From Lentimicrobiaceae bacterium (GTDB taxonomy: Bacteria; Bacteroidota; Bacteroidia; Bacteroidales; UBA4417), in contig JBAZWY010000029.1 in assembly GCA_041660125.1 (NCBI GenBank), positions 2,616 to 66,615 on the forward strand: a stretch of 64,000 nucleotides of DNA. The letters run 5' to 3'. The notes under the pieces were generated by a model. It was given only the letters and a program-made list of their open reading frames with translations. It searched no databases and was not told where the DNA came from. Below are positions 1-64,000 of this stretch, piece by piece (positions within the stretch are counted from its first letter, which is position 1; each line of letters starts with the position of its first letter). The position numbers and the translations under genes were made by a program.

Positions 1-944
1 TTGGAAAACCGTTCCGGGTTCCAGGTGAATATTTTATAGGCATCCATATAATGAATGTCGAGGTATATCACATCGAGAGGAATTTTTTTCTCACGGAAAG
101 TTCGTGCTATACTCAGTACTTCCGTGTCAGGGAAATAGCTCCAGCGGCATTGCTGAAATCCCAGCGACCAGATAGGAGGGATGTTAATGCGCCCGGTAAG
201 TAAAGTGTATTGGTTGATGATCTGGCGGATATTCCCGTAAATAAAATAATAATTCATTTCGCCACCATCGGCGCCGAAAGATGAAAACCTGTCGTTGGAT
301 GCACCAAAATTGAAAATGCTTTTATAGGTATTATCCATAAAGATGCCGTAACTCAGATTATGATGTATGCCAATGTAAAATGGAAAGGTCGAATACAAAT
401 CATCATCATCAACCTGGTAAGCCGGGTTATCGGTATTCCAGTTGGTATGCGCTTCACCCCGGCGATTGAGGTTACCGGTTTTTTCGCCTAAGCCTGTAAA
501 CTTTTCACCATCCTGCAACTTCTTATAAGTAGTTACTTCTTCACCCACCCAATTGGTGCCGAAAGTATCGTCTTCGTTGATAACCCTGTTATCTCCGGTC
601 AGGAATTTAAAACGCACCGGGTTGGTCGAAATCACAAGTTTAACCGAATCGGTGGTTAAAGTAATTACCTCTTCGGTTTCAATGATTTTGAAATTTGTTT
701 TTTCCGGATTTGCAATAACAGCATAGGAGAAATCTGGCTCAAAATCATTTTTTACAATCCTGATCCTGATTATATCTGTATTGTAAACGATGATTTGAGC
801 TTTGCCAAAGCTGGTTTCAATGAGAAGGCCGGTATCGGTCTTTTTCATTTTCTTAAGATTACCCAGGCTTGTGGATGGTGACTGCTGACTTTGCGCAGCT
901 ATTGACATAATCAGGATGCCTAAGAGGATAGCGATGTTTTTCAT
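1..944 (-). CDS. Glycoside hydrolase family 31 alpha-glucosidase, N-terminal ~314 aa (gene continues past the left edge)
   Basis: Edge-truncated, so absent from the ORF track. Own reverse-strand translation from ATG (comp. 942..944) gives the signal peptide MKNIAILLGILIMSIAAQ. It continues to PPIWSLGFQQCRWSYFPDTEVLSIARTFREKKIPLDVIYLDIHYMDAYKIFTWNPERF, which matches the GH31 'LGFxQCRWxY ... IPxDxxxxDIxYM' region. Confidence 0.7.
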   Translation of the reverse strand, partial: MKNIAILLGILIMSIAAQSQQSPSTSLGNLKKMKKTDTGLLIETSFGKAQIIVYNTDIIRIRIVKNDFEPDFSYAVIANPEKTNFKIIETEEVITLTTDSVKLVISTNPVRFKFLTGDNRVINEDDTFGTNWVGEEVTTYKKLQDGEKFTGLGEKTGNLNRRGEAHTNWNTDNPAYQVDDDDLYSTFPFYIGIHHNLSYGIFMDNTYKSIFNFGASNDRFSSFGADGGEMNYYFIYGNIRQIINQYTLLTGRINIPPIWSLGFQQCRWSYFPDTEVLSIARTFREKKIPLDVIYLDIHYMDAYKIFTWNPERFS

Positions 945-1109
945 AACTCAACGAATAGGAGGCGTAAAAATAGGGATAAAGAGGGAAACTTACAATGGAA
1001 TTTGCTTATAACCGGTGTGCGACTCAAGGTCGAGTTCCGAATATAAAGCCAGCTGTTCAACGTTTAGCATGGTTATTCAGGGTTTGACTTCAGGTCGTGC
1101 CCTGGCTAA

Positions 1110-1140
1110 AAGTAAAAGCAGGACGTTACGCCCTGCTTTT
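1110..1140 (-). terminator. Rho-independent terminator candidate after the M16 peptidase pair
   Basis: Hairpin agcagg(1117-1122)/cctgct(1132-1137). On the minus strand it is followed by a T-rich tract. It lies 25 nt downstream of the stop at 1163. Confidence 0.5.
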
Positions 1141-1162
1141 TACATTTTAATAGAATAAGTTG

Positions 1163-3283
1163 TTATTTAACTTCAAAGAAATCGTCTTTCAGTTTCGAAT
1201 CTAATTTAATTGCTGAAACAACAAAACTAATGGTTTGCTGGCCCATATTCTGGGTCTTACCGTGTGGAAACAATACACCATCAACAGCTTTATAATCAGA
1301 ATATTCAGTTGTGCCTTGATTGTCTTCAACGCGCACTTTTAAGCCGGTTTGAACATCGTAATATTCGGTATCTTTCCTGTCGCCGCCTTTATTCACCTGG
1401 ATTTTGTAGTACTGTTTCTGATCTTTTTGCTCTTCGATACCTAAAAGTTCAGTTGTATAACCCAATGAGGCATAGTACATTTCAGGGAAGATCATGGCAG
1501 CTTCCTTCATGCCATCCAGTTCATCACCTTCAATTGCTTTGCTCTGGCCGTTCATTGGAGACGAAGCCATTCCTTTTCCTGCATTATAAACCTGTTTGGC
1601 AAACACCATGGCTCCCGAGCCAATCTGCATAAGCATTTTATCAGGCGCTTTATAGTACATATCAAGGGATATCGGCATATTTTGCATGGTAGCTCCGGCG
1701 TTAATGGTAACGTCTTTTATCTTTTTAAGCTTTTTGGCGCCACCAATTGCGGTGATATAATTGTCGATTACCTGTCCGGCTGTAATGCCGGCAGGAGCAG
1801 GCTTCAACTTCTTATTTGGATCGTATTGTTTCCCTTCGATATCATAATACAATATCTCACCACTTTTGGCAAACTTCTTGAGTTTTGGAGCAATTTCTTC
1901 AGCTTTTCCAACCACCAGCAGGTAAGCATTGTCAGGCTTGATGTATTTTTGAGCCGTAAGTTGAACATCTGCCGAATTCAAAGCAGCTAACTTCGTGAGA
2001 TAGGTTGCATAATAATCTTTAGGCAGGTTATAACGTGCTGTACTGATAGCGAAATTAGCAACAGTTGAAGGATTCTCCAATGCACGGCCAAAATTCCCCA
2101 TCATATAATTACGAACCATGTTAAGCTCATCATCGGCAACAGGTTCGGTGCGCAAACGGTTCATTTCGGCAAGAATCTCGGTAAATGAACTATCAGTTAC
2201 GGGGTTACGTACTTCAGCGGATGCATTGAATTTACCGATCAGTTTATCTGACTGAAGGCTCGAATAAGCACCATAGGTCCAGCCGTGTTTTTCGCGCAGG
2301 TTGTTGAAAAGCCTGAACGATCCTCCACCCAGAATAGTGTTTGTAAGTTTAACCTTAATATCGTCAGCCGAGCCTGGTTTAAGATCAATCGGATAGGTAA
2401 CATTAATGGTTGATTGAACCGCATTAGGCCTGTCAACTATAGCAACCGTAGTTTTTGCAGGTGCTTTGGGAGTCGGGTAAGTTGCCTTTGGAACATCACC
2501 GCGCTGCCAGCTGCTGAAGTATTTTTCAACCAATGGTTTTGCCTGATCCAGTGTAATATCTCCTACTATGGCAAGGTATGCAACATTGGGTTTGAAAAAT
2601 GTCTTATAGAATTCGGTACACTTTTCGAGAGTGATTTTTTTAACTGATTCTTCCGAAGCATTTAACCCGTAAGGATGGCTATTTCCATATACCAGAACCG
2701 AGTTTACACGCTGTGAAATGGCACCTGGATCATTTTTGGAGGCTTCGAGACCTGAAAGTGTCTGTTTACGGATCTTTTCCATTTCTGCAGCTTTAAAATC
2801 TGCATTCAGCAATATATCCGACATAATGGCAAGAAGTGCTTCATTATGCCTTGTTAAACAACTTGCTGACATTCCGTCGGCTGAAGTATAAAGGCTTGCC
2901 CCTAAATTATCTACAGCTTCATCGATCTGCTCTTTTGTGCGTGTGGTTGTACCAGTGCGCATCAACTGTCCTGCAAAATCAGTATATCCTGCCATATCCC
3001 CTTCGAAAACCGGATCGTTGTCCAGTACCAAAGAATAGGATAAGCGTGGGATTTTATGATTTTCGACAACGAACACTTTCAATCCGTTGGCTAATTCGAA
3101 CGACTGGTATTCACCGATTTTAATAACAGGTGCCGGTCCTGCCTGCGGGCGTTTGCTGCGGTCGAGAACTTCCTTAACAACCTGTGGTGCGACTGGTTTT
3201 ACAGTTTTTCCTTTTTTTACCTGAGCAGCTAAAGGGAGTGTAATAATAAGGGCTGCTATAATTGATATGATTCTGTTTTTCAT
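1163..3283 (-). CDS. M16 (pitrilysin) family peptidase-like protein, non-catalytic type, with an extra ~250-aa C-terminal domain
   Basis: 706-aa ORF with a signal peptide. It has the M16 two-domain layout but no HxxEH motif. It sits 16 nt downstream of, and co-oriented with, the HxxEH-bearing M16 gene. Confidence 0.75.
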   Translation of the reverse strand: MKNRIISIIAALIITLPLAAQVKKGKTVKPVAPQVVKEVLDRSKRPQAGPAPVIKIGEYQSFELANGLKVFVVENHKIPRLSYSLVLDNDPVFEGDMAGYTDFAGQLMRTGTTTRTKEQIDEAVDNLGASLYTSADGMSASCLTRHNEALLAIMSDILLNADFKAAEMEKIRKQTLSGLEASKNDPGAISQRVNSVLVYGNSHPYGLNASEESVKKITLEKCTEFYKTFFKPNVAYLAIVGDITLDQAKPLVEKYFSSWQRGDVPKATYPTPKAPAKTTVAIVDRPNAVQSTINVTYPIDLKPGSADDIKVKLTNTILGGGSFRLFNNLREKHGWTYGAYSSLQSDKLIGKFNASAEVRNPVTDSSFTEILAEMNRLRTEPVADDELNMVRNYMMGNFGRALENPSTVANFAISTARYNLPKDYYATYLTKLAALNSADVQLTAQKYIKPDNAYLLVVGKAEEIAPKLKKFAKSGEILYYDIEGKQYDPNKKLKPAPAGITAGQVIDNYITAIGGAKKLKKIKDVTINAGATMQNMPISLDMYYKAPDKMLMQIGSGAMVFAKQVYNAGKGMASSPMNGQSKAIEGDELDGMKEAAMIFPEMYYASLGYTTELLGIEEQKDQKQYYKIQVNKGGDRKDTEYYDVQTGLKVRVEDNQGTTEYSDYKAVDGVLFPHGKTQNMGQQTISFVVSAIKLDSKLKDDFFEVK

Positions 3284-3298
3284 AGTGTGGTTCCTCCT

Positions 3299-4627
3299 TT
3301 AGTTTTTTTCGGTTGATTTCGGTAAATAAGTCAGAACCACCCTGTTTTCAGGGGTAAGATATTTTTTTGCAACCCGTTGAAGATCGGCAGGAGTTACTTT
3401 CATATACCGGTCAATTTCGGTATTGATAAGGTTGGCATCTTTAAAATACACATGGTAATTCGCCAGGTTCTCAGCTATACCAGCCATAGTACTGTTGCCA
3501 GTAACAAAGTCATTTTCAACTTTATTGCGAAGTTTCTGGAACTCAGCATCTGAAATTTCAGCAGTTTTCACCTTTTCGATTTCGGATTCGATAGCTTTTT
3601 CCAGGTCTGCTGGTTGAACGCCCATATTTACCAGACCGAAAATCAGGAACAAGCCTGGATCTTCAAGTGCAAACGGGAACGACATTACCTGCAATGCTTT
3701 TTGCTGCTGGTCAACTATGGCTTTGTACATGCGCGAACTTTGTCCGTCCGAAAGCAAAGTAGTCAGCATCGAAAGTGCATACGAATCAGGTGTACCCTGT
3801 GCTGGCATATGATACGACATAATTACAGCCGGCAATTGGATATTGTCATAAACAGTATCAACGACTTCAGCAGTTTTTTCAGGTTCAACAACGCTGGGTC
3901 TGTATATTTCCTTGGTACCTTTGGGTATATCGCCGAAGTATTTTTCAATCATCTTTTTTGTACTATCTATATTCAGGTCACCGGCAATTGATAAAGTTGC
4001 ATTGTTGGGCACATAATAAATGCTGTGGAAATCCATGAATTCCTGCAATGTGGCTTTATTCAGGTCTTCCGGATAACCAATCGGCGTCCATTTGTATGGA
4101 TGTACTTTATATGCATTCTCCATGGTTTTTTCAATAACGGAACCGTAAGGACGGTTATCATAGGATTGTTTGCGTTCTTCTTTTACAACGGCACGCTGTG
4201 TTTCGACACCGGTACTATCCATGCGCAGATGCAGCAATCTTTCTGATTCGAGCCACAACCCAAGTTCAATCTGATTGCTGGGAAGTATTTCGTAATAATA
4301 GGTACGGTCCTGTGAAGTATTGGCATTCAGTGTTCCGCCTGCTGAGAGCGTGATTTTATCATAATCTCCGCGGGGAATGTTGTCCGAACCTTCGAACATA
4401 AGATGCTCAAAGAAATGTGCAAAACCGGTTCGGCCCGGAACTTCATTTTTCGATCCTACATGATACAGGATCGAGACAGCAACAATCGGCGTTGTATTAT
4501 CCTGGTGCAGAATAACATGCAAGCCATTTGGCAGGTCATATTCAGTGAATTTGATGCTGCCTTGTTGTGCCATTGTACCCAAGAAAGGGAAGATGACAAG
4601 CAACAGAATTAATAATCTGACTTTCAT
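3299..4627 (-). CDS. M16 family zinc metallopeptidase (active subunit)
   Basis: 442 aa with a signal peptide. Inverted zinc motif HFFEHLMFEG (HxxEH) in GFAHFFEHLMFEGSDN. Confidence 0.85.
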   Translation of the reverse strand: MKVRLLILLLVIFPFLGTMAQQGSIKFTEYDLPNGLHVILHQDNTTPIVAVSILYHVGSKNEVPGRTGFAHFFEHLMFEGSDNIPRGDYDKITLSAGGTLNANTSQDRTYYYEILPSNQIELGLWLESERLLHLRMDSTGVETQRAVVKEERKQSYDNRPYGSVIEKTMENAYKVHPYKWTPIGYPEDLNKATLQEFMDFHSIYYVPNNATLSIAGDLNIDSTKKMIEKYFGDIPKGTKEIYRPSVVEPEKTAEVVDTVYDNIQLPAVIMSYHMPAQGTPDSYALSMLTTLLSDGQSSRMYKAIVDQQQKALQVMSFPFALEDPGLFLIFGLVNMGVQPADLEKAIESEIEKVKTAEISDAEFQKLRNKVENDFVTGNSTMAGIAENLANYHVYFKDANLINTEIDRYMKVTPADLQRVAKKYLTPENRVVLTYLPKSTEKN

Positions 4628-4813
4628 AAATTGTTTGTTAGGTTTATAAATTGATTATTTGGGTAATAATTTGGAAAGAGGAAGCGAAAAGCGCAATAGT
4701 CAGGAAAGAGAATTTAATAGTTGAGCAAATATCTGTTATTATTCTCAAATGAGCACCATATCTCAGAATTTATTTCGTTTTATTGGCTCAATATACAGCT
4801 AGATTCCTACTGC

Positions 4814-5455
4814 CTAACTCCACTTGGAAATCAATTTTTCTACAGTTTTAAAATTTAAAATAATTTCTTTAACATACATCAACAATTCATCGGGTTTGTG
4901 TGTGGTAGCCACTCCAATAACCTGCATTCCCGCCTGCTGTGCAGACAATATACCCGGTACTGAATCTTCAAAAACAATACATTCGGAGGGTGGCACTCCA
5001 AGTTTGGCTGCAGTGAGGAGGTAAATTTCAGGATCTGGTTTTCCGTGCTTCACCATTGACGAGTCGGTAATAACATTGAAATATTTTTTTAAGCCTGTTG
5101 CTTCCAGCGTGAAATTTACATTTTCATGGGGCGCCGAAGTTGCTAGGGCAATAGCAATCCCTTGGCTGAAGGCATATTTAAGGAAAGCCGGTAATCCTTC
5201 AACAGGTTTGATAAATGGCCTGTACAACTCACGATAGATTGTCTCTTTTTCTTCGGCAAGGGCAGTAATTTCATCTTTGGTGAGATTCTTATTGAATAAC
5301 GAATTCATGATCAGATGGTTAGTTGACCCGAAATATTTACTGAATTCTTCCTTTGTAATTTTCAATCCATGCTTTTTGCCAAATTCAACAAAAGCATTTA
5401 AATGCCAGGAATAATTATCGACAATTACGCCGTCCATATCAAAAATAAGTACCAT
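4814..5455 (-). CDS. HAD-IA family hydrolase (beta-phosphoglucomutase-like)
   Basis: HAD motif I FDMDGVIVDN, motif II ALATSAP, motif III HGKPDPEIY and motif IV FEDSVPG. Confidence 0.75.
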   Translation of the reverse strand: MVLIFDMDGVIVDNYSWHLNAFVEFGKKHGLKITKEEFSKYFGSTNHLIMNSLFNKNLTKDEITALAEEKETIYRELYRPFIKPVEGLPAFLKYAFSQGIAIALATSAPHENVNFTLEATGLKKYFNVITDSSMVKHGKPDPEIYLLTAAKLGVPPSECIVFEDSVPGILSAQQAGMQVIGVATTHKPDELLMYVKEIILNFKTVEKLISKWS

Positions 5456-5560
5456 AGATGCTGATCAGGCTGTTAACAAATAAATTTAGACGGCGTCAAA
5501 ATTAAGGAATCAATTTATACTTTTGAGTTATTGAATTTGGTATTTAACTTGAATAATTCC

Positions 5561-5729
5561 TAAACTTCATTTAAGACAAAAGATAAAAGGCTAAAGATAA
5601 AAGGATCAAAACATTATGAGAAGCAATTACTAAAATCGTCTATACAAAATAAATTATAAAAATGGCTTACAAGTGCCTGACTTTTATCTCTTTACTTTAG
5701 TCTTTTATCTTCTGCATGAATAATGCAGG
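5561..5729 (-). repeat. Copy A (inverted orientation, more diverged) of a ~175-bp inverted-repeat intergenic element
   Basis: The reverse complement aligns along its full length with 27483..27656 and 52684..52864. Shared landmarks are cctgcattattcatgcagaagataaaag ... gtcaggca ... cataatgttttgatcctttt ... cttttatcttttgtctt ... gaagttta. Confidence 0.7.
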
Positions 5730-5914
5730 TTAGAAAACCTTATAAATAATAGTTCTGTTTGAATATGATGTATGAGTTTAAGTACATTCTCAAAACTTTA
5801 GTATTCCGCATCCCGAAAACCACAAACCAGAACCTTGAACTTTGAATCCGGAACCCGGAACAATTGAATACAATTTCAACAAGCCTTAATTAACTCATAA
5901 CTATTACCAATCCT

Positions 5915-6391
5915 ATGAATTCAACTTACCTGAAAAACTTGAGAACCGTGTACTTCGCCATGGCAATGGGGATAGTGTTATTTATGCTAGTTACGTATTT
6001 TGTAAATAGTATAAACGGTCCCCTGGCCGAAACAGATATAGCTCCGGCTCAAAGGACTCCATTCATGATCGCTTTACTTGTTTTGACCGGAGCCATTTTT
6101 ATGATTTACAGAGCTGTTTTCCCGAAGAAACTTGAAGCCATTAAGGCTTTACCCACACTTAGCAGGAAACTGGCAGCCTGGCGTGAATTGTCTTTTCTCC
6201 ATGCAGCGCTGATTGAGGCGCCGGCATTTTTTGCAATAGTATTATTCCTGCTTTTGGGAGTATTCACCCTTTTAATCTGGCCGGTTGCAGGTATCTTTCT
6301 TTTCTGGTTGCAGCAACCTACACGCGCTAAACTTATAAGAGAAGCAAATCTTTCTTCAGCAGAAATAGCTGAATTTGATAGCATGAATTAG
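5915..6391 (+). CDS. Hypothetical integral membrane protein (about 4 TM segments)
   Basis: 158-aa ORF with hydrophobic helices. No recognisable family motif. Confidence 0.45.
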   Translation: MNSTYLKNLRTVYFAMAMGIVLFMLVTYFVNSINGPLAETDIAPAQRTPFMIALLVLTGAIFMIYRAVFPKKLEAIKALPTLSRKLAAWRELSFLHAALIEAPAFFAIVLFLLLGVFTLLIWPVAGIFLFWLQQPTRAKLIREANLSSAEIAEFDSMN

Positions 6392-6730
6392 TCGTTGGCT
6401 CCATTTTTAAAGGCGAATCGACTATGTTTCCTGTTTTAGCTTGTTATTTCGTATAAAAATGTGGTTGTTGAGTTAATTGTTTCTCCTCGCTGCTATTCCC
6501 GAAAAGTAAGCTTTCCGGCAAAATGGTAATATTTATTTTTATTTCAGTATTTCACTTAGTTAGAGATTAAATATCTTAGTATCATTAATTTGTAAATGTC
6601 GAATGTCTGCAGCAAGAATTCTATAATGTCAATTTATTTATGGAACTACCTGACTTCCATAGGCTTTTAATCATTGAAACGTATAGGAATCCCGTATTTC
6701 ATGAATTAGCAAATCAAATAATAATTTATA

Positions 6731-6738
6731 TACCTTTG
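6731..6738 (+). promoter_or_regulatory. Bacteroidota -7 promoter box (TAnnTTTG) upstream of pfk
   Basis: TACCTTTG, 63 nt upstream of the ATG at 6801. Confidence 0.4.
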
Positions 6739-6800
6739 CACCGATTTTTCAAAATTGTAAAGCAATGCCACAATTAATTGGTATTCAATAATATAAATAT

Positions 6801-7916
6801 ATGAAAAGAGTAATGGTCCTAACCGGAGGCGGTGATTGCCCCGGATTAAATGCAGTTATCAGAGCAATTGTCAAGCGTGCTTCGCAGGAAACCAATTGGG
6901 AAGTATTGGGAAGTATAAAAGCTTTTGATGGAATTCTGAACGAGCCTACCGAACTTATGATTCTGGATTCGGAGAAAGTAGCCGGAATTCATTACCAGGG
7001 CGGTACAATCATTCAGACAACCAATAAAGGCGGTCCATATGCATGGCCTGTAAAAAATAAAAAAGGTGAATGGGAATACGTGGATCGTTCGGATGAAATG
7101 ATACGTAAAATGTCGTACCTGGGTATTGATGCCGTTATCAGTATTGGCGGCGACGGATCGCAGCGCATTTCACAGAGATTATTTGAACAAGGCCTTAACA
7201 TTATCGGAGTACCGAAAACAATTGATAACGACCTTTCGGCTACTGACTCAACATTCGGATTTCAGACTGCTATTGAAATAGCTACAGAAGCTGTTGATAA
7301 ACTTGTTACCACTGCTGCAAGTCACAACCGCGTGTTTATCCTTGAAGTTATGGGCCGTGATGCGGGCTGGATTGCATTGAATGCAGCGGTTGCCGGGGGT
7401 GCTGAAATTTGCCTGATACCCGAAATTCCATACGATACCAACGAAGTGCTTTCGAAAATAAATGCCCGTTTCCACAAAGGACGCGGATTTGCAATCATTA
7501 TTGTTGCTGAAGGTGCCAAGCCAAAGGATGGTGAAATTATTGGAGAAAAGAGTACCGAAATCGGATATGAACATGTACGCCTGGGTGGTATAGGCTTTAA
7601 ACTCCAGGACGATCTTAAAAAACTGGGATGTGAACCTGATATCAGGGTTACTGTTTTAGGCCACCTTCAGCGCGGAGGCGTTCCTCTTGCTTACGACCGT
7701 GTGCTGGCTGCGCAATTTGGCGTGAAAGCATTCGAAATGGTTCTTAACGAAGAATTCGGACGTATGGTTTCATATAGTCATCCGTATATTACCAGTGTCA
7801 CTTTGAAAGATGCGATTCAGAAACCTAACCTGGTAACCATGGATACTGCACTGATGAAAACAGCCCGCGGACTTGGAATCAGCTTCGGAAACGATCAGAT
7901 TGCACTCGAGGAATAA
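6801..7916 (+). CDS. pfkA: 6-phosphofructokinase (group III type)
   Basis: GGGDCPGLNAVIRA, SIGGDGS, GVPKTIDNDL, MGRDAGWIAL and HLQRGG motifs. GGDGS (Gly at the ATP/PPi discriminator) combined with PKTIDND (Lys) is the mixed signature seen in group III ATP-PFKs. Confidence 0.9.
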   Translation: MKRVMVLTGGGDCPGLNAVIRAIVKRASQETNWEVLGSIKAFDGILNEPTELMILDSEKVAGIHYQGGTIIQTTNKGGPYAWPVKNKKGEWEYVDRSDEMIRKMSYLGIDAVISIGGDGSQRISQRLFEQGLNIIGVPKTIDNDLSATDSTFGFQTAIEIATEAVDKLVTTAASHNRVFILEVMGRDAGWIALNAAVAGGAEICLIPEIPYDTNEVLSKINARFHKGRGFAIIIVAEGAKPKDGEIIGEKSTEIGYEHVRLGGIGFKLQDDLKKLGCEPDIRVTVLGHLQRGGVPLAYDRVLAAQFGVKAFEMVLNEEFGRMVSYSHPYITSVTLKDAIQKPNLVTMDTALMKTARGLGISFGNDQIALEE

Positions 7917-7943
7917 TTTTTTAAAAACAATTAAATACTGAGA

Positions 7944-7967
7944 AAGCTTCCGAAAGGAGGCTTTTTT
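7944..7967 (+). terminator. Rho-independent terminator after pfk
   Basis: aagcttcc-gaaa-ggaggctt hairpin followed by TTTT. Confidence 0.6.
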
Positions 7968-8132
7968 ATTGTCCGGTGTTAAGTCCAAATCATCTGAAAA
8001 TGAATACTACATAATTTAAAAGTCTAAAAATTGTAATGGCTCCTTAAAACAGTGGAATTAAAAAACTTTGAATATGGAAGTTAATTTGTTGGAATTTATC
8101 CTTAATTTTACTTTTAAACTAAAGACAACACT

Positions 8133-8624
8133 ATGAAAACCAGAAACTTTATTGCAATTGCTATGGCAAGCTTGTTCGGGCTTGCTATGATTACTTCCTG
8201 TGGCGGCGGGAAAACCGGCGACAAGTCAACTTCGGATTCAACCAAAGTTAGTGAACAACCAGCTCAACCAGCAGCTCCCAGTGCTGAACAAATGGCTATG
8301 GGCAAGAAAATTTATGAAACACCTGCGAAATGCATTACCTGTCACCAGGCTGATGGAAAAGGCGTAAAAGGAGCATTCCCGCCTTTAGCCGGTTCAGACT
8401 ATTTGCTTGCAGATAAAAAACGTGCTGTGGCCCAGGTACTTAATGGCTCGCATCATGCTATTGTCGTAAATGGCGATACTTATACCGGTGAAATGCTGCA
8501 GCAGGTGGGAACCCATGAAGAAGCTGTTGCTGTTATCAATTATGTTCTGAATAATTTTGGAAACAATGGTGGATATATTACCGTTGACGAAGTAAAAGAC
8601 ATTGTGATTGATCCACGTAAATAG
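8133..8624 (+). CDS. Class I c-type cytochrome, lipoprotein
   Basis: Lipobox LAMITSC, a low-complexity linker and a single haem-binding CITCH (CxxCH) motif. Confidence 0.75.
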   Translation: MKTRNFIAIAMASLFGLAMITSCGGGKTGDKSTSDSTKVSEQPAQPAAPSAEQMAMGKKIYETPAKCITCHQADGKGVKGAFPPLAGSDYLLADKKRAVAQVLNGSHHAIVVNGDTYTGEMLQQVGTHEEAVAVINYVLNNFGNNGGYITVDEVKDIVIDPRK

Positions 8625-8647
8625 TCTGTTTACATTATATTTAAATG

Positions 8648-8668
8648 GGAGCTTCGGCTCCTTTTTTT
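8648..8668 (+). terminator. Rho-independent terminator after the cytochrome c gene
   Basis: ggagc-ttcg-gctcc hairpin followed by T7. Confidence 0.65.
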
Positions 8669-8883
8669 AGGTCAGGCTTAAATGCCGGATTTAAAATATA
8701 TGGACAAACATGCCCGTTCGTCAACTTTCATTTCATTTCATTAATTTAATCTGAATTGGTTACTTTGTAAAACGTAACCATAAAACCATAAACCAACTTA
8801 TTCCTACAAATCAAATATTAATCATATTTCCGCACGTCCCTAATCCAGGTTTGGAAAAATATACTTCCAAATGCAAGAATAAA

Positions 8884-9672
8884 CTAACGGCAGAGTCTTT
8901 TAAATGAATCTATATTTCCTTTGTACACATTAAAGTCAACATTTCCCCTGATCCCATCCACCCTTCCTTTTTCGCTGTGCTGCCAGAGTATCCATGGTGT
9001 AAGGAATTCATTGTAAAAACGCTCATGATCGAAGTAACCGGCAATCCACAAGGGATACTCATCAAAACTCCCGATCAGGAAGGTGTTATAGAAATTAATA
9101 TTTGTATAGATTATGGGTTTTAATTTATAATATTTCTCAAGCCGGTTGGCAAAAGCCTCTAGCCCTTCGCAGATTTTCTTCGCAGATCTTCCATTACTAT
9201 GTTCGATATCAATTACCGGGGGTAAGTCGCCCCTGGATAGTTTTACGATATTTATAAAGTTGTCAGCCTGTTTGTTAGCATCACGCGAAGGATAATAGAC
9301 ATGATAAGCCCCGCGAAGTAAACCATTCTGCTCTGAATGTTTCCAGTTGGTTTCGAACTGATTATCCTGGCGGGTAATGCCTTCAGTAGCTTTGATAAAA
9401 GCAAAAGAAATCTGAATGCCTTTATTTTTCATCCGGCTCACCCTTTCCCAGTCGATATTGCCCTGATGCTTCGAAACATCAATACCATGAACGGTATATC
9501 CTTTGGGCAAAATAATCCCGAACGAACTCACGGGAGGTGCCGCTTCTTTCCCGTTATTTATCAGTGTATTAAACCAGGAAGGTGCTTTAATTATCAATAA
9601 CATAACTACCAGGATTAATCCCGGGATAAGCAGCAAGCGCAGTAATAATTTTATATTTTCAGATATTTTCAT
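8884..9672 (-). CDS. GH25 family muramidase (lysozyme) with an N-terminal membrane anchor
   Basis: GIDVSKHQGNIDW ... FAFIKATEG ... GAYHVYYP ... PPVIDIEH are GH25 signatures. The track ORF runs to 9765. I prefer the internal start MKISENIK at comp. 9670..9672, directly before the TM helix. Confidence 0.75.
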   Translation of the reverse strand: MKISENIKLLLRLLLIPGLILVVMLLIIKAPSWFNTLINNGKEAAPPVSSFGIILPKGYTVHGIDVSKHQGNIDWERVSRMKNKGIQISFAFIKATEGITRQDNQFETNWKHSEQNGLLRGAYHVYYPSRDANKQADNFINIVKLSRGDLPPVIDIEHSNGRSAKKICEGLEAFANRLEKYYKLKPIIYTNINFYNTFLIGSFDEYPLWIAGYFDHERFYNEFLTPWILWQHSEKGRVDGIRGNVDFNVYKGNIDSFKRLCR

Positions 9673-10089
9673 TAATGAGTCGTAAAACTTAGAATGGTAT
9701 AAAAGGCAAATCTTCAACCTGTGATTATCCGGGTTTATGCTTCCGCAAATGGCTGAAACAAACAAAAATTAAATTTTTCATCGTAATTTTGCTGTTTCCG
9801 TTTAATCGGCAAATTTACTGTTGTTAATTGAACGAAAAGGAAATCAGGAATGTTTTATCAAAAATATACATATTCTTAAGGACGTTGTAACTAGTGGGGA
9901 AAAACATACAAATGCTACGATAACCTTGTACGATAGGGTGATCCGCGATCGCAAAGCAAAATTTTTTGTTTCTGACTCTTGCGAAGTGGGTACAGTCAAA
10001 TCCGACATCGTACATCAAACATCCGACATCCTCAATCCTATATCCCTTGCTCAAAACCCTACCACCCAAATCCTAATCACATAAAAAAC

Positions 10090-11370
10090 GTGAGTCAAAA
10101 ATATAAATTCCCCGAATGGGCGCTCAACCAGGTTGTATATGAAGTTAACCTCAGGCAATATACGCCTGGAGGTACTATTAAAGAGTTCAGGGAACACTTG
10201 CCCCGCTTAAAGGAACTGGGTGCAGGCATACTGTGGTTTATGCCCTTACAACCCATCGGAATCAAGAACAGGAAAGGCACACTCGGAAGCTATTACTCCA
10301 TCCGGAATTATTGTGAAGTGGATGCTTCTTATGGAACCATGGCCGAATTTATTGACCTGGTAAAAGAAATTCATTTGATGGGAATGTTTGTTATCCTCGA
10401 TTGGGTAGCCAATCACACCGCATGGGACCATAACTGGGTAGAAGAGTTTCCGGCATTTTACCGTCGTAACGAAGCAGGGGAGGTGCACCCCCCGTTTCCT
10501 GAATGGGAGGATGTGATCGGGCTCGATTATTCCAATATGGATTTACGTTCGGAGATGATCGCATCCATGAAATTCTGGATCAATACGGCAAATATTGACG
10601 GTTTCCGTTGCGATATGGCTATGCTTGTTCCTACTGATTTCTGGAACGAGGCACGTAAGGCATTGGAAACCGTAAAACCTGTTTTTATGTTGGCTGAAGC
10701 CGAACAGCGTGATTTAACAGATGAAGCTTTCGATGTGCTGTACAATTGGAACCTGATGCATGTTTGGAACGATATTGCACAAGGCAAATACAATGCGGAT
10801 GAAATCCGCTGGCGCATTCCTTCGGAGATCATCGACTTTCCTAAAGGTGCCGATAACTTACTGTTTATCAGTAACCACGATGAAAATTCGTGGAACGGTT
10901 CGGAAATTGAGAGATTGAACTTTGCGCTCGAAGTTTTTGCAGTACTGATTTTTACACTTCCCGGCATGCCCCTTCTCTATTCGGGTATGGAAGCCGGAAA
11001 TTACCGCAGGCTTAATTTTTTCGACAAAGATTGTATTGATTGGAAAGAAGATAAAATGGCCCTTCTTTACTCGAAACTTGCTCACTTGCGAATGCAAAAC
11101 CCTGCATTGTGGAGCCTGCAACCGAAAACAAGTTTTCAGTTAATCACTTCAGATCGGAATGATAAGATTTTGAGCTTTACACGCGAAAGTTCCGGTAACA
11201 AAGTTTTGGTTGTATTGAACCTGAGTGCTGAAAATGTTGATTTCCAGTTTACTGCTGCCGGTTACCAGGGTAAATACAAAGATATAATAACCGGAATGCA
11301 GGTTATCATAGGTGATACACCTTGTTTCTCGCTTGAACCCTGGGGATATAGGGTGTGGGAGGGATTGTAG
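10090..11370 (+). CDS. GH13 alpha-amylase family enzyme (cytoplasmic, no signal peptide)
   Basis: GH13 regions I-IV are present: DWVANHTA, DGFRCDMAMLV, MLAEAE and ISNHDEN. The track ORF starts at 9979, but that extension is encoded by 'catccgacatc' word repeats. The GTG at 10090 is my preferred start, though it remains uncertain. Confidence 0.8.
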   Translation: MSQKYKFPEWALNQVVYEVNLRQYTPGGTIKEFREHLPRLKELGAGILWFMPLQPIGIKNRKGTLGSYYSIRNYCEVDASYGTMAEFIDLVKEIHLMGMFVILDWVANHTAWDHNWVEEFPAFYRRNEAGEVHPPFPEWEDVIGLDYSNMDLRSEMIASMKFWINTANIDGFRCDMAMLVPTDFWNEARKALETVKPVFMLAEAEQRDLTDEAFDVLYNWNLMHVWNDIAQGKYNADEIRWRIPSEIIDFPKGADNLLFISNHDENSWNGSEIERLNFALEVFAVLIFTLPGMPLLYSGMEAGNYRRLNFFDKDCIDWKEDKMALLYSKLAHLRMQNPALWSLQPKTSFQLITSDRNDKILSFTRESSGNKVLVVLNLSAENVDFQFTAAGYQGKYKDIITGMQVIIGDTPCFSLEPWGYRVWEGL

Positions 11371-11408
11371 ATTTTTAAAATTAATTGGTTAAAACTGCAA
11401 TCATTTAT

Positions 11409-11416
11409 TACTTTTG
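11409..11416 (+). promoter_or_regulatory. Bacteroidota -7 promoter box upstream of tRNA-Gly
   Basis: TACTTTTG (TAnnTTTG), 12 nt upstream of the first tRNA nucleotide. Confidence 0.5.
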
Positions 11417-11427
11417 CAGCTCATAAC

Positions 11428-11503
11428 GCGGAAGTAGCTCAGTTGGTAGAGCATCAGCTTCCCAAGCTGAGGGTCGCGAGTTCGAATCTCGTTTTCCGCT
11501 CCA
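11428..11503 (+). tRNA. tRNA-Gly (anticodon CCC)
   Basis: Hand-folded cloverleaf. The acceptor stem gcggaag pairs with tttccgc. The anticodon arm is tcagc-TTCCCAA-gctga, giving anticodon CCC. The T arm is gcgag-ttcgaat-ctcgt. There is a discriminator T and an encoded CCA. Confidence 0.85.
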
Positions 11504-11504
11504 A

Positions 11505-11537
11505 AAGACAAGGCATAGCGCTTTGTCTTTTTTTTTA
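11505..11537 (+). terminator. Rho-independent terminator after tRNA-Gly
   Basis: aagacaagg-catagcg-ctttgtctt hairpin running into T10. Confidence 0.65.
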
Positions 11538-11782
11538 TTTTGATGTGAATCGGGACTACTATTAAATTTTAATCAAAGATATTCAGCTACATTATACCAT
11601 TAAGGTTTCGTTACTTCTCCTTTTCTTATCGTTAGCGCTAGGTAGTTAACCTCCTGGAAGCTAATCATTTTGTTCTCTGATAATATAAAATTAGATGTAA
11701 AAATAATTTACAGAATATATAGATATTGTAAAAATATACTTTATAAAGAGGAAGACTTAGGCGTAATGCGGGATCAAATGTC

Positions 11783-11815
11783 AAAAAAAAAGACTACCGG
11801 ATTTCTCCGGTAGTC
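11783..11815 (-). terminator. Strong orphan rho-independent terminator (minus strand) with no gene upstream of it
   Basis: 10-bp perfect stem gactaccgga/tccggtagtc with a tttc tetraloop. On the minus strand it is followed by T9. No ORF of 60 aa or more lies between it and 12388. Confidence 0.55.
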
Positions 11816-12388
11816 GAGCAGTGTAGTTGCAAAGGGAAGTAGTACGAGCTGTAAAAAGTACTGTAAATAGGTTAGTAATACGAGTATTTTGTAAACTGGT
11901 GGAATAAAAAAGTATCCGGGAAGTTATTACAATCATTACTTGTTCATTAGTAAATGACCTTTAAAAGGAAAAGTAATAGATTAATATGAAATATAATACA
12001 AGTATGTAAAATAAATTTACACCAGGTTTCCAAACGATGCTTCTTTTGTTCCATTGCAGGTAAATTAGGGCAATGAATCTGGTTGGAATTTTTATTGTAG
12101 TATCGGAAATAGTAGTGCTAAAAGCAAAATACATTAAGGCGCATGTGATTTGCTTTCTGCCTTCAGACTTATCAATTAATTGCCGGCATTATTTTCTGAA
12201 CCCATCAAGCAGCACTCCTGGTCAGGTTTAATTCAAATTGGAATTTAAAAAAAAGTAAAAATAATATGCGGATAAATTTGATGTGGCTTAACTTTGTTAT
12301 ATGATCTTGTTTCGTTTATCAAACAGGGCAATTTATGAAATAACAATCAAAAGGGACATTTTCTATTAATTCATTAAACATTCGGATT

Positions 12389-13351
12389 ATGAAACGAATC
12401 CTCTTTTTGGCAATACTTCAATTAATTTTCCTGGTCTATGTGCCGGCTCAAAATCCGGGAGAAATCATTTTTTCGAAAACAAGTATTGACCCAATGCAGC
12501 CTGGATCTTCACTCACAGATTTTGAAGCGGGTGATGCTATTTATGCCGTGGCTTATTTGGCGCAGACTATCCAGGAGCTATACAACGCACAACCCAATGC
12601 CAAACTGGATGTGGAAGTATTTATCTATGAAATTAAGCCGCCTTTGTATGACTATCAGCAACCTTCTGAAGAACAACTGACTTTTGCTGCGATGCAGGTT
12701 TCGGGTGAAATTTTAAAAGCTAAATACCTTGTAATCGAGATTGCTCCGGATCTCACTCAAACCAAGGTATACTCAACACCGGGAATTACATTCAAGGAGT
12801 TCGGGAAAAAATTTGATGGACCTGTTAATTACACCGAAAACCTGTCGAAACTGCGGGCGGGCAAACACAGCCTGAAAATAGTGCTTAAGTGCAATTACAA
12901 CGATGCAGCATCGGGGAATCTGGTGCTTTTCGGTGATGATTTCAGCATATATAAAAAGCGTTCAGATGAATTAAATTCGGTGGCACAAAACGCAGGAGCT
13001 AAAAATGCAGTGATGCCCGCAGCAAAAAAGACTGATGCTGCCCTCGAAAACCGTATGATTGGCGCTTTTAAAAATTCAAATGACTGGAAAAGCGGGTTTA
13101 TTGATGCATCCGAGGTTTTGCGGATTTCAATCATCGATCCTGACTGGTTTATCAGGCGCAACGAACTAACCGGGGCTATACTTCACCGATATATCAGAGC
13201 AGCCATTGCGGTAAAAACCAAAACCGGGAATTGCGCTTATTACAACCTGGTAACTTTTCAGGAAGATTATGTGGGAGGTAAATTCCAACCACTTAAATAC
13301 GATGGGGCAGGGGACAAAGTGACGATGGATTGTGCTAATGTGAAGAAATGA
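12389..13351 (+). CDS. Hypothetical secreted protein
   Basis: 320-aa ORF with the signal peptide MKRILFLAILQLIFLVYVPAQ. No family motif recognised. Confidence 0.5.
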   Translation: MKRILFLAILQLIFLVYVPAQNPGEIIFSKTSIDPMQPGSSLTDFEAGDAIYAVAYLAQTIQELYNAQPNAKLDVEVFIYEIKPPLYDYQQPSEEQLTFAAMQVSGEILKAKYLVIEIAPDLTQTKVYSTPGITFKEFGKKFDGPVNYTENLSKLRAGKHSLKIVLKCNYNDAASGNLVLFGDDFSIYKKRSDELNSVAQNAGAKNAVMPAAKKTDAALENRMIGAFKNSNDWKSGFIDASEVLRISIIDPDWFIRRNELTGAILHRYIRAAIAVKTKTGNCAYYNLVTFQEDYVGGKFQPLKYDGAGDKVTMDCANVKK

Positions 13352-13469
13352 ATTTGTATTATCCCTCTTTGCTTACCTGTTTTTATGAATTCTATTCATA
13401 ATTCTTCGACTCCTGTGAGTTAATTAGCTTTTGAAAGCAGCTGATTTTCTTATTATCAAAGTCTGCGAT

Positions 13470-13676
13470 ATGAATCAAAATGTAATGCGTTCCAAAATTG
13501 TGTAATTTTACCGGAAAGTGTACAAATCCGATGAGTCGCGTTATGGAAAAATTTTATAAGACCCATGCCTGGAATTTACCGGTAATTGATAAAAACAACC
13601 ATTATATAGGACTGGTTTCCAATCGTCAATCTTTTCTGCTTACCGCAGTCAACTGGTATTTCAAACAGAAGATTAA
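13470..13676 (+). pseudogene. Frameshifted C-terminal remnant of a CBS-domain protein
   Basis: The frame of the track ORF gives ...VMEKFYKTHAWNLPVIDKNNHYIGLVS, a CBS-domain strand pattern. The expected continuation SSIFSAYRSQLVFQTED* is in the +2 frame. An upstream in-frame stop follows MNQNVMRSKIV. No N-terminal part is present. Confidence 0.5.
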
Positions 13677-13825
13677 CTGGACAGGCAGTAAATCCGGGAG
13701 TTATTCTGATTTATATTATCAGGATATTAAGATACTCTGAAAGAAACAAAATTAAATCTCAACTATCTTACCTAATTTTATCCTGGTAATTTTTTGATCT
13801 CCATTTCCAGGTTAGATTTTTCGAT

Positions 13826-15037
13826 TTGAAACAAGAAGATGTTATTATTATAGGTGCTGGTCCTGCCGGACTTTTCACAGCCATTCACTGTAAAGGACAT
13901 AAAGTTATTGTACTTGAGAAAAATACTACTCCAGGCAAAAAGCTTCTTATATCCGGAACTGGTCGCTGCAATCTTACCCACGATTGCAAACTAAGCGATT
14001 TTTTTGTTCATTATGGAGCAAATCATCGTTTCCTGAAAACAGCTTTGCATTCGTTTACCAATACCGACCTGATCCGGTTTTTTAATGATTTTGGATTGAA
14101 AACTGTCGTGGATAAAAATGGGAAAGTATTTCCTGCCTCTCAGAAAGCCTCGGATGTATTGCAGGTTTTGATTAATATGTGCAATAAAAATAAGGTTGAG
14201 ATTGTGTGCAATCAGCAAATTACTGGGATTGAAAAAACAGAGAATGGCTTTGAGGTGAAAACCAATTCCGGGATATTCCTGGGAAAGTTTCTGGTAATTA
14301 CTACCGGCGGAATGTCATATCCGACAACGGGTTCAACAGGCGATGGATATCACTTCGCAAAACTTCTTGGACATTCAATTGTGCCTCCCAAGCCTTCGCT
14401 CAGCCCGGTATTTATCCGGGACTATCTCATGGCTTCCATTGCAGGTGTATCTGTTCAAAACAAGCCTGTTTATCTGTACCGTGGAGATAAAAAAATATCT
14501 GAACACAATGGAGACATCGGCTTTACACATAAAGGTCTCAGCGGCCCGGGAATACTCGATTTCTCAAGGCATATCCTCAGCGGCGATATTCTGAAAGTAA
14601 ATTTTATTGATATCAGAACAGATGATTTCAGGAATGAACTGATCAAGGTTTCAGAAAAGGAGGGTAAAACTGCCATCCAAACGTATCTGAAAAAGTTTGA
14701 CTTGCCACGCAGCCTGGTTTTGTTAGTTTTACAATCAATAAACATGGAACCCGAAACCCGGCTGGCTGAAATAACAAAAGTGCAGCGGAATCAATTGGTG
14801 GCTGCTTTTTGCGAATATCCCTTTACGGTCGAAAAGGTTGGTGGATTTAATACAGCAATGGTCACAGCCGGGGGTGTTAGTCTTGATGAAATACATCCTA
14901 AAACTATGGAATCGAAACTTGTGCCGGGGTTGTATTTCGCTGGGGAAGTACTTGATATTGATGGGGATACAGGTGGATATAATCTGCAGGCGGCTTTTTC
15001 GACGGGATTCCTTGTTGGGCAGAAAATAGGAGTTTGA
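13826..15037 (+). CDS. HI0933/BaiN-family FAD-dependent flavoprotein
   Basis: DVIIIGAGPAGLF dinucleotide-binding fold, GGMSYPTTGSTGDGY, and C-terminal FAGEVLDIDGDTGGYNLQ typical of the HI0933-like family. Confidence 0.8.
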   Translation: MKQEDVIIIGAGPAGLFTAIHCKGHKVIVLEKNTTPGKKLLISGTGRCNLTHDCKLSDFFVHYGANHRFLKTALHSFTNTDLIRFFNDFGLKTVVDKNGKVFPASQKASDVLQVLINMCNKNKVEIVCNQQITGIEKTENGFEVKTNSGIFLGKFLVITTGGMSYPTTGSTGDGYHFAKLLGHSIVPPKPSLSPVFIRDYLMASIAGVSVQNKPVYLYRGDKKISEHNGDIGFTHKGLSGPGILDFSRHILSGDILKVNFIDIRTDDFRNELIKVSEKEGKTAIQTYLKKFDLPRSLVLLVLQSINMEPETRLAEITKVQRNQLVAAFCEYPFTVEKVGGFNTAMVTAGGVSLDEIHPKTMESKLVPGLYFAGEVLDIDGDTGGYNLQAAFSTGFLVGQKIGV

Positions 15038-15160
15038 AGAGTTTGAAGAGTTTCTGGTTTAATACTGAATCCTCTTATTAACTGAAACATTGAAACTTGA
15101 AACCAGAAACTAGAAACCACTAAATCTTAACCCCCAACCCCTAAAACCTAACACCTCAAA

Positions 15161-15892
15161 CTACATCATCTTATGCCTTTCAATAAGCTCAAAGAAGTTC
15201 TTCTGGTACGTATCGCTGACAGGAATCATGATTTCACCGATTTTAATTTGTTTGCGTTCCACGAATTCAATTTTGTCGAGCGCCACAAAAAACGATTTAT
15301 GAACCCTGCAAAATCCAGGTTCGTGTAAAATCTCTTCTATCCCTTTGGCATTCATCAAAGTCATAATGCGGCGTGTTTTAGTCACAATTCGCCAGTAATC
15401 GCCCATGCCCTCAACATATAATACTTCCGAGGCATTCACTTTCTCAATCCTGGTTTCGGTTTTTACGAAGAAGAAAGCATTTGTATTTGAAACTGCTGTC
15501 CTTTCCTGGTTTTCCGAAAGTGCCCCTTTCCCTTTCTGCATCTGTTCGAGAGCTTTATTGGCAGCTTTTACAAACCTTTCGAACGGAATGGGTTTTAACA
15601 AATAATCGAGCACATCGAGATCGAAACCTTGTAAAGCATACTGATCATAAGCGGTTGTAAAAATAACAAGGGGTTTATTTTTTAATGAATTAAGCAATTG
15701 TATGCCTGTAAGTTCCTCCATCTGGATGTCAAGAAACATCAGATCGACCGTATTATGGCGAAGGTATTCGAGCGTATCAATAGCATTGCTGAAGGTGCCT
15801 AAAAGGTTCAGAAAGGGAACCTTTGCACAATATGCCTTAATGATATCGATGGCCAGTGGCTCGTCGTCGATGGCAATACATTTGATCTGCAT
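15161..15892 (-). CDS. LytTR-family response regulator
   Basis: REC domain (IAIDDEP ... DLMFLDIQM) plus a C-terminal LytTR DNA-binding domain. Adjacent to its kinase, with a 1-nt gap. Confidence 0.85.
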   Translation of the reverse strand: MQIKCIAIDDEPLAIDIIKAYCAKVPFLNLLGTFSNAIDTLEYLRHNTVDLMFLDIQMEELTGIQLLNSLKNKPLVIFTTAYDQYALQGFDLDVLDYLLKPIPFERFVKAANKALEQMQKGKGALSENQERTAVSNTNAFFFVKTETRIEKVNASEVLYVEGMGDYWRIVTKTRRIMTLMNAKGIEEILHEPGFCRVHKSFFVALDKIEFVERKQIKIGEIMIPVSDTYQKNFFELIERHKMM

Positions 15893-15893
15893 G

Positions 15894-17030
15894 TTAATTT
15901 AAAATTGTTAGTTCGATTTTAAATTTATCATCACTTGTACTAATTTTAAGCTCGTGCTTTTCATGATATAACAATCCAAGCCTGCGTTTTATGTTATCGA
16001 GCCCAAACCCGCCTGAATCATCCACAACTGCCTGGTTAATGGATTTAATATAATTTTCGACAGTGAAAATCAGTCTTTCCGGCTCAAGAGTCAGTTGTAT
16101 GATAATCCCCGGTACATGACTCTTTTCACAATGTTTAAATGCATTTTCAACAAAAGGAATCAGCAACATGGGTGCAATGGTGCGGTTTTCCATGAAACCA
16201 TTTACCGTTATTTCAACAAATCCTTTCTGTGTAATACGCAACTGCTGTAATTCAATAAAACTGTTGATGTATTCTATTTCTTTATTTATTTCTACAAAAT
16301 CGGTATTCGAATCATAAAGCATATAACGCATGATGCCCGAAAGTTTCATAACAGCCTCTGGCGCTTCGTCCGACTTAGCATAAACCAGTGAGTAAATGTT
16401 ATTTAAGGTGTTAAAAAGAAAATGTGGATTTACCTGCGAACGTAGTAAGGCTATTTCGCTGGCCTGCCTTTCCTTGATAAGTTCATCCTTGTATTTCTGC
16501 GAATCGAACCAGTCGATACTGAAGCGTATCAGCATGGCATAAATGCTGATAATAAGGCTATATTTCAGGGTGCCCCAGATCCATTCGTACTGAAACTGAA
16601 GCTCGCTGGCAGGCAGTTTTACCAAATATTTCCAATAGGCTAATTCAACGGGTAGCCTAATAACCGATATTACGGCAGCCAGCAGTATTACAAAAGGGAA
16701 AACAAACCATTTGCGCCTGAACCTCAGGAAATTGGGGATAACATAATAAATTGCATAAAAAACGAAAATGTTAAGTAGCGTAGTTATAAAAATGTCCTTA
16801 AGATACATATTGTCCTGCAGGTATTTGGTGTCTATCTTATTAAGATAAACAGGAAATAATGCCTGATTCAGCATGTAAATCCAGAATAGGACGTGAATAA
16901 GGATTTTATATCTGCTTTTCAATGGGTTAATCTTTAAACTAAAATTTGAAATCCAAGGTTCAAGGTTCCATGTTCCGGGTTCCGGCTTTAGGTTTTCGGT
17001 TGTGGGTGCCGGAATTCGGAATAATGACAA
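15894..17030 (-). CDS. LytS-type sensor histidine kinase (PF06580-like)
   Basis: TM-rich N-terminus, then LRSQVNPHFLFNTLNNI (the His_kinase H-box of the LytS/YehU type) and an HATPase-like C-terminus. The first ~25 codons of the track ORF are encoded by ggttcc/ccggaac word repeats, so the true start is uncertain. Confidence 0.75.
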   Translation of the reverse strand: MSLFRIPAPTTENLKPEPGTWNLEPWISNFSLKINPLKSRYKILIHVLFWIYMLNQALFPVYLNKIDTKYLQDNMYLKDIFITTLLNIFVFYAIYYVIPNFLRFRRKWFVFPFVILLAAVISVIRLPVELAYWKYLVKLPASELQFQYEWIWGTLKYSLIISIYAMLIRFSIDWFDSQKYKDELIKERQASEIALLRSQVNPHFLFNTLNNIYSLVYAKSDEAPEAVMKLSGIMRYMLYDSNTDFVEINKEIEYINSFIELQQLRITQKGFVEITVNGFMENRTIAPMLLIPFVENAFKHCEKSHVPGIIIQLTLEPERLIFTVENYIKSINQAVVDDSGGFGLDNIKRRLGLLYHEKHELKISTSDDKFKIELTILN

Positions 17031-17067
17031 TTACTTCCGACATCCCACATCCGAAATCCTGAATTCT

Positions 17068-19125
17068 CTACCAGATATCAGCCCTGTTTTCGGGAGCAAT
17101 GTACCTTTTATCCGTTGGTTGAATGTTAAAAGCGGTATAGAAAGCCGGGATGTTATACACAATAGCATTTACACGTGCTTCACCGGGAGAGTGTACATCA
17201 ATTTTTAAGCGGCGCATGGTTTCCTCGTCGCGGATATTGGCACGCCACACCTGTGCATACGAAAGAAAAAACCTCTGATCAGCTGTAAAGCCATCGATTT
17301 TCTCATCCTTTTTTCCCTGGAGCGCTTTTTGTAACCCATTGTATGCTACATTCATACCGCCTAGGTCAGCAATATTTTCACCAAGCGTCAGCTTTCCATC
17401 CACATGCAAAGTATCAAGGATTTTATAATTATCGTATTGATCTACAAGTACTTTTGTTTTTGCTTCAAAATTCTTCGAGTCGTCAGCCAGCCACCAGTCG
17501 TGCAGGTTGCCTTCCTTATCGTATTGACGGCCCTGGTCATCGAAACCGTGTGTCATTTCGTGCGAAATAACCATTCCAATAGCGCCATAGTTTACAGCAT
17601 CGTCAGCATGCATATAGAAGAACGGAGGTTGCAGAATACCTGCAGGGAACACGATTTCATTCATATTGGGGCTGTAGTAGGCGTTCACGGTTTGAGGTGT
17701 CATCTCCCATTCACTGCGGTCAACAGGCTTACCAATTTTGGCAATGTTGCGGTTTACTTCAAACTCACGGGCATTTTTTAGGTTGTCATAGTATGAATCA
17801 GTACCAATAGTAAGGCTGCTGTAATCAATCCATTTATCAGGATAACCAATTTTAACATTGATTTTTGCAAGTTTGGCTTCCGCTTCTTTCTTGGTTGAAT
17901 CCGACATCCATGTCAGGCCTTGAATACGTTCGCCTAATGAAATCTTCAGGTTATTCACCAGGTCAATCATTCGTTTCTTGGCTTCAGGAGGAAAGAATTT
18001 CTGAACGTAAAGTTGTCCAACTGCTTCACCAAGGGAGTTGCTGGTTTGATCAATCATGCGTTTCCAACGGGGACGTTGCTCTTTGGTTCCTGACAATACG
18101 GTTCCGTAAAAAGCAAAATGCTCTTTATCGAAATCAGATGAAAGGGATGAAGCTGCGGAATTGATAACATCCCAGCGGAAATAAATTTTCCAGTCGGCTA
18201 CCGGAACGGTGCTGAGCATCTTTGCCATTCCTGTTATAAATTTAGGCTGGCCCACGTTAATTTCGTTGGTAGCCTGGAGTTTAATTCCTTCGAAATAGGC
18301 TTTCCAATCAATGCCGGGAGCCATTTTCTGTAATCCTGCCAAATCGGTTTTATTGTAATTCGCAACCGGGTCGCGCAACTCGCGACGGGTTGACGAGATT
18401 TTAGCCAGATCGGTTTCTATTTTCATCGCAACATCAGCATCTTTCGCTGCCTGTTCAGGAGTAGAACCTGCTAATACGAACATTTTAGCCATATACTTGA
18501 TGTAGCTTTCACGGATTTCTTTCGAGCGCGAATCATCATTCAGGTAATAATCCCTGTCGGGTAAACCGAGGCCACCCTGGTATGTATTGGCAATAACCAT
18601 TTCCGAGTTTTTCTGGTCGGGGCTGCTGTATAGTACGAAAAGCGGATAATTGCCCGAAGCATGCTGTTGCTCAAGCATTTTCTGAACGTCAGCTATCGAT
18701 GAAAATGCATTGATCTGATCCAGTTCAGCTTTAAGCGGGCTCATGCCATTTTGTTCAATTTTTACGGTATCCATGCCGGAATTGTAAAAATCACGGATTT
18801 TCTGGTTTACCGAACCTTCGGCAGCATTTTTATCCGCTGAAGCGTCGGCAAGAATTGTTTTAAGTTGTTTGTAATTTTCCTCTTCCAGTACTTCGAAAGC
18901 GCCATAACGGCTGTATTCTGCAGGAATAGGATTTTTTTTCAGCCAGTTGCCATTTGCATACCGGTAAAAATCGTCGCCGGGTTTTACAGTAGTGTCCATG
19001 TTAGCAACACTTAATGCAGGTTCGGTCTTCTTGTCGTTGCCTTTGTCGCTACAACCACCTGTACCTATGGCAAGAGCTATAATACCTGCAGCTGTCATAA
19101 GAGATTGTTTTAATAAAATGTTCAT
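17068..19125 (-). CDS. M13 family metallopeptidase (neprilysin/PepO-like), lipoprotein
   Basis: VISHEMTHGFD (HExxH), GENIADLGG, NAYY and CDIW-like terminus RADIW. The preferred start MNILLKQ at comp. 19123..19125 gives lipobox GTGGCS. The track ORF extends to 19284. Confidence 0.85.
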   Translation of the reverse strand: MNILLKQSLMTAAGIIALAIGTGGCSDKGNDKKTEPALSVANMDTTVKPGDDFYRYANGNWLKKNPIPAEYSRYGAFEVLEEENYKQLKTILADASADKNAAEGSVNQKIRDFYNSGMDTVKIEQNGMSPLKAELDQINAFSSIADVQKMLEQQHASGNYPLFVLYSSPDQKNSEMVIANTYQGGLGLPDRDYYLNDDSRSKEIRESYIKYMAKMFVLAGSTPEQAAKDADVAMKIETDLAKISSTRRELRDPVANYNKTDLAGLQKMAPGIDWKAYFEGIKLQATNEINVGQPKFITGMAKMLSTVPVADWKIYFRWDVINSAASSLSSDFDKEHFAFYGTVLSGTKEQRPRWKRMIDQTSNSLGEAVGQLYVQKFFPPEAKKRMIDLVNNLKISLGERIQGLTWMSDSTKKEAEAKLAKINVKIGYPDKWIDYSSLTIGTDSYYDNLKNAREFEVNRNIAKIGKPVDRSEWEMTPQTVNAYYSPNMNEIVFPAGILQPPFFYMHADDAVNYGAIGMVISHEMTHGFDDQGRQYDKEGNLHDWWLADDSKNFEAKTKVLVDQYDNYKILDTLHVDGKLTLGENIADLGGMNVAYNGLQKALQGKKDEKIDGFTADQRFFLSYAQVWRANIRDEETMRRLKIDVHSPGEARVNAIVYNIPAFYTAFNIQPTDKRYIAPENRADIW

Positions 19126-19651
19126 AATGAGAAAATTATTTGTTTTGATTTTAGGGTTTAAATGCTTGTAAAAGTATAAATTGTTATGCATGTAAAAAAT
19201 GTTAATCGTTAAGTGCTTTTGAGTTATCGCTATAAGCTGTTTTATAATCGGCAGAATGATTATTTGACGCTTTGTGAACTCCATGGGCTAAAACCAGCCA
19301 GGAGATTTATTCTTTATATCAGATGTTTGGCGCATTCATTTTTCCATACATTTGCCGGCTTATAAAAGAGAGGCTGCTTTTCTGATTCTTTCTTTCTAAC
19401 TTGGTGACAATAAATAAATTACTATGAATACCCTCTTTTAAAAAATGCTTTTTTCTCCATTGTATTGCTGTGTTTAAGTCTGAATTCTGCCTTTTCGCAG
19501 GAAACGCAACAAGTCACAAGTTCCGGGCCCCTCGGAACTTCAACTCTATATTTGCGCAACAGTTTTCCATTGCCCGGATCAGTTTTTCAGTGGGATATTT
19601 TTTTAAAAAATAAACTTTTTTTTGTTGATTATTCCGGATCAATACAAACAT

Positions 19652-19680
19652 AAAAGGCTGCCTCAACCGTGAAGCAGCCT
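19652..19680 (-). terminator. Terminator candidate after the DUF2892 gene
   Basis: ggctgc/gcagcc stem. On the minus strand it is followed by TTTTATG. Confidence 0.45.
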
Positions 19681-19702
19681 GATATATTTGGTTGGTGTAG
19701 GA

Positions 19703-19912
19703 TTATTCTTTTTTCTTTCCAGTATTTATTCCAAAAGGAAGATAAAGCGGGCAGAAGCTGATCAGGCTGGTGAGCACAAATACTGCTGCAAGCACCAGCA
19801 ATACGATTCCAAGTGTGCCGGGAATTAAATCTGTAAAAAAATATAGAATGGCAATAAGCACAGCAATGGCTATGCGGATAATTTTGTCGGCAGTTCCCAT
19901 GTTTGATTTCAT
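19703..19912 (-). CDS. DUF2892/YgaP-like small membrane protein
   Basis: 69 aa with two TM helices. Contains GTADKIIRIAIAV ... FCPLY, characteristic of DUF2892. Confidence 0.55.
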   Translation of the reverse strand: MKSNMGTADKIIRIAIAVLIAILYFFTDLIPGTLGIVLLVLAAVFVLTSLISFCPLYLPFGINTGKKKE

Positions 19913-20111
19913 AATGCGGATTGTTTAGGTTAATAATTAGTATTAGTAAAACAAAGTTAGGATTAAACTTTTAACAAATACATAATTTTTGTCACATATA
20001 GATTTTTAATTTTTTAAACACAAATTACTCACTGGTAAAGATATACATATTTAAAGTACAAGATTCTTTTTTAAAAGATTGCAGGAATATTTTTTTTGTC
20101 TTACGTGCCGT

Positions 20112-20268
20112 GTTCCAGGTTCCGGGTGCCCCTGTTGTCAATTTCGATTGTTCTTATGTAACTGTTTGTAGAATTACTGTTTGAAAGCATGCATTTTGTA
20201 AATCGGCAGAACCCTGCTTGCCAGTCTGCTTCGCGCAGGTAAACTGCAGGCAACCCGGAACCCGGAAC
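20112..20268. repeat. ~157-bp element bounded by ~19-bp terminal inverted repeats built from GTTCCGGGTTCC words
   Basis: The left end is gttccaggttccgggtgcc (20112-20130). The right end is ggcaacccggaacccggaac (20249-20268), which is its near reverse complement. Confidence 0.5.
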
Positions 20269-20314
20269 TTTAATCTTTTTGAAGCTACAAATTTGTCTAT
20301 TTTTAAATTTCTAA

Positions 20315-20947
20315 TTAAACAGAACCAAGTACAATAACCTGGTTTCGGCTTGTACGAATTTTATTTTCGAGTTCGAGTTTTTTCAGTAAGCGGCTGATCA
20401 CTTCGCGGGCTGTTCCCAATTCGGTGGCAATTTGGTGATGTGTGATGTTTATTTGCTTTTTTCCCGATAGCAAAGTTTTCTCTTTCAGATAGTTATATAG
20501 GCGCTCATCGAGTCGGTTAAAAATCAGTTGATCTATTGTCTCGATCAGGTCGAGGTACCTTTTATTAAACATTTCATACATGTAGAAATTGAATGATGAG
20601 TAAAGTGCGATCCATTCGCGCAACTTAACGGACGGGATAAGCAGGACTTTGGTTTCTTCCAGCGTAGCTGCTTCGATCAGGCTGGCCGAGTTGCTGCAGC
20701 ATGCCGAAAACGACATAATACACATTTCGCCGGGATGAATATAGTAAAGCAGCAATTCCTTGTCCTTGTCGTTGCGGCTTACCCGGATCAAACCTTTTAC
20801 TACTAATGGCACCGATTGTACATAATTGCCGGTTTTAAGCAAGGTGGTTTCAGCCGGAACATCCATTTCAACTGCTTCTTTAGCAATAAATTGCAGAAGT
20901 TCGGTATCAACCTGCGGAATTAGTTTTTTGAGGGTAGTTATATCCAT
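20315..20947 (-). CDS. Crp/Fnr family transcriptional regulator
   Basis: cNMP-binding beta-barrel region plus C-terminal HTH ATELGTAREVISRLLKKLE. Confidence 0.8.
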   Translation of the reverse strand: MDITTLKKLIPQVDTELLQFIAKEAVEMDVPAETTLLKTGNYVQSVPLVVKGLIRVSRNDKDKELLLYYIHPGEMCIMSFSACCSNSASLIEAATLEETKVLLIPSVKLREWIALYSSFNFYMYEMFNKRYLDLIETIDQLIFNRLDERLYNYLKEKTLLSGKKQINITHHQIATELGTAREVISRLLKKLELENKIRTSRNQVIVLGSV

Positions 20948-21228
20948 AGTCGCAATCAGGAAATTATAAGTGAATGAAGCCAGTATGTATGAAGTGGTAA
21001 AACTATATCAAGTTATCCTTTGCTACATTATCTGATTTATGCGATAAATATACGAAATCTCATTAATAAATAAGTATTCAAGCTGCCTGTTCACTTTGCA
21101 ACGATCATTTTGTAAATAAGGATTACCTTCATCTAATCAACAGTGCTGTTCTTCAAACCTTCTATTGATTAATTCGGGTTTATTTACACTTACTTTCTTA
21201 TAACTACTGGTTTTATCAATGCTTTATT

Positions 21229-21236
21229 TACTTTTG
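21229..21236 (+). promoter_or_regulatory. Bacteroidota -7 promoter box upstream of mntP
   Basis: TACTTTTG, 21 nt upstream of the ATG at 21257. Confidence 0.4.
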
Positions 21237-21256
21237 CAACACTTTTTTCAAACTCT

Positions 21257-21817
21257 ATGGAGCTACTCACTATCCTTCTGATTGCCATCGGGTTGTCGTT
21301 CGACACTTTCGCTGTTTCTGTTTCCAGTGGATTGATATTAAGGAAGATAGATTTTTTAAAAGCTACCAGGATAGCAATTACTTTAGCAGTTTTCCAGGCT
21401 GCGATGCCGTTGATAGGCTGGTTTGCAGGTTCCGAAATTAAAAAATATGCCGAGAGTTACGATCACTGGATTGCATTCGGGATTCTGGCATTATTAGGAG
21501 GAAAAATGATTATCGATAGTTTTAAAACTGATCCCGAAAACCGCTCAGTTAATCCATTGGAATTAAAGGTGATGATAGGTATGGCGATAGCAACCAGCAT
21601 CGATGCCCTGATTGTAGGATTTAGTTTTGGATTGCTTGATTTCAAAATATTGATCTCAATTGGCATAATAGGAGCCGTAACCTATATAGTTGCCATGCTT
21701 GGAATGCTTTTCGGGAAAAAGATCGGCGCACGTATGGGCCGCCGCATGGAAATACTCGGGGGAGTGATGCTTATTTTAATAGGTTTGAAAATACTGATTG
21801 AACACTTGTCAGCCTAA
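21257..21817 (+). CDS. mntP: Manganese efflux pump MntP
   Basis: 186 aa with 6 TM segments. Contains LSFDTFAVSVSSG and a second-half repeat SIDALIVGFSFG typical of MntP/DUF204. Confidence 0.8.
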   Translation: MELLTILLIAIGLSFDTFAVSVSSGLILRKIDFLKATRIAITLAVFQAAMPLIGWFAGSEIKKYAESYDHWIAFGILALLGGKMIIDSFKTDPENRSVNPLELKVMIGMAIATSIDALIVGFSFGLLDFKILISIGIIGAVTYIVAMLGMLFGKKIGARMGRRMEILGGVMLILIGLKILIEHLSA

Positions 21818-21906
21818 GCGGCTACCTGGTGATTATATTTTTATGATAATTTACCTGGTTCAGGAAAGTAGGTAGGTATAAGGTATAAAGGAATAGGAGC
21901 CAGCAG

Positions 21907-22006
21907 CCAGCAACGAGAAACCAGCAACGAGAAACCAGCAACGAGAAACCAGCAACGAGAAACCAGTAACGAGAAACCAGCAACGAGAAACCAGTAACCA
22001 GTAACC
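21907..22006. repeat. 14-bp tandem repeat (ccagcaacgagaaa) x6, degenerating into ccagtaa units
   Basis: Direct reading. The array lies in the convergent spacer between mntP (+) and lemA (-). Confidence 0.85.
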
Positions 22007-22067
22007 TATAACCAGATACTATTTATAAGAATATTTCTGAGTTTTGAATGTTAGATACAAATCCGAA

Positions 22068-22619
22068 TCAATGAAAAAGTTCTTTGGCTTTCACATTTTC
22101 TTTTTCAATAACGGCGGCCTCAAATAAAGGTTTTGTTTTGTAATCCATCATGGTTGCCATGAGGTTGGTAGGAAACATTTCGACGGTATTGTTATAACTT
22201 GTAACAGAAATGTTATATGCCTGGCGAGCAATGGCAATCTGATCTTCAAGGTCTTTCCATGTTGACTGGAGTTGCATGAAACCCTGGTTGGTTTTCAGAT
22301 CCGGGTAATTTTCGGCTGCAACCATAATATTTCCAAGCTTTTGGGTTAGCTGGTTTTCAATGCCGATGCGCTCGTTATCACCGAATCCACCTGTCATGGC
22401 TTTGGACCGGAGTTCAGTAACATCTGTAAGCAGCCCTTTTTCAAAACCCATATATTCTTTCACGGTTTCAACCAGGTTTGGGATCAGGTCAAATCTCTTT
22501 TTCAGAAGCACATCGATTAATCCGAATGATTTCATTACATCATTCTTCCGTGCAATTAATGCGTTGTACATCCACATGAATGCAGCGATTATAACGAGAA
22601 CTATTATTAAAGTCATCAT
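22068..22619 (-). CDS. lemA: LemA family protein
   Basis: N-terminal TM helix, then YNALIARKNDVMKSFGLIDVLLKKRFDLIPNLVETVK, the LemA signature. Confidence 0.85.
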   Translation of the reverse strand: MMTLIIVLVIIAAFMWMYNALIARKNDVMKSFGLIDVLLKKRFDLIPNLVETVKEYMGFEKGLLTDVTELRSKAMTGGFGDNERIGIENQLTQKLGNIMVAAENYPDLKTNQGFMQLQSTWKDLEDQIAIARQAYNISVTSYNNTVEMFPTNLMATMMDYKTKPLFEAAVIEKENVKAKELFH

Positions 22620-22671
22620 AGTGGCAGAAGGAGTTAATTGTTAATGGTTTGACTAAAGATATAGAGCAAAG

Positions 22672-23313
22672 TTAATGACAATTTTCACCACAACTGCACG
22701 AAAGCTGATTTTTCTTTGCTTTCTCAAGGCTCTCGCGGCCTTCGCTGAATGCATACCATGCAATACCCAGCGAACCGGCAACATCAATATAATTTATTTT
22801 TACAAATTCATACAACAAACTTGAAATGAGCAGGATGAAACTAAGGTAAAGACAAGTCTTCGTACAATGAGCGTCTGCAATTATTGCTTCTGAGTTTAGC
22901 GCTTTGCCCGTCTTCAGTTTATACTTCATCAGGAAATACATAGTTATAATAGATATGGAAGCTATAATAATACCGGCAAGCGTAGTTTCCGGCTTGGATT
23001 TATTAACCACATTAAGAATACTTCCGGCAATTAACCCTAAGGCAAGCAGAATAAATGAAACTCCAGTAATACGAAGTGCAAGTCTTTCAAATTTATCGAA
23101 ATTCTCAATTTTGCTCCGTTGCATACGCAAAACCATATGCAGAATACCGATTCCTGAAATCACTTCCACAAAACTGTCAACCCCAAAACCCAACAGAACA
23201 AGAGTATCATCGGTAGCTCCAAAGTAAACGGAAACAATTCCTTCAATAATATTATAAATAATTGTTATAACACTAAGCCATAATGCGGTAGTCAGCCATT
23301 TATCTTTGGTCAT
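22672..23313 (-). CDS. Cation-efflux (CDF)-like membrane protein, TM domain only, Cys/His-rich tail
   Basis: 6 TM segments with FGVDSFVEVISG (a CDF TM2-like DxxxE/D site) and a C-terminal CSCGENCH. Confidence 0.45.
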   Translation of the reverse strand: MTKDKWLTTALWLSVITIIYNIIEGIVSVYFGATDDTLVLLGFGVDSFVEVISGIGILHMVLRMQRSKIENFDKFERLALRITGVSFILLALGLIAGSILNVVNKSKPETTLAGIIIASISIITMYFLMKYKLKTGKALNSEAIIADAHCTKTCLYLSFILLISSLLYEFVKINYIDVAGSLGIAWYAFSEGRESLEKAKKNQLSCSCGENCH

Positions 23314-23822
23314 GATGATTTTTCAAGCAGTTGTTGATAAATCTGAAAATTTTCGGAATCGAAACAACAAAAGAACACCTTACGTATCATTTTGTTTGTT
23401 AAAATAAAAGATCGGACTTCACGGATTGCTATATCTGCAGCAAGTTTTTTCGGGAAACCATAAATTCCTGTACTGATATTGGGAAATGCAATTGAAGTAC
23501 AGTTGTTTCCAACAGCCAGTGATAAACTTTTCCGGTAACAGCTTGCCAGCAAATCGCTTTCATTATTTTCGCCTCCCTGCCATACAGGTCCGACAGTATG
23601 AATAATATAACGTGCTTTCAGTTTATATCCCATAGTAATTTTTGCGTCCCCGGTCGCGCAGCCACCTAGCGAAATGCATTCATCCAATAACTGCGGCCCG
23701 GCTGCACGGTGAATTGCTCCATCCACGCCTCCTCCGCCGAGTAATGTGCTTTTAGCAGCATTAACAATGGCATCCACATCAAGTTGTGTAATGTCGGCCT
23801 GAATAAGTTCAATAGCTGCCAT
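23310..23822 (-). CDS. Macro-domain protein (O-acetyl-ADP-ribose deacetylase, YmdB-like)
   Basis: DITQLDVDAIVNAA, GGGGVDGAIHRAAG and FPNISTGIYGFP. The stop overlaps the next gene's start (ATGA). Confidence 0.85.
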   Translation of the reverse strand: MAAIELIQADITQLDVDAIVNAAKSTLLGGGGVDGAIHRAAGPQLLDECISLGGCATGDAKITMGYKLKARYIIHTVGPVWQGGENNESDLLASCYRKSLSLAVGNNCTSIAFPNISTGIYGFPKKLAADIAIREVRSFILTNKMIRKVFFCCFDSENFQIYQQLLEKSS

Positions 23823-24107
23823 ATTTATGTGATGGACTTTTTTAGTTTCCTTACAAAAAGTTGCGCCGTTTGTATTTCACCAATGATTAGAGGAGAGAAT
23901 AACCTGGAGGAACTCGAATAAGTCATAATTGGATTATTTGGGAACAGACACAAATTTAGTAAGTATTATGCATTAACGGAAGATTTAGCTGAAATCATTC
24001 GTGTAATACATAAAAGTTGAACAAAACAGTAAATGCTTGAATATCCCTGCTTTAAGGCGACACGGGTTTTTCCCGCTAGCTCAGCGGTACTAATAAAGTT
24101 TGTATGT

Positions 24108-24449
24108 TTACTTATGTGCTTTGCGGTAAGCCCGTTTCCAGGCACGCCTGGCCCAGTAATGCCTGCGCCAGTATTTTCCCCAAAAAATACCTGACCATAT
24201 GCGTTCGTGGATATAATAGATCAGCAGTTTGACGCCAAATTCAAGAATTGCAAAAAAACCGGCATTGCCTATGCTTTCTGATAGCGAAAGGCTCTGATAT
24301 TCGTGCGAATAGATGAAAATTGCTATAAACATTGCACCCGAGGCAAAAACTCTGTAAGTAATTGTCTTTAGAATACTTCGCTGAGGACTATCACGTAAAA
24401 TTATCTTAATTTCAGGCGAATCATCAACAGGTAATTTAAATTTATTCAT
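24108..24449 (-). CDS. DUF2061-like small membrane protein
   Basis: SILKTITYRVFASGAMFI and LLIYYIHERIW patterns. Confidence 0.45.
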   Translation of the reverse strand: MNKFKLPVDDSPEIKIILRDSPQRSILKTITYRVFASGAMFIAIFIYSHEYQSLSLSESIGNAGFFAILEFGVKLLIYYIHERIWSGIFWGKYWRRHYWARRAWKRAYRKAHK

Positions 24450-24503
24450 CTATATTATTTTGGAATACAAAAATATGATTTTTTTTCAAATATGTGACCT
24501 GGT

Positions 24504-25301
24504 TTATGATTTATCAAAATGTGATTCTACAGCGTTGAGCAAGGGCTGGTGAAGCAGAGTATTTGAGGCTAAAAGTTCAGCGCCGAATATATAATTGTCA
24601 CCTCCATTAAAATCAGTTACTGTACCGCCAGCCTGTTGCACTATAAAAGCGCCGGCAGCAACATCCCAGGCATTAAGCCCATATTCATAAAACCCTTCAA
24701 ACCGTCCGCAAGCAGTATAACAAAGGTCAACTGCTGCCGAGCCTAATCTTCGTAAACCGGAAGTATTCATGGCAAACCATGTGAAAAGTTCCATATAGCC
24801 ATTCAGCTTTTCAAATTTATTGTAAGGAAACCCGGTTGCCAGTAAGGTGTTTTTTAGTTCTTCCTGATCCGAAACATGTATTTCTTTTTCATTCAGATAC
24901 GCGTTACCGCCTTTCCAGGCATAAAAACATTCATCCAGGTTAGGTTCGTAAACTACCCCGATTACTATTTTATCGTCTTCCATCAATGCGATACTTACCG
25001 AATATAAAGGTATATGATGCAGGAAGTTTGTTGTGCCGTCCAAAGGATCTACTATCCAGTTGAAACGTTCGCCACGATGGGTAGCAGTTTGTTCTTCGGT
25101 TATAAATCCGGATTCGGGAAGTATTCCGGCAAGCTTTTTAACAATGCGGGCTTCGGCGGTTTTATCCACATAGCTTACGAAATCATGCAATCCCTTTACT
25201 TCAATATCCGATATTTTTACTTTATTGATTTCTTCAAGGAAAAATTTCCCGGTTTCTTTCGCAAGGGCAATGACTTCGAGAGTTAAGGTTTTGTAGTCCA
25301 T
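24504..25301 (-). CDS. Inositol monophosphatase family protein (SuhB-like)
   Basis: WIVDPLDGTTNF, GSAAVDLCYTACGRF and WDVAAG motifs. Confidence 0.85.
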   Translation of the reverse strand: MDYKTLTLEVIALAKETGKFFLEEINKVKISDIEVKGLHDFVSYVDKTAEARIVKKLAGILPESGFITEEQTATHRGERFNWIVDPLDGTTNFLHHIPLYSVSIALMEDDKIVIGVVYEPNLDECFYAWKGGNAYLNEKEIHVSDQEELKNTLLATGFPYNKFEKLNGYMELFTWFAMNTSGLRRLGSAAVDLCYTACGRFEGFYEYGLNAWDVAAGAFIVQQAGGTVTDFNGGDNYIFGAELLASNTLLHQPLLNAVESHFDKS

Positions 25302-25344
25302 GGTTCGTGGTTTTGGAGGATTGGGTTAAGTGGGTAAATTGAGC

Positions 25345-26095
25345 GGTCATTCGGTGGTCATTCAATTGTTGAAGATTGAGTTACAGGGTTTTTTGAGATG
25401 GACGAGAAGTCATTCGGTGGTCATTCAATTGTCATTCGATTGTTGAAGAATGAGTTACAGAGTTTTTTGAGATGGACGAGAGGTCATTCAGTTGTCATTC
25501 AATTGTCATTCGATTGTTGAAGACTGAGTTCCGGAGTTTTTTGAGATGAGAGAGAGGTCATTCAGTTGTCATTCAATTGTCATTCAATTGTTGAAGAATG
25601 AGTTCCGGAGTTTTTTGAGATGAGAGAGAGGTCATTCAGTTGTCATACAATGGTCATTCAATTGTTGAAGAATGAGTTTCGGAGTTTTTTGAGATGAGAG
25701 AGAGGTCATTCAGTAGTCATTCAATTGTCATTCAATTGTTGAAGAATGAGTTCCGGAGTTTTTTAGATGAGAGAGAGGTCATTCAGTAGTCATTCAATTG
25801 TCATTCAATTGTTGAAGAATGAGTTCCGGAGTTTTTTAGATGAGAGAGAGGTCATTCAGTTGTCATACAATGGTCATTCAATTGTTGAAGAATGAGTTAC
25901 AGCGTTTTTTGAGATGGATGAGGAGTTATTCGATTGTCATTGAATGGTTATGTGGACTTGGGACTTGGGATTTGGGACTTGGGACTTGACATTTGGGGTT
26001 TGGGACTTTGGATTTTTGAAGGTCATTCGGTTGCCATTCAATTGTTGAAGAATGTGTTTTTAAAGTGTTTGAGATGGAATGAACTATCATTCAAT
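25345..26095. repeat. Non-coding tandem array of a ~74-bp unit (about 9 copies), interrupted near its 3' end by a GGGACTT array
   Basis: The unit is gtcattcagttgtcattcaattgtcattcaattgttgaagaatgagttccggagttttttgagatgagagagag. Each unit contains 2-3 'gtcattcaatt' sub-repeats. No ORF of 60 aa or more is present on either strand. Confidence 0.85.
25954..26011 (+). repeat. G-quadruplex-prone array (GGGACTT)n
   Basis: ggacttgggacttgggatttgggacttgggacttgacatttggggtttgggactttgg, with at least 6 G3+ runs separated by 4-nt loops. Confidence 0.7.
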
Positions 26096-26139
26096 GGCTT
26101 TTAAGAATAATAATTTTGGGATGGAAGATGAACCTTTTT

Positions 26140-27306
26140 CTATTCGATATTTTCAATTTTAGTTCTATATCGTTTTGAAAAGTAAATCATTACAGCAATC
26201 CCAATAAGGATCAACACTGCAGAAATGATTTCGGCCTGGGTAAGTTGCAAGCCAAGAAAATTGTGTTTAAGATTGATCCTGATCTTTTCAATGAAGAAAC
26301 GTTCAATCCCATTTAAAATCATGAATAGGCCAAAAAGAACTACCGGCGCTTTAAACCTGGTTCTCATCATCCATAAAATCCCAAACGAGATAAATGAAAT
26401 TATAGATTCGTATAATGAAGTGGGGAATACCGGGTTTTCAAGAACCATGCAGTTTGACCCCTGGCACCCGGGAATAGGTATGCCATGATTGATTACATTA
26501 TGGGGATAATATGAAGCCCAGAGCCAGTCGGGAAGCCATGCCAGCCAATGAGGTTGGGTTAACGTATTTACAATTCCCCAGCATCCGTCGCCCGAAAAAT
26601 GGCAGCCCAGCCGTCCGACAGCATAACCGATCATAATAACAGGTGCGGCGCAATCAATCACATGCTTCCAGTCAAGTTTGATGGCTTTCATATAGAGCAA
26701 CAGTGCAAAAACGGTTACAATAAAACCGCCGTAAAATGTTAGCCCGCTGAATGAAAAAAGACTGTGAACAGGATTACGTAAAAAACTGCTGAAATTATCA
26801 AAGATGTCGAAGATTTTGGAACCAATTAAGGCAAAAACAATGGCGACTAGCATTATATTCCATGTGTTCTGGTAGGGGTGAATTATTTCTTCAGTGACTT
26901 TCTCTTTTACCTTTCTTGTTAAGAACCATTTATACAGATGATACGTTAAAGAAACAGCTGCAATAATCAGCAAAGCGGCAACACTTCCTTTTCCCGATAA
27001 AATATACTGCTGTGGATTTAACGCGAAATCATGGTATTCAAAAATAATTCCAAAAAATTTCCATCCCATAATTGATGATAAAATTATTCCCAGTACGATT
27101 TCGAACCAACCGGCACCTTTACCCGAACGAACAATACGTATTCGTGAATGAAGAAAACCTTCTTTTTCTTTTCGTTTCAATTCAAGCCGTAATATAATAC
27201 CTGCAACAACAAATGCCATTGCCAGGAAAAACCCATATGTCTGTATAGGTAAATCAAGATGGCTTCCAAACAGGTAGTTAATCAGATCGGAGAATTTGGG
27301 AAACAT
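26140..27306 (-). CDS. lgt: Prolipoprotein diacylglyceryl transferase (long Bacteroidota form)
   Basis: Polytopic membrane protein with GYAVGRLGCHFSGDGCWG (Lgt GR-x-G motif region) and an Lgt-like N-terminus. Confidence 0.6.
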   Translation of the reverse strand: MFPKFSDLINYLFGSHLDLPIQTYGFFLAMAFVVAGIILRLELKRKEKEGFLHSRIRIVRSGKGAGWFEIVLGIILSSIMGWKFFGIIFEYHDFALNPQQYILSGKGSVAALLIIAAVSLTYHLYKWFLTRKVKEKVTEEIIHPYQNTWNIMLVAIVFALIGSKIFDIFDNFSSFLRNPVHSLFSFSGLTFYGGFIVTVFALLLYMKAIKLDWKHVIDCAAPVIMIGYAVGRLGCHFSGDGCWGIVNTLTQPHWLAWLPDWLWASYYPHNVINHGIPIPGCQGSNCMVLENPVFPTSLYESIISFISFGILWMMRTRFKAPVVLFGLFMILNGIERFFIEKIRINLKHNFLGLQLTQAEIISAVLILIGIAVMIYFSKRYRTKIENIE

Positions 27307-27482
27307 GAGGATTTGGGAATTGGGGTTTGGAAGTTAGTGTTTAGGGAGAGTGGGAGAAGGGAGTGAGGTTTGTGAGAAATTATAATTTATCCAACTACCC
27401 TTTATCGTTCTTCGATGAGTTGTACCTCACTTCTCCTTCAATAAGTTTATAAAAAACTTCAACTATCAATTAAAGAACTTAA

Positions 27483-27656
27483 CCTGTATTATTTGTGCAG
27501 AAGATAAAAGACAATAGTAAAAAGATAAAAGTCAGGCAGTTGCAAACCATTTTCATAATTTATTTTGTAAAGATGATTTTTATGATTGCCTTCATAATGT
27601 TTTGATCCTTTTGTCTTTATCCTTTTATCTTTTGTCTTTTTTGAAGTTTATACTAT
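27483..27656 (+). repeat. Copy B of the ~175-bp inverted-repeat intergenic element
   Basis: Near-identical to 52684..52864. It has a 5' mini-hairpin ctgtat-tattt-gtgcag, and AGATAAAAG-word arms that are reverse-complementary (agataaaag / cttttatct) around a ~75-nt core. Confidence 0.8.
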
Positions 27657-27664
27657 TACTCAAG

Positions 27665-28336
27665 TTAAACTTCCCTGAGCAGGAGTTCAAGGTTTTCGAA
27701 ACGGCGGCGATAATCGTCACCTGCCCGGCTGATAATTTCATGGGCTTCCTCAACCCCAAAAACATGTGTGATCTCAACCCGTTTTTCGTGCCCGGGCAAA
27801 TCCTTGTAGGTTAGAAAATAATGTCTCAGCCTGTCAATTACAAGTTCAGGGCAATCAGTAATATTCTTGTATTCGCCATAAACAGCATCGTTTTGCAAAA
27901 CGCAAATGATTTTATCATCCGATTCATTCCCGTCGATCATTCTAAATCCGCCAATAGGAATAGCTTTTACAAGTATATCGCCGTGGGAGATTACTTTTTC
28001 GGTAAGCACGCATACATCAATCGGGTCAGCATCGCCTTTAATATCTGTACGTCCTGATTTTTCCATGCAATATTCAGCTACTGACTTGCCGCTGTAAGTT
28101 TGAGGCAGGAATCCGTACATGGCCGGAACCACATTCGAGTATTTCTGAGGACGATCGAGTCGCAGGTACCCGCTTACTTTGTCAACCTCATATTTAACGG
28201 TATCAGTCGAAACCATTTCGATAAAGCAAGTCAGGCATTCTGGTGCTTCATCGCCCAGTTCAACGCCATGCCAGGGATGAGATTTATATCTTAAACCCAT
28301 TAATTTGCCAATGGGATCCATAATTTTATTTGACAT
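27665..28336 (-). CDS. ppa: Inorganic pyrophosphatase (family I)
   Basis: DPIDVCVLTE and GNESDDKIICV motifs. The preferred start MSNKIMDP is at comp. 28334..28336. The track ORF extends to 28414. Confidence 0.85.
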   Translation of the reverse strand: MSNKIMDPIGKLMGLRYKSHPWHGVELGDEAPECLTCFIEMVSTDTVKYEVDKVSGYLRLDRPQKYSNVVPAMYGFLPQTYSGKSVAEYCMEKSGRTDIKGDADPIDVCVLTEKVISHGDILVKAIPIGGFRMIDGNESDDKIICVLQNDAVYGEYKNITDCPELVIDRLRHYFLTYKDLPGHEKRVEITHVFGVEEAHEIISRAGDDYRRRFENLELLLREV

Positions 28337-28422
28337 TTCTGTAAAATATTTTTTGTAAAACCTGTTTGCTACAAAAGTAGCGAAATAGACCTTATCCTTT
28401 CGATTATTTATCACAATTCTGA

Positions 28423-31400
28423 TTATTCCACAGGAATCTCATCAATATTATAACGTACATCGGGTGTATTAAGTGTTCCTTCAATATATTTCGCTTCATC
28501 TTTGGAGTCAAAGTACCCCAGCCGTACTTTATAAAGTTGTTCTTCGAAAACGATGAACCATTCTCTGCGCGTACGAATCAGAAGGTCACTCGCAAGTTGT
28601 TCGGCACTGGTCCTGCTTGTAAAAGCATCGGCCTGAATATAAAACCTGTGCGATTCGGTTCCTGTATTCCTGCTACCATTAGGAGGCGTTTCAATGAGTG
28701 CATTTCTCCTGGTTTTCGGTTCTTCAGGTTTTTGAATTCTGGTATTGGAATCGTCCACAGCATTAGCAGGGATAGTTTCAGGTTCAGCAGCCTTGTTTTT
28801 CGCTGATTGACGATCCTTCTCTTTACGTTTCTGATCTCTCGATTCTTTATTGTTTTTTAATTCGATAGGTTTCACCACTTCCGAAGTGCCATCCACATAG
28901 TAAGGGACTTCGTTTGTGTTGAGTGTGCCTTCAACAAACGTTGCAGCCTCTTTAGTGTTAAAGTACCCAAGCCTCACTTTATAAAGCCCGTCTTCATAAG
29001 CAACAAACCATCTTTTTAAAGTTAGTTTTAAAAGATCTTTGGCTAATCGTTCAGCATGTACCCTGGAATCAAATGCCCCAGCCTGAATAAAGAACCTGTC
29101 CGATGAAGTAGCTTTGTTTGTTTCATCAATAGTTGGAGTTATAACTGTACCATCTTTGGTCAGTTTAATGGCAGGTTCCGCTGCTTGTGCATGCGCAGGA
29201 AGTTCTTTCTTTGCTTGCGGAATAATTGCTTCATTCTTTATTGCTTTCGGCAATTCCTGTTCCTTACCTGTAGTTTCTTTCAAATCAGGAACTTTTTCAG
29301 GTTCTGCCTGTGTTTTTTGGTTTTCAGCCGGAATAATACTTTGCTGTGGCATGGTTTGTTTCTGACCATCAATTTGCATGTCAACTTTTGGCTGTTTGGG
29401 TATTTCCACACCCTCAGGTTTGTTAACATAGTATTCTATACCGATTTTATTCAGCGACCTTACAATGTTCCTGGCTTCATTTTTAGTTGTAAAATAGCCC
29501 AGCCTTACTTTATAGAGTCCTTTCCCGCAAGCGATAAACCAATTTTGCCCGGTTGTCGCAATAAGTTTAGCAGTTAGTTTGTCGGCATTCGATTTTATAG
29601 CAAAGGCACCGGCCTGAATGAAATATCCATTTTGCGGATGAAGACTATCCTCACAATCAAAGGATGGAATTATAGAAGCAACATTATTAATAGTAGAAGG
29701 TTTTTCAGGTCCTTTGTCAGATCCTTGTTTCTGTGGTGCAATTTCAGGTCTTTTCTGCTGTTGATCAGGTTTTGTAATAAACGGGATCTCTGAAATGTAG
29801 TAGTATATTCCCGGGGTGTCCAGGGATGTTCTAAAATTATTTGCTGTTTCTTTGGAATCAAAGTAACCAAACCTGACTTTGTAGAGCCCATTTTCCTGAA
29901 TAACAAACCAGCTTTTCGATGTCAGGTTTGATAGATCCCTCATTCGACGCTCAGCATTCCTTTGTTTCTTAAAGGCTCCGGCTTGTATAAAGAATTTATG
30001 TGATTCAGTTGGCTGATTTGAGATATCAAACAGAGGGGTTAACAAAACAGTTTTTTTTGTAGTTACTGTGAGTTGCTCTTTCGCAGCTGGTTTAATTTCT
30101 GTTTTCTTCTGCTCTGTAACTGCAAGTTCTTCTGTTTCACCTGTTGATTTCAAAAGCTGGAATTCTATATTGTCAATAATATCGCCATAAGTAGTTGCAT
30201 GAATTTCAAATTCAAAACGTTCCGGCTTTGAGACAGCTTTCAGGCGGGATAATTGCATTGTATCAACTTCGGCATAGTAGGAACCCGGGCCCAGACCCAA
30301 ATAATTGAAATATCCGTCAGATTCACTTTGTGTTTTAGCAATAAAATTGTCATTATCATCAAAAATATTAACCTGGATACGCCCTTGCTCTCTGAGGCTC
30401 CCGCCTTTTTGCATATAAATCGTACCATTTATTTCACCCATCACTTTTATAGGAACCTCCAGCAGTTTAAACTGGTTAGGATCCATGAGAATGCTTACAG
30501 TTTTATCCTTTATCTGCCAGGCAATATTGTCAAATTGGGTATCATTAAATTCAAGCATATAGCTTGCAAAAGGTTCCAGATCAAGTATCCTGATGATAGA
30601 ATCTTTCGAATCGGGTAAAATTCTTCCACCGTTGATGCGTAAATCCATACCTTTTGTAATAGGTTCATTATCATCACGATGGTTGTTGTTGTTGATGTCC
30701 AGGAACGGGATTACAGTAAGTCCGGCTCTGCCAACCTGTGTTCGTCTGTCAGCCAGTATGCGGCCGTTTCCACTTCCGAAGGCAAAGCTACCTCTTGCAC
30801 TCTGTCCGGTCATTATATAATCATTCGTAACTCTGGTATTAAGGCTGACCTGGGCAAAGGAAAGGTCGTACCTGAATGTTAATTCGACGCTGTTTATGTT
30901 ATTGCGAATATTATTTTCCCATACAAGTGAAAGATTGCATCTTGGCGAAAAATTATTTTCTAACTCTGCTTTGGTGTAAATCAGGCTATTATTCGAAAAA
31001 TCATATTGTACCTGTGGCCTGAAAGAGAGGGTTTTGAAAAACCTGAATCCAAGCCCAAGGTTACCATAAATAAAAGGGTCATATTTGCCCAGCCAGTTTG
31101 CGTTTCCGGTAAAATTTGCACTTACTCCATTAAAAAAAGTTGAGATGGTAGCCTCAGCAGTTGAATAGGTGGTTTCTCTCAAAATATTCTGAGAATAGGA
31201 TAAGCGGCTATAAACCTTAAATTTCTTTATATAAATTGGGATTGATACCCGTATCTTTCTTTCTTCCAAGTAGTTAAATGTGATGGCTTTCTGTTCGTTT
31301 GCATATTTGGTATAATCAATATCAAAAACAAAATTGGATGGCAAACTGTAGCTTAACAGAGCTTTAGTCCGGACACCATAAGCATATTCACCATTTAACA

Positions 31401-32769
31401 GAACATTGCCCAATAGCTGAACTGATCCATTTATAAAAGGGATAGAAGGCGCTGAGCTGATTGATGACAAGTATTCAATACCACCACCAACAGTTAAGTG
31501 TCTGTTTATACCAAAGTTAACTTCTCCATGAGTGAAAATACTATGACTTGTATCCTGAACCATAGCCCCAGCTATGGTATATTGAAATTCCCCGGAAGGC
31601 AAGAAATTGAATGGAATATTAATGTGCTCTTCTTTAAGTCTTTCTTCTCCCCACGGACCATAAAACTTTATGAGTACATCTGAAGATCCATACACTAGAG
31701 GAATATCGAATTTGTAGAACCCTGAAGCATCAGCAGTTGTAAAATCGACGATTACGTTATTGATATACAGTTCAACCGTCCATCCCGGCTCTGTAAAATC
31801 CGACATGGTATAACTACCAAACGACCTGCGGTAAGTCGTTGGTGTATTGGTAATTACAGTTCCTAAAAGCGGGGAATAAATACTTGCTATAGAGCGAGAT
31901 GCAATTTTACCTACCGTAATCTGTTTAACAAGTTTTGTGTCATTGTTTGCCCATCTCCAGTGATATTGCTGTTGCCTTTTTTCAAAATTATTCCTGGATG
32001 AATAATTAAGTTCAATATTGGTTTCTCCGCCCAGAAATTCGGTACCAAGCCCTAGCATAGCCCGGGTTTCGCTGGTTCCTCCGGTAACCTGATTTGAATA
32101 AATAGCCCAGTCGGCCATTCCTCCCCTGAAAAGATGATATTTCCGTTTGTAAGTAGTATCAACCTTGATTTCGCCACGTAAACGGCTTATGTTCTTACGC
32201 ATCTGTTCGAGCCGTAATTCCTTTATAACCGGTAACTCGTGACTGGTTTTGAGCTCAACCGAGAGGCTGCTGAAATTAAATCTGCAATCCAGGCCGAATA
32301 TTTTTCCATACTGATCCAGCCGTAATGCAAGGCTGGTTGTTTCGGTATTTAGTAGTTCATCCTTATTAAGTTGTATAAGTTTTCCATCAATAAATATGGT
32401 TCGGCTTTCCTGGCTGATGATGTATTTATTGTTTTCATCTAAAAAAAAACCGCTGATCGTATCGTTAAATTCGGAAGTTTGCTGGTTGATTTTCAGGCAT
32501 TGAAATAATTCGGATATAGGCAGATAAATCTGATCATTTTTATATATGGCAGTGACATCAAATCCACCTATGCCCTGGACATTTAAAAAAACAGATATTT
32601 CTTCATAATCCTTGTCTGAATCCTGGGCATGTAAAAAGGTGGTGGAAGAAAGAGCAAATAAAATTAATAGTATAAATCTAAAAATTCCCTTACTGTATTT
32701 ACTGAATTGCATCCTAACTGACAAAATTATTGCCACAGATTCACAATCTGCCAGGGGTGCAACTTTCAT
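28423..32769 (-). CDS. Usher-like outer-membrane protein fused to four C-terminal SPOR (peptidoglycan-binding) repeats
   Basis: 1448 aa.
- Start and export: signal peptide FILLILFALSSTTFLHA|QD, with a likely true start at M20 (32712).
- Usher-like part, aa ~50-870: a beta-strand-rich barrel-length region; a plug-like segment GWTVELYINNVIVDFTTADASGFYKFDIPLVYGSSDVLIKFYGPWGEE; and a CarboxypepD_reg-like sandwich GRIQVNIFDDNDNFIAKTQSESDGYFNYLGLGPGSYYAEV.
- SPOR part, aa 923-1444 (nt 28438..30003): four copies of F(F/Y)IQAGAF...WF....GLYKVR(F/L)GYF..K.EA, separated by K/E/P/Q-rich linkers. Confidence 0.6.
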   Translation of the reverse strand: MKVAPLADCESVAIILSVRMQFSKYSKGIFRFILLILFALSSTTFLHAQDSDKDYEEISVFLNVQGIGGFDVTAIYKNDQIYLPISELFQCLKINQQTSEFNDTISGFFLDENNKYIISQESRTIFIDGKLIQLNKDELLNTETTSLALRLDQYGKIFGLDCRFNFSSLSVELKTSHELPVIKELRLEQMRKNISRLRGEIKVDTTYKRKYHLFRGGMADWAIYSNQVTGGTSETRAMLGLGTEFLGGETNIELNYSSRNNFEKRQQQYHWRWANNDTKLVKQITVGKIASRSIASIYSPLLGTVITNTPTTYRRSFGSYTMSDFTEPGWTVELYINNVIVDFTTADASGFYKFDIPLVYGSSDVLIKFYGPWGEERLKEEHINIPFNFLPSGEFQYTIAGAMVQDTSHSIFTHGEVNFGINRHLTVGGGIEYLSSISSAPSIPFINGSVQLLGNVLLNGEYAYGVRTKALLSYSLPSNFVFDIDYTKYANEQKAITFNYLEERKIRVSIPIYIKKFKVYSRLSYSQNILRETTYSTAEATISTFFNGVSANFTGNANWLGKYDPFIYGNLGLGFRFFKTLSFRPQVQYDFSNNSLIYTKAELENNFSPRCNLSLVWENNIRNNINSVELTFRYDLSFAQVSLNTRVTNDYIMTGQSARGSFAFGSGNGRILADRRTQVGRAGLTVIPFLDINNNNHRDDNEPITKGMDLRINGGRILPDSKDSIIRILDLEPFASYMLEFNDTQFDNIAWQIKDKTVSILMDPNQFKLLEVPIKVMGEINGTIYMQKGGSLREQGRIQVNIFDDNDNFIAKTQSESDGYFNYLGLGPGSYYAEVDTMQLSRLKAVSKPERFEFEIHATTYGDIIDNIEFQLLKSTGETEELAVTEQKKTEIKPAAKEQLTVTTKKTVLLTPLFDISNQPTESHKFFIQAGAFKKQRNAERRMRDLSNLTSKSWFVIQENGLYKVRFGYFDSKETANNFRTSLDTPGIYYYISEIPFITKPDQQQKRPEIAPQKQGSDKGPEKPSTINNVASIIPSFDCEDSLHPQNGYFIQAGAFAIKSNADKLTAKLIATTGQNWFIACGKGLYKVRLGYFTTKNEARNIVRSLNKIGIEYYVNKPEGVEIPKQPKVDMQIDGQKQTMPQQSIIPAENQKTQAEPEKVPDLKETTGKEQELPKAIKNEAIIPQAKKELPAHAQAAEPAIKLTKDGTVITPTIDETNKATSSDRFFIQAGAFDSRVHAERLAKDLLKLTLKRWFVAYEDGLYKVRLGYFNTKEAATFVEGTLNTNEVPYYVDGTSEVVKPIELKNNKESRDQKRKEKDRQSAKNKAAEPETIPANAVDDSNTRIQKPEEPKTRRNALIETPPNGSRNTGTESHRFYIQADAFTSRTSAEQLASDLLIRTRREWFIVFEEQLYKVRLGYFDSKDEAKYIEGTLNTPDVRYNIDEIPVE

Positions 32770-32773
32770 CGTA

Positions 32774-33292
32774 TTATTGTTGGATAAAAGTTATTGTAAA
32801 AAAGCCTAAATAGTCTCCTGCAGGGTTGGCCAGTTTGTTGCCAATGGTTAGTGTACCTCCAATGCGGACTTCCGTGTTGGTGCTCTTTGTATTGATAAAG
32901 GGAGAATGGGGTACTGAAGAATTTATCTGCATAGACATTGACCAACTCCCCATGCTTAAAACAGTAGGGCTTCCGAAATCAATATTTATGATTGATCCTG
33001 GAATGGCATCAACTTCAAAAATTGCAGGGTAATATGAATGACTTTGGTATGTTAAAACCACATCTCCGGTAGTGGACCGTGATCCCTGAGGGTCAATTGT
33101 TACAGTTCCCCCGGAATTACCCTGGATAATTGCGCCGAAACTCAGATTTTGAAATGTTCTGACCTGCAAAGGACGCGGAGGATTCTCCTGTGCATTGGCC
33201 GAAAAACAAAGAAGGATCAGGGCTATACTGCTAAAAATAGAGTGTAAGGCTTTGTAATGAATGGTATTATATAGTTGGCTCGGTTTTTTCAT
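32774..33292 (-). CDS. DUF4402/SCPU-like pilin-fold protein lacking the long N-terminal extension
   Basis: 172 aa with a signal peptide ending SANA|QE. It has the core FQNLSFGAIIQGNSGGTVTIDPQGSRSTTGDV...PAIFEVDAIPGS...IDF, as in the other pilin paralogues. Only ~16 Pro-rich residues precede the LxFG motif, against ~24 in the others, and the C-terminus is FIQQ rather than YN. The start overlaps the stop of the 2411-aa gene (ATGA at 33289-33292). Confidence 0.55.
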   Translation of the reverse strand: MKKPSQLYNTIHYKALHSIFSSIALILLCFSANAQENPPRPLQVRTFQNLSFGAIIQGNSGGTVTIDPQGSRSTTGDVVLTYQSHSYYPAIFEVDAIPGSIINIDFGSPTVLSMGSWSMSMQINSSVPHSPFINTKSTNTEVRIGGTLTIGNKLANPAGDYLGFFTITFIQQ

Positions 33293-36200
33293 TTTGGAAT
33301 ATAAATTTTATGCGAACACAATCCTTGCGATGAATATAGTGTTAAAATATACATACCGGCATGAAGATAATGATCTATTTCATGCAACCCATTTCCAAAA
33401 AGGTTCTGTTGAAGCATAACCTGGCCCAGCATGTTGCTGATAATCAGACGTGAATCCTTTTCAGAAGCGAGTTTTACATAAACATTAAGTTTTCCGTTTT
33501 CAATATTTGCATTAAACGTATTGTTATCAACAAAAGTATCCGTGAGTTCACTTTCGCTGAATAGCAGAACAAACCTGTTTTCGAGCATACCTTTGGCCAG
33601 ATGAACGCGGTATTCGGGATTTACCTGCAGATTCTGAATCTTGCCGGTTATCGCATCCGAAAGATAAACATAAAGGCCGGTTGGCATATTTAAAATAGCT
33701 GTAGCTTTAAATGTAACCCAATTTTCCTGTTCTGTTTTTAAACCCAATGGTACTTTTGTGATACTATCACTTGGGTATGGAATTGCACTGATCGATAATT
33801 TGTCAGCCTTTGGAGTAACTGCATATAAATTTGGAACACGAACATCTGTATTCATTAATTTCAACGCATCCAGAAGCTGGTCGAATGAGGTTGATGCATA
33901 ATCATCAAAATATACGACTGCATGATCAGGTGTTTTCTCGTTTTCGTAAGCAGCAGTAAGCCTGATCATAGGTTGCGTTTGAACTTCAGCTGATTTATGA
34001 AAAGCAGGCGAAAGGTTGTTAACACGCACCCGATTGTCCATGCCCAGGGTGGCCGATACCGGATATGATCCGTCGGAAACATGGATAAAAAATCCCTGCA
34101 TGGATGGAATTATGCTTCCTGCAGTGTCATTACTCGACACACCGTTTATATATGTACTGTATGTTCCGGTATAAGGGTCGGTTGTACCGGCATCAAAAAA
34201 GTATAATGCATTATCTATATTGGTTTTGGTCCAGCCAGTTGTTGCATTCCAGTCGATAGGAGAGGGGTATGGATTTCCAATAAGGTTGAATCCTTTGGTG
34301 TATAAACGATCGTGATTATAAAGTGTTAAGGAGGTTCCAATATTATTATTTACAACACCGGTAATATTAACAGTTTTGGTAATTGGCGAATTGCCGAAAT
34401 TTGCGGCATATCCTTGCATAGGAATTAAAGGTTCAGTTGTCGTTATATACTTCGACCAGCCTGTAGTATAGATTAAAACTCCTGAAGAGTCACGGTGATT
34501 GTCTTCGTCATATTTATACAGCATTGGGAACGATGCAGCAAGATCAATATCATCGGCAAGTTCGTTAACCGTAGATGCCTGGAAGGGAGAACTGATATAT
34601 TTGTAACCGTAACCCGATGGAAGGTAACGCTGCATGGTCACATTCCCTGTTACTGAACCTGTTCCCGAACCATCAATAAGCGCTGTTTGCGCTGCTGATG
34701 ATACAAGTGTTAAGTTTCCTGATGAACTGAGGTTCCCGTTTTGCGCATTTACTACACCGGTAACTTTAAGCGGTCCCAGCAATGTGACTCCTGATGGGTT
34801 ATTGACAACCAAATTATAAATTTCATTATTTAAAAATGAAGCTGCAGGAACAAATTGAGCCGAAGTGCCTGCATATACAATAGTTGAGCTTGCAGCGGAA
34901 GAATTAATTATGGCACCGTTCGAAAAATTTAAATCACCATGCAACGTGAGTTTATAATTATTGGTTAAGATTCCGGCAGTAAGAGTTAACGTATTTGAAA
35001 CGCTAACGTCTTTTGAAAGCGTAAGTCCTGCACTATTGTTACTGGTAAGATTATTGGCACTTGTTAGTCCGTTTCCTGATATCTGACCCGATGCGCCATT
35101 ATAGCTATAATTGGCGCTACTATTATATGTTCTTGGTCCATTAAATTGCACGGAGCCACTATTCCCGGAAAGTGAAATTCCGGCAGGATCGGCGGTTATT
35201 AAACTAGCTCCGCTATTTAAAATAAAATGCGAAGCTCCGGCAATATTACCATAAGGCGTATCATTTAGAATATATGTTCCGAAATCAATCGTTCCATTTA
35301 CGATAAAATCGGCATAATATTTTGCTTCAGAGGCGTCGCCTGTTAAAGTAATATTTGATCCAAGTTTTACTCTACTTCCAGCGTTTGCTGTATATGTAGT
35401 CCAGATAGAAGCGCTTGCAATGGAAAAGGTTACCGTTTGTAATGAACTACCACTAAATATGATTTGACCATTTGTTGCTCCGGGACCATTTGTTGTTATT
35501 GAACCTGATCCGGCAGAATTTGTCAAATTACCTGCAATATTAAGTATCGATATTGCCCCATTTCCTGTTGGGTTAAAATCCAAAACTCCACCGGTTTGTA
35601 TGTAATTACCCGCAATAGTCAAAGTATTTGATTGAGTAGTACTTATGCTTACTCTAAAAGTGCCTGCACTAAGTGTGAAATTCCCATTAACAACAATATT
35701 GCCGGTTTCAGTTTTAGCGCCCGTTCCACTAATAGTGAGATTGTTGAAAGTACTTGAACCAATATTACTTGCTCCTGAACTATTAAAAATTACGGTACTC
35801 GAATTCGGGATAAAAGTACCGTTGTTCGTCCAACTTCCGCTAGCAGTCAGGGTATTTGAACCCGTGATAGTGAGTGATGCTCCCGGATCAATTGTGATAT
35901 TATTACAAACGGCTGCTGTTCCGATAACTGGCTGATTTGGAGCCCCCGATGGAATGGTCACATCAGTAGTTGAAGTAGGAATCCCACCACACCAATTGGA
36001 AGCTGTGTGCCAGTCGGTACTTGTAATGCCAAGCCATGAACCTCCTGTTGTAGTTGTAATTGTTGCAGTATTGCCCGAAGAGGCAGTAGTTGCACAGCTA
36101 GTTAATTTCAGACTATTGATAGTCAAATTTGTAGTGCCGGCTGATGCAAGAACGGGTGTATTAAAAGTTCCGCTGTTGCCACTGCTGACAATCAATGCTA

Positions 36201-39200
36201 CATCGGTAGCACCTTGTGGATTGGCACCGGTCAGCGTGTAATTAACTGTATATGTTCCGTTTGGTAAATTTGTCGCACTTATTGTAATGACAGATGAGCT
36301 ACCTGAACAAGTATTTGTTGCACTTGTTAATAGACCGCTCAAATCAGGAATGTCATTTACTGTTATCATTACTACATTCGAATTTGCCGATGAACATACT
36401 CCACTGGTTACTATCGCCCTGTAATAACGTGTTGCTGAAAGCGTCCCCATTTGAGCGCTGGTTAAAAGTGATGCAGTAGCGCCTGCAACATTATTAAATG
36501 TAATATTATCAATAGATGTTTGCCATTGGATTGTACCGGTTTGACCAGTTAAAGTGATATCGGAAGGGGAACTTCCACTACAAATCGTTTGATTGGATGT
36601 AGCTGTACCACCAGCACTTATTGGATTAAGAGTTATAGTAATTGTATTCGAAGTAGCCGGATTGCCACTTGAACAAGTTACATTGGAAGTTAGCATACAA
36701 GTAACCACATCATTATTAGCAGGAGTATATGAATAAGTTGAACTATTGGTTCCGACATTATTTCCGTTCACTTTCCATTGGTATGCAGGGGTTGTTCCTC
36801 CATTGGTGGGAGTTGCTGTGAAAGTAGCGCCGGTTCCTGCACATACCGGATTTGCAGAGGCAGCTATAATTACACTGACCGGAAGATTTGTGCTTACTGT
36901 TACAGCTAACGTCCTAGCAGCACTTGTTCCACAACTGTTTCCAGCCGTTACCGTGATATTCCCGTTTTGCCCGGCTGAGCCTGTGGTAACTGTTATCGAA
37001 TTAGTTCCTGCACCTGAAGTAACAGACCAGCCTGTCGGAACAGTCCATGTGTATGTTGTAGCATTTGTAACAGTACCGATACTATAGGTTTGGTTAGTCA
37101 ATCCGGGGCATTGAGATGTTGTGCCTGAAATTACTCCGGGAGTGGCAGGCGCTGCCGGGCTTACAGTAATAGTCGCTGTATCAGTTATAGTATTTGAACA
37201 TGCGGGAGCAGATTGATAAATTACACTTACTAAATTGTAAGAAAATATTCCAGCAGTACTGGTGGCAGCAGCCAATGTTGCCGTTGTGCTTGCACCAACG
37301 TTAATTGTCGCTTGATTTGCTCCGTTAATATTATAAGTAATTGAAACAGGTACAGTTTGAGGATTGGTAAAAGTTATATTTGGACTAGTTGCGTTTTGGC
37401 AAACGGTTGTTGTTCCGCTGATTGTTGCGACAGGAGTTGGACGAACTGTCAATATTGCTGAATTCGATTCATTGGAAGCCACATAAGGAATAGGAGCAAC
37501 ATTATTTGCACTGGATACAAGCGCTTTCCTGATCAGGTAATAAGTTCCTGCTGCATTAAATGGAGCTATGGCTGATGATGGGGTATAAGTTGCTGCCGTT
37601 TCTCCTGAAATATCGGTCCATGGACCAGTACCTGATATTGTGCTGTATGCCCATTGGTAGCCGGTACCGGAAAGCGTAATTCCTGAAGGCAATGTTCCGT
37701 AAATATCCCCGCTGATGGCTGCTCCAGTATTTCCCAGGCAAATACTTTGAGCAATATTAGTGGAGAGTGAATTGGCTAAAACCAGGGTCAGGTTTTGAAA
37801 TATAACCTGGTTTCCACCTCCGTTTTCATAAAAATCGTACACAAGTGAACTGGCTCCATTCAGGCTCATCAAAACCCTGGCACGGGTGCTAAAACTCTGG
37901 TCTTTCCAATTATCATATAAAAGTGTTCCATCAACAGTCAAACGACTTCCGTCATCCGATCCCAAATCTACGACATATAAGCCCTTTTTTGTTGAATTCA
38001 TCCGGTACCTAACAGAAAAGGTTGTTGTGTAGATGGATCTCGTTGTTGAATTCGAGGTAACATTAAAACAATTCGTACTACCGCCAAAACTCTCATTAAA
38101 CGTTTCCGCCTCAGTGTAATGTCCAATGTAATTTAAAAAATTGGTTCCATCATAAACATGACCAATCCATGAATCTGTTCCAGCTGCGTTTTGGTCATCT
38201 GTAGAAGTAGTGGGGTAAGTGGCTGTTACCAGAGTACGTGAACTTTCACATGCACCACCACTTAAGATTGAAACCCAATAATCGGTTGTACTGGCAAGAA
38301 CCGGGGTGGTATATGTATTATCCAAATTATTCGAGCTTGTTTTCAAGAGTGTCCCGCCACTTGCTGCATTATACCATTTGTAAAACTGCCCGGATACTGC
38401 CCCGGAAGCGGATAAAGTGGCTGTAGAGCCGATACAGATAAATCCTCCGGTTGTACCTGGTGGGGTTGGAATTGTATTTACCGTTGCAACAACGGAGGTA
38501 CGAGTAGCAGTAGTACACCCATTATTAGTTGCATCAACGTAATAAGTTTTTGTTGCTGAAAGAGATGGGGTTGTATAACTTGTACCTGTTCCAAGTGAGG
38601 CGCCACCTATAGATGCCGCATACCAGTTGATCGTTCCGGCTGATGCCGCAGCGTCTAAAGTTACGGTTCCTGATCCACACGTTGATCCGGGTGTTGTTCC
38701 TGTAATGGTTGGAATGGAATTCACTGTTAAATTACTGCCGTTATTCGTTCCGGCAATCGCAGGACTACTACTCACAACACGTATCCTGTAACCTGCTCCG
38801 GTTGCAGTACCGGCTGGAAAGGTTCCTGAAATAGTTCCGGCAGTGGTTGATGTAAGTGTTCCTATATTAACTGGTGATGCAAAACTTCCGACTGAATTGG
38901 ATAACTGGGCTGTAAATACATTGCCCGAAGTAAAGGTTCCGCTAATGGTATATGGAATCGAAACTGAAGCCCCGGCACAAAAGGGTGAGCCGGTGATTGT
39001 GCCGGTTGAGATAGTAGGTATAATGTTTATGGTATAATCTTCTACCTCGCCATCGTAACCAATATCACAGGAAGCAGGATAAGCATAGTACTTGGCTGAA
39101 ATTCGAATTCTGGTGTTACCTGAAACGGCTCCGGAAGGAATATTTATGCTGAATGGACTTAAATTGGTTGGCCCATTGGCAGTGTTTGTTGCAACTCCGA

Positions 39201-40524
39201 GGTCAACTACTTCGCCCGCATCGATAAAGTTTCCATTTTGATTCCAGTCAATCCAGGCACGGGCATAAACGTTATAGTTACCATCAGTATTTAAGTTTAC
39301 TGTTAGGTTATAGGAACTGCCGGCTATTACACTGGTTGATAAGGAAGTATAATCACTGTAACCAGCAGGTTTTGCACTAATATTGTTTATTGTATTAAAA
39401 TTTACTAATGTTATACTGGTTTGATAGGTCATGTTACCATTTGAAGGACAATATGGAATTACAGTAGTTCCGGTTACAGCCACGTTCTGTGAAGCAGCAC
39501 CACCACCGCTATTTGTAATATTTCCGTTATAATTGGTATTTGGAGAAGTAGGTTTAAATCTGACATAAATCGTTATGGCAGCAAGCGTGCTGCTTGCATA
39601 AGGAACACTGACAGAGGAGCTAAATCCAAAGCCAGAGGTTAATGAAACTTCGAAATTTGTTGGTGCCGTGATTGAAATATTTCCAGGTGCTCCGGTCAGA
39701 AAGGTTCCTGATAAAGAGTATGTGGATTCTAAAGATGTACCTCCGCTTAGTACATAACCAAAATTAATGCTTGATGGACTTACTGAAAGTGTAGGTACCG
39801 GAACCCAGGAAATGACGACCAATCCGTTAGCTCCTGAACTTCCTGTCCTGTCAAAGCCGCTATTTGTTACAGCGCCACTGCCTCCCCCGCCATATGTGGA
39901 TCCATTTATTCCATTGTTACTTCCACTTACTCCATATCCTCCATTACCTCCATTTAGTAAGGTTCCCGTACCTGCGGATTCTCCTAAAGCATTCCCTCCT
40001 GCTCCAGTACTACCTGCGCCACCACCGCCACCACCTGAAAATGTGGTTCCCCCACTAGCGCCGTTGCCACCAGCAAATTTTATAGTTCCTATAGAGCTGG
40101 CAAATGATCCACCACTACCACCTGTGGTTGTATTATTGTTAACACCACTACCACCGGCAGCTACTACTGAATTTGTATTGAAGCTTGAGTTCGATCCCGA
40201 ACCACTTGCGTATCCGCCTATACCTACTATAATGGAATAAGAATTTCCTGGAATTACACTAACTTCACTACTTGCATAGGCACCACCACCACCTCCACCA
40301 CCTCGTTGGTTCCAGGAAGTAATTGTACTGCCACCCCCTCCAGCGCCCCAGCATTCTACTTTAATGCTGGTAACTCCTGCAGGAACTGTAAAAGTACCGT
40401 TGGAAGTAAATGTTTGTGTCGTCTGCCCCCACCCATAATTACCAAACCCTTGCCATACGACTAAAACAGCGATAAACAGAATCGTCCGCAAACAGGTCTT
40501 ACAAGCATGGAATATTTTTATCAT
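33289..40524 (-). CDS. Giant (2411 aa) mosaic surface protein with a T9SS type-A C-terminal sorting domain
   Basis: Has a signal peptide. Domains by eye:
- aa 36-240: glycine-rich domain (TFTVPAGVTSIKVECWGAGGGG...).
- aa ~358-502: GEVED domain ending YDGEVEDYTINI.
- Repeated Ig-like modules (INWYAASIGGASLGTGTSYTTPSLSATKTYYV type).
- aa ~783-912: PA14-like domain (LYVVDLGSDDGSRLTVDGTLLYDNW...YDFYENGGGNQV).
- Long beta-helix-like N/S/T/G repeats.
- Last ~75 aa: LIISNMLGQVMLQQNLFGNGLHEIDHYLHAGMYILTLYSSQGLCSHKIYIPK, a Por/T9SS CTD. Confidence 0.8.
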   Translation of the reverse strand: MIKIFHACKTCLRTILFIAVLVVWQGFGNYGWGQTTQTFTSNGTFTVPAGVTSIKVECWGAGGGGSTITSWNQRGGGGGGGAYASSEVSVIPGNSYSIIVGIGGYASGSGSNSSFNTNSVVAAGGSGVNNNTTTGGSGGSFASSIGTIKFAGGNGASGGTTFSGGGGGGAGSTGAGGNALGESAGTGTLLNGGNGGYGVSGSNNGINGSTYGGGGSGAVTNSGFDRTGSSGANGLVVISWVPVPTLSVSPSSINFGYVLSGGTSLESTYSLSGTFLTGAPGNISITAPTNFEVSLTSGFGFSSSVSVPYASSTLAAITIYVRFKPTSPNTNYNGNITNSGGGAASQNVAVTGTTVIPYCPSNGNMTYQTSITLVNFNTINNISAKPAGYSDYTSLSTSVIAGSSYNLTVNLNTDGNYNVYARAWIDWNQNGNFIDAGEVVDLGVATNTANGPTNLSPFSINIPSGAVSGNTRIRISAKYYAYPASCDIGYDGEVEDYTINIIPTISTGTITGSPFCAGASVSIPYTISGTFTSGNVFTAQLSNSVGSFASPVNIGTLTSTTAGTISGTFPAGTATGAGYRIRVVSSSPAIAGTNNGSNLTVNSIPTITGTTPGSTCGSGTVTLDAAASAGTINWYAASIGGASLGTGTSYTTPSLSATKTYYVDATNNGCTTATRTSVVATVNTIPTPPGTTGGFICIGSTATLSASGAVSGQFYKWYNAASGGTLLKTSSNNLDNTYTTPVLASTTDYWVSILSGGACESSRTLVTATYPTTSTDDQNAAGTDSWIGHVYDGTNFLNYIGHYTEAETFNESFGGSTNCFNVTSNSTTRSIYTTTFSVRYRMNSTKKGLYVVDLGSDDGSRLTVDGTLLYDNWKDQSFSTRARVLMSLNGASSLVYDFYENGGGNQVIFQNLTLVLANSLSTNIAQSICLGNTGAAISGDIYGTLPSGITLSGTGYQWAYSTISGTGPWTDISGETAATYTPSSAIAPFNAAGTYYLIRKALVSSANNVAPIPYVASNESNSAILTVRPTPVATISGTTTVCQNATSPNITFTNPQTVPVSITYNINGANQATINVGASTTATLAAATSTAGIFSYNLVSVIYQSAPACSNTITDTATITVSPAAPATPGVISGTTSQCPGLTNQTYSIGTVTNATTYTWTVPTGWSVTSGAGTNSITVTTGSAGQNGNITVTAGNSCGTSAARTLAVTVSTNLPVSVIIAASANPVCAGTGATFTATPTNGGTTPAYQWKVNGNNVGTNSSTYSYTPANNDVVTCMLTSNVTCSSGNPATSNTITITLNPISAGGTATSNQTICSGSSPSDITLTGQTGTIQWQTSIDNITFNNVAGATASLLTSAQMGTLSATRYYRAIVTSGVCSSANSNVVMITVNDIPDLSGLLTSATNTCSGSSSVITISATNLPNGTYTVNYTLTGANPQGATDVALIVSSGNSGTFNTPVLASAGTTNLTINSLKLTSCATTASSGNTATITTTTGGSWLGITSTDWHTASNWCGGIPTSTTDVTIPSGAPNQPVIGTAAVCNNITIDPGASLTITGSNTLTASGSWTNNGTFIPNSSTVIFNSSGASNIGSSTFNNLTISGTGAKTETGNIVVNGNFTLSAGTFRVSISTTQSNTLTIAGNYIQTGGVLDFNPTGNGAISILNIAGNLTNSAGSGSITTNGPGATNGQIIFSGSSLQTVTFSIASASIWTTYTANAGSRVKLGSNITLTGDASEAKYYADFIVNGTIDFGTYILNDTPYGNIAGASHFILNSGASLITADPAGISLSGNSGSVQFNGPRTYNSSANYSYNGASGQISGNGLTSANNLTSNNSAGLTLSKDVSVSNTLTLTAGILTNNYKLTLHGDLNFSNGAIINSSAASSTIVYAGTSAQFVPAASFLNNEIYNLVVNNPSGVTLLGPLKVTGVVNAQNGNLSSSGNLTLVSSAAQTALIDGSGTGSVTGNVTMQRYLPSGYGYKYISSPFQASTVNELADDIDLAASFPMLYKYDEDNHRDSSGVLIYTTGWSKYITTTEPLIPMQGYAANFGNSPITKTVNITGVVNNNIGTSLTLYNHDRLYTKGFNLIGNPYPSPIDWNATTGWTKTNIDNALYFFDAGTTDPYTGTYSTYINGVSSNDTAGSIIPSMQGFFIHVSDGSYPVSATLGMDNRVRVNNLSPAFHKSAEVQTQPMIRLTAAYENEKTPDHAVVYFDDYASTSFDQLLDALKLMNTDVRVPNLYAVTPKADKLSISAIPYPSDSITKVPLGLKTEQENWVTFKATAILNMPTGLYVYLSDAITGKIQNLQVNPEYRVHLAKGMLENRFVLLFSESELTDTFVDNNTFNANIENGKLNVYVKLASEKDSRLIISNMLGQVMLQQNLFGNGLHEIDHYLHAGMYILTLYSSQGLCSHKIYIPK

Positions 40525-40623
40525 AGTAACGCAAGCAACACAAAAGTTTTACAAGACTTTGTATTCCTAATTATTTAAGCTGAGTAAATAAATTCAATTT
40601 GTAAAAGTCAGTTGTTAGAAGTC

Positions 40624-41481
40624 TTAATGTAAAGGAAACTCCTTTTCGGCAAATACTTCTGCTTTTACATCATTTTGTGCCTGGAATTTTAAAATCAGCT
40701 TGCCTTTGGTATAATCTACTCCGGGCACATTCCGTAATTGCATTTTAAAAACACGTAGTTTGTTGGGTGTATAAACAGCCAGGCCACGTACTATGCCTAC
40801 TTCTACAGCGTCTCCCTGGTCGGGTGCCCACATAACAGATAAATCGCCATAGACTGATTTGTCACCCGAACGTTCAAAAGTAACTGTCAGGTTTGGAACC
40901 GTATCGGTTTTTAAATCCAGATTTATATTAGTTAAATCAACATGCAATTGTAAATCACCATTCCTGATGATGACTGGAATACTGATGCCGAAAATAGGCA
41001 CAAGTTTAACGCCGATAGATGTTGAATCTTTAGCGACATTTTCATCGCCTAAAAGTTTTTCATTGGGAACTGCCCTGAAATATATATGCGACCGGTATTC
41101 TCCGGTTTGCATGCCAGGTAATTTACGGAATTGCATCCGTATAACCTGCGAGCCGTTTGGAGCAAGGGTTACTGATCGCGGGAAAAACCTGAGATACCTG
41201 TCAGCAAACATCTGTCCTGAATCAGGCACTTCAATTTGCTCAAATCCGCCAGTCTCTGTCATTCGGTACTGAACAAACGAAACAGAATACTTTGCCGTAT
41301 CAGCGCCTGTATTGGCCAGCGTAAGTTCCTGTGATTGTTTGTTGCCTTCAAATACAACCCTGCGTGGTGTTATCAGTAAGTTCCCCTGTGCATTGGAATG
41401 GTTCGATAACAGTACTAATGCAGAAATAATTGCCAGTAGGCAAGTGATTGAAATTCTGCTTTTTATTCCGGTTTTTGGCAT
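40624..41481 (-). CDS. PapD/CsuC-like periplasmic pilus chaperone
   Basis: 285 aa with a signal peptide. LLITPRRVVFEGNKQSQELTLANTGADTAKYSVSFVQY and FFPRSVTLAPNGSQVIRMQFRKLPGMQTGEYRSHIYFRAVP match the conserved N-domain strand patterns of CU chaperones (v.p.r..l......~l.l.N.g... / PP.f.l.pg..q.vR........E..Y.l...e.P). The length fits two Ig-like domains. Confidence 0.6.
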   Translation of the reverse strand: MPKTGIKSRISITCLLAIISALVLLSNHSNAQGNLLITPRRVVFEGNKQSQELTLANTGADTAKYSVSFVQYRMTETGGFEQIEVPDSGQMFADRYLRFFPRSVTLAPNGSQVIRMQFRKLPGMQTGEYRSHIYFRAVPNEKLLGDENVAKDSTSIGVKLVPIFGISIPVIIRNGDLQLHVDLTNINLDLKTDTVPNLTVTFERSGDKSVYGDLSVMWAPDQGDAVEVGIVRGLAVYTPNKLRVFKMQLRNVPGVDYTKGKLILKFQAQNDVKAEVFAEKEFPLH

Positions 41482-41497
41482 AGCTTTTATTTTTTTT

Positions 41498-41505
41498 CAA
41501 ACTTA
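41498..41505 (-). promoter_or_regulatory. Possible -7 promoter box for the chaperone-adhesin-usher transcription unit
   Basis: The minus strand reads TAAGTTTG (TAnnTTTG), 17-24 nt upstream of the chaperone ATG and just downstream of the terminator at 41620-41648. Confidence 0.3.
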
Positions 41506-41619
41506 CATAATTAATAGACTCGGGATAGTAGTTGCCGGGTCTTTTTCATATGTATCTTTAGTGGTTTTAGTGTTATATACTGTTAATAACTATTGGTGCA
41601 TAATGTAATAGGCTTTAAT

Positions 41620-41648
41620 AAAAAAAACACTGCTTTTATTGCAGTGTT
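41620..41648 (-). terminator. Rho-independent terminator after pilin B1
   Basis: aacactgc-ttttatt-gcagtgtt hairpin. On the minus strand it is followed by T8. Confidence 0.65.
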
Positions 41649-41671
41649 TCTTCAAAATAAATTTTTGATAT

Positions 41672-42193
41672 TTAATTATACGCAAAGGTTACGTTAAAAG
41701 CGCCCGAATACAATCCCACCGGGTTATCAATCATTGAACCTACATTCAGGGTCGCGCCCAGGTAAACGAACTGCTGTCCGTTTGCCAGCACCCCGGTTCC
41801 GGTGCCGGCCTGCGGGAACGACACCCAATCGCTGACGAGCATGGTTTTGTTTGAGTTTTGTTGGGTTAACACCGCCGGATTGGTCGGCAACTGAATGGAG
41901 AAAGCCGCATCGGGAGCGCCGGTAAGGTAAAAGATGCCTGAATTGGCTGATCCCCCGCTCAGGATAACAGAGCCATTGGTTGTTCGTACCCCGTCGGGTG
42001 AAACAATCACCTGTCCTCCCTGAACCTCGGGCGAAAATTTGCCAAAGTTAAGCTGCGCGGTTTCGGTGGCGGTGAGCGCTGCAATTACTTCTGCAAAAGC
42101 ATGTGCTGAGATGCTTGCCTGTGCCTGCGCTTTTTGAGCCGTTATTCCAGTTGCCAAAGCAAAGCCTAAAAACAGCATACTAAGTTTTTTCAT
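41672..42193 (-). CDS. DUF4402/SCPU-like pilin paralogue B1
   Basis: 173 aa counted from MKKLSMLFLGF; the track ORF's 27-aa extension overlaps a terminator hairpin. Signal peptide AQA|QA. N-terminal extension SISAHAFAEVIAALTATETAQLNFGKF. Core GGQVIVSPDGVRTTNGSV...AAFSIQLP. C-terminal strand FNVTFAYN. Confidence 0.6.
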   Translation of the reverse strand: MKKLSMLFLGFALATGITAQKAQAQASISAHAFAEVIAALTATETAQLNFGKFSPEVQGGQVIVSPDGVRTTNGSVILSGGSANSGIFYLTGAPDAAFSIQLPTNPAVLTQQNSNKTMLVSDWVSFPQAGTGTGVLANGQQFVYLGATLNVGSMIDNPVGLYSGAFNVTFAYN

Positions 42194-42258
42194 TTTGCTT
42201 TTTACTATTGGAGTATGAACTAAAGGTATGATATTTAACTGCCACTTCATTTGAGTAC

Positions 42259-42291
42259 AAAAAAAAAGCTGCATTAAGCAGCATTTTTTTT
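42259..42291 (-). terminator. Intercistronic hairpin/terminator between pilin A1 and pilin B1
   Basis: gctgc-attaa-gcagc flanked by A9 and T8. On the minus strand this is a hairpin followed by T9. Confidence 0.6.
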
Positions 42292-42304
42292 ATTAGAATA
42301 TGTT

Positions 42305-42823
42305 CTAGTTATAGTTAACAGTCACAGTCAGGTCTGTAGTATTGGTATAAAGTCCAGCTGCTTGTAAACCTGCAACAGTAAGAGTAGCGCCTACATATAT
42401 ATCTTGAGTTCCAGCTGTAAGTACACCTGTAGAACTAGGGGTGCTTGTATATGTACCAACAGACATTGTATGTGATGCACCATCAGAAAGACTGATTGAA
42501 GCAGCGGGGAGCGAAATAGAGTAAGTGGAAGTTCCAAGACCTGTTACAACAAACTTAGCAGCAGTAAAAACTCCGGTAACTGCTGGAAGAGTAACTCCAC
42601 CTGTAGCAGTACGTGTGCCAGCAAGCGATGGATCAAGTATAACAGTTCCACCTGTATTACTAACTGAAATATTGCCAAAATTCAAGTCTACAGTTTTGTT
42701 GATAGCAATCGGAGTAATAATGTTTGCAGATGCATTAGCAGTGGCATGAACCTGAGCAAAAGAAGTTGCAGCGGATCCGAGAACTACAAGAGCGATGGCG
42801 AAGAGTTTGGTAATGTTTTTCAT
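42305..42823 (-). CDS. DUF4402/SCPU-like pilin paralogue A1 (candidate major subunit)
   Basis: 172 aa with signal peptide SFA|QV. N-terminal extension VHATANASANIITPIAINKTVDLNFGNI. Core TGGTVILDPSLAGTRTATGGVTLP...AAKFVVTGLGTSTYSISLP. C-terminal strand LTVTVNYN. Very Thr/Ala/Gly-rich, as in structural pilins. Confidence 0.6.
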   Translation of the reverse strand: MKNITKLFAIALVVLGSAATSFAQVHATANASANIITPIAINKTVDLNFGNISVSNTGGTVILDPSLAGTRTATGGVTLPAVTGVFTAAKFVVTGLGTSTYSISLPAASISLSDGASHTMSVGTYTSTPSSTGVLTAGTQDIYVGATLTVAGLQAAGLYTNTTDLTVTVNYN

Positions 42824-42891
42824 TGTTTTAAGTTTTTTAAGTTGTTATGAGTTGGATTGTTTTTTTATCAAATTGAGCGATGTAAAGAATA

Positions 42892-42908
42892 ATTCAGAAA
42901 TCGTGCCA
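42892..42908 (-). promoter_or_regulatory. Sigma54-like -24/-12 candidate upstream of pilin A1
   Basis: The minus strand reads TGGCACGATTTCTGAAT. The -24 TGGCAC is perfect. At the -12 position it has CTGA where the consensus is TTGC, so the match is imperfect. It lies ~70 nt upstream of the ATG at 42823. I found no TAnnTTTG box in this leader. Confidence 0.3.
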
Positions 42909-43660
42909 TGAGAAATTAAGGAAAATAGAAAATAGTTAAAAATAATAAAAAATAGTTCTATATGTGAATGATAATCAATAAGATAAAAATATTAAAATTA
43001 TTTCAGAAAAGAGGATTTGTGCTTAAATGGATAGAAGACTTGTTAGATGATGTTATCAAATTGAGACAAGTAAAATCGCAAATTGAGAAGTGTCTCAATA
43101 ATAATGAGTACGGGGATATTAAACCAGGATCAGGTTTGGTTAAGACGTGTTCACTTTATCAATAAGGAAATGGATAGAAAAATCTGGGTTATAGTACTAT
43201 TTGGAGATTGTCAACAGTAAAACGGTAAAGAAAATGGAGGATCAAATTATGTTATTGATCAGGACGTAGAATTTGAGCATATAGTTAAAACGCAAAACCA
43301 TCAATGGAATTAACCCATGATGGCAGATGCGACTCAAATACAACGAATGATTTCCAACTCTCTATTCGTATTTCTTTTATTCAGTACTGTTTTTAGCTTA
43401 CTGAATTTTATAACCTGGTAATGAACTGTAAAATTTGCCCCGGTTCCTGCTCATGGTTTTCGCGGAAAATTATTCACCTGTTTTTTATGGGTTTTAGAAA
43501 AGCAGTACGACGAAATAGGTTTTATTTGTTGGCGGTTTATGTTTTCGTTCCTATTAAAAATAATTCCTTTGAATTAAAGATGATGAATGAATGTTTATGC
43601 CGGGCTGATATATAAATGTCTTGTTTTGAGAATGCCAGTAAAAGCGTTGATGCTGATCTT

Positions 43661-44182
43661 TTAATTATACGCAAAAGTCACATTAAAAGTCCCTGCATAC
43701 AAACCAACGGGGTTATCGACCAGAGAGCCTACCTGCAGGGTAGCGCCGAGCGAAACATATTGTTGTCCATCGGCCAGCACCCCGGTTCCTGTTCCAGCCT
43801 GCGGGAACGACACCCAGTCGCTGACGAGCATGGTTTTATTTGAATTCTGTTGGGTTAATACCGCTGGATCGGTTGGCAACTGAATGGAGAAAGCAGCATC
43901 GGGAGCGCCGGTAAGATAAAAGATGCCTGAATTGGCAGATCCCCCACTTAGTATAACAGAGCCATTGGCGGTACGAATGCCATCGGGCGAAACGATAACC
44001 TGTCCACCATGCACTTCGGGCGAAAACTTTCCGAAGTTAAGTTGCGCGGTTTCGGTGGCAGTGAGCGCTGCAATTACTTCAGCAAAAGCATGTGCTGAGA
44101 CGTTTGCCTGTGCCTGCGCTTTTTGAGCCGTTATTCCAGTTGCCAAAGCAAAGCCTAAAAACAGGATACTAAGTTTTTTCAT
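43661..44182 (-). CDS. DUF4402/SCPU-like pilin paralogue B2
   Basis: 173 aa counted from MKKLSILFLGF. Differs from B1 at 15 of 173 residues by my count. Confidence 0.6.
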   Translation of the reverse strand: MKKLSILFLGFALATGITAQKAQAQANVSAHAFAEVIAALTATETAQLNFGKFSPEVHGGQVIVSPDGIRTANGSVILSGGSANSGIFYLTGAPDAAFSIQLPTDPAVLTQQNSNKTMLVSDWVSFPQAGTGTGVLADGQQYVSLGATLQVGSLVDNPVGLYAGTFNVTFAYN

Positions 44183-44247
44183 TTTGCTTTTTACTATTGG
44201 ATTATGAATTAAATGTATGATATTTAACTGCCACTTCATTCGAGTAC

Positions 44248-44281
44248 AAAAAAAAAGCTGCATTAAGCAGCATTTTTTTTT
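44248..44281 (-). terminator. Intercistronic hairpin/terminator between pilin A2 and pilin B2
   Basis: Same gctgc-attaa-gcagc hairpin as at 42268-42282, here flanked by A9 and T9. Confidence 0.6.
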
Positions 44282-44294
44282 ATTAGAATGTGTT

Positions 44295-44813
44295 CTAGTT
44301 ATAGTTAACAGTAACAGTCAGGTCTGTAGTATTGGTATAAAGCCCAGCTGCTTGTAAACCTGCAACAGTAAGAGTAGCGCCTACATATATATCTTGAGTT
44401 CCAGCTATAAGTACACCTGTAGAACTAGGGGTGCTCGTATAAGTACCAATAGACATTGTATGTGATGCACCATCAGAAAGAGTGATTGAAGCAGGGGGGA
44501 GCGAAATAGAGTAGGTGGAAGTTCCAAGACCTGTTACAACAAACTTAGCAGCAGTAAAAACTCCGGTAACTGCTGGAAGAGTAACTCCACCTGTAGCAGT
44601 ACGTGTGCCAGCAAGCGATGGAGCTAGAACAACAGTTCCACCTGTATTACTAACTGAAATATTCCCATAATTCAAGTCGACAGTTTTGTTGATAGCAATC
44701 GGAGTAATAATGTTAGCAGATGCCTCAGCAGTGGCATGAACCTGAGCAAAAGAAGTAGCAGCGGATCCGAGAACTACGAGAGCGATGGCGAAAAGTTTAG
44801 TAATGTTTTTCAT
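44295..44813 (-). CDS. DUF4402/SCPU-like pilin paralogue A2
   Basis: 172 aa counted from MKNITKLF; the track ORF to 45059 is an implausible AT-rich extension. Differs from A1 at 8 of 172 residues by my count. Confidence 0.6.
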   Translation of the reverse strand: MKNITKLFAIALVVLGSAATSFAQVHATAEASANIITPIAINKTVDLNYGNISVSNTGGTVVLAPSLAGTRTATGGVTLPAVTGVFTAAKFVVTGLGTSTYSISLPPASITLSDGASHTMSIGTYTSTPSSTGVLIAGTQDIYVGATLTVAGLQAAGLYTNTTDLTVTVNYN

Positions 44814-44881
44814 TGTTTTGAGTTTGTTTAAGTTATTTATGAGTTGGATTGTCTTTATCGAATTGAGCGATGTAAAGTATA

Positions 44882-44898
44882 ATTCAGAAACCGTGCCA
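44882..44898 (-). promoter_or_regulatory. Sigma54-like -24/-12 candidate upstream of pilin A2
   Basis: The minus strand reads TGGCACGGTTTCTGAAT. Same position relative to the ATG as the copy at 42892-42908. Because it is part of the duplication, it is not independent evidence. Confidence 0.3.
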
Positions 44899-45413
44899 CG
44901 GGGAAATAGGGGAAATAGAAAATAGTTAAAAATAATAGAAAATAGTTTTATAAATAAATGATATACAATGAAATAAAAACAGTAATAGTATTCCGGAAAA
45001 GAAAGTTTATGGTTAAATGAACGAAAGATTAGTAGGGAAATGGTATCAAATTGAGACAAGCATTATCACAATTTGAGATAAAACCGGGCGACAGAAGATG
45101 GAGAAAAGCCCATAAACCTACTATTTTAAAGGTGGAGTTTGGAATCCTGACACGAAGCCCTTAGTTCTGAAATATTTTGAAAAACGTTTGAACCAAACAG
45201 GAGTAGGGTTGGAGCCTCACACCTGGTTTTTTACTAAAATTAAAAAGTTGGTTGCAAATGATAGTAGTGCTGTTTTGAGCTCAGTACTAATGGATAGCCC
45301 CGTATTGTTCGTATTGTTTGAGTATATCTGATAAGAAATATGAAAAATATATGTCCCGGAACTGAAATTTGCTAAAATGGATTTGTATTCCTTAAATATG
45401 CTTTTTCGGTAAA

Positions 45414-45842
45414 TTAGTTGTAAGCCAGCTCAATGTTGATGTCGCCACTGTATTGTGATGCGCTCTGGTCAAGCATACTATCATCGGGTTGGCATTGCAG
45501 GCTGATGGATTGATTTCCGTTAATAGCGTTGCCTTGCATACTCTGAGTGCTGGTAGCTGAGGTTTCCATTGTAATTTGTTGCTGGTTGTTGTCGGTGAGG
45601 ATTGCTTTTCCTAATATTAAAGAACAGGAAGCTGAGGCATCACTTTTAATCTCGATCTGTGCAAAATTAATTTCTTCAGTTTGGTTTCTTTGAATTGTAA
45701 GAGAAGATTTCGAATTTGAACTTGCACTTACTGATTCAACTACTTCAGCAAATACATGACCTGTTACAGTTGTCTGGGCAAACCCGGTAAATGCAGCCAT
45801 TGCCAGAACTGTTAAAACGAAATGAATAATGAAATGTTTCAT
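45414..45842 (-). CDS. Short DUF4402/SCPU-like pilin paralogue C
   Basis: 142 aa with signal peptide GFA|QT. N-terminal TVTGHVFAEVVESVSA shares the H-x-F-A-E-V motif with B1/B2. C-terminal INIELAYN shares the terminal YN. The core is shorter and Q/S/N-rich. Confidence 0.5.
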   Translation of the reverse strand: MKHFIIHFVLTVLAMAAFTGFAQTTVTGHVFAEVVESVSASSNSKSSLTIQRNQTEEINFAQIEIKSDASASCSLILGKAILTDNNQQQITMETSATSTQSMQGNAINGNQSISLQCQPDDSMLDQSASQYSGDINIELAYN

Positions 45843-46146
45843 GGCGTAAGATATTTTTACTGATTGCTTTAATGCTCCTGCTAATGTAGTACATTATAGG
45901 TGTGGAAACAAGTTATCTGTAAAATAAAATTAAATCATTGTTGGCTTTATATTTGGAATTGAACATGTTAATATTTTTAATGATCACGAAAACAATAAGT
46001 TAAGTGTAGGCGACAAGCTAACAAGAATTATATTCAGTTGTAAAATAATTTTACAACTGCAGTTAAAAAATAAATCGAATAATGGTTCTGATATATCCGA
46101 AATGGGATATTGGTAAGATGAGTGCTACGAAGTTAAATATCAACAG

Positions 46147-47502
46147 TTAAACATTGGTTGTTTTTATTTCATATTTTTCGATTTTCGCATTTAATGTAGG
46201 CCTGGAAATACCAAGAATTCGTGATGCTTCCACTTTATTCCATTTTGCATGATAAAGAACTTGCTTAATATAAACTTTCTCAACTTCGTCTAAAGTAGTA
46301 AGCGAATCCATAGAGATATTATCCATTGTAAGCATATTCTGAGGGATAGTAATGCTGTCTTTCTCAAGTTGATTTCCCCGCCCGACTATCATGGCCTGCA
46401 GAATTGCATTCTCCAGTTCTCTTATATTCCCTGGCCAGTCGTAGCTTTTAAGTTTTTCGAAAACACCTTCTCCAACCTGGTTCACATTTTTTTGAAGCTT
46501 CCGGTTGTATCGTTGAATAAAGAAATAGGTTAACTCGTTTATATCGTCTTTACGTTTACGCAAAGGAGGAAGATCGATGGTAAATACTTTGAGCCTGTAA
46601 TATAGTTCCTCACGAAAACGGCCATCAGCAATAAGTTGTTCCAGGTTTTTGTTTGTTGAAGCAACAATTCGCGCTTTTAAGGGTAAAAGATCAGGCAGTC
46701 CGGGTTTTTCAAATTCCATATCCTGCAATATTCTGAAGAGCTTAATTTGAAAATTATCCGAAAGATTAGAAATTTCATCCAGGAAGATCGTTCCTTCTCC
46801 GACCGACTCAAATTTACCTCTCTTGTTTTCATTAGCTCCGGGGAATGCATCTTTTTCGAAACCAAACAACTCTTTCTGAAGTGCATCATCGTTGAGAGCT
46901 GAACAATTAATAACAACGAAAGGAAATTCGCGTGTAATTCCGCTATGATGAATAAGTTTTGCGATTAGTTCTTTTCCTGTACCCGTTTCGCCTGTAATAA
47001 GCACACTAATCCTGTTTAAAGAAATGCGTCCAATATTTTTAAAAATTTCGCGCATCACAGGCACTTTGCCTATCAAAGTGTTTTCTTCAATCACCTTACG
47101 TGTATCTCTGGTGAAAGGCTGTGAAACACTCAGGTTTTGTTCACTAATTTCGAGGGTTCGCTTAATAACTTCGATTAATTCCTTCGAATGGATCGGTTTC
47201 TCAATAAAATCAACTGCTCCTTGTTGTATTGCCTTAATGGTAAGCGCTACATCACCATGCCCTGTCAACATGATTATGGGGACTAAAGGTTGGTTTTGTT
47301 TAATGATATTAAGAACTTCAATCCCCGACATCCCTGGCATCAGGTAATCGGTAAGAACAAGGTCAACATGATTGGTCGCAAGCAAAGCGATGCCTTCTTC
47401 GCCACTTTCGACAGTAGAAACCCGGTACCCTGCCTTAGTGAGTGTTTGCTTCAGAATCATCAGAATCATCTTGTCGTCATCAATGACCAATATGGTTTTC
47501 AT
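46147..47502 (-). CDS. NtrC-family sigma54-dependent response regulator (REC-AAA+-Fis HTH)
   Basis: REC domain with DLVLTDYLMPGMSG. Walker A GETGTGKE. A GAFTGA-loop variant in LFGFEKDAFPGA. R-finger region WPGNIRELEN. C-terminal HTH ASRILGISRPTLNAKIEKY. No cognate kinase gene is adjacent. Confidence 0.85.
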   Translation of the reverse strand: MKTILVIDDDKMILMILKQTLTKAGYRVSTVESGEEGIALLATNHVDLVLTDYLMPGMSGIEVLNIIKQNQPLVPIIMLTGHGDVALTIKAIQQGAVDFIEKPIHSKELIEVIKRTLEISEQNLSVSQPFTRDTRKVIEENTLIGKVPVMREIFKNIGRISLNRISVLITGETGTGKELIAKLIHHSGITREFPFVVINCSALNDDALQKELFGFEKDAFPGANENKRGKFESVGEGTIFLDEISNLSDNFQIKLFRILQDMEFEKPGLPDLLPLKARIVASTNKNLEQLIADGRFREELYYRLKVFTIDLPPLRKRKDDINELTYFFIQRYNRKLQKNVNQVGEGVFEKLKSYDWPGNIRELENAILQAMIVGRGNQLEKDSITIPQNMLTMDNISMDSLTTLDEVEKVYIKQVLYHAKWNKVEASRILGISRPTLNAKIEKYEIKTTNV

Positions 47503-47711
47503 AAGAAAAATCTATGTTAAATGTCATGTAAGACTATATCTTCTATTTTGCTTTTAATAGAGGTGTTAAATTTACAAAATCTTCACTATCCTTGCTAATA
47601 AAGTTTTAATGTACTACCAAAGGTGATGATTTAATGGATACTCTGCCTGATGTCAGAGTTATTTTCGATTCAGGGTATAAAGTGCAATGGCTTTATCGTA
47701 AAAGCCCGAAG

Positions 47712-48317
47712 TTAATATGAATTAACGACAATGGCAATCAACACTATATAGAAACCAACTGTTATTCCGGAACCTATGGCAAATCCCTGCCAGACTTTTT
47801 TCTTTTTAATCTTATAAGCCTGTTTAGTATATCCATTAAAATAATCTGAGTTTTCCATTAGTTTCTGTTCGCGATAGCCAAGACTATTTATTGATGGAGG
47901 AGTTGCAGAGCAAGCGATAGCAGGAACTAAACCCCAAGGGAAAAACAAACTGCATAACAGAGTACCTGTAGAAGCTGTCTTGTATCCTTTATAAAACCGG
48001 GTTGCATCTCTTTCTCCGATCTGATAGAGGCTATCAACCCCGGGATTAAGATTTGTTGCATAGGATGCCGGTATTTCATTTTTTGAAAGATAAATAAGAA
48101 TCCCGCTCTGGTACTGCATTTTGGCTATTGAATCACGCTGCAGATAAATAGTGTCGGAACTGTTCTCAGGAATAAGAGTAACGTCTTTCGCGTTCAACCC
48201 AATAATTCTGGCTTTTAATTCACCGCCTGATCGGAGTGTGATTTTGTCCTGTGCCACAACTATACTTATGCCTGTGAGGATCAGAAATATAGTGAAAATT
48301 ATTTTCTTCATAATCAA
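47712..48317 (-). CDS. Hypothetical protein with an N-terminal signal/anchor and C-terminal TM helices
   Basis: 201-aa ORF. No family motif recognised. Confidence 0.45.
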   Translation of the reverse strand: MIMKKIIFTIFLILTGISIVVAQDKITLRSGGELKARIIGLNAKDVTLIPENSSDTIYLQRDSIAKMQYQSGILIYLSKNEIPASYATNLNPGVDSLYQIGERDATRFYKGYKTASTGTLLCSLFFPWGLVPAIACSATPPSINSLGYREQKLMENSDYFNGYTKQAYKIKKKKVWQGFAIGSGITVGFYIVLIAIVVNSY

Positions 48318-48412
48318 TTACTTAATTGACTTCAAATTTAACTAAAAATAAACATGGAATGTGAGTGGATGAATAACTATTAATTGCGCAGAAAACAATC
48401 ATCCAAAAACCT

Positions 48413-48420
48413 TACTTTTG
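48413..48420 (+). promoter_or_regulatory. Bacteroidota -7 promoter box upstream of the EamA transporter gene
   Basis: TACTTTTG, 37 nt upstream of the ATG at 48457. It overlaps the TTG start proposed by the ORF track, which argues against that start. Confidence 0.4.
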
Positions 48421-48456
48421 CACCCACTGGAGAAAAAATATAGAGAAAGGGAATTT

Positions 48457-49365
48457 ATGATATTCAATAAGAAAGTTTTTATCGGAGCCATGGCTATCTG
48501 TGTTGCTGCTACCTTGTGGGGGCTCGACGGAGTAGTACTTACACCCCGATTATTTAGTATTGATATTGGATTAGTGGTATTTATTTTTCATGCCTTGCCA
48601 TTTCTGATCATGAATATTTTTATGTATAAGGAGTATAAGCACATCCGGAATTTTACAAAAGGTGATATCCTGATGTTCTTTTTACTTTCATTATTTGGCG
48701 GGGCTGTTGGCACTCTCGCTATAGTTAAGGCGCTATTCCTGGTTAATTTTAAAGCGTTGACAGTCATAGTACTTCTGCAAAAACTCCAGCCTGTATTTGC
48801 AATTACATTGGCAACTCTTATACTGGGTGAAAAGTTAAAGCGTAATTTCCTGTTATGGTCGGCACTTGCTATTACAGCAGGATATTTTCTTACATTTGGA
48901 TTCCGGCTGCCTGATATGGAATTTCATAGCAAAACTGCACTTGCAGCAGGTTTTTCATTGCTGGCTGCTTTTTCATTTGGCAGTTCCACAGTTTTCAGCA
49001 AAAAGGTGCTTTCTAAATACAGTTTCTTTACTGCCACATTTTTCCGCTATGCCTTCACAAGTATCATCATGTTGTTATTTGTACTCTCAACAGGAACGTG
49101 GAAATATATACCCGAAATTAACGGTTTCCAATGGACTATTTTTGCTGTCATTGGTATTACGACCGGTTCAGGTGCAATTTTTCTTTATTATTTCGGGCTT
49201 ACACGAATACGGGCAATGCTTGCAACCATTTGCGAATTGTGTTTCCCGGTCTCGGCAATTCTATTCGACTACCTGGTGAATCACAGGGTACTCTCTCTTG
49301 TTCAGTGGATAAGCACCGGAGTACTTCTTTTTGCAATATTAAAACTTAGCCTGCAAAAGGAGTAG
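48457..49365 (+). CDS. EamA/DMT-family transporter
   Basis: About 10 TM helices in two EamA-like halves. Start moved to MIFNKKVF. Confidence 0.6.
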   Translation: MIFNKKVFIGAMAICVAATLWGLDGVVLTPRLFSIDIGLVVFIFHALPFLIMNIFMYKEYKHIRNFTKGDILMFFLLSLFGGAVGTLAIVKALFLVNFKALTVIVLLQKLQPVFAITLATLILGEKLKRNFLLWSALAITAGYFLTFGFRLPDMEFHSKTALAAGFSLLAAFSFGSSTVFSKKVLSKYSFFTATFFRYAFTSIIMLLFVLSTGTWKYIPEINGFQWTIFAVIGITTGSGAIFLYYFGLTRIRAMLATICELCFPVSAILFDYLVNHRVLSLVQWISTGVLLFAILKLSLQKE

Positions 49366-49482
49366 ATTTGGGAAAAGAAAGCTAAACCGAGGATCGACAA
49401 GGCAATCGTGATGTGAAATATCAAAAAAAAGCCACCATTCTATTTAGAATTAGTGACTTTTTTGCTTATAAAAACTTGGTAG

Positions 49483-49989
49483 TTAATCAACAAAGTCTTT
49501 AAGGCTATCCATAAGTTTCCTACGAGTAAAGAAAATACGGCTTTTCACAGTACCTATGGAAATATTCAGCTGATCGGCTATTTCTTTATACTTGTACCCC
49601 TGGTGGTGCATTTCAAAAGGCATACGCTGATCGGCATCAAGTTTTGAAATTTTCATATTAATCTCTTTTTCCGAAAACTTTGAATCAGGAGATGGGAAAT
49701 CGGATTTGCGCGGAATATTCAGGTAAAATAAATCCTCTGTACTATCAATAATGGTATTTGCTTTTTGATTGCGGCGATAGTTGTTGATGAATGTATTTTT
49801 CATGATTGTATAAGTCCAGGCTTTCAGATTGGTATCTGCAGCAAATTTGTCGCGGTTTGCCAGGGCCTTTAAGTAAGTATCCTGAATAAGGTCCTTTGCT
49901 TCTTCGCGGTTTGAAGTCAGCATGTTAGCATAATATTCAAGATTTTGATAGAGGCTTATCAACTTATGATCGAATTCTATTTGACTCAT
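49483..49989 (-). CDS. ECF-type RNA polymerase sigma-70 factor
   Basis: Region 2: DTYLKALANRDKF...LKAWTYTIMKNTFINNYRR. Region 4 HTH: YKEIADQLNISIGTVKSRIFFTRRKL. Confidence 0.8.
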   Translation of the reverse strand: MSQIEFDHKLISLYQNLEYYANMLTSNREEAKDLIQDTYLKALANRDKFAADTNLKAWTYTIMKNTFINNYRRNQKANTIIDSTEDLFYLNIPRKSDFPSPDSKFSEKEINMKISKLDADQRMPFEMHHQGYKYKEIADQLNISIGTVKSRIFFTRRKLMDSLKDFVD

Positions 49990-50393
49990 GACATTAGTTG
50001 TTTAATTAATAAGGAGCAAAGTTAAACAACTTTATTTATATCTAGTCTAAATAAAGTTAAAAAATTGTTAAATTTTATTAACAAGTAAAAAATTAAGTCT
50101 TAGATACACTGTTTCAGTAATTTAGAGGAATTATAAAGTGTTACAAAAATACGACAGAATCGTGAACAAAGATTAAAAAATGTGTTAAAAACATGTTATT
50201 TTATGCCTAATCTGCCCAACCAATCAGAAGCTATTTTTGCCACAGATTTCACAGATATTAAATTGCATTCGGTACTTATATAAATGAAATAGCCAGGAAT
50301 AAATATTACTTTGTTTGATAGAATTATAGCCATGGCTCTTATTACAAAATGGCTGCCTATTTAATAGGTTTTAAGAATAAAAAAATTATAATC

Positions 50394-51272
50394 TTATAAT
50401 GAATCCAGGAAATCAGAGAATTCTAAGACTGTTTTGAACGATTTAAAATTCCCAGGATAAGTAATTGATAAATCGCTTAAGCATTTGCCCCCAATTAATA
50501 TTTGTTTGTCTCCATAAAGCTGCCCCAGTTCCTTTATCAATTCTGTTACGGTTTCTTCAGGAAGATTGGACGTGATTGATGTAAGCAGGAAATCAACCGG
50601 ATGTAATTCAAAAATATTCTTTAAGTTCAGCAATGGGACGTTTTGTCCAAGATATATAACCATATGACCTTGTTTCCGGATAAGATATTGGAGATAAAGC
50701 AACCCCAGTTCATGATATTCATTTTCAGGAAGAAAAAGAAGAAACGTTTTACTTTCACTACGGATGTCCTGCTGCCCATCAATGGCTAATATCAGTTTCT
50801 GCCTGATGAGTTGCGAAATAAAATGTTCCTGGGCCGGATTAATCGTACCTATCTGCCAAAGAATCCCCACTTTTTCAAGAAATTTATAGAGTAAATTTTC
50901 AAAAGTATAATCGAAGCCTTGTTTAATAATTGCTGATGAGATGATTTTGTCGAACCTTTGTTCATCGATTTCAATCATTGCCATAACAAGATTATCCACC
51001 TGGTGCTCATTATCAAGGTCCTGTTTGGTTAAATCAATTACACATTTATTGATTTCAGCAGAAGACATACTTTTTATATTTGAGATCTTGTAGCCAAATT
51101 TGTTAAGAATGGCAACATTCATCAGATGTCGAAGGTCTTCATCAGAGTAGTAACGAATATTCGTCTCTGTACGTAAAGGCTCAACTATCCCGTACCGCTT
51201 CTCCCAAATACGTATGGTATGGGCTTTAATACCGGTTATTTTTTCCAGATCTTTTATCGAATATCGGATCAT
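50394..51272 (-). CDS. MerR-family regulator with a B12-binding-like C-terminal domain (CarH/LitR-like)
   Basis: MerR HTH YSIKDLEKITGIKAHTIRIWEKRYGIVEPLRTETNIRYYSDEDL. The C-terminal Rossmann-like part carries ENEYHELG, which fits the (D/E)xHxxG cobalamin-ligand motif. Start moved to MIRYSIK. Confidence 0.65.
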   Translation of the reverse strand: MIRYSIKDLEKITGIKAHTIRIWEKRYGIVEPLRTETNIRYYSDEDLRHLMNVAILNKFGYKISNIKSMSSAEINKCVIDLTKQDLDNEHQVDNLVMAMIEIDEQRFDKIISSAIIKQGFDYTFENLLYKFLEKVGILWQIGTINPAQEHFISQLIRQKLILAIDGQQDIRSESKTFLLFLPENEYHELGLLYLQYLIRKQGHMVIYLGQNVPLLNLKNIFELHPVDFLLTSITSNLPEETVTELIKELGQLYGDKQILIGGKCLSDLSITYPGNFKSFKTVLEFSDFLDSL

Positions 51273-51442
51273 TGGTGACTTCGTTGCGTTTGTTATATAA
51301 ACATAGGCGGCGTGTTTTTGTTTAATCTTTATATAAATATCATGAATTACCAAATATATCAGATTTAAAGATATAATTAGTAAACGTCAAGTATATTAAA
51401 ACAAGTTTGGGAATAAGCCAATCCATCATCAGAATTTTAATA

Positions 51443-51477
51443 TTAAAAAAAAGAGGCAACTTATAATAGTGCCTCTA
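51443..51477 (-). terminator. Terminator after the thioredoxin-fold gene pair
   Basis: agaggc/gcctct stem with an A8 flank. On the minus strand this is a hairpin followed by T8. Confidence 0.6.
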
Positions 51478-51497
51478 TTTTAAAATCAAGTAAATAA

Positions 51498-52106
51498 TCA
51501 CTTCGTTTTTTTTAGCTTTATTCCGCATCCAATAGCCTTGGTAAATGAAGGTTCTGGCGTGCCTCCTGCCAGTAATGCGTCGATAGCATTAGCAAGATAT
51601 GGAGCAGTAACTTTAGATGCCTCCTGGGAGTTATCGTCAATAGCTCCTGTGTAGCGAACAATTAAATCTCCTCCTTTTTTCTCCAACAGATAAACCTGGG
51701 GCGTGCGGGTTGCACCGTATTTCCTGCAAATATCCCCTGTTTCATCATAAAGATAAGGAAATGTAAATCCCTTTTCTTTTGCCCGAATTATCATATTCTC
51801 GTAAGAGTCTTCGGGGAGAGTTTCGGGATCGTTGGAACTAATAGCAATCACAGGATATCCTTTTGATTTGTATTTTTTATCAATAGCTATAATCCGGTCC
51901 TGGTAGGCTTTGGCATAGGGACAATGATTACAGGTAAATATTACAGTAAATCCTTTTGCACCGGGGTAATCACTGAGAGAAACCAATTTCCCGTCGGTGC
52001 TTTTGAGTTTAAATCCGGCAGCTTTATCACCCACATTATATCCCTGCGAATAAGCAGATGAGAGTGCAAACAATGAAATAAAGGCTAATGCTATTAGGTT
52101 TTTCAT
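51498..52106 (-). CDS. Thioredoxin-fold (redoxin/AhpC-TSA-like) protein, secreted
   Basis: Signal peptide and active-site CNHCP (CxxC) in FTVIFTCNHCPYAKAY. Confidence 0.7.
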   Translation of the reverse strand: MKNLIALAFISLFALSSAYSQGYNVGDKAAGFKLKSTDGKLVSLSDYPGAKGFTVIFTCNHCPYAKAYQDRIIAIDKKYKSKGYPVIAISSNDPETLPEDSYENMIIRAKEKGFTFPYLYDETGDICRKYGATRTPQVYLLEKKGGDLIVRYTGAIDDNSQEASKVTAPYLANAIDALLAGGTPEPSFTKAIGCGIKLKKTK

Positions 52107-52624
52107 GGTAAATTTAGTTTGAGGTTAATAATTGAATCAAGTTCTTCGAAAGTGAACGGCTGGGTATACGATTCCCTGAACTTCCTGCCGTACAGTATGG
52201 TAAAAGGTATTTCGCCTGACCAATTGGCATCAACAAGGTTTATCCATCGGTTTTGATTTGGGTCGTTGAGTAAAAATACTTCGGAAGTTATGTTTTTGGA
52301 TTTCACAAAAGGTTCCAGCCTGCTTGATAGTTCTTTTGGGAAATCAAGGCTCACCAGCAGTACTTTGAACTTTTTATCCGAATGTTTTTCTTCTACTGCT
52401 TCAATTGCCGGTAATTCCTTAATGCATGGAGCGCACCATGTTGCCCAGAAATTTACAAGGTAAATAGTATCATTATTCTGATGAAGATAAGGCTCTAACT
52501 TGTCGAAATTTACGACCTGTATCTTGTTTACTTTCTTTTTCTGCGCATTTGTTGTTTGCCAAATAAGTAAGATTGAAAACAGTATAAGAGCTTTATTCAA
52601 CATTGTGATAACTTTTGATCTCAT
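52103..52624 (-). CDS. TlpA-like thiol:disulfide oxidoreductase
   Basis: FWATWCAPCIKELP (WCxxC). The stop overlaps the downstream start. Confidence 0.8.
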   Translation of the reverse strand: MRSKVITMLNKALILFSILLIWQTTNAQKKKVNKIQVVNFDKLEPYLHQNNDTIYLVNFWATWCAPCIKELPAIEAVEEKHSDKKFKVLLVSLDFPKELSSRLEPFVKSKNITSEVFLLNDPNQNRWINLVDANWSGEIPFTILYGRKFRESYTQPFTFEELDSIINLKLNLP

Positions 52625-52683
52625 TTATAACAATTAATTGTAGTTAAAAGTTTAAAGCACTAAAAACTATATCGGCATTTTAG

Positions 52684-52864
52684 CCTGTATTATTCGTGCA
52701 GAAGATAAAAGATCAAAGTAAAAAGATAAAAGTCAGGCAGTTGCAAACCATTTTCATAATTTATTTTGTAAAGATGATTTTTATGATTGCCTTCATAATG
52801 TTTTGATCCTTTTGCCTTTATCCTTTTATCTTTTGTCTTTTGTCTTTTTAGAAGTTTATACTAT
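52684..52864 (+). repeat. Copy C of the ~175-bp inverted-repeat intergenic element
   Basis: Aligns base for base with 27483..27656 apart from a few substitutions and one extra ttgtctt word. Confidence 0.8.
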
Positions 52865-53121
52865 GAATTAATCAAGTTAGATTTACATCATTCGTGTAAA
52901 TCTTATACTATTGGAAAAACAGATTGCATTAAAGTCATAATCCTTCAGCTTAATTCAAATACAATTTCAAATGTTTGCAAATTACTCAGATTAAAGTTCC
53001 TGTAAGTACGAAATTTGTACATTTGAATTTCTGAACATTCTGTAAGACAGGATAAAATTCTGTATAGTTAAGTTAATAACCAGTTCAAACAATAAGAATA
53101 AACAACTCTAAAATAAATATT

Positions 53122-54690
53122 ATGAATAAAACAAGGATCAGTGTAGCATTTCTTGTATTATCTATCTTCTTGATAACCGGAACTGCCCATGCACAGATGA
53201 CCTCTGCGCAGGTTGACCAGTTTATGGATAAAGTGATGAAGAAATTTAATGTCGCCGGAGCGGCTGTCGGCATTGTGAAAGATGGTAAAATTATTTATGA
53301 AAAGGGTTTTGGCGTACGATCGATACTCACCAAACTGCCGGTAAACGAAAACACCAATTTTGCAATAGCCTCTAACAGCAAGGCTTTTACAACTACAGCC
53401 TTGGCTATGCTGGTTGAGGAAGGCAAACTGGCATGGACGGATAAAGTTAGGGATTATATTCCCGAGTTTACCATGTATAACGATTATGTTGCCGCTAATT
53501 TTAACATACAGGATTTGCTCACACACCGCAGCGGACTGGGCCTGGGAGCGGGCGACCTGATGATTTTTCCGGATGGTTCGGACTTTACCATGAAAGATAT
53601 ACTGGCTAACTTTCAGTATATGAAACCTGTTTCAGCTTTCAGAACAAAATTTGATTATGATAACCTGCTTTACCTGGTTGCCGGCGAATTAATAGCAAGG
53701 GTAAGCGGTATGAGTTGGGAAGATTTTGTTACCAAACGGATTTTTGAGCCATTACAAATGGAAAACACGTATGCTTCAATGGCTGCCATAAAGGATAAAA
53801 GTAATTTATCCATTCCACACTCAAGTGGTTCCGGATCTATCAGGCCGCTGCCTAATTACCAGGATATGGTCAACGGAGCTGCCGGCGGAATCATTTCGAA
53901 TGTTGACGATTTATGTAATTGGATGCTGGTTCACTTAAACCATGGTACATACGGGGAAAACCTGGAAAAACAACTTTTTTCGGCCGCCAGCCAGCGTGAG
54001 ATGTGGAAAATACATACGGTAACCGATGCAAATTTAAATCCCAGGTATAATTCGCATTTTGCAGGGTATGGCTTGGGATGGGGACTAACCGATCTCAAAG
54101 GGTATTTAAGTGTTTCGCATACCGGGGGATTGCCTGGAATGCAATCTGAAACTTTTATGATTCCGGATCTGAACCTGGGTGTTGTAGTATTGACAAATAC
54201 TGAAAACGATGGAGCTGCTCTTTTTTCAGCAGTAACTCAAACCATTGTCGATAGCTATTTAGGCCTGGATGATTTTGACTGGACAGAGAAGTATTTCGCC
54301 CGTTTTCAGGCTCGCCAAAATGTAGGAGATTCAGTTACCATGAAAGTTTGGGAAACTGTAAAAACTGCAGATAATTCGCATATCGATGCAGGGGAATATA
54401 TCGGGTTATACGAAGATAAGTGGTTTGGTAAAATGGAAGTATTCAAAAAAGGAAACCAGCTCTGGATTAAATCAATTCGTTCGCCAAAACTCACAGGGCA
54501 GATGCATTTTTATAAAGCAAATTCCTTTGCTGTAAAGTGGGAATACCAGGATATGAATGCAGACGCATTTGCTATTTTTAGCCTTGATGAGGAAGGTAAG
54601 GCTCAAAGCATAAGAATGAAAGGTATTTCACCTGATATTGATTTTAGTTTTGATTTTCAGGACCTGGATTTGAGACGAATAAAGAAATAG
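53122..54690 (+). CDS. Serine hydrolase of the class C beta-lactamase/PBP family with a C-terminal lipocalin-like (DUF3471-type) domain
   Basis: Signal peptide, SxxK in ASNSKAFT, YxN in DYDNLLY and an HTGG triad region. Confidence 0.8.
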   Translation: MNKTRISVAFLVLSIFLITGTAHAQMTSAQVDQFMDKVMKKFNVAGAAVGIVKDGKIIYEKGFGVRSILTKLPVNENTNFAIASNSKAFTTTALAMLVEEGKLAWTDKVRDYIPEFTMYNDYVAANFNIQDLLTHRSGLGLGAGDLMIFPDGSDFTMKDILANFQYMKPVSAFRTKFDYDNLLYLVAGELIARVSGMSWEDFVTKRIFEPLQMENTYASMAAIKDKSNLSIPHSSGSGSIRPLPNYQDMVNGAAGGIISNVDDLCNWMLVHLNHGTYGENLEKQLFSAASQREMWKIHTVTDANLNPRYNSHFAGYGLGWGLTDLKGYLSVSHTGGLPGMQSETFMIPDLNLGVVVLTNTENDGAALFSAVTQTIVDSYLGLDDFDWTEKYFARFQARQNVGDSVTMKVWETVKTADNSHIDAGEYIGLYEDKWFGKMEVFKKGNQLWIKSIRSPKLTGQMHFYKANSFAVKWEYQDMNADAFAIFSLDEEGKAQSIRMKGISPDIDFSFDFQDLDLRRIKK

Positions 54691-54736
54691 AAATTCCTAT
54701 TTCAATTTTGTTAGCAGAAATAAAAGAAGTTTTAAC

Positions 54737-54830
54737 CGCTGAGAACCGCAAAGCTTTACGCAGAGTTCCGCAAAGAAGTTTATCATTTATTGGCTCTGCG
54801 GTACTTTGCGTCTTCTCATCGAACTTTGCG
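54737..54830. repeat. Imperfect palindromic element built from CGCAAAG/CGCAGAG words
   Basis: The left arm carries ccgcaaag, cgcagag and ccgcaaag. The right arm carries ctctgcg, ctttgcg and ctttgcg. It lies between convergent gene ends. Confidence 0.4.
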
Positions 54831-54910
54831 TTTTAGCCTTTCAATAATTAAAATCCTTAACTGCACGACTTTGATTCCTATTTGGATCATTCTGACGGCA
54901 GGCACTGAAT

Positions 54911-55262
54911 TTATCGTTCTAACTGGCTCAACAAGTTCCTGACATCAGTTACATCGTTAACAAAGTATTTCGCAGCCGTTGTTTTTGCCCCAACCTTAAT
55001 GGTATAAGCTGATTCAGGCATTGATTTAAATGTAAATTCATCCGTCCAGTCGTCGCCAATAGCTGAAATAAAATCGAATTTAACGTTTACCAATTTTGGC
55101 AAGGGCTGCCTGTCCTTTGTTTATTCCGGCACTTTTAATTTCAATTACTTTGTCGCCATCCATAATTTCAAGGTTCAGATTGGCTAAGTAATCTTTTAAA
55201 TCATCCTTAAGCTCCCATGCCCGTTGCTGACCCATATCCGGAATTGTGAAATTTTGCTTTGA
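54911..55262 (-). pseudogene. 5'-truncated, frameshifted remnant of a trehalose-6-phosphate phosphatase (OtsB-like) C-terminus
   Basis: Own translation gives ...NFTIPDMGQQRAWELKDDLKDYLANLNLEIMDGDKVIEIKSAGINKGQAALAKIGKR*. After a -1 shift near 55103-55115 it continues as KLVNVKFDFISAIGDDWTDEFTFKSMPESAYTIKVGAKTTAAKYFVNDVTDVRNLL. 'vIEvk..gvnKG' and 'aiGDDwTDE' are HAD-IIB OtsB motifs. Nothing upstream of ~55262 remains. Confidence 0.55.
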
Positions 55263-55265
55263 GAT

Positions 55266-57485
55266 TTACTGTACCCTCTCACTACCAACTCTGTTTATCA
55301 GATGCTGAACAAAAACGGAATCTTTTTTTAGTTTATCCTGTTGCTGAATAATAAAAGGAGTATTGTCGAGTTTCCCGATAACGGCTTCCATTTCTGTCTT
55401 ATCTGTATAAAGCATTTGCCTGAAAGGATTTTCATAATCTTTCTGGCGTGAATGGCGTATTTCAGCCAGCAAATGCTTGCGGAAGTTCAGATACCATTCG
55501 AACATTTCCTTCAGGGATTTATCACCAGGAGCCTTTCCAAGATTAAGTTCCTGAAGAGAAGCAATGGCATGATTCAGTTTCTGGTCTGCATAGGATTTGC
55601 CCTGGGTAACAAAAAATTCATGAACCTGTTGCCAACTGATCACTTCATAAGAAACGATATTTTCTTTTAGTTGCCGGAGCTCTAAAGCCGGAATCAATTG
55701 TCCGCCTGCGTTTTCAAATTTATGCCGTATGGTAGGTTTCGAAAGGAGTCCAAGGAGTTCTACAGATTGTATTCCCGGATTTTTCTGACAATGTTCAACA
55801 ATCAAACCATAGGCATAATAAGTAATGTAATCGATGTAAGCCTGGTAAGCCTCGGCAGGTTTAAGAAGTTTTACAGGCCTGTTGCTGTTCTCGAACGAAT
55901 GTTTTGCAATCGTAAGTGAATTTATCTTCTCCGTTTTCTTTGCCAGGTATAGGGCTCCATGGTTGTAATATTCAACATCAGTAAAAGTTTTATCCGGGAA
56001 GTTTTTGCTGCAGAAATGTTTGCCGGCAGCTAATTCCAATAGTTTTAGTGAGTCAAAAATCGAATTTATGGTGTCGGGAGCAAGGTAATGTGATTCGATG
56101 AACTGAGTTTTTTCAGATCGTTTATCACGTGATTCGCATTTCCAGGCATTACGTTCCAGTGCAAATTGGTTGTACATCAGCCAATAAGCAGGCATTATCA
56201 GTAATTCGTTATTCGAAACATCGTTACTCACTAAAGAGAAAGGGAAAGGGATATCTAACTCGGAAGGGTAATCGGCTTTAGTTAAAATAGTGAAAGGGGC
56301 GAAGCGTGAATTATGTTTCAGGCTGGTACACAATGCCGGCCAGAATCCTCTGCCGGCCACCAATTCGCCGTCGGCACCCCGGCTGTTATGGTTTGATCCA
56401 ATGGTAGCACCTGCTGCAATATTACTCTGGCCTTCGATTGTTGCTGCAATAAGGAACGAATTATTGTGGTGCTGTTCGTGTGCCGGGAATATAAGCGAGT
56501 TGAGTACTTCGCAGCATGAAATCGTCGAATTGTCGCCAAGGAAAGAATTAATAAGCCTGGCCCCGTATTTCAACTGTGAGTTTGATCCAATCATGAACCT
56601 GACTGCTTTCACACCATAAAAGATCCGGCAGCCTTTACCAATGATACCGTTTACCAGTTCGCATCCTTCACCGATCTGGGTAGTAGCTTCGGGCGCTGAA
56701 TTGATTGTCAGGTTTTTTAGTTTATTTGCGCCTTTGAGGTAGGCATCGGATCCGGTTTTAACATCTTTAATAATTCTACAATTTTTAATAACTGTCCGGT
56801 CGCCAATGGTTCCGTAATATCCTCGTTGGTTGTCGAATTTTTTCTCCGTCATTTCGCGGTAACGGCGCTGCAAATCATCATTTTGCCTGTCGTGGCTCCA
56901 TAGCCATGCATCACCAGGGAGCATGCCATCGAAAGGAATCACAGCACGGCCTGCATTTTCGTTGCAGATCTCTATCCACACCCTCACATCTTCGGGTTCA
57001 CCTTCGGTAAGAATTCCATTGCCGAATTTGGCATGGCTGGTAGTTGACATTTCATTTACATTGGTAATAATTACCTCATTGCCAACAATATAGTATGCCA
57101 TATAATTAACATTGTCAATTACAACATTATCCCCAAAATCACAATTAATAATAATGCTGTTGTACAAACCGACAGGCATTCGCAAGTCGTTAAACTCTAA
57201 AAAGAATGATTCAAGTTTCCCGATGCGCACCAGTCCGAAAAATTTGCAATTCTTGACTAAATCAGGATTAAAAGCTTCCGAAACCAACAGGTTATTCCAG
57301 TCGTCGCAAGTATTCCGGTTTCTCACCAGGACTTCAATTTCGTGTGCATTCAGATGCCTGTATCGGCTGCTATCCGGATTTTGGAGATAACGGAGGTAAT
57401 ATTCGTCCTTTCCCTGCGGAATATATTCAGCGGGTATAAAATTGTGCCCCAGTGTATTAAGCGGCTCTTTCCTAATGATGTTCAT
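55266..57485 (-). CDS. Conserved hypothetical protein with a left-handed beta-helix core (DUF4954-like)
   Basis: 739 aa. Hexapeptide-like repeats run across aa ~100-390 (IINCDFGDNVVIDNV..., IGKGCRIFYGVKAV...). The N-terminal RHLNAHEIEVLVRNRNTCDDWNNLLV is what I recall from DUF4954 proteins; this comes from memory and is not verified. Confidence 0.5.
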   Translation of the reverse strand: MNIIRKEPLNTLGHNFIPAEYIPQGKDEYYLRYLQNPDSSRYRHLNAHEIEVLVRNRNTCDDWNNLLVSEAFNPDLVKNCKFFGLVRIGKLESFFLEFNDLRMPVGLYNSIIINCDFGDNVVIDNVNYMAYYIVGNEVIITNVNEMSTTSHAKFGNGILTEGEPEDVRVWIEICNENAGRAVIPFDGMLPGDAWLWSHDRQNDDLQRRYREMTEKKFDNQRGYYGTIGDRTVIKNCRIIKDVKTGSDAYLKGANKLKNLTINSAPEATTQIGEGCELVNGIIGKGCRIFYGVKAVRFMIGSNSQLKYGARLINSFLGDNSTISCCEVLNSLIFPAHEQHHNNSFLIAATIEGQSNIAAGATIGSNHNSRGADGELVAGRGFWPALCTSLKHNSRFAPFTILTKADYPSELDIPFPFSLVSNDVSNNELLIMPAYWLMYNQFALERNAWKCESRDKRSEKTQFIESHYLAPDTINSIFDSLKLLELAAGKHFCSKNFPDKTFTDVEYYNHGALYLAKKTEKINSLTIAKHSFENSNRPVKLLKPAEAYQAYIDYITYYAYGLIVEHCQKNPGIQSVELLGLLSKPTIRHKFENAGGQLIPALELRQLKENIVSYEVISWQQVHEFFVTQGKSYADQKLNHAIASLQELNLGKAPGDKSLKEMFEWYLNFRKHLLAEIRHSRQKDYENPFRQMLYTDKTEMEAVIGKLDNTPFIIQQQDKLKKDSVFVQHLINRVGSERVQ

Positions 57486-57840
57486 ACGTGCATATTTGAT
57501 TTTATAAAATTATTCAAATGCTTGGGATAATGGGTATAGTTTTTAAAATAAATTAAGAATAATTCGTAAATATAAGGTAATGAGCGAAATATGAGTGGTA
57601 ACTTTTAATTTTGATTTTAAGCTTAGGCGGGTGAACTATAATTTGATTGAATGAAATCCCCATGGGTTACAAATAATCATACCAACCGAGAATGAATATG
57701 GACATGAATTCAAAAATATTCGATAGGACAGAGATTTTTATCATTAGATCTCCCCCTTTTTAAAGGGGGAGACAGAGGCAGGGGGTGAGCTTTTTGAAAA
57801 TACCAGCACAAAATTTCCGGATTTTCAAGATCATACCTTT

Positions 57841-60453
57841 TTAAACAACAAAATTCCGTGCCAGCTTTAATGCTTCATCAAGTCCTTGAGGATTTTTGCC
57901 TCCAGCTGTTGCAAAACCCGGTTGACCCCCACCGCCACCCTGGATTGGTTTTGCCAGTTCCCGAACGATATGGCCGGCATTCATGCCGCGGGAGGAAACC
58001 AGTTCGTCAGAAATTAAGACTGACAGTGTTGCTTTTCCTTCATTTTCGGAGCCAAGAATAAGGAAAAGGTTTTCGATTTTTGCACGCATACCGTAAGCAA
58101 TCTCTTTCGCGGAATTTGCATCAATATCAATACGGGTAGCCAGGAAATTTATTCCATTGATCGACTCAACTTTGGTAATAAGTTCATCCTTCAGTTTCAA
58201 CGCTTTTTCACGGTTGAAGGCTTCGACTAACCTTCGCAATTCAGCGTTCTGATCGATAAGTTGCTGAACAGCTTTAAGTGGCTCTGTAGGGCTTTTAACC
58301 AGTTGTTTCAGGCTGTCAACAATAGCTTCCTGTTCATACACATATTCCTCCGCTTTTGCGGCTGAAATGGCTTCGATGCGGCGGATACCTGAAGCTATGG
58401 CACCCTCGCTTACTATTTTTACCAAACCGATTTGCCCGGTGGCTTTTACATGAGTTCCTCCACAAAGTTCAACCGAGTTTCCATAACGGATCACACGGAC
58501 TTTATCGCCGTATTTTTCACCAAAAAAAGCTAAGGCACCCATATTTACTGCTTCGTCCATACCAATTGAACGATGCTCCTCGAGGGGCGTATTCTCCCGT
58601 ACAAGGCTGTTGGTCATTTTCTCGATGACATGTAACTCCTCTTCAGTAAGTTTCTGAAAATGAGAGAAGTCAAAACGAAGGTATTCGGGTCCTACAAATG
58701 ATCCTTTTTGCTCAACGTGGGTTCCCAAAACCTTGCGAAGGGAATAATGCAGCAGATGAGTAGCTGAATGATTATTGGCAGTAGCTGTCCTTCTTTCTTC
58801 ATTAACAATTGCCCTGAATGATGCTCCCGGATTTTCGGGCATGTTCTCAACAATATGAACGATAAGGTTGTTTTCCTTTCGCGTGTCGATTACCTGTAAT
58901 ATTTCGTTTGCGGATACCAATATACCCGTATCACCCGATTGACCTCCGCTTTCGGCATAAAATGGTGTACGATTGAAAACCAGTTGGTAAGCATCCTTTC
59001 CCTTGGCTGTTATTTTGCGGTAACGGGTAATTTTTACTTCTGCTTCAGTAGCGTCATAGGCAAGAAATTCGGTGCTTTCCGATGATTCCAGTTCATGCCA
59101 GTCGTCGGTTGAAACAGTGGCATCGCGGCGTGAACGGTTTTTCTGCTCTTCCAGTTTAGCACTGAAATTTTCCATATCCACTTCCCAGCCAATCTCCCGG
59201 CTCATCAGTTGCGTCAGATCGATCGGGAAACCAAAGGTATCATACATCTCGAATGCAAATTCTCCGTTTATCAGTTTCTGTTCGGGATTGGCAGCGATGT
59301 ATTGATTGAATTTAACAATCCCGGTCGCCAAAGTGCGAAGGAAAGATGATTCTTCTTCGGCAATCACGCGTTGAATCAACTGCAGATTGCGTGTAAGTTC
59401 CGGAAATGCCTCACCCATCTGTGCTTCGAGAACGGCTACAAGTTTAAACATAAGTGGTTCGCGCATATTCAGGAATGAATAAGCATAGCGCACTGCACGG
59501 CGAAGGATCCGGCGGATCACATACCCGGCTTTTACATTCGAAGGAAGCTGCCCGTCAGCTATAGCAAAAGTAACAGCACGAAGGTGATCGGCAATAACCC
59601 GCATGGCAACATCGCTTTTTTTGTCGCTTCCATAAGAGATGCCTGTGATTTTTACAATTTCAGCTATTAAAGGTGTGAAAACATCGGTATCGTAGTTGCT
59701 TTGTTTGCCTTGCAAAACCATGCAAAGCCGCTCAAAACCCATACCTGTATCAACATGTTTGGCCGGAAGGAAAAGCAATGTTCCATTTGCTTGACGGTTA
59801 TATTGGATAAATACGTTATTCCAGATTTCAATAACCTGGGGATGGTCGTTATTTACAAGCTGATCGCCGGGGATTTTTGCTTTTTCGGCTTCATCACGAA
59901 TATCGACATGAATTTCGGAGCAAGGTCCACAAGGGCCGGTATCGCCCATTTCCCAAAAGTTATCTTTTTTTGAACCTCGAAGAATGCGATCCCCGGCAAT
60001 ATATTTCTTCCAGATTTCAAGCGCTTCGGTGTCTTCAGGCAGATTATCTGCAGCATCGCCGCCGAATATGGTTACATACAATTTACTTTTATCAATTTTA
60101 TAAACATCGGTGAGCAATTCCCAGGCCCAACCTATGGCTTCTTCTTTAAAATAATCGCCGAACGACCAGTTGCCCAGCATCTCGAACATGGTATGGTGAT
60201 ACGTATCGTGGCCAACTTCTTCAAGGTCATTATGTTTTCCTGAAACGCGGAGGCATTTCTGCGAATCAGCGACCCGGGGCCACCTGGCAGGTTCATTCCC
60301 CAGGAACCAGTCTTTGAACTGGTTCATACCGGCGTTTGTAAACATGAGTGTCGGGTCATTTTTTATCACCATGGGAGCCGATGGAACAACCTGGTGATGT
60401 TTTGAAGCGAAGAATCCAAGGAATGTGCGACGTATTTCGGTACTGGTCATCAT
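57841..60453 (-). CDS. alaS: Alanine--tRNA ligase
   Basis: FTNAGMNQFKD, class II core motifs, editing-domain HSATHLLH ... CGGTHV, and a C-terminal DHHA1-like GGGGQPGFATAGG. Confidence 0.95.
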   Translation of the reverse strand: MMTSTEIRRTFLGFFASKHHQVVPSAPMVIKNDPTLMFTNAGMNQFKDWFLGNEPARWPRVADSQKCLRVSGKHNDLEEVGHDTYHHTMFEMLGNWSFGDYFKEEAIGWAWELLTDVYKIDKSKLYVTIFGGDAADNLPEDTEALEIWKKYIAGDRILRGSKKDNFWEMGDTGPCGPCSEIHVDIRDEAEKAKIPGDQLVNNDHPQVIEIWNNVFIQYNRQANGTLLFLPAKHVDTGMGFERLCMVLQGKQSNYDTDVFTPLIAEIVKITGISYGSDKKSDVAMRVIADHLRAVTFAIADGQLPSNVKAGYVIRRILRRAVRYAYSFLNMREPLMFKLVAVLEAQMGEAFPELTRNLQLIQRVIAEEESSFLRTLATGIVKFNQYIAANPEQKLINGEFAFEMYDTFGFPIDLTQLMSREIGWEVDMENFSAKLEEQKNRSRRDATVSTDDWHELESSESTEFLAYDATEAEVKITRYRKITAKGKDAYQLVFNRTPFYAESGGQSGDTGILVSANEILQVIDTRKENNLIVHIVENMPENPGASFRAIVNEERRTATANNHSATHLLHYSLRKVLGTHVEQKGSFVGPEYLRFDFSHFQKLTEEELHVIEKMTNSLVRENTPLEEHRSIGMDEAVNMGALAFFGEKYGDKVRVIRYGNSVELCGGTHVKATGQIGLVKIVSEGAIASGIRRIEAISAAKAEEYVYEQEAIVDSLKQLVKSPTEPLKAVQQLIDQNAELRRLVEAFNREKALKLKDELITKVESINGINFLATRIDIDANSAKEIAYGMRAKIENLFLILGSENEGKATLSVLISDELVSSRGMNAGHIVRELAKPIQGGGGGQPGFATAGGKNPQGLDEALKLARNFVV

Positions 60454-60841
60454 TAAATGTAATTATTGTCGATAATATATTTATCGTCGGATGAATGTGT
60501 ATTTAATTGTATCTTAGGTGTTTAAAAGTTGGATGTAAAAAATTATACTCCTGATTCGCATGCTTTTAACAATTGTTCACAACTTAAAAGGCTGCAAATT
60601 TAAGTTAAATAATTATTTTTGCGGTTACAGGATTGAAAGTAGCGATGGAATTTCGTGAAAACATTGAGAAATCTGGTATTTAAAAAGTTTAAGGGTCCAA
60701 GGTTCAAAGTTTACGATAGCTCCAGGTATAAAAGTAAAATGATTTTAGAAATGAATCGATCTTTTAATTGACTACGTTGAACGTGAAGCATTTGAATGTT
60801 GAACGCGAAGCATTTTAATCCTAAAGCCTTAAAAAATAAAG

Positions 60842-61813
60842 ATGGCAAAAATAAGATATCAGTTTAATACCAAGTCGCTTAAAATTGAGAAGGTCCAGGT
60901 TACAATGAAGGAGCGGTTAACCCGTATCGCTTCCTCCATGGCTTTTGGATTGGTATTTGGTGTTTTGGTTATTGTTGTGGCCTACAACTTTATGTCGTCG
61001 CCGCGTGAAAAAGTACTGCAGAACGAACTTGAACAATATAAATTACAGTATAAGATTATAAACGACCGAATGGACAAAGTGCAGAAAGTGCTTGCTGATG
61101 TTCAGGATCGGGATGATAATATTTATCGTGTAATTTTTGAAGCTGAACCTGTTCCTTCGGAAGTTCGCAAGGCTGGATTTGGTGGGGTTGACAGGTATGA
61201 ACAGCTGGAAGGACTAGCTAACTCTGAGATTATTATCAATACAGCGAAAAGACTTGATGAAATAACCAGCCAACTTGTTGTTCAAAGTAAATCGTACGAC
61301 GAAGTATTCAAATTAGCCAAGAACAAAGAGAAGCTTATCGCAAGTATTCCTGCTATTCAGCCTGTAGATTTTCATGATTTACGCCGGATTGGATCCTTGT
61401 TCGGTTATCGGACTGATCCTTTTTATAAAGTCATTAAGTTTCATGAAGGTATCGATTTTACGGCTGCAATTGGGACACCAATTTATGCGACAGGTGATGG
61501 TGTTGTCGAAAAGGCTGAGTATAACAATGGTGGCTATGGAAATGAGATAATGATTAATCATGGTTATAGTTATGAAACAAGATATGCCCACCTTTCGAAA
61601 ATAAAAGTTAAGGTTGGACAACATGTTAAACGCGGGGAAATAATTGGGTTAATGGGAAATACAGGAAAATCAACGGCTCCTCACCTTCATTATGAAGTGA
61701 TTAAAGCAGGTGTGCCGTTAAATCCTATTTACTTCTTCTTTAATGATATTACCCCGACTGAATATGAGGCTATGCTTGAGATGTCGTTGAAACCTTCGCA
61801 GACGTTGGATTAA
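60842..61813 (+). CDS. M23 family metallopeptidase (membrane-anchored, coiled-coil N-terminal part)
   Basis: HEGIDF ... GYGNEIMINHG ... GNTGKSTAPHLHYEV (HxxxD / HxH LytM-type motifs). Confidence 0.85.
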   Translation: MAKIRYQFNTKSLKIEKVQVTMKERLTRIASSMAFGLVFGVLVIVVAYNFMSSPREKVLQNELEQYKLQYKIINDRMDKVQKVLADVQDRDDNIYRVIFEAEPVPSEVRKAGFGGVDRYEQLEGLANSEIIINTAKRLDEITSQLVVQSKSYDEVFKLAKNKEKLIASIPAIQPVDFHDLRRIGSLFGYRTDPFYKVIKFHEGIDFTAAIGTPIYATGDGVVEKAEYNNGGYGNEIMINHGYSYETRYAHLSKIKVKVGQHVKRGEIIGLMGNTGKSTAPHLHYEVIKAGVPLNPIYFFFNDITPTEYEAMLEMSLKPSQTLD

Positions 61814-61835
61814 GCGGGGAAATGGATGATGGAAG

Positions 61836-61913
61836 ATCGTGAATCGTGAATCGTAAATCGTAAATCGTAAATCGTAAATCGTAAATCGTAAATCGTAAAT
61901 CGTGTATAGAAAC
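61836..61913. repeat. 7-bp microsatellite (atcgtRa) x11
   Basis: atcgtga x2, then atcgtaa x9, starting 23 nt after the M23 stop codon. It is followed by an A-rich agaaa/atagaaa tract extending to ~61965. Confidence 0.9.
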
Positions 61914-62090
61914 AAGAAACCAGAAACAAATAGAAAATAGAAAAATAGAAAATAGTTTAGTAAACCCGAACCTCTCAACCATCTCAAGTCCTCCCCAGCG
62001 GGGAGGATTTAGGAGGGGTCAACCCGGAACCAGAAACTAAGCATCTAACATCCAAATCAAATCAGTATAAATAGCAACAGATATCGTCAA

Positions 62091-62429
62091 ATGGCTCTTA
62101 GAACTCAACCCGTCGGGAAACTTTACTATCGTATCGGCGAAGTGGCTGAAATGTTTAAAGTTAATACGTCGCTGATCAGGTATTACGAGAAAGAATTTGA
62201 TATTATAAAACCACATCGCAACAAGAAGGGAAACCGCCTGTTTACGCAAAACGATGTGGACCATTTCCATTCTATCTTTCATTTAATCAAGGAAAAAGGC
62301 TATACGCTGGAAGGCGCAAAACTGCAGCTGAAAGAAAATCGTAATGCTAATAATGCGCCTGAACAAGATGTTCTAAACTCATTACTTCGAATGAAGCGAT
62401 TTTTGCTCGAACTGAGAGAACAATTGTAA
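62091..62429 (+). CDS. Small MerR-family transcriptional regulator
   Basis: YYRIGEVAEMFKVNTSLIRYYEKEFDIIKPHRNKKGNRLFTQNDV is a MerR HTH-wing. Confidence 0.75.
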   Translation: MALRTQPVGKLYYRIGEVAEMFKVNTSLIRYYEKEFDIIKPHRNKKGNRLFTQNDVDHFHSIFHLIKEKGYTLEGAKLQLKENRNANNAPEQDVLNSLLRMKRFLLELREQL

Positions 62430-62434
62430 AGTAA

Positions 62435-63409
62435 TCAGAAATATTTTTTCTCAACCAGGAATTCAGTCACATATTCATAAACACCTTCTTCGAGACTATA
62501 AAATTGTGCGGGATATGCTGCAACCTGCATAAGTTTAGTCATATCGGCTTCGGTAAAATACTGGTATTTTTCGCGGATATCTAGCGGAGTATCAATAAAT
62601 TCAATTTTTTCGGGAATTTCAAGCGCTTTAAAAACGGCTTTTGCTAAATGGAGGAATGCACGTGCTTTTCCGGTTCCCAGGTTATAAAGTCCGGATTGTG
62701 GTTTCGTATGCATCATAAAGTACAACACATCAACCACATCTTTTACATATACAAAATCACGCAACTGCATTCCATCGGCAAACCCTGAGCGGTGTGAACG
62801 GAAAAGTTTTACGCTACCGGTTTCGTTTATCTGCTTGAAAGCGTGTAAAATAACCGAGGCCATCCGCCCTTTGTGGTATTCGTTCGGGCCATAAACATTA
62901 AAAAATTTCATTCCCGCCCAAAAAGGAGGTGACTTTACCTGTTTAAGAGCCCACACATCAAAATCATTTTTCGATTCACCATAAGGATTTAAAGGTCGCA
63001 GTCTTTCTACGATTGAATGATCATCAAGATAACCATGTTCGCCCATACCGTAAGTAGCTGCTGAAGAAGCGTATATCAACGGGATTTCAAATTGCGAACA
63101 GGTTTCCCATACCTGTTTGGAATAATTCAGGTTGAGACGGTTAAATATTTCGACATCAAATTCAGTAGTATCGGTTCGGGCTCCAAGGTGAAGAACTGAA
63201 TCGATTTCATCATGATGCTTATGTATCCAGTTGATAAATTCATCGCGGTGCACATGGCCTACAATTGATTTATGATCCAGGTTATGATTTTTCAACGGAT
63301 TGCTAAAATCGTCAACTACAATAATATTGGTTAATCCTTTGTTGTTGAGCTTGTTTACCATACAACTGCCAATAAATCCGGCTGCTCCTGTTACTACTGT
63401 ATATTTCAT
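62435..63409 (-). CDS. hldD: ADP-L-glycero-D-manno-heptose 6-epimerase
   Basis: VTGAAGFIGS Rossmann motif, YASSAATYG, NPYGESK (YxxxK), FFNVYGPNEYHKGRMASV, RDFVYVKDV and NLGTGKA. Colinear with E. coli HldD/RfaD as I remember it. Confidence 0.8.
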   Translation of the reverse strand: MKYTVVTGAAGFIGSCMVNKLNNKGLTNIIVVDDFSNPLKNHNLDHKSIVGHVHRDEFINWIHKHHDEIDSVLHLGARTDTTEFDVEIFNRLNLNYSKQVWETCSQFEIPLIYASSAATYGMGEHGYLDDHSIVERLRPLNPYGESKNDFDVWALKQVKSPPFWAGMKFFNVYGPNEYHKGRMASVILHAFKQINETGSVKLFRSHRSGFADGMQLRDFVYVKDVVDVLYFMMHTKPQSGLYNLGTGKARAFLHLAKAVFKALEIPEKIEFIDTPLDIREKYQYFTEADMTKLMQVAAYPAQFYSLEEGVYEYVTEFLVEKKYF

Positions 63410-63584
63410 GATATTGTTTTTTCCTGATTACAAAGGTACTGCAATTGGCTAAAATTGAAGCTTTGATTTGAGATTTGGGTTCAATGCCAAATGGTTCAAA
63501 GTTCAAATGCCTTCGGCGTTCCAATGCCTTCGGCGTTCAAAGACTCAAATGCCATCCTGCCAAGGTGGGACAAATCCCAAGGAC

Positions 63585-63806
63585 GAAAACCCGGAACCCG
63601 GAACCCAAATCTCAAAATCCAAATCTCAAAATCCAAATCCCAATGACGAAAACCCGGAACCCGAGACCCCAGACCCGTAACCCAGAACCCGGAACCCGGA
63701 ACCTGGAACAAGAAACCCGGAACCCGGAACCCGTAACCCGTAACCCGGAACCCGGAACCCGTAACCCGTAACCCGGAACCCGGAACAAGAAACCCGGAAC
63801 AAGAAG
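63585..63806. repeat. Large tandem array of 8-bp AACCCGKA-type words (plus caaatctcaaaatc units); the minus strand is a (GGG-N5)n G-quadruplex-prone tract
   Basis: Direct reading gives ...aacccggaacccggaacccgtaacccgtaacccggaacccggaacccgtaacccgtaacccggaacccgg... All ORFs called here (63468-63866, both strands) are repeat artefacts. Confidence 0.9.
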
Positions 63807-63817
63807 TCCAAGAATTT

Positions 63818-64000
63818 TTACAATAGTAGGAGCAGTGTTAGCCAGGTTGTTCGGTGTTTCAAGCAAAACGTTTTTTTAACTCCCGGACCGTTTATAATCC
63901 AGGGAACTTCAATATCAGCCATGCTTTCGTTGCCATTTTCAAACCCATTGCCGCCATGATCAGAAGTAATGATTAAGGTTGTATTCTGCGCCATTCCCAT
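63818..64000 (-). CDS. C-terminal end of an alkaline-phosphatase-superfamily enzyme (NPP/sulfatase-like); the gene starts beyond the right edge
   Basis: TLIITSDHGGNGF ... VPWIINGPGV matches the metal-ligand 'SDHG' region of the AP superfamily. The M at 64000 is internal. Confidence 0.45.
   Translation of the reverse strand: MGMAQNTTLIITSDHGGNGFENGNESMADIEVPWIINGPGVKKTFCLKHRTTWLTLLLLL

Follow-up and report, generated by a model that had tools for sequence, protein, structure and literature searches.

A giant, putatively T9SS-exported adhesin with an exchangeable passenger, encoded within a chaperone-usher-like operon of Bacteroidota

The closest precedent, by analogy, for a T9SS cargo that joins a separately exported pilus is Mfa5 of the Mfa1 (type V) fimbria of Porphyromonas gingivalis. 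The pilus operon encodes this large accessory adhesin of several domains, and no other product of that operon has a T9SS C-terminal signal; Mfa5 leaves by the T9SS and the pilins by another route, after which Mfa5 is located in the fimbria (PMC7835359). The phyla listed for archaic chaperone-usher systems do not include Bacteroidetes (PMC4654587).

The locus described here lies in a window of 64 kb, the whole stretch of DNA analysed, from a Lentimicrobiaceae bacterium, and all of its features are on the minus strand. With a probability of roughly 0.55, it is a sigma-54-regulated operon for a chaperone-usher-like fibre specific to Bacteroidota, in which a giant gene encodes an accessory and swappable T9SS adhesin; the production of fibres is putative and is read from genes and models. 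The giant ORF (33289-40524) encodes 2411 aa from an ATG start. Its TGA (33291-33289) overlaps the ATG (33292-33290) of a DUF4402 pilin-like ORF, P5 (32774..33292), which is followed after 4 nt by a usher-like ORF of 1448 aa (28423-32769), and a spacer of 99 nt (40525-40623) separates the giant gene from the upstream gene for a 285-aa chaperone-like protein (40624..41481). The junctions that the sequence-only reading had given are thereby reproduced. A terminator scan of the 99-nt gap revealed no terminator-like hairpin that would end transcripts between the chaperone-like and giant genes, and neither repeats nor mobile-element scars, the suggested sign of an insertion, were found around the giant gene.

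The conserved part of the giant protein is limited to its last ~470-550 residues, which comprise a ~385-aa core and a divergent type-A T9SS C-terminal domain (CTD). This C-terminal module had previously been missed, and it forms a large family in its own right: 1092 homologues were found, the family holds at least 7,531 representative clusters (E <= 1e-30), and the module always sits at the extreme C-terminus, in proteins from ~575 to >5000 aa. The core (residues 1939-2323; 33556..34710), for which a core HMM scores 619 bits, contains the invariant motifs GFNLxGNPYPSPxxW and MQGFFxH, and is 38% identical to the 1371-aa protein in the same slot of relative L004, which is otherwise unrelated to the giant protein. 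An AlphaFold model of the core is confident only for a beta-sandwich at 2186-2323, the most conserved segment being modelled with low confidence, and a structure search with this model returned no similarity to known folds.

The remainder, residues 1-1859 (34948..40524), was read from Pfam matches and block comparison as a probable signal peptide and a variable mosaic passenger. The N-terminus is hydrophobic by reading (TILFIAVLVVW), and matches above the Pfam cut-off include Gly_rich_2 (residues 40-240), GEVED (420-500), two copies of Ig_7 and PKD_6 (1125-1208); a repeat region also belongs to the mosaic. The glycine-rich, GEVED and Ig-like parts of the mosaic proposed earlier are borne out; PA14 falls below its cut-off (21.3 vs 24 bits). 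A vWA domain gave no Pfam match in the giant protein. Each 100-aa block of the passenger is common to just ~3-16 of 72 module-bearing ORFs, and the passenger is missing from the closest relatives, with which the module is the sole shared part. The front ~1860 residues look like a freely exchanged adhesin passenger, swapped even among close relatives.

The position of the giant gene recurs. A module gene lies exactly between the chaperone and pilin-usher genes in 62 of 85 related independent loci, and in 46 of the 62 its stop overlaps the start of the next pilin gene, that of P5, by 4, 1 or 8 nt; the spacers from chaperone to module gene in related loci are mostly <60 nt. Such loci occur in Bacteroidales, Lentimicrobiaceae, Prolixibacteraceae, Rikenellaceae, Chitinophaga, Pedobacter and Polluticoccus. 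Proteins with a type-B CTD (CHU_C) adjoin the operon in relatives. Because the slot recurs in related loci and the passenger alone is swapped, the giant gene is best regarded as no insertion, and the earlier argument against a random insertion is strengthened by this frequency. The synteny is common, not universal: a minority of 16 loci show the contiguous chaperone, pilin and usher genes that the sequence-only reading had named as a refutation. The module gene is upstream of the pilin genes in 7 of these, and at least 3 of the 16 (with >6 kb of upstream flank), including that of the cultured Anaerorudis cellulosivorans, have no module gene nearby. The fibre machinery is therefore not strictly dependent on an adjacent module gene. 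When six module homologues were checked for context, five were in such operons and one was outside; five of the six were stand-alone forms of ~530-580 aa. On these comparisons the giant gene appears to be a standard component of a widespread pilus-like operon of Bacteroidota that is apparently so far undescribed.

The sequence-only reading had called the sorting domain of the giant protein (residues 2334-2410; 33295..33525) a canonical type-A CTD, a description that the scores do not sustain. Por_Secre_tail (PF18962) reaches 17.1-17.3 bits against a cut-off of 27, and TIGR04183, which is absent from the match list of the full-length protein, reaches 24.1 bits against 23 in a scan restricted to the last 492 aa. 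As the first of these is sub-threshold and the second barely over its cut-off, the domain is better termed a divergent, borderline type-A CTD. In the AlphaFold model it is confident (pLDDT ~80-90) and matches the CTD of NucA in the T9SS complex 8glk_D (TM 0.65, rmsd 2.8) as well as DUF3244 CTD-like proteins, so that, as modelled, it would fold as an Ig-like beta-sandwich, as known CTDs do. Genes for the T9SS machinery (SprA, PorV, PorU, GldKLMN) are absent from the 64-kb window.

A CTD below the Pfam cut-off, in a protein encoded inside the operon near the usher and coupled to a pilin, invites the reading that the giant protein is itself a usher-exported tip adhesin, its module taking the part that the pilin domain plays in FimH or CsuE and its CTD-like beta-sandwich being no T9SS signal. 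The low confidence of the most conserved core segment would suit such a role, being expected where a partner strand completes the fold. We hold this to be highly improbable. TIGR04183 matches 29 of 32 module family members (PF18962 matches 17 of the 32), several module homologues are named T9SS type-A proteins by NCBI, a CTD sub-profile also hits large, unrelated proteins at their very C-terminal ends, and the CTD on which the model superposes is one bound in the T9SS translocon. The pilin domain expected of a chaperone-usher tip adhesin is likewise not apparent, profile-profile comparison of the module with the DUF4402 subunits giving no similarity (probability 0.35%), and passengers that run to 2000-5000 aa and contain globular PA14-like and Gly-rich domains would, judging from the FimD and PapC structures, be unlikely to pass through a usher pore.

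The proteins encoded on either side are assigned at different strengths. The upstream gene product is a predicted periplasmic, PapD-like protein with two Ig-like domains, for which the label of chaperone draws on sub-threshold PapD_N matches (18.6 bits, cut-off 23) and on orthologues, 14 of 17 of which also match weakly (best E 6.6e-5). Its family has >5,000 members, with NCBI and JGI names such as 'molecular chaperone' and 'P pilus assembly chaperone PapD'. Alignment with PapD by hhalign is weak (E = 0.019, probability 2.5%) and sets the invariant R41 opposite R8 in domain 1 of PapD; the profile of the chaperone-like protein had no match among PDB sequences. The label of usher stands on structure and not on family models. 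Residues 1-875 (30145..32769, probable start M20) are modelled by AlphaFold (pLDDT 76.7) as an N-terminal domain, a barrel of ~24 strands into which a plug is inserted, and a C-terminal pair of beta-sandwich domains, and each of the best 18 Foldseek matches in the PDB is a FimD or PapC usher (E from 5e-24 to 4e-12, up to ~900 aligned columns), at an identity of ~10-13%. Pfam Usher (PF00577) gave no match at E <= 0.01 and is absent from the precomputed domains of the 120 usher-like homologues listed. The product of 28423-32769 is accordingly usher-like by predicted fold only. Its C-terminal tail (28423..30144) carries four SPOR domains with low-complexity linkers (Pfam SPOR E = 6e-44, 4 stretches) and also matches RlpA/FtsN-type NCBIfam models and the SPOR structure 1x60. 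SPOR domains bind peptidoglycan.

Upstream of the chaperone-like gene lie further DUF4402 pilin-like subunits: P1 (44295..44813; Pfam DUF4402 E = 4e-24), P2 (43661..44182; E = 8e-25), P3 (42305..42823; E = 2e-26) and P4 (41672..42193; E = 9e-26). The pairs P1-P2 and P3-P4 are a tandem duplication with a period of 1990 nt, P3 being the duplicate of P1 and P4 that of P2. The probable true start of P1 is the ATG at 44813 (MKN in the DUF4402 alignment), the longest ORF reaching 45059, and the alignment places the probable starts of P2 and P4 at 44182 and 42193. A small secreted protein (45414..45842), with a weak DUF4402 match (E = 0.027) and, by reading, a signal-peptide-like N-terminus and the AEVVESV motif of P2 and P4, may be a sixth subunit. 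The usher-proximal P5 (E = 4e-21) belongs by sequence to a separate class. Its N-terminus is Pro-rich (ENPPRP) where the other pilins have an alternating Ala-rich segment, and a PPxP motif is present in 62 of 62 P5-type pilins of module-pilin-usher loci compared with 0 of 74 other pilins; by reading, roughly half the non-terminal DUF4402 subunits have an alternating A-x-A-x-A-x-[VI] N-terminus, which P5 lacks.

That these genes make no pilus at all, and that the DUF4402, chaperone-like and usher-like proteins form instead a docking device for the module protein or a capsule-like layer, with the SPOR-tethered barrel as an envelope-spanning anchor, is in our view improbable. Such a role would account for a SPOR tail, which is not a known feature of classical FimD/PapC or archaic Csu ushers, and for the absence of a sequence tie between DUF4402 and known pilins: the DUF4402 profile had no significant match among PDB sequences, comparison by hhalign with a verified CsuA/B sequence was not significant (E = 0.19), and a Pfam scan of 21 DUF4402 proteins for SCPU (PF05229) or Fimbrial gave no match, a scan that ran to E = 5 with HMMER filters that drop most matches above ~0.1. 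It sits poorly with a full-length match to FimD and PapC that includes the plug and terminal domains, with several paralogous small subunits, about half of them with the alternating, Ala-rich kind of N-terminus that is typical of donor strands, and with the presence of a periplasmic PapD-like protein.

Directly upstream of the pilin genes is a gene for a sigma-54-dependent response regulator (46147..47502), made up of a receiver, an AAA+ sigma-54 activator and a Fis-type HTH (Response_reg, Sigma54_activat, AAA_lid_14, HTH_8), and a regulator of the same kind has the same position in L004. By reading, a sigma-54-like -24/-12 element, TGGCAC-N5-CTGA, is present ~70 nt before the start of P1 (44884..44898), with a second copy before P3 (42894..42908), inside the 1990-nt-period duplication. 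In 8 related loci the pattern TGGCAC-N5-NTG[CA] lies ahead of a pilin gene, against ~0.4 expected by chance as estimated from a measured background rate of 0.023 per kb. The terminator scan also found a GC hairpin with a T-run between P1 and P2 (44257..44271), a candidate attenuating terminator, and another between P3 and P4 (42268..42282). Sigma-54-like promoters of their own and downstream hairpins for the major-pilin genes fit a structure of many shaft subunits with few copies of the giant protein and P5.

The favoured reading, a fibre operon with a swappable T9SS adhesin, can be set out as a sequence of steps. The operon would make DUF4402 subunits, a PapD-like chaperone and an outer-membrane protein of usher fold that is tethered to peptidoglycan by its SPOR domains. 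The C-terminal module, the ~385-aa core plus the type-A CTD, would define the adhesin family, with recombination replacing the N-terminal passenger. Sec would carry the giant protein across the inner membrane and the T9SS, by way of the CTD, across the outer membrane, after which the conserved core would join the translationally coupled P5 in a ratio of ~1:1. P5 would be the first-assembled (tip) subunit of the usher-exported fibre, a position suggested by its lack of a donor-strand-like N-terminal segment, and the fibre would display the variable adhesin, by analogy with Mfa5 in type V pili. The analysis shows how the genes are ordered, conserved and coupled, the fold of the usher in its model, the match of the CTD and the variability of the passenger. 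We infer the export route of the giant protein, its contact with P5 through the core, the location at the tip and, more generally, the joining of a T9SS cargo to usher-built fibres. Two options of the sequence-only reading, two export routes serving one structure and a giant protein standing in for a tip adhesin, remain leading models. In its most specific form, in which a single organelle is the work of two outer-membrane export machines and the core of the T9SS adhesin docks on a usher-extruded DUF4402 fibre capped by P5, the proposal is tentative, and it is far-fetched that a PorU-type sortase joins the new C-terminus of the adhesin to the exposed, Pro-rich N-terminus of P5 and not to A-LPS. 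In either form the system would amount to a modular pilus with swappable adhesins, widespread among environmental Bacteroidota.

The same genes would also allow the giant protein to be an ordinary T9SS adhesin anchored at the surface, under the same promoter and regulon as the fibre, with which it would be made at attachment but which it would never touch, its core serving as a stalk or anchor of its own. A type-A CTD alone suffices for export and anchoring, no pilin-like domain is detectable in the core, fibre loci without a module gene exist, one module gene is found outside such an operon, and in the 7 loci noted above the module gene is at the 5' end and not next to P5. We nevertheless judge this unlikely. 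Co-regulation leaves unexplained the retention of the ~385-aa core amid N-terminal swapping, as well as the recurrent slot and the overlap with P5, and most of the sampled family members (five of six) are in these operons.

In relation to known systems, the likeness to Mfa5 is functional only, there being no sequence relation. The shaft here is chaperone-usher-like, whereas type V pilins are lipoprotein-sorted, and the giant protein differs from Mfa5 in its conserved core before the CTD and its hypervariable passenger; the DUF4402 subunits, whose alignment has no conserved lipobox cysteine, and a giant protein without vWA place the operon outside the type V or Mfa5-like group. Like the archaic (sigma) Csu system of Acinetobacter (CsuA/B-A-B-C-D-E), the operon has several small paralogous subunits, a single chaperone-like and a single usher-like protein, and an adhesin encoded by a gene of its own. 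By eye, some subunit motifs look similar, namely LNFG close to the N-terminus and a C-terminal G-x-Y...VTV-x-[YF]. It differs from Csu in the want of significant CsuA/B profile, SCPU/Fimbrial or Pfam Usher matches, in gene order, in the SPOR domains on its usher and in an adhesin that carries a T9SS CTD and not a pilin domain. With the classical type 1 (Fim) and P pili it shares the full-length FimD/PapC fold and the weak alignment to domain 1 of PapD; it departs from them in its low usher identity, in family models that stay under their cut-offs and in an adhesin that is not a two-domain lectin-plus-pilin protein. Finally, the giant protein resembles generic T9SS type-A cargo adhesins in its signal-peptide-like N-terminus, in a mosaic that includes Ig-like, PKD and GEVED domains, and in its borderline TIGR04183-type C-terminal domain, and is set apart from them by the ~385-aa core that precedes the CTD and by its genomic tie to a chaperone-usher-like operon.

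The giant gene (33289-40524, minus strand) encodes a mosaic, adhesin-like protein of 2411 amino acids. At its 3' junction, where the sequence reads CCAAAATGAAAAAACC, the TGA stop codon (33291-33289) overlaps the ATG (33292-33290) of ORF 32774-33292, the gene for the DUF4402 pilin-like subunit P5, and this is followed after 4 nt by the 1448-aa usher-like ORF 28423-32769 (minus strand). On the other side, 99 nt (40525-40623) separate the giant gene from the upstream 285-aa chaperone-like ORF 40624-41481 (minus strand). The ORF list and the sequence bear out the gene, the overlap and both spacings as described in the sequence-only reading. The glycine-rich, GEVED and Ig-like domains proposed there are likewise recovered, with Gly_rich_2 (residues 40-240), GEVED (420-500), two copies of Ig_7 and PKD_6 (1125-1208) all passing the Pfam cut-offs, while the proposed PA14 domain is suggestive only, at 21.3 bits against a cut-off of 24. 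The C-terminal domain (CTD) had been called a canonical T9SS type-A signal. Judged by profile scores it is instead a divergent one: Por_Secre_tail reaches 17.1 bits against a Pfam cut-off of 27, and the NCBIfam model TIGR04183 is absent from the matches of the full-length protein and, in a scan restricted to the last 492 residues, gives 24.1 bits (cut-off 23).

The C-terminal 470-550 or so residues of the giant form a module that recurs widely. The last 474 residues have 1092 homologues, many of them proteins of about 570 aa in which a signal peptide and a short repeat stalk precede the module, and a HMMER scan of 1.84 billion cluster representatives returned, at E <= 1e-30, 7,531 module proteins. 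Of the 150 matches listed, nearly all carry the module at their extreme C-terminus, their lengths running from about 575 to more than 5000 aa. Sub-profiles divide it into a core of about 385 aa (giant residues 1939-2323) and a CTD of about 78 aa (2334-2410), which are found together in 71 ORFs. As would be expected of a general T9SS signal, the CTD sub-profile also matches large, unrelated proteins at their C-termini, and among 32 members of the module family TIGR04183 matches 29 and PF18962 matches 17 at E <= 0.01. AlphaFold predicted the module at pLDDT 66, with confidence limited to a beta-sandwich at about 2186-2323 and to the CTD, which in Foldseek superposes on the NucA CTD of a T9SS translocon complex (8glk_D). 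Apart from the CTD, Foldseek on this model gave only generic Ig-like matches and recovered no known fold for the core, the most conserved motifs of which, GFNLxGNPYPSPxxW and MQGFFxH, sit in a poorly modelled stretch; its N-terminal half as a whole was poorly modelled. A pilin-like domain within the module was also considered, and profile comparison of the module with DUF4402 detected none.

The passenger, the N-terminal 1860 or so residues, behaves quite differently. Each 100-aa block of the first 1800 or so residues is common to only about 3-16 of 72 module-bearing ORFs, whereas the last 550 or so are common to about 70 of them. At one related locus (L004), with an usher 60% identical, the same slot is occupied by a 1371-aa fn3/G8 protein that matches the giant over residues 1938-2397 only, at 38% identity. 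Even in the closest relatives, with ushers 72-79% identical, the match is confined to the last 530-620 or so residues (54-70% identity), and at least 2500 aa upstream of the module are unrelated to the giant. The best passenger matches come from distant lineages, such as a Prolixibacteraceae MAG with 56% identity over giant residues 9-682. Taken together, these sequence comparisons identify the passenger as an exchangeable cassette on a fixed C-terminal module. The size of such passengers also bears on the route of export. Export of the giant through the usher is a rival reading, but an usher pore is unlikely to admit passengers that run to 2000-5000 aa and contain globular domains; the giant would be exported by T9SS. 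At the Chitinophaga, Pedobacter and Polluticoccus loci (L005 5523-7982, L006 5297-7974, L007 4893-7874, L088 4398-6959 and L089 3631-6957), the module protein is about 570 aa and separate genes, for PTL_trimer and PATR, lie between those for the chaperone and the module protein. In L089 a separate gene in this interval carries a C-terminal Gly_rich_2, a domain that is N-terminal in the giant, and this placement hints at gene fusion or fission.

The position of the giant gene is preserved well beyond this genome. An usher profile was used to scan GTDB species genomes, yielding 584 relatives, of which the best-scoring 80 loci were kept; these are the top relatives of one usher clade and not a random sample of the family. 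Sorting 85 non-duplicate loci with pilin, chaperone, module and usher profiles gave the order module-pilin-usher in 62. In a further seven, chaperone, pilin and usher genes are contiguous and a module protein (about 1000-1130 aa where complete) is encoded 5' of the pilin genes, in nine the contiguous order occurs with no module gene seen, and the remaining seven are truncated. In three of the nine (L053, L080 and L085) the upstream flank exceeds 6 kb; each is a complete pilin-chaperone-pilin-usher locus, and no module gene was found nearby. L080 belongs to the cultured Anaerorudis cellulosivorans, and a 694-aa gene after its usher, considered as a module relative, proved unrelated. Overlaps between module stop and pilin start measure 4 nt in 29 loci, 1 nt in 10 and 8 nt in seven, and the chaperone-to-module spacing is mostly below 60 nt, all such small values being approximate as the longest-ORF starts were used. 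Complete module proteins in the slot range from 378 to 3036 aa, with one relative of 4412 aa. When six module homologues were looked up, five, from Chitinophaga sp. CF118, Pedobacter, Polluticoccus soli and two metagenomic genomes, lay in operons of the form pilin(s), chaperone, variable extra genes, module protein, DUF4402 and usher-like gene, and one did not. One module-pilin-usher locus (L032, usher identity 54%) is on a contig labelled Omnitrophica WOR_2, which is probably a mis-binned Bacteroidota contig.

An origin of the giant gene as an insertion or mobile element is rejected. The earlier view that it is not a random insertion is upheld by the shared slot in 62 of 85 loci, by the lack of direct or inverted repeats flanking the gene, and by the lack of any integrase or transposase among its neighbours in the window. 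No tRNA adjoins the locus either, the sole tRNA gene of the window being at 11428-11503. The sequence-only reading had asked whether the giant gene always lies between chaperone and usher genes, and 16 loci have chaperone, pilin and usher genes contiguous; such an arrangement in relatives had been paired with mobile-element scars as the mark of an insertion, and no scars were found around the giant gene.

The assignment of the 1448-aa protein as an usher is solid at the level of its predicted fold. Its N-terminal 890 residues have 2224 matches, mostly in Bacteroidales, Lentimicrobiaceae and Bacteroidota MAGs, and an AlphaFold model of this part built from 31 sequences (pLDDT 76.7) contains a beta domain at its N-terminus, a barrel of about 23-24 strands into which a small beta domain is inserted, and two beta-sandwiches at its C-terminus. 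The assignment follows from the Foldseek search of the PDB, in which the first 18 matches are all FimD or PapC (E 5e-24 to 4e-12; up to about 900 aligned columns at 9-13% identity), with SdrD-type domains and porins the next classes, far behind. The earlier identification as an usher thus stands for the fold but not for sequence-level family membership, there being no match to Pfam Usher. The C-terminal 570 or so residues (28423-30144, minus strand) carry four SPOR domains, a septal peptidoglycan-binding type, with Lys/Glu/Pro-rich linkers between them, and most members of the usher family have at least one; the searched literature holds no description of a peptidoglycan-tethered or SPOR-bearing usher. 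An inorganic pyrophosphatase gene (27665-28414, minus strand) lies 8 nt after the usher gene and is also its neighbour in two related loci (L001 and L004). The chaperone-like protein belongs to a family of more than 5,000 members, annotated as 'molecular chaperone' by NCBI and 'P pilus assembly chaperone PapD' by JGI. Its own Pfam matches, to PapD_N and generic Ig/fn3 domains, are all sub-threshold, and weak PapD_N matches occur in 14 of 17 orthologues. Alignment of the family to a PDB-verified PapD sequence with hhalign is weak and not significant (E = 0.019), and places the invariant R41 opposite PapD R8; the family profile found no link among PDB chain sequences.

Five small ORFs, encoding P1-P5, match DUF4402 in Pfam at E 1e-21 to 1e-26, and a possible divergent sixth subunit of 142 aa, secreted-looking and with a weak DUF4402 match (E = 0.027), is encoded between the regulator and the first pilin gene (45414-45842, minus strand). 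The DUF4402 profile has no PDB sequence match, SCPU/Fimbrial is not among the Pfam matches of the DUF4402 proteins, and hhalign against PDB-verified CsuA/B aligned only a C-terminal G-x-Y...VTV motif, without significance. The putative pilin role therefore rests on context and sequence pattern, and a rival reading takes the operon to encode a non-pilus docking device. A tandem duplication with a period of 1990 nt and 80-97% identity (41671-43088 and 43660-45078) has copied P1/P2, along with the promoter-like region upstream, to give P3/P4; the 570 or so nt between the copies (43089-43659) contain no ORF of 80 aa or more.

P5 is distinct from the other subunits. In all 62 module-pilin-usher loci its Pro-rich N-terminus carries PPxP (ENPPRP in this one), the usher-proximal subunit has PFPPP in 13 of 16 chaperone-pilin-usher loci, and the Pro-rich motif occurs in none of 74 other pilins. 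In about half of the non-terminal DUF4402 subunits the signal peptide is followed by an alternating Ala-rich segment, and in the alignment P5 is without this segment of about eight residues. Chaperone-usher assembly begins with a tip subunit that has no donor strand, and by this analogy the simplest reading makes P5 the tip subunit. The conserved start-stop overlap of the module and P5 genes suggests a matched, low stoichiometry. The giant might be co-regulated with the fibre operon with no contact between them; in the mechanism we propose, the conserved core of the T9SS-exported giant would engage P5 at the fibre tip, giving a DUF4402 fibre tipped by an adhesin.

Sigma-54-like sites (TGGCAC-N5-CTGA) lie at 44898-44884 (minus strand), about 70 nt before P1, and at 42908-42894 (minus strand), before P3, and a gene for a sigma-54-dependent enhancer-binding response regulator (46147-47502, minus strand) is found upstream of the pilin genes. 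A relaxed form of the motif precedes a pilin gene in eight other loci, against about 0.4 expected, as estimated from a measured background rate. Across the window the canonical consensus TGGCAC-N5-TTGC occurs at chance level, and scans for sigma-70 promoters and terminators were at background overall. The GC hairpin GCTGCTTAATGCAGC followed by T9 lies directly after P1 (44257-44271, minus strand), and an identical one directly after P3 (42268-42282, minus strand); these may act as attenuators and so determine the shaft-to-accessory subunit ratio. The scan found no terminator-like site in the chaperone-giant gap. The pattern fits strong expression of shaft subunits with weaker read-through into chaperone, giant, P5 and usher genes.

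The rest of the 64-kb window consists of ordinary chromosomal housekeeping genes and contains neither T9SS machinery genes nor mobile-element genes. A MerR-family regulator with B12-binding domains (50394-51353, minus strand), CarH-like and possibly light-responsive, is encoded near an ECF sigma factor gene (49483-49989). None of ORFs 5915-6391 (plus), 12389-13351 (plus) and 47712-48317 (minus), which encode 158, 320 and 201 aa, matches Pfam at E <= 1e-4.

The operon thus brings together an usher-fold pore, a PapD-like protein, multiple DUF4402 subunits and an accessory protein with a T9SS-type CTD, whose module gene is tightly coupled to that of the distinct subunit P5 and whose passenger is hypervariable. 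It is part of a very large family that the searched literature does not cover, with usher-like proteins numbering more than 2,000, chaperone-like proteins more than 5,000 and module clusters at least 7,500, and that is characterized by an usher-fold, peptidoglycan-tethered pore and an obligatory-looking T9SS cargo with a passenger swapped between close relatives. Cultured carriers include Chitinophaga sp. CF118, Pedobacter cryoconitis and Polluticoccus soli. If the coupling is true, the system would be a tractable model for mounting the cargo of one secretion system on the structure of another, and a natural scaffold for the display of very large variable adhesins.

The usher fold, the PapD-like chaperone and the T9SS CTD are parts of known kinds. 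The way in which they are combined appears to be undescribed, as do the conserved core module, the tethering of the usher to peptidoglycan and the cassette-like adhesin. To our knowledge, the known pili of Bacteroidota are of type V. In the searched literature no paper mentions DUF4402, and nothing relevant was found on Bacteroidota chaperone-usher pili. Published work places chaperone-usher pili in Proteobacteria, with the archaic type also in Cyanobacteria and Deinococcus-Thermus, and Bacteroidetes are not among the phyla listed in reviews of the archaic type (PMC4654587). The closest precedent for a T9SS cargo in a fibre is Mfa5 of P. gingivalis, which is the sole product of the Mfa operon with a T9SS signal and needs T9SS for export, yet sits in the fimbria (PMC7835359). 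Were the coupling true, the giant would represent a second independent case, after Mfa5, of T9SS supplying an accessory protein to a pilus.
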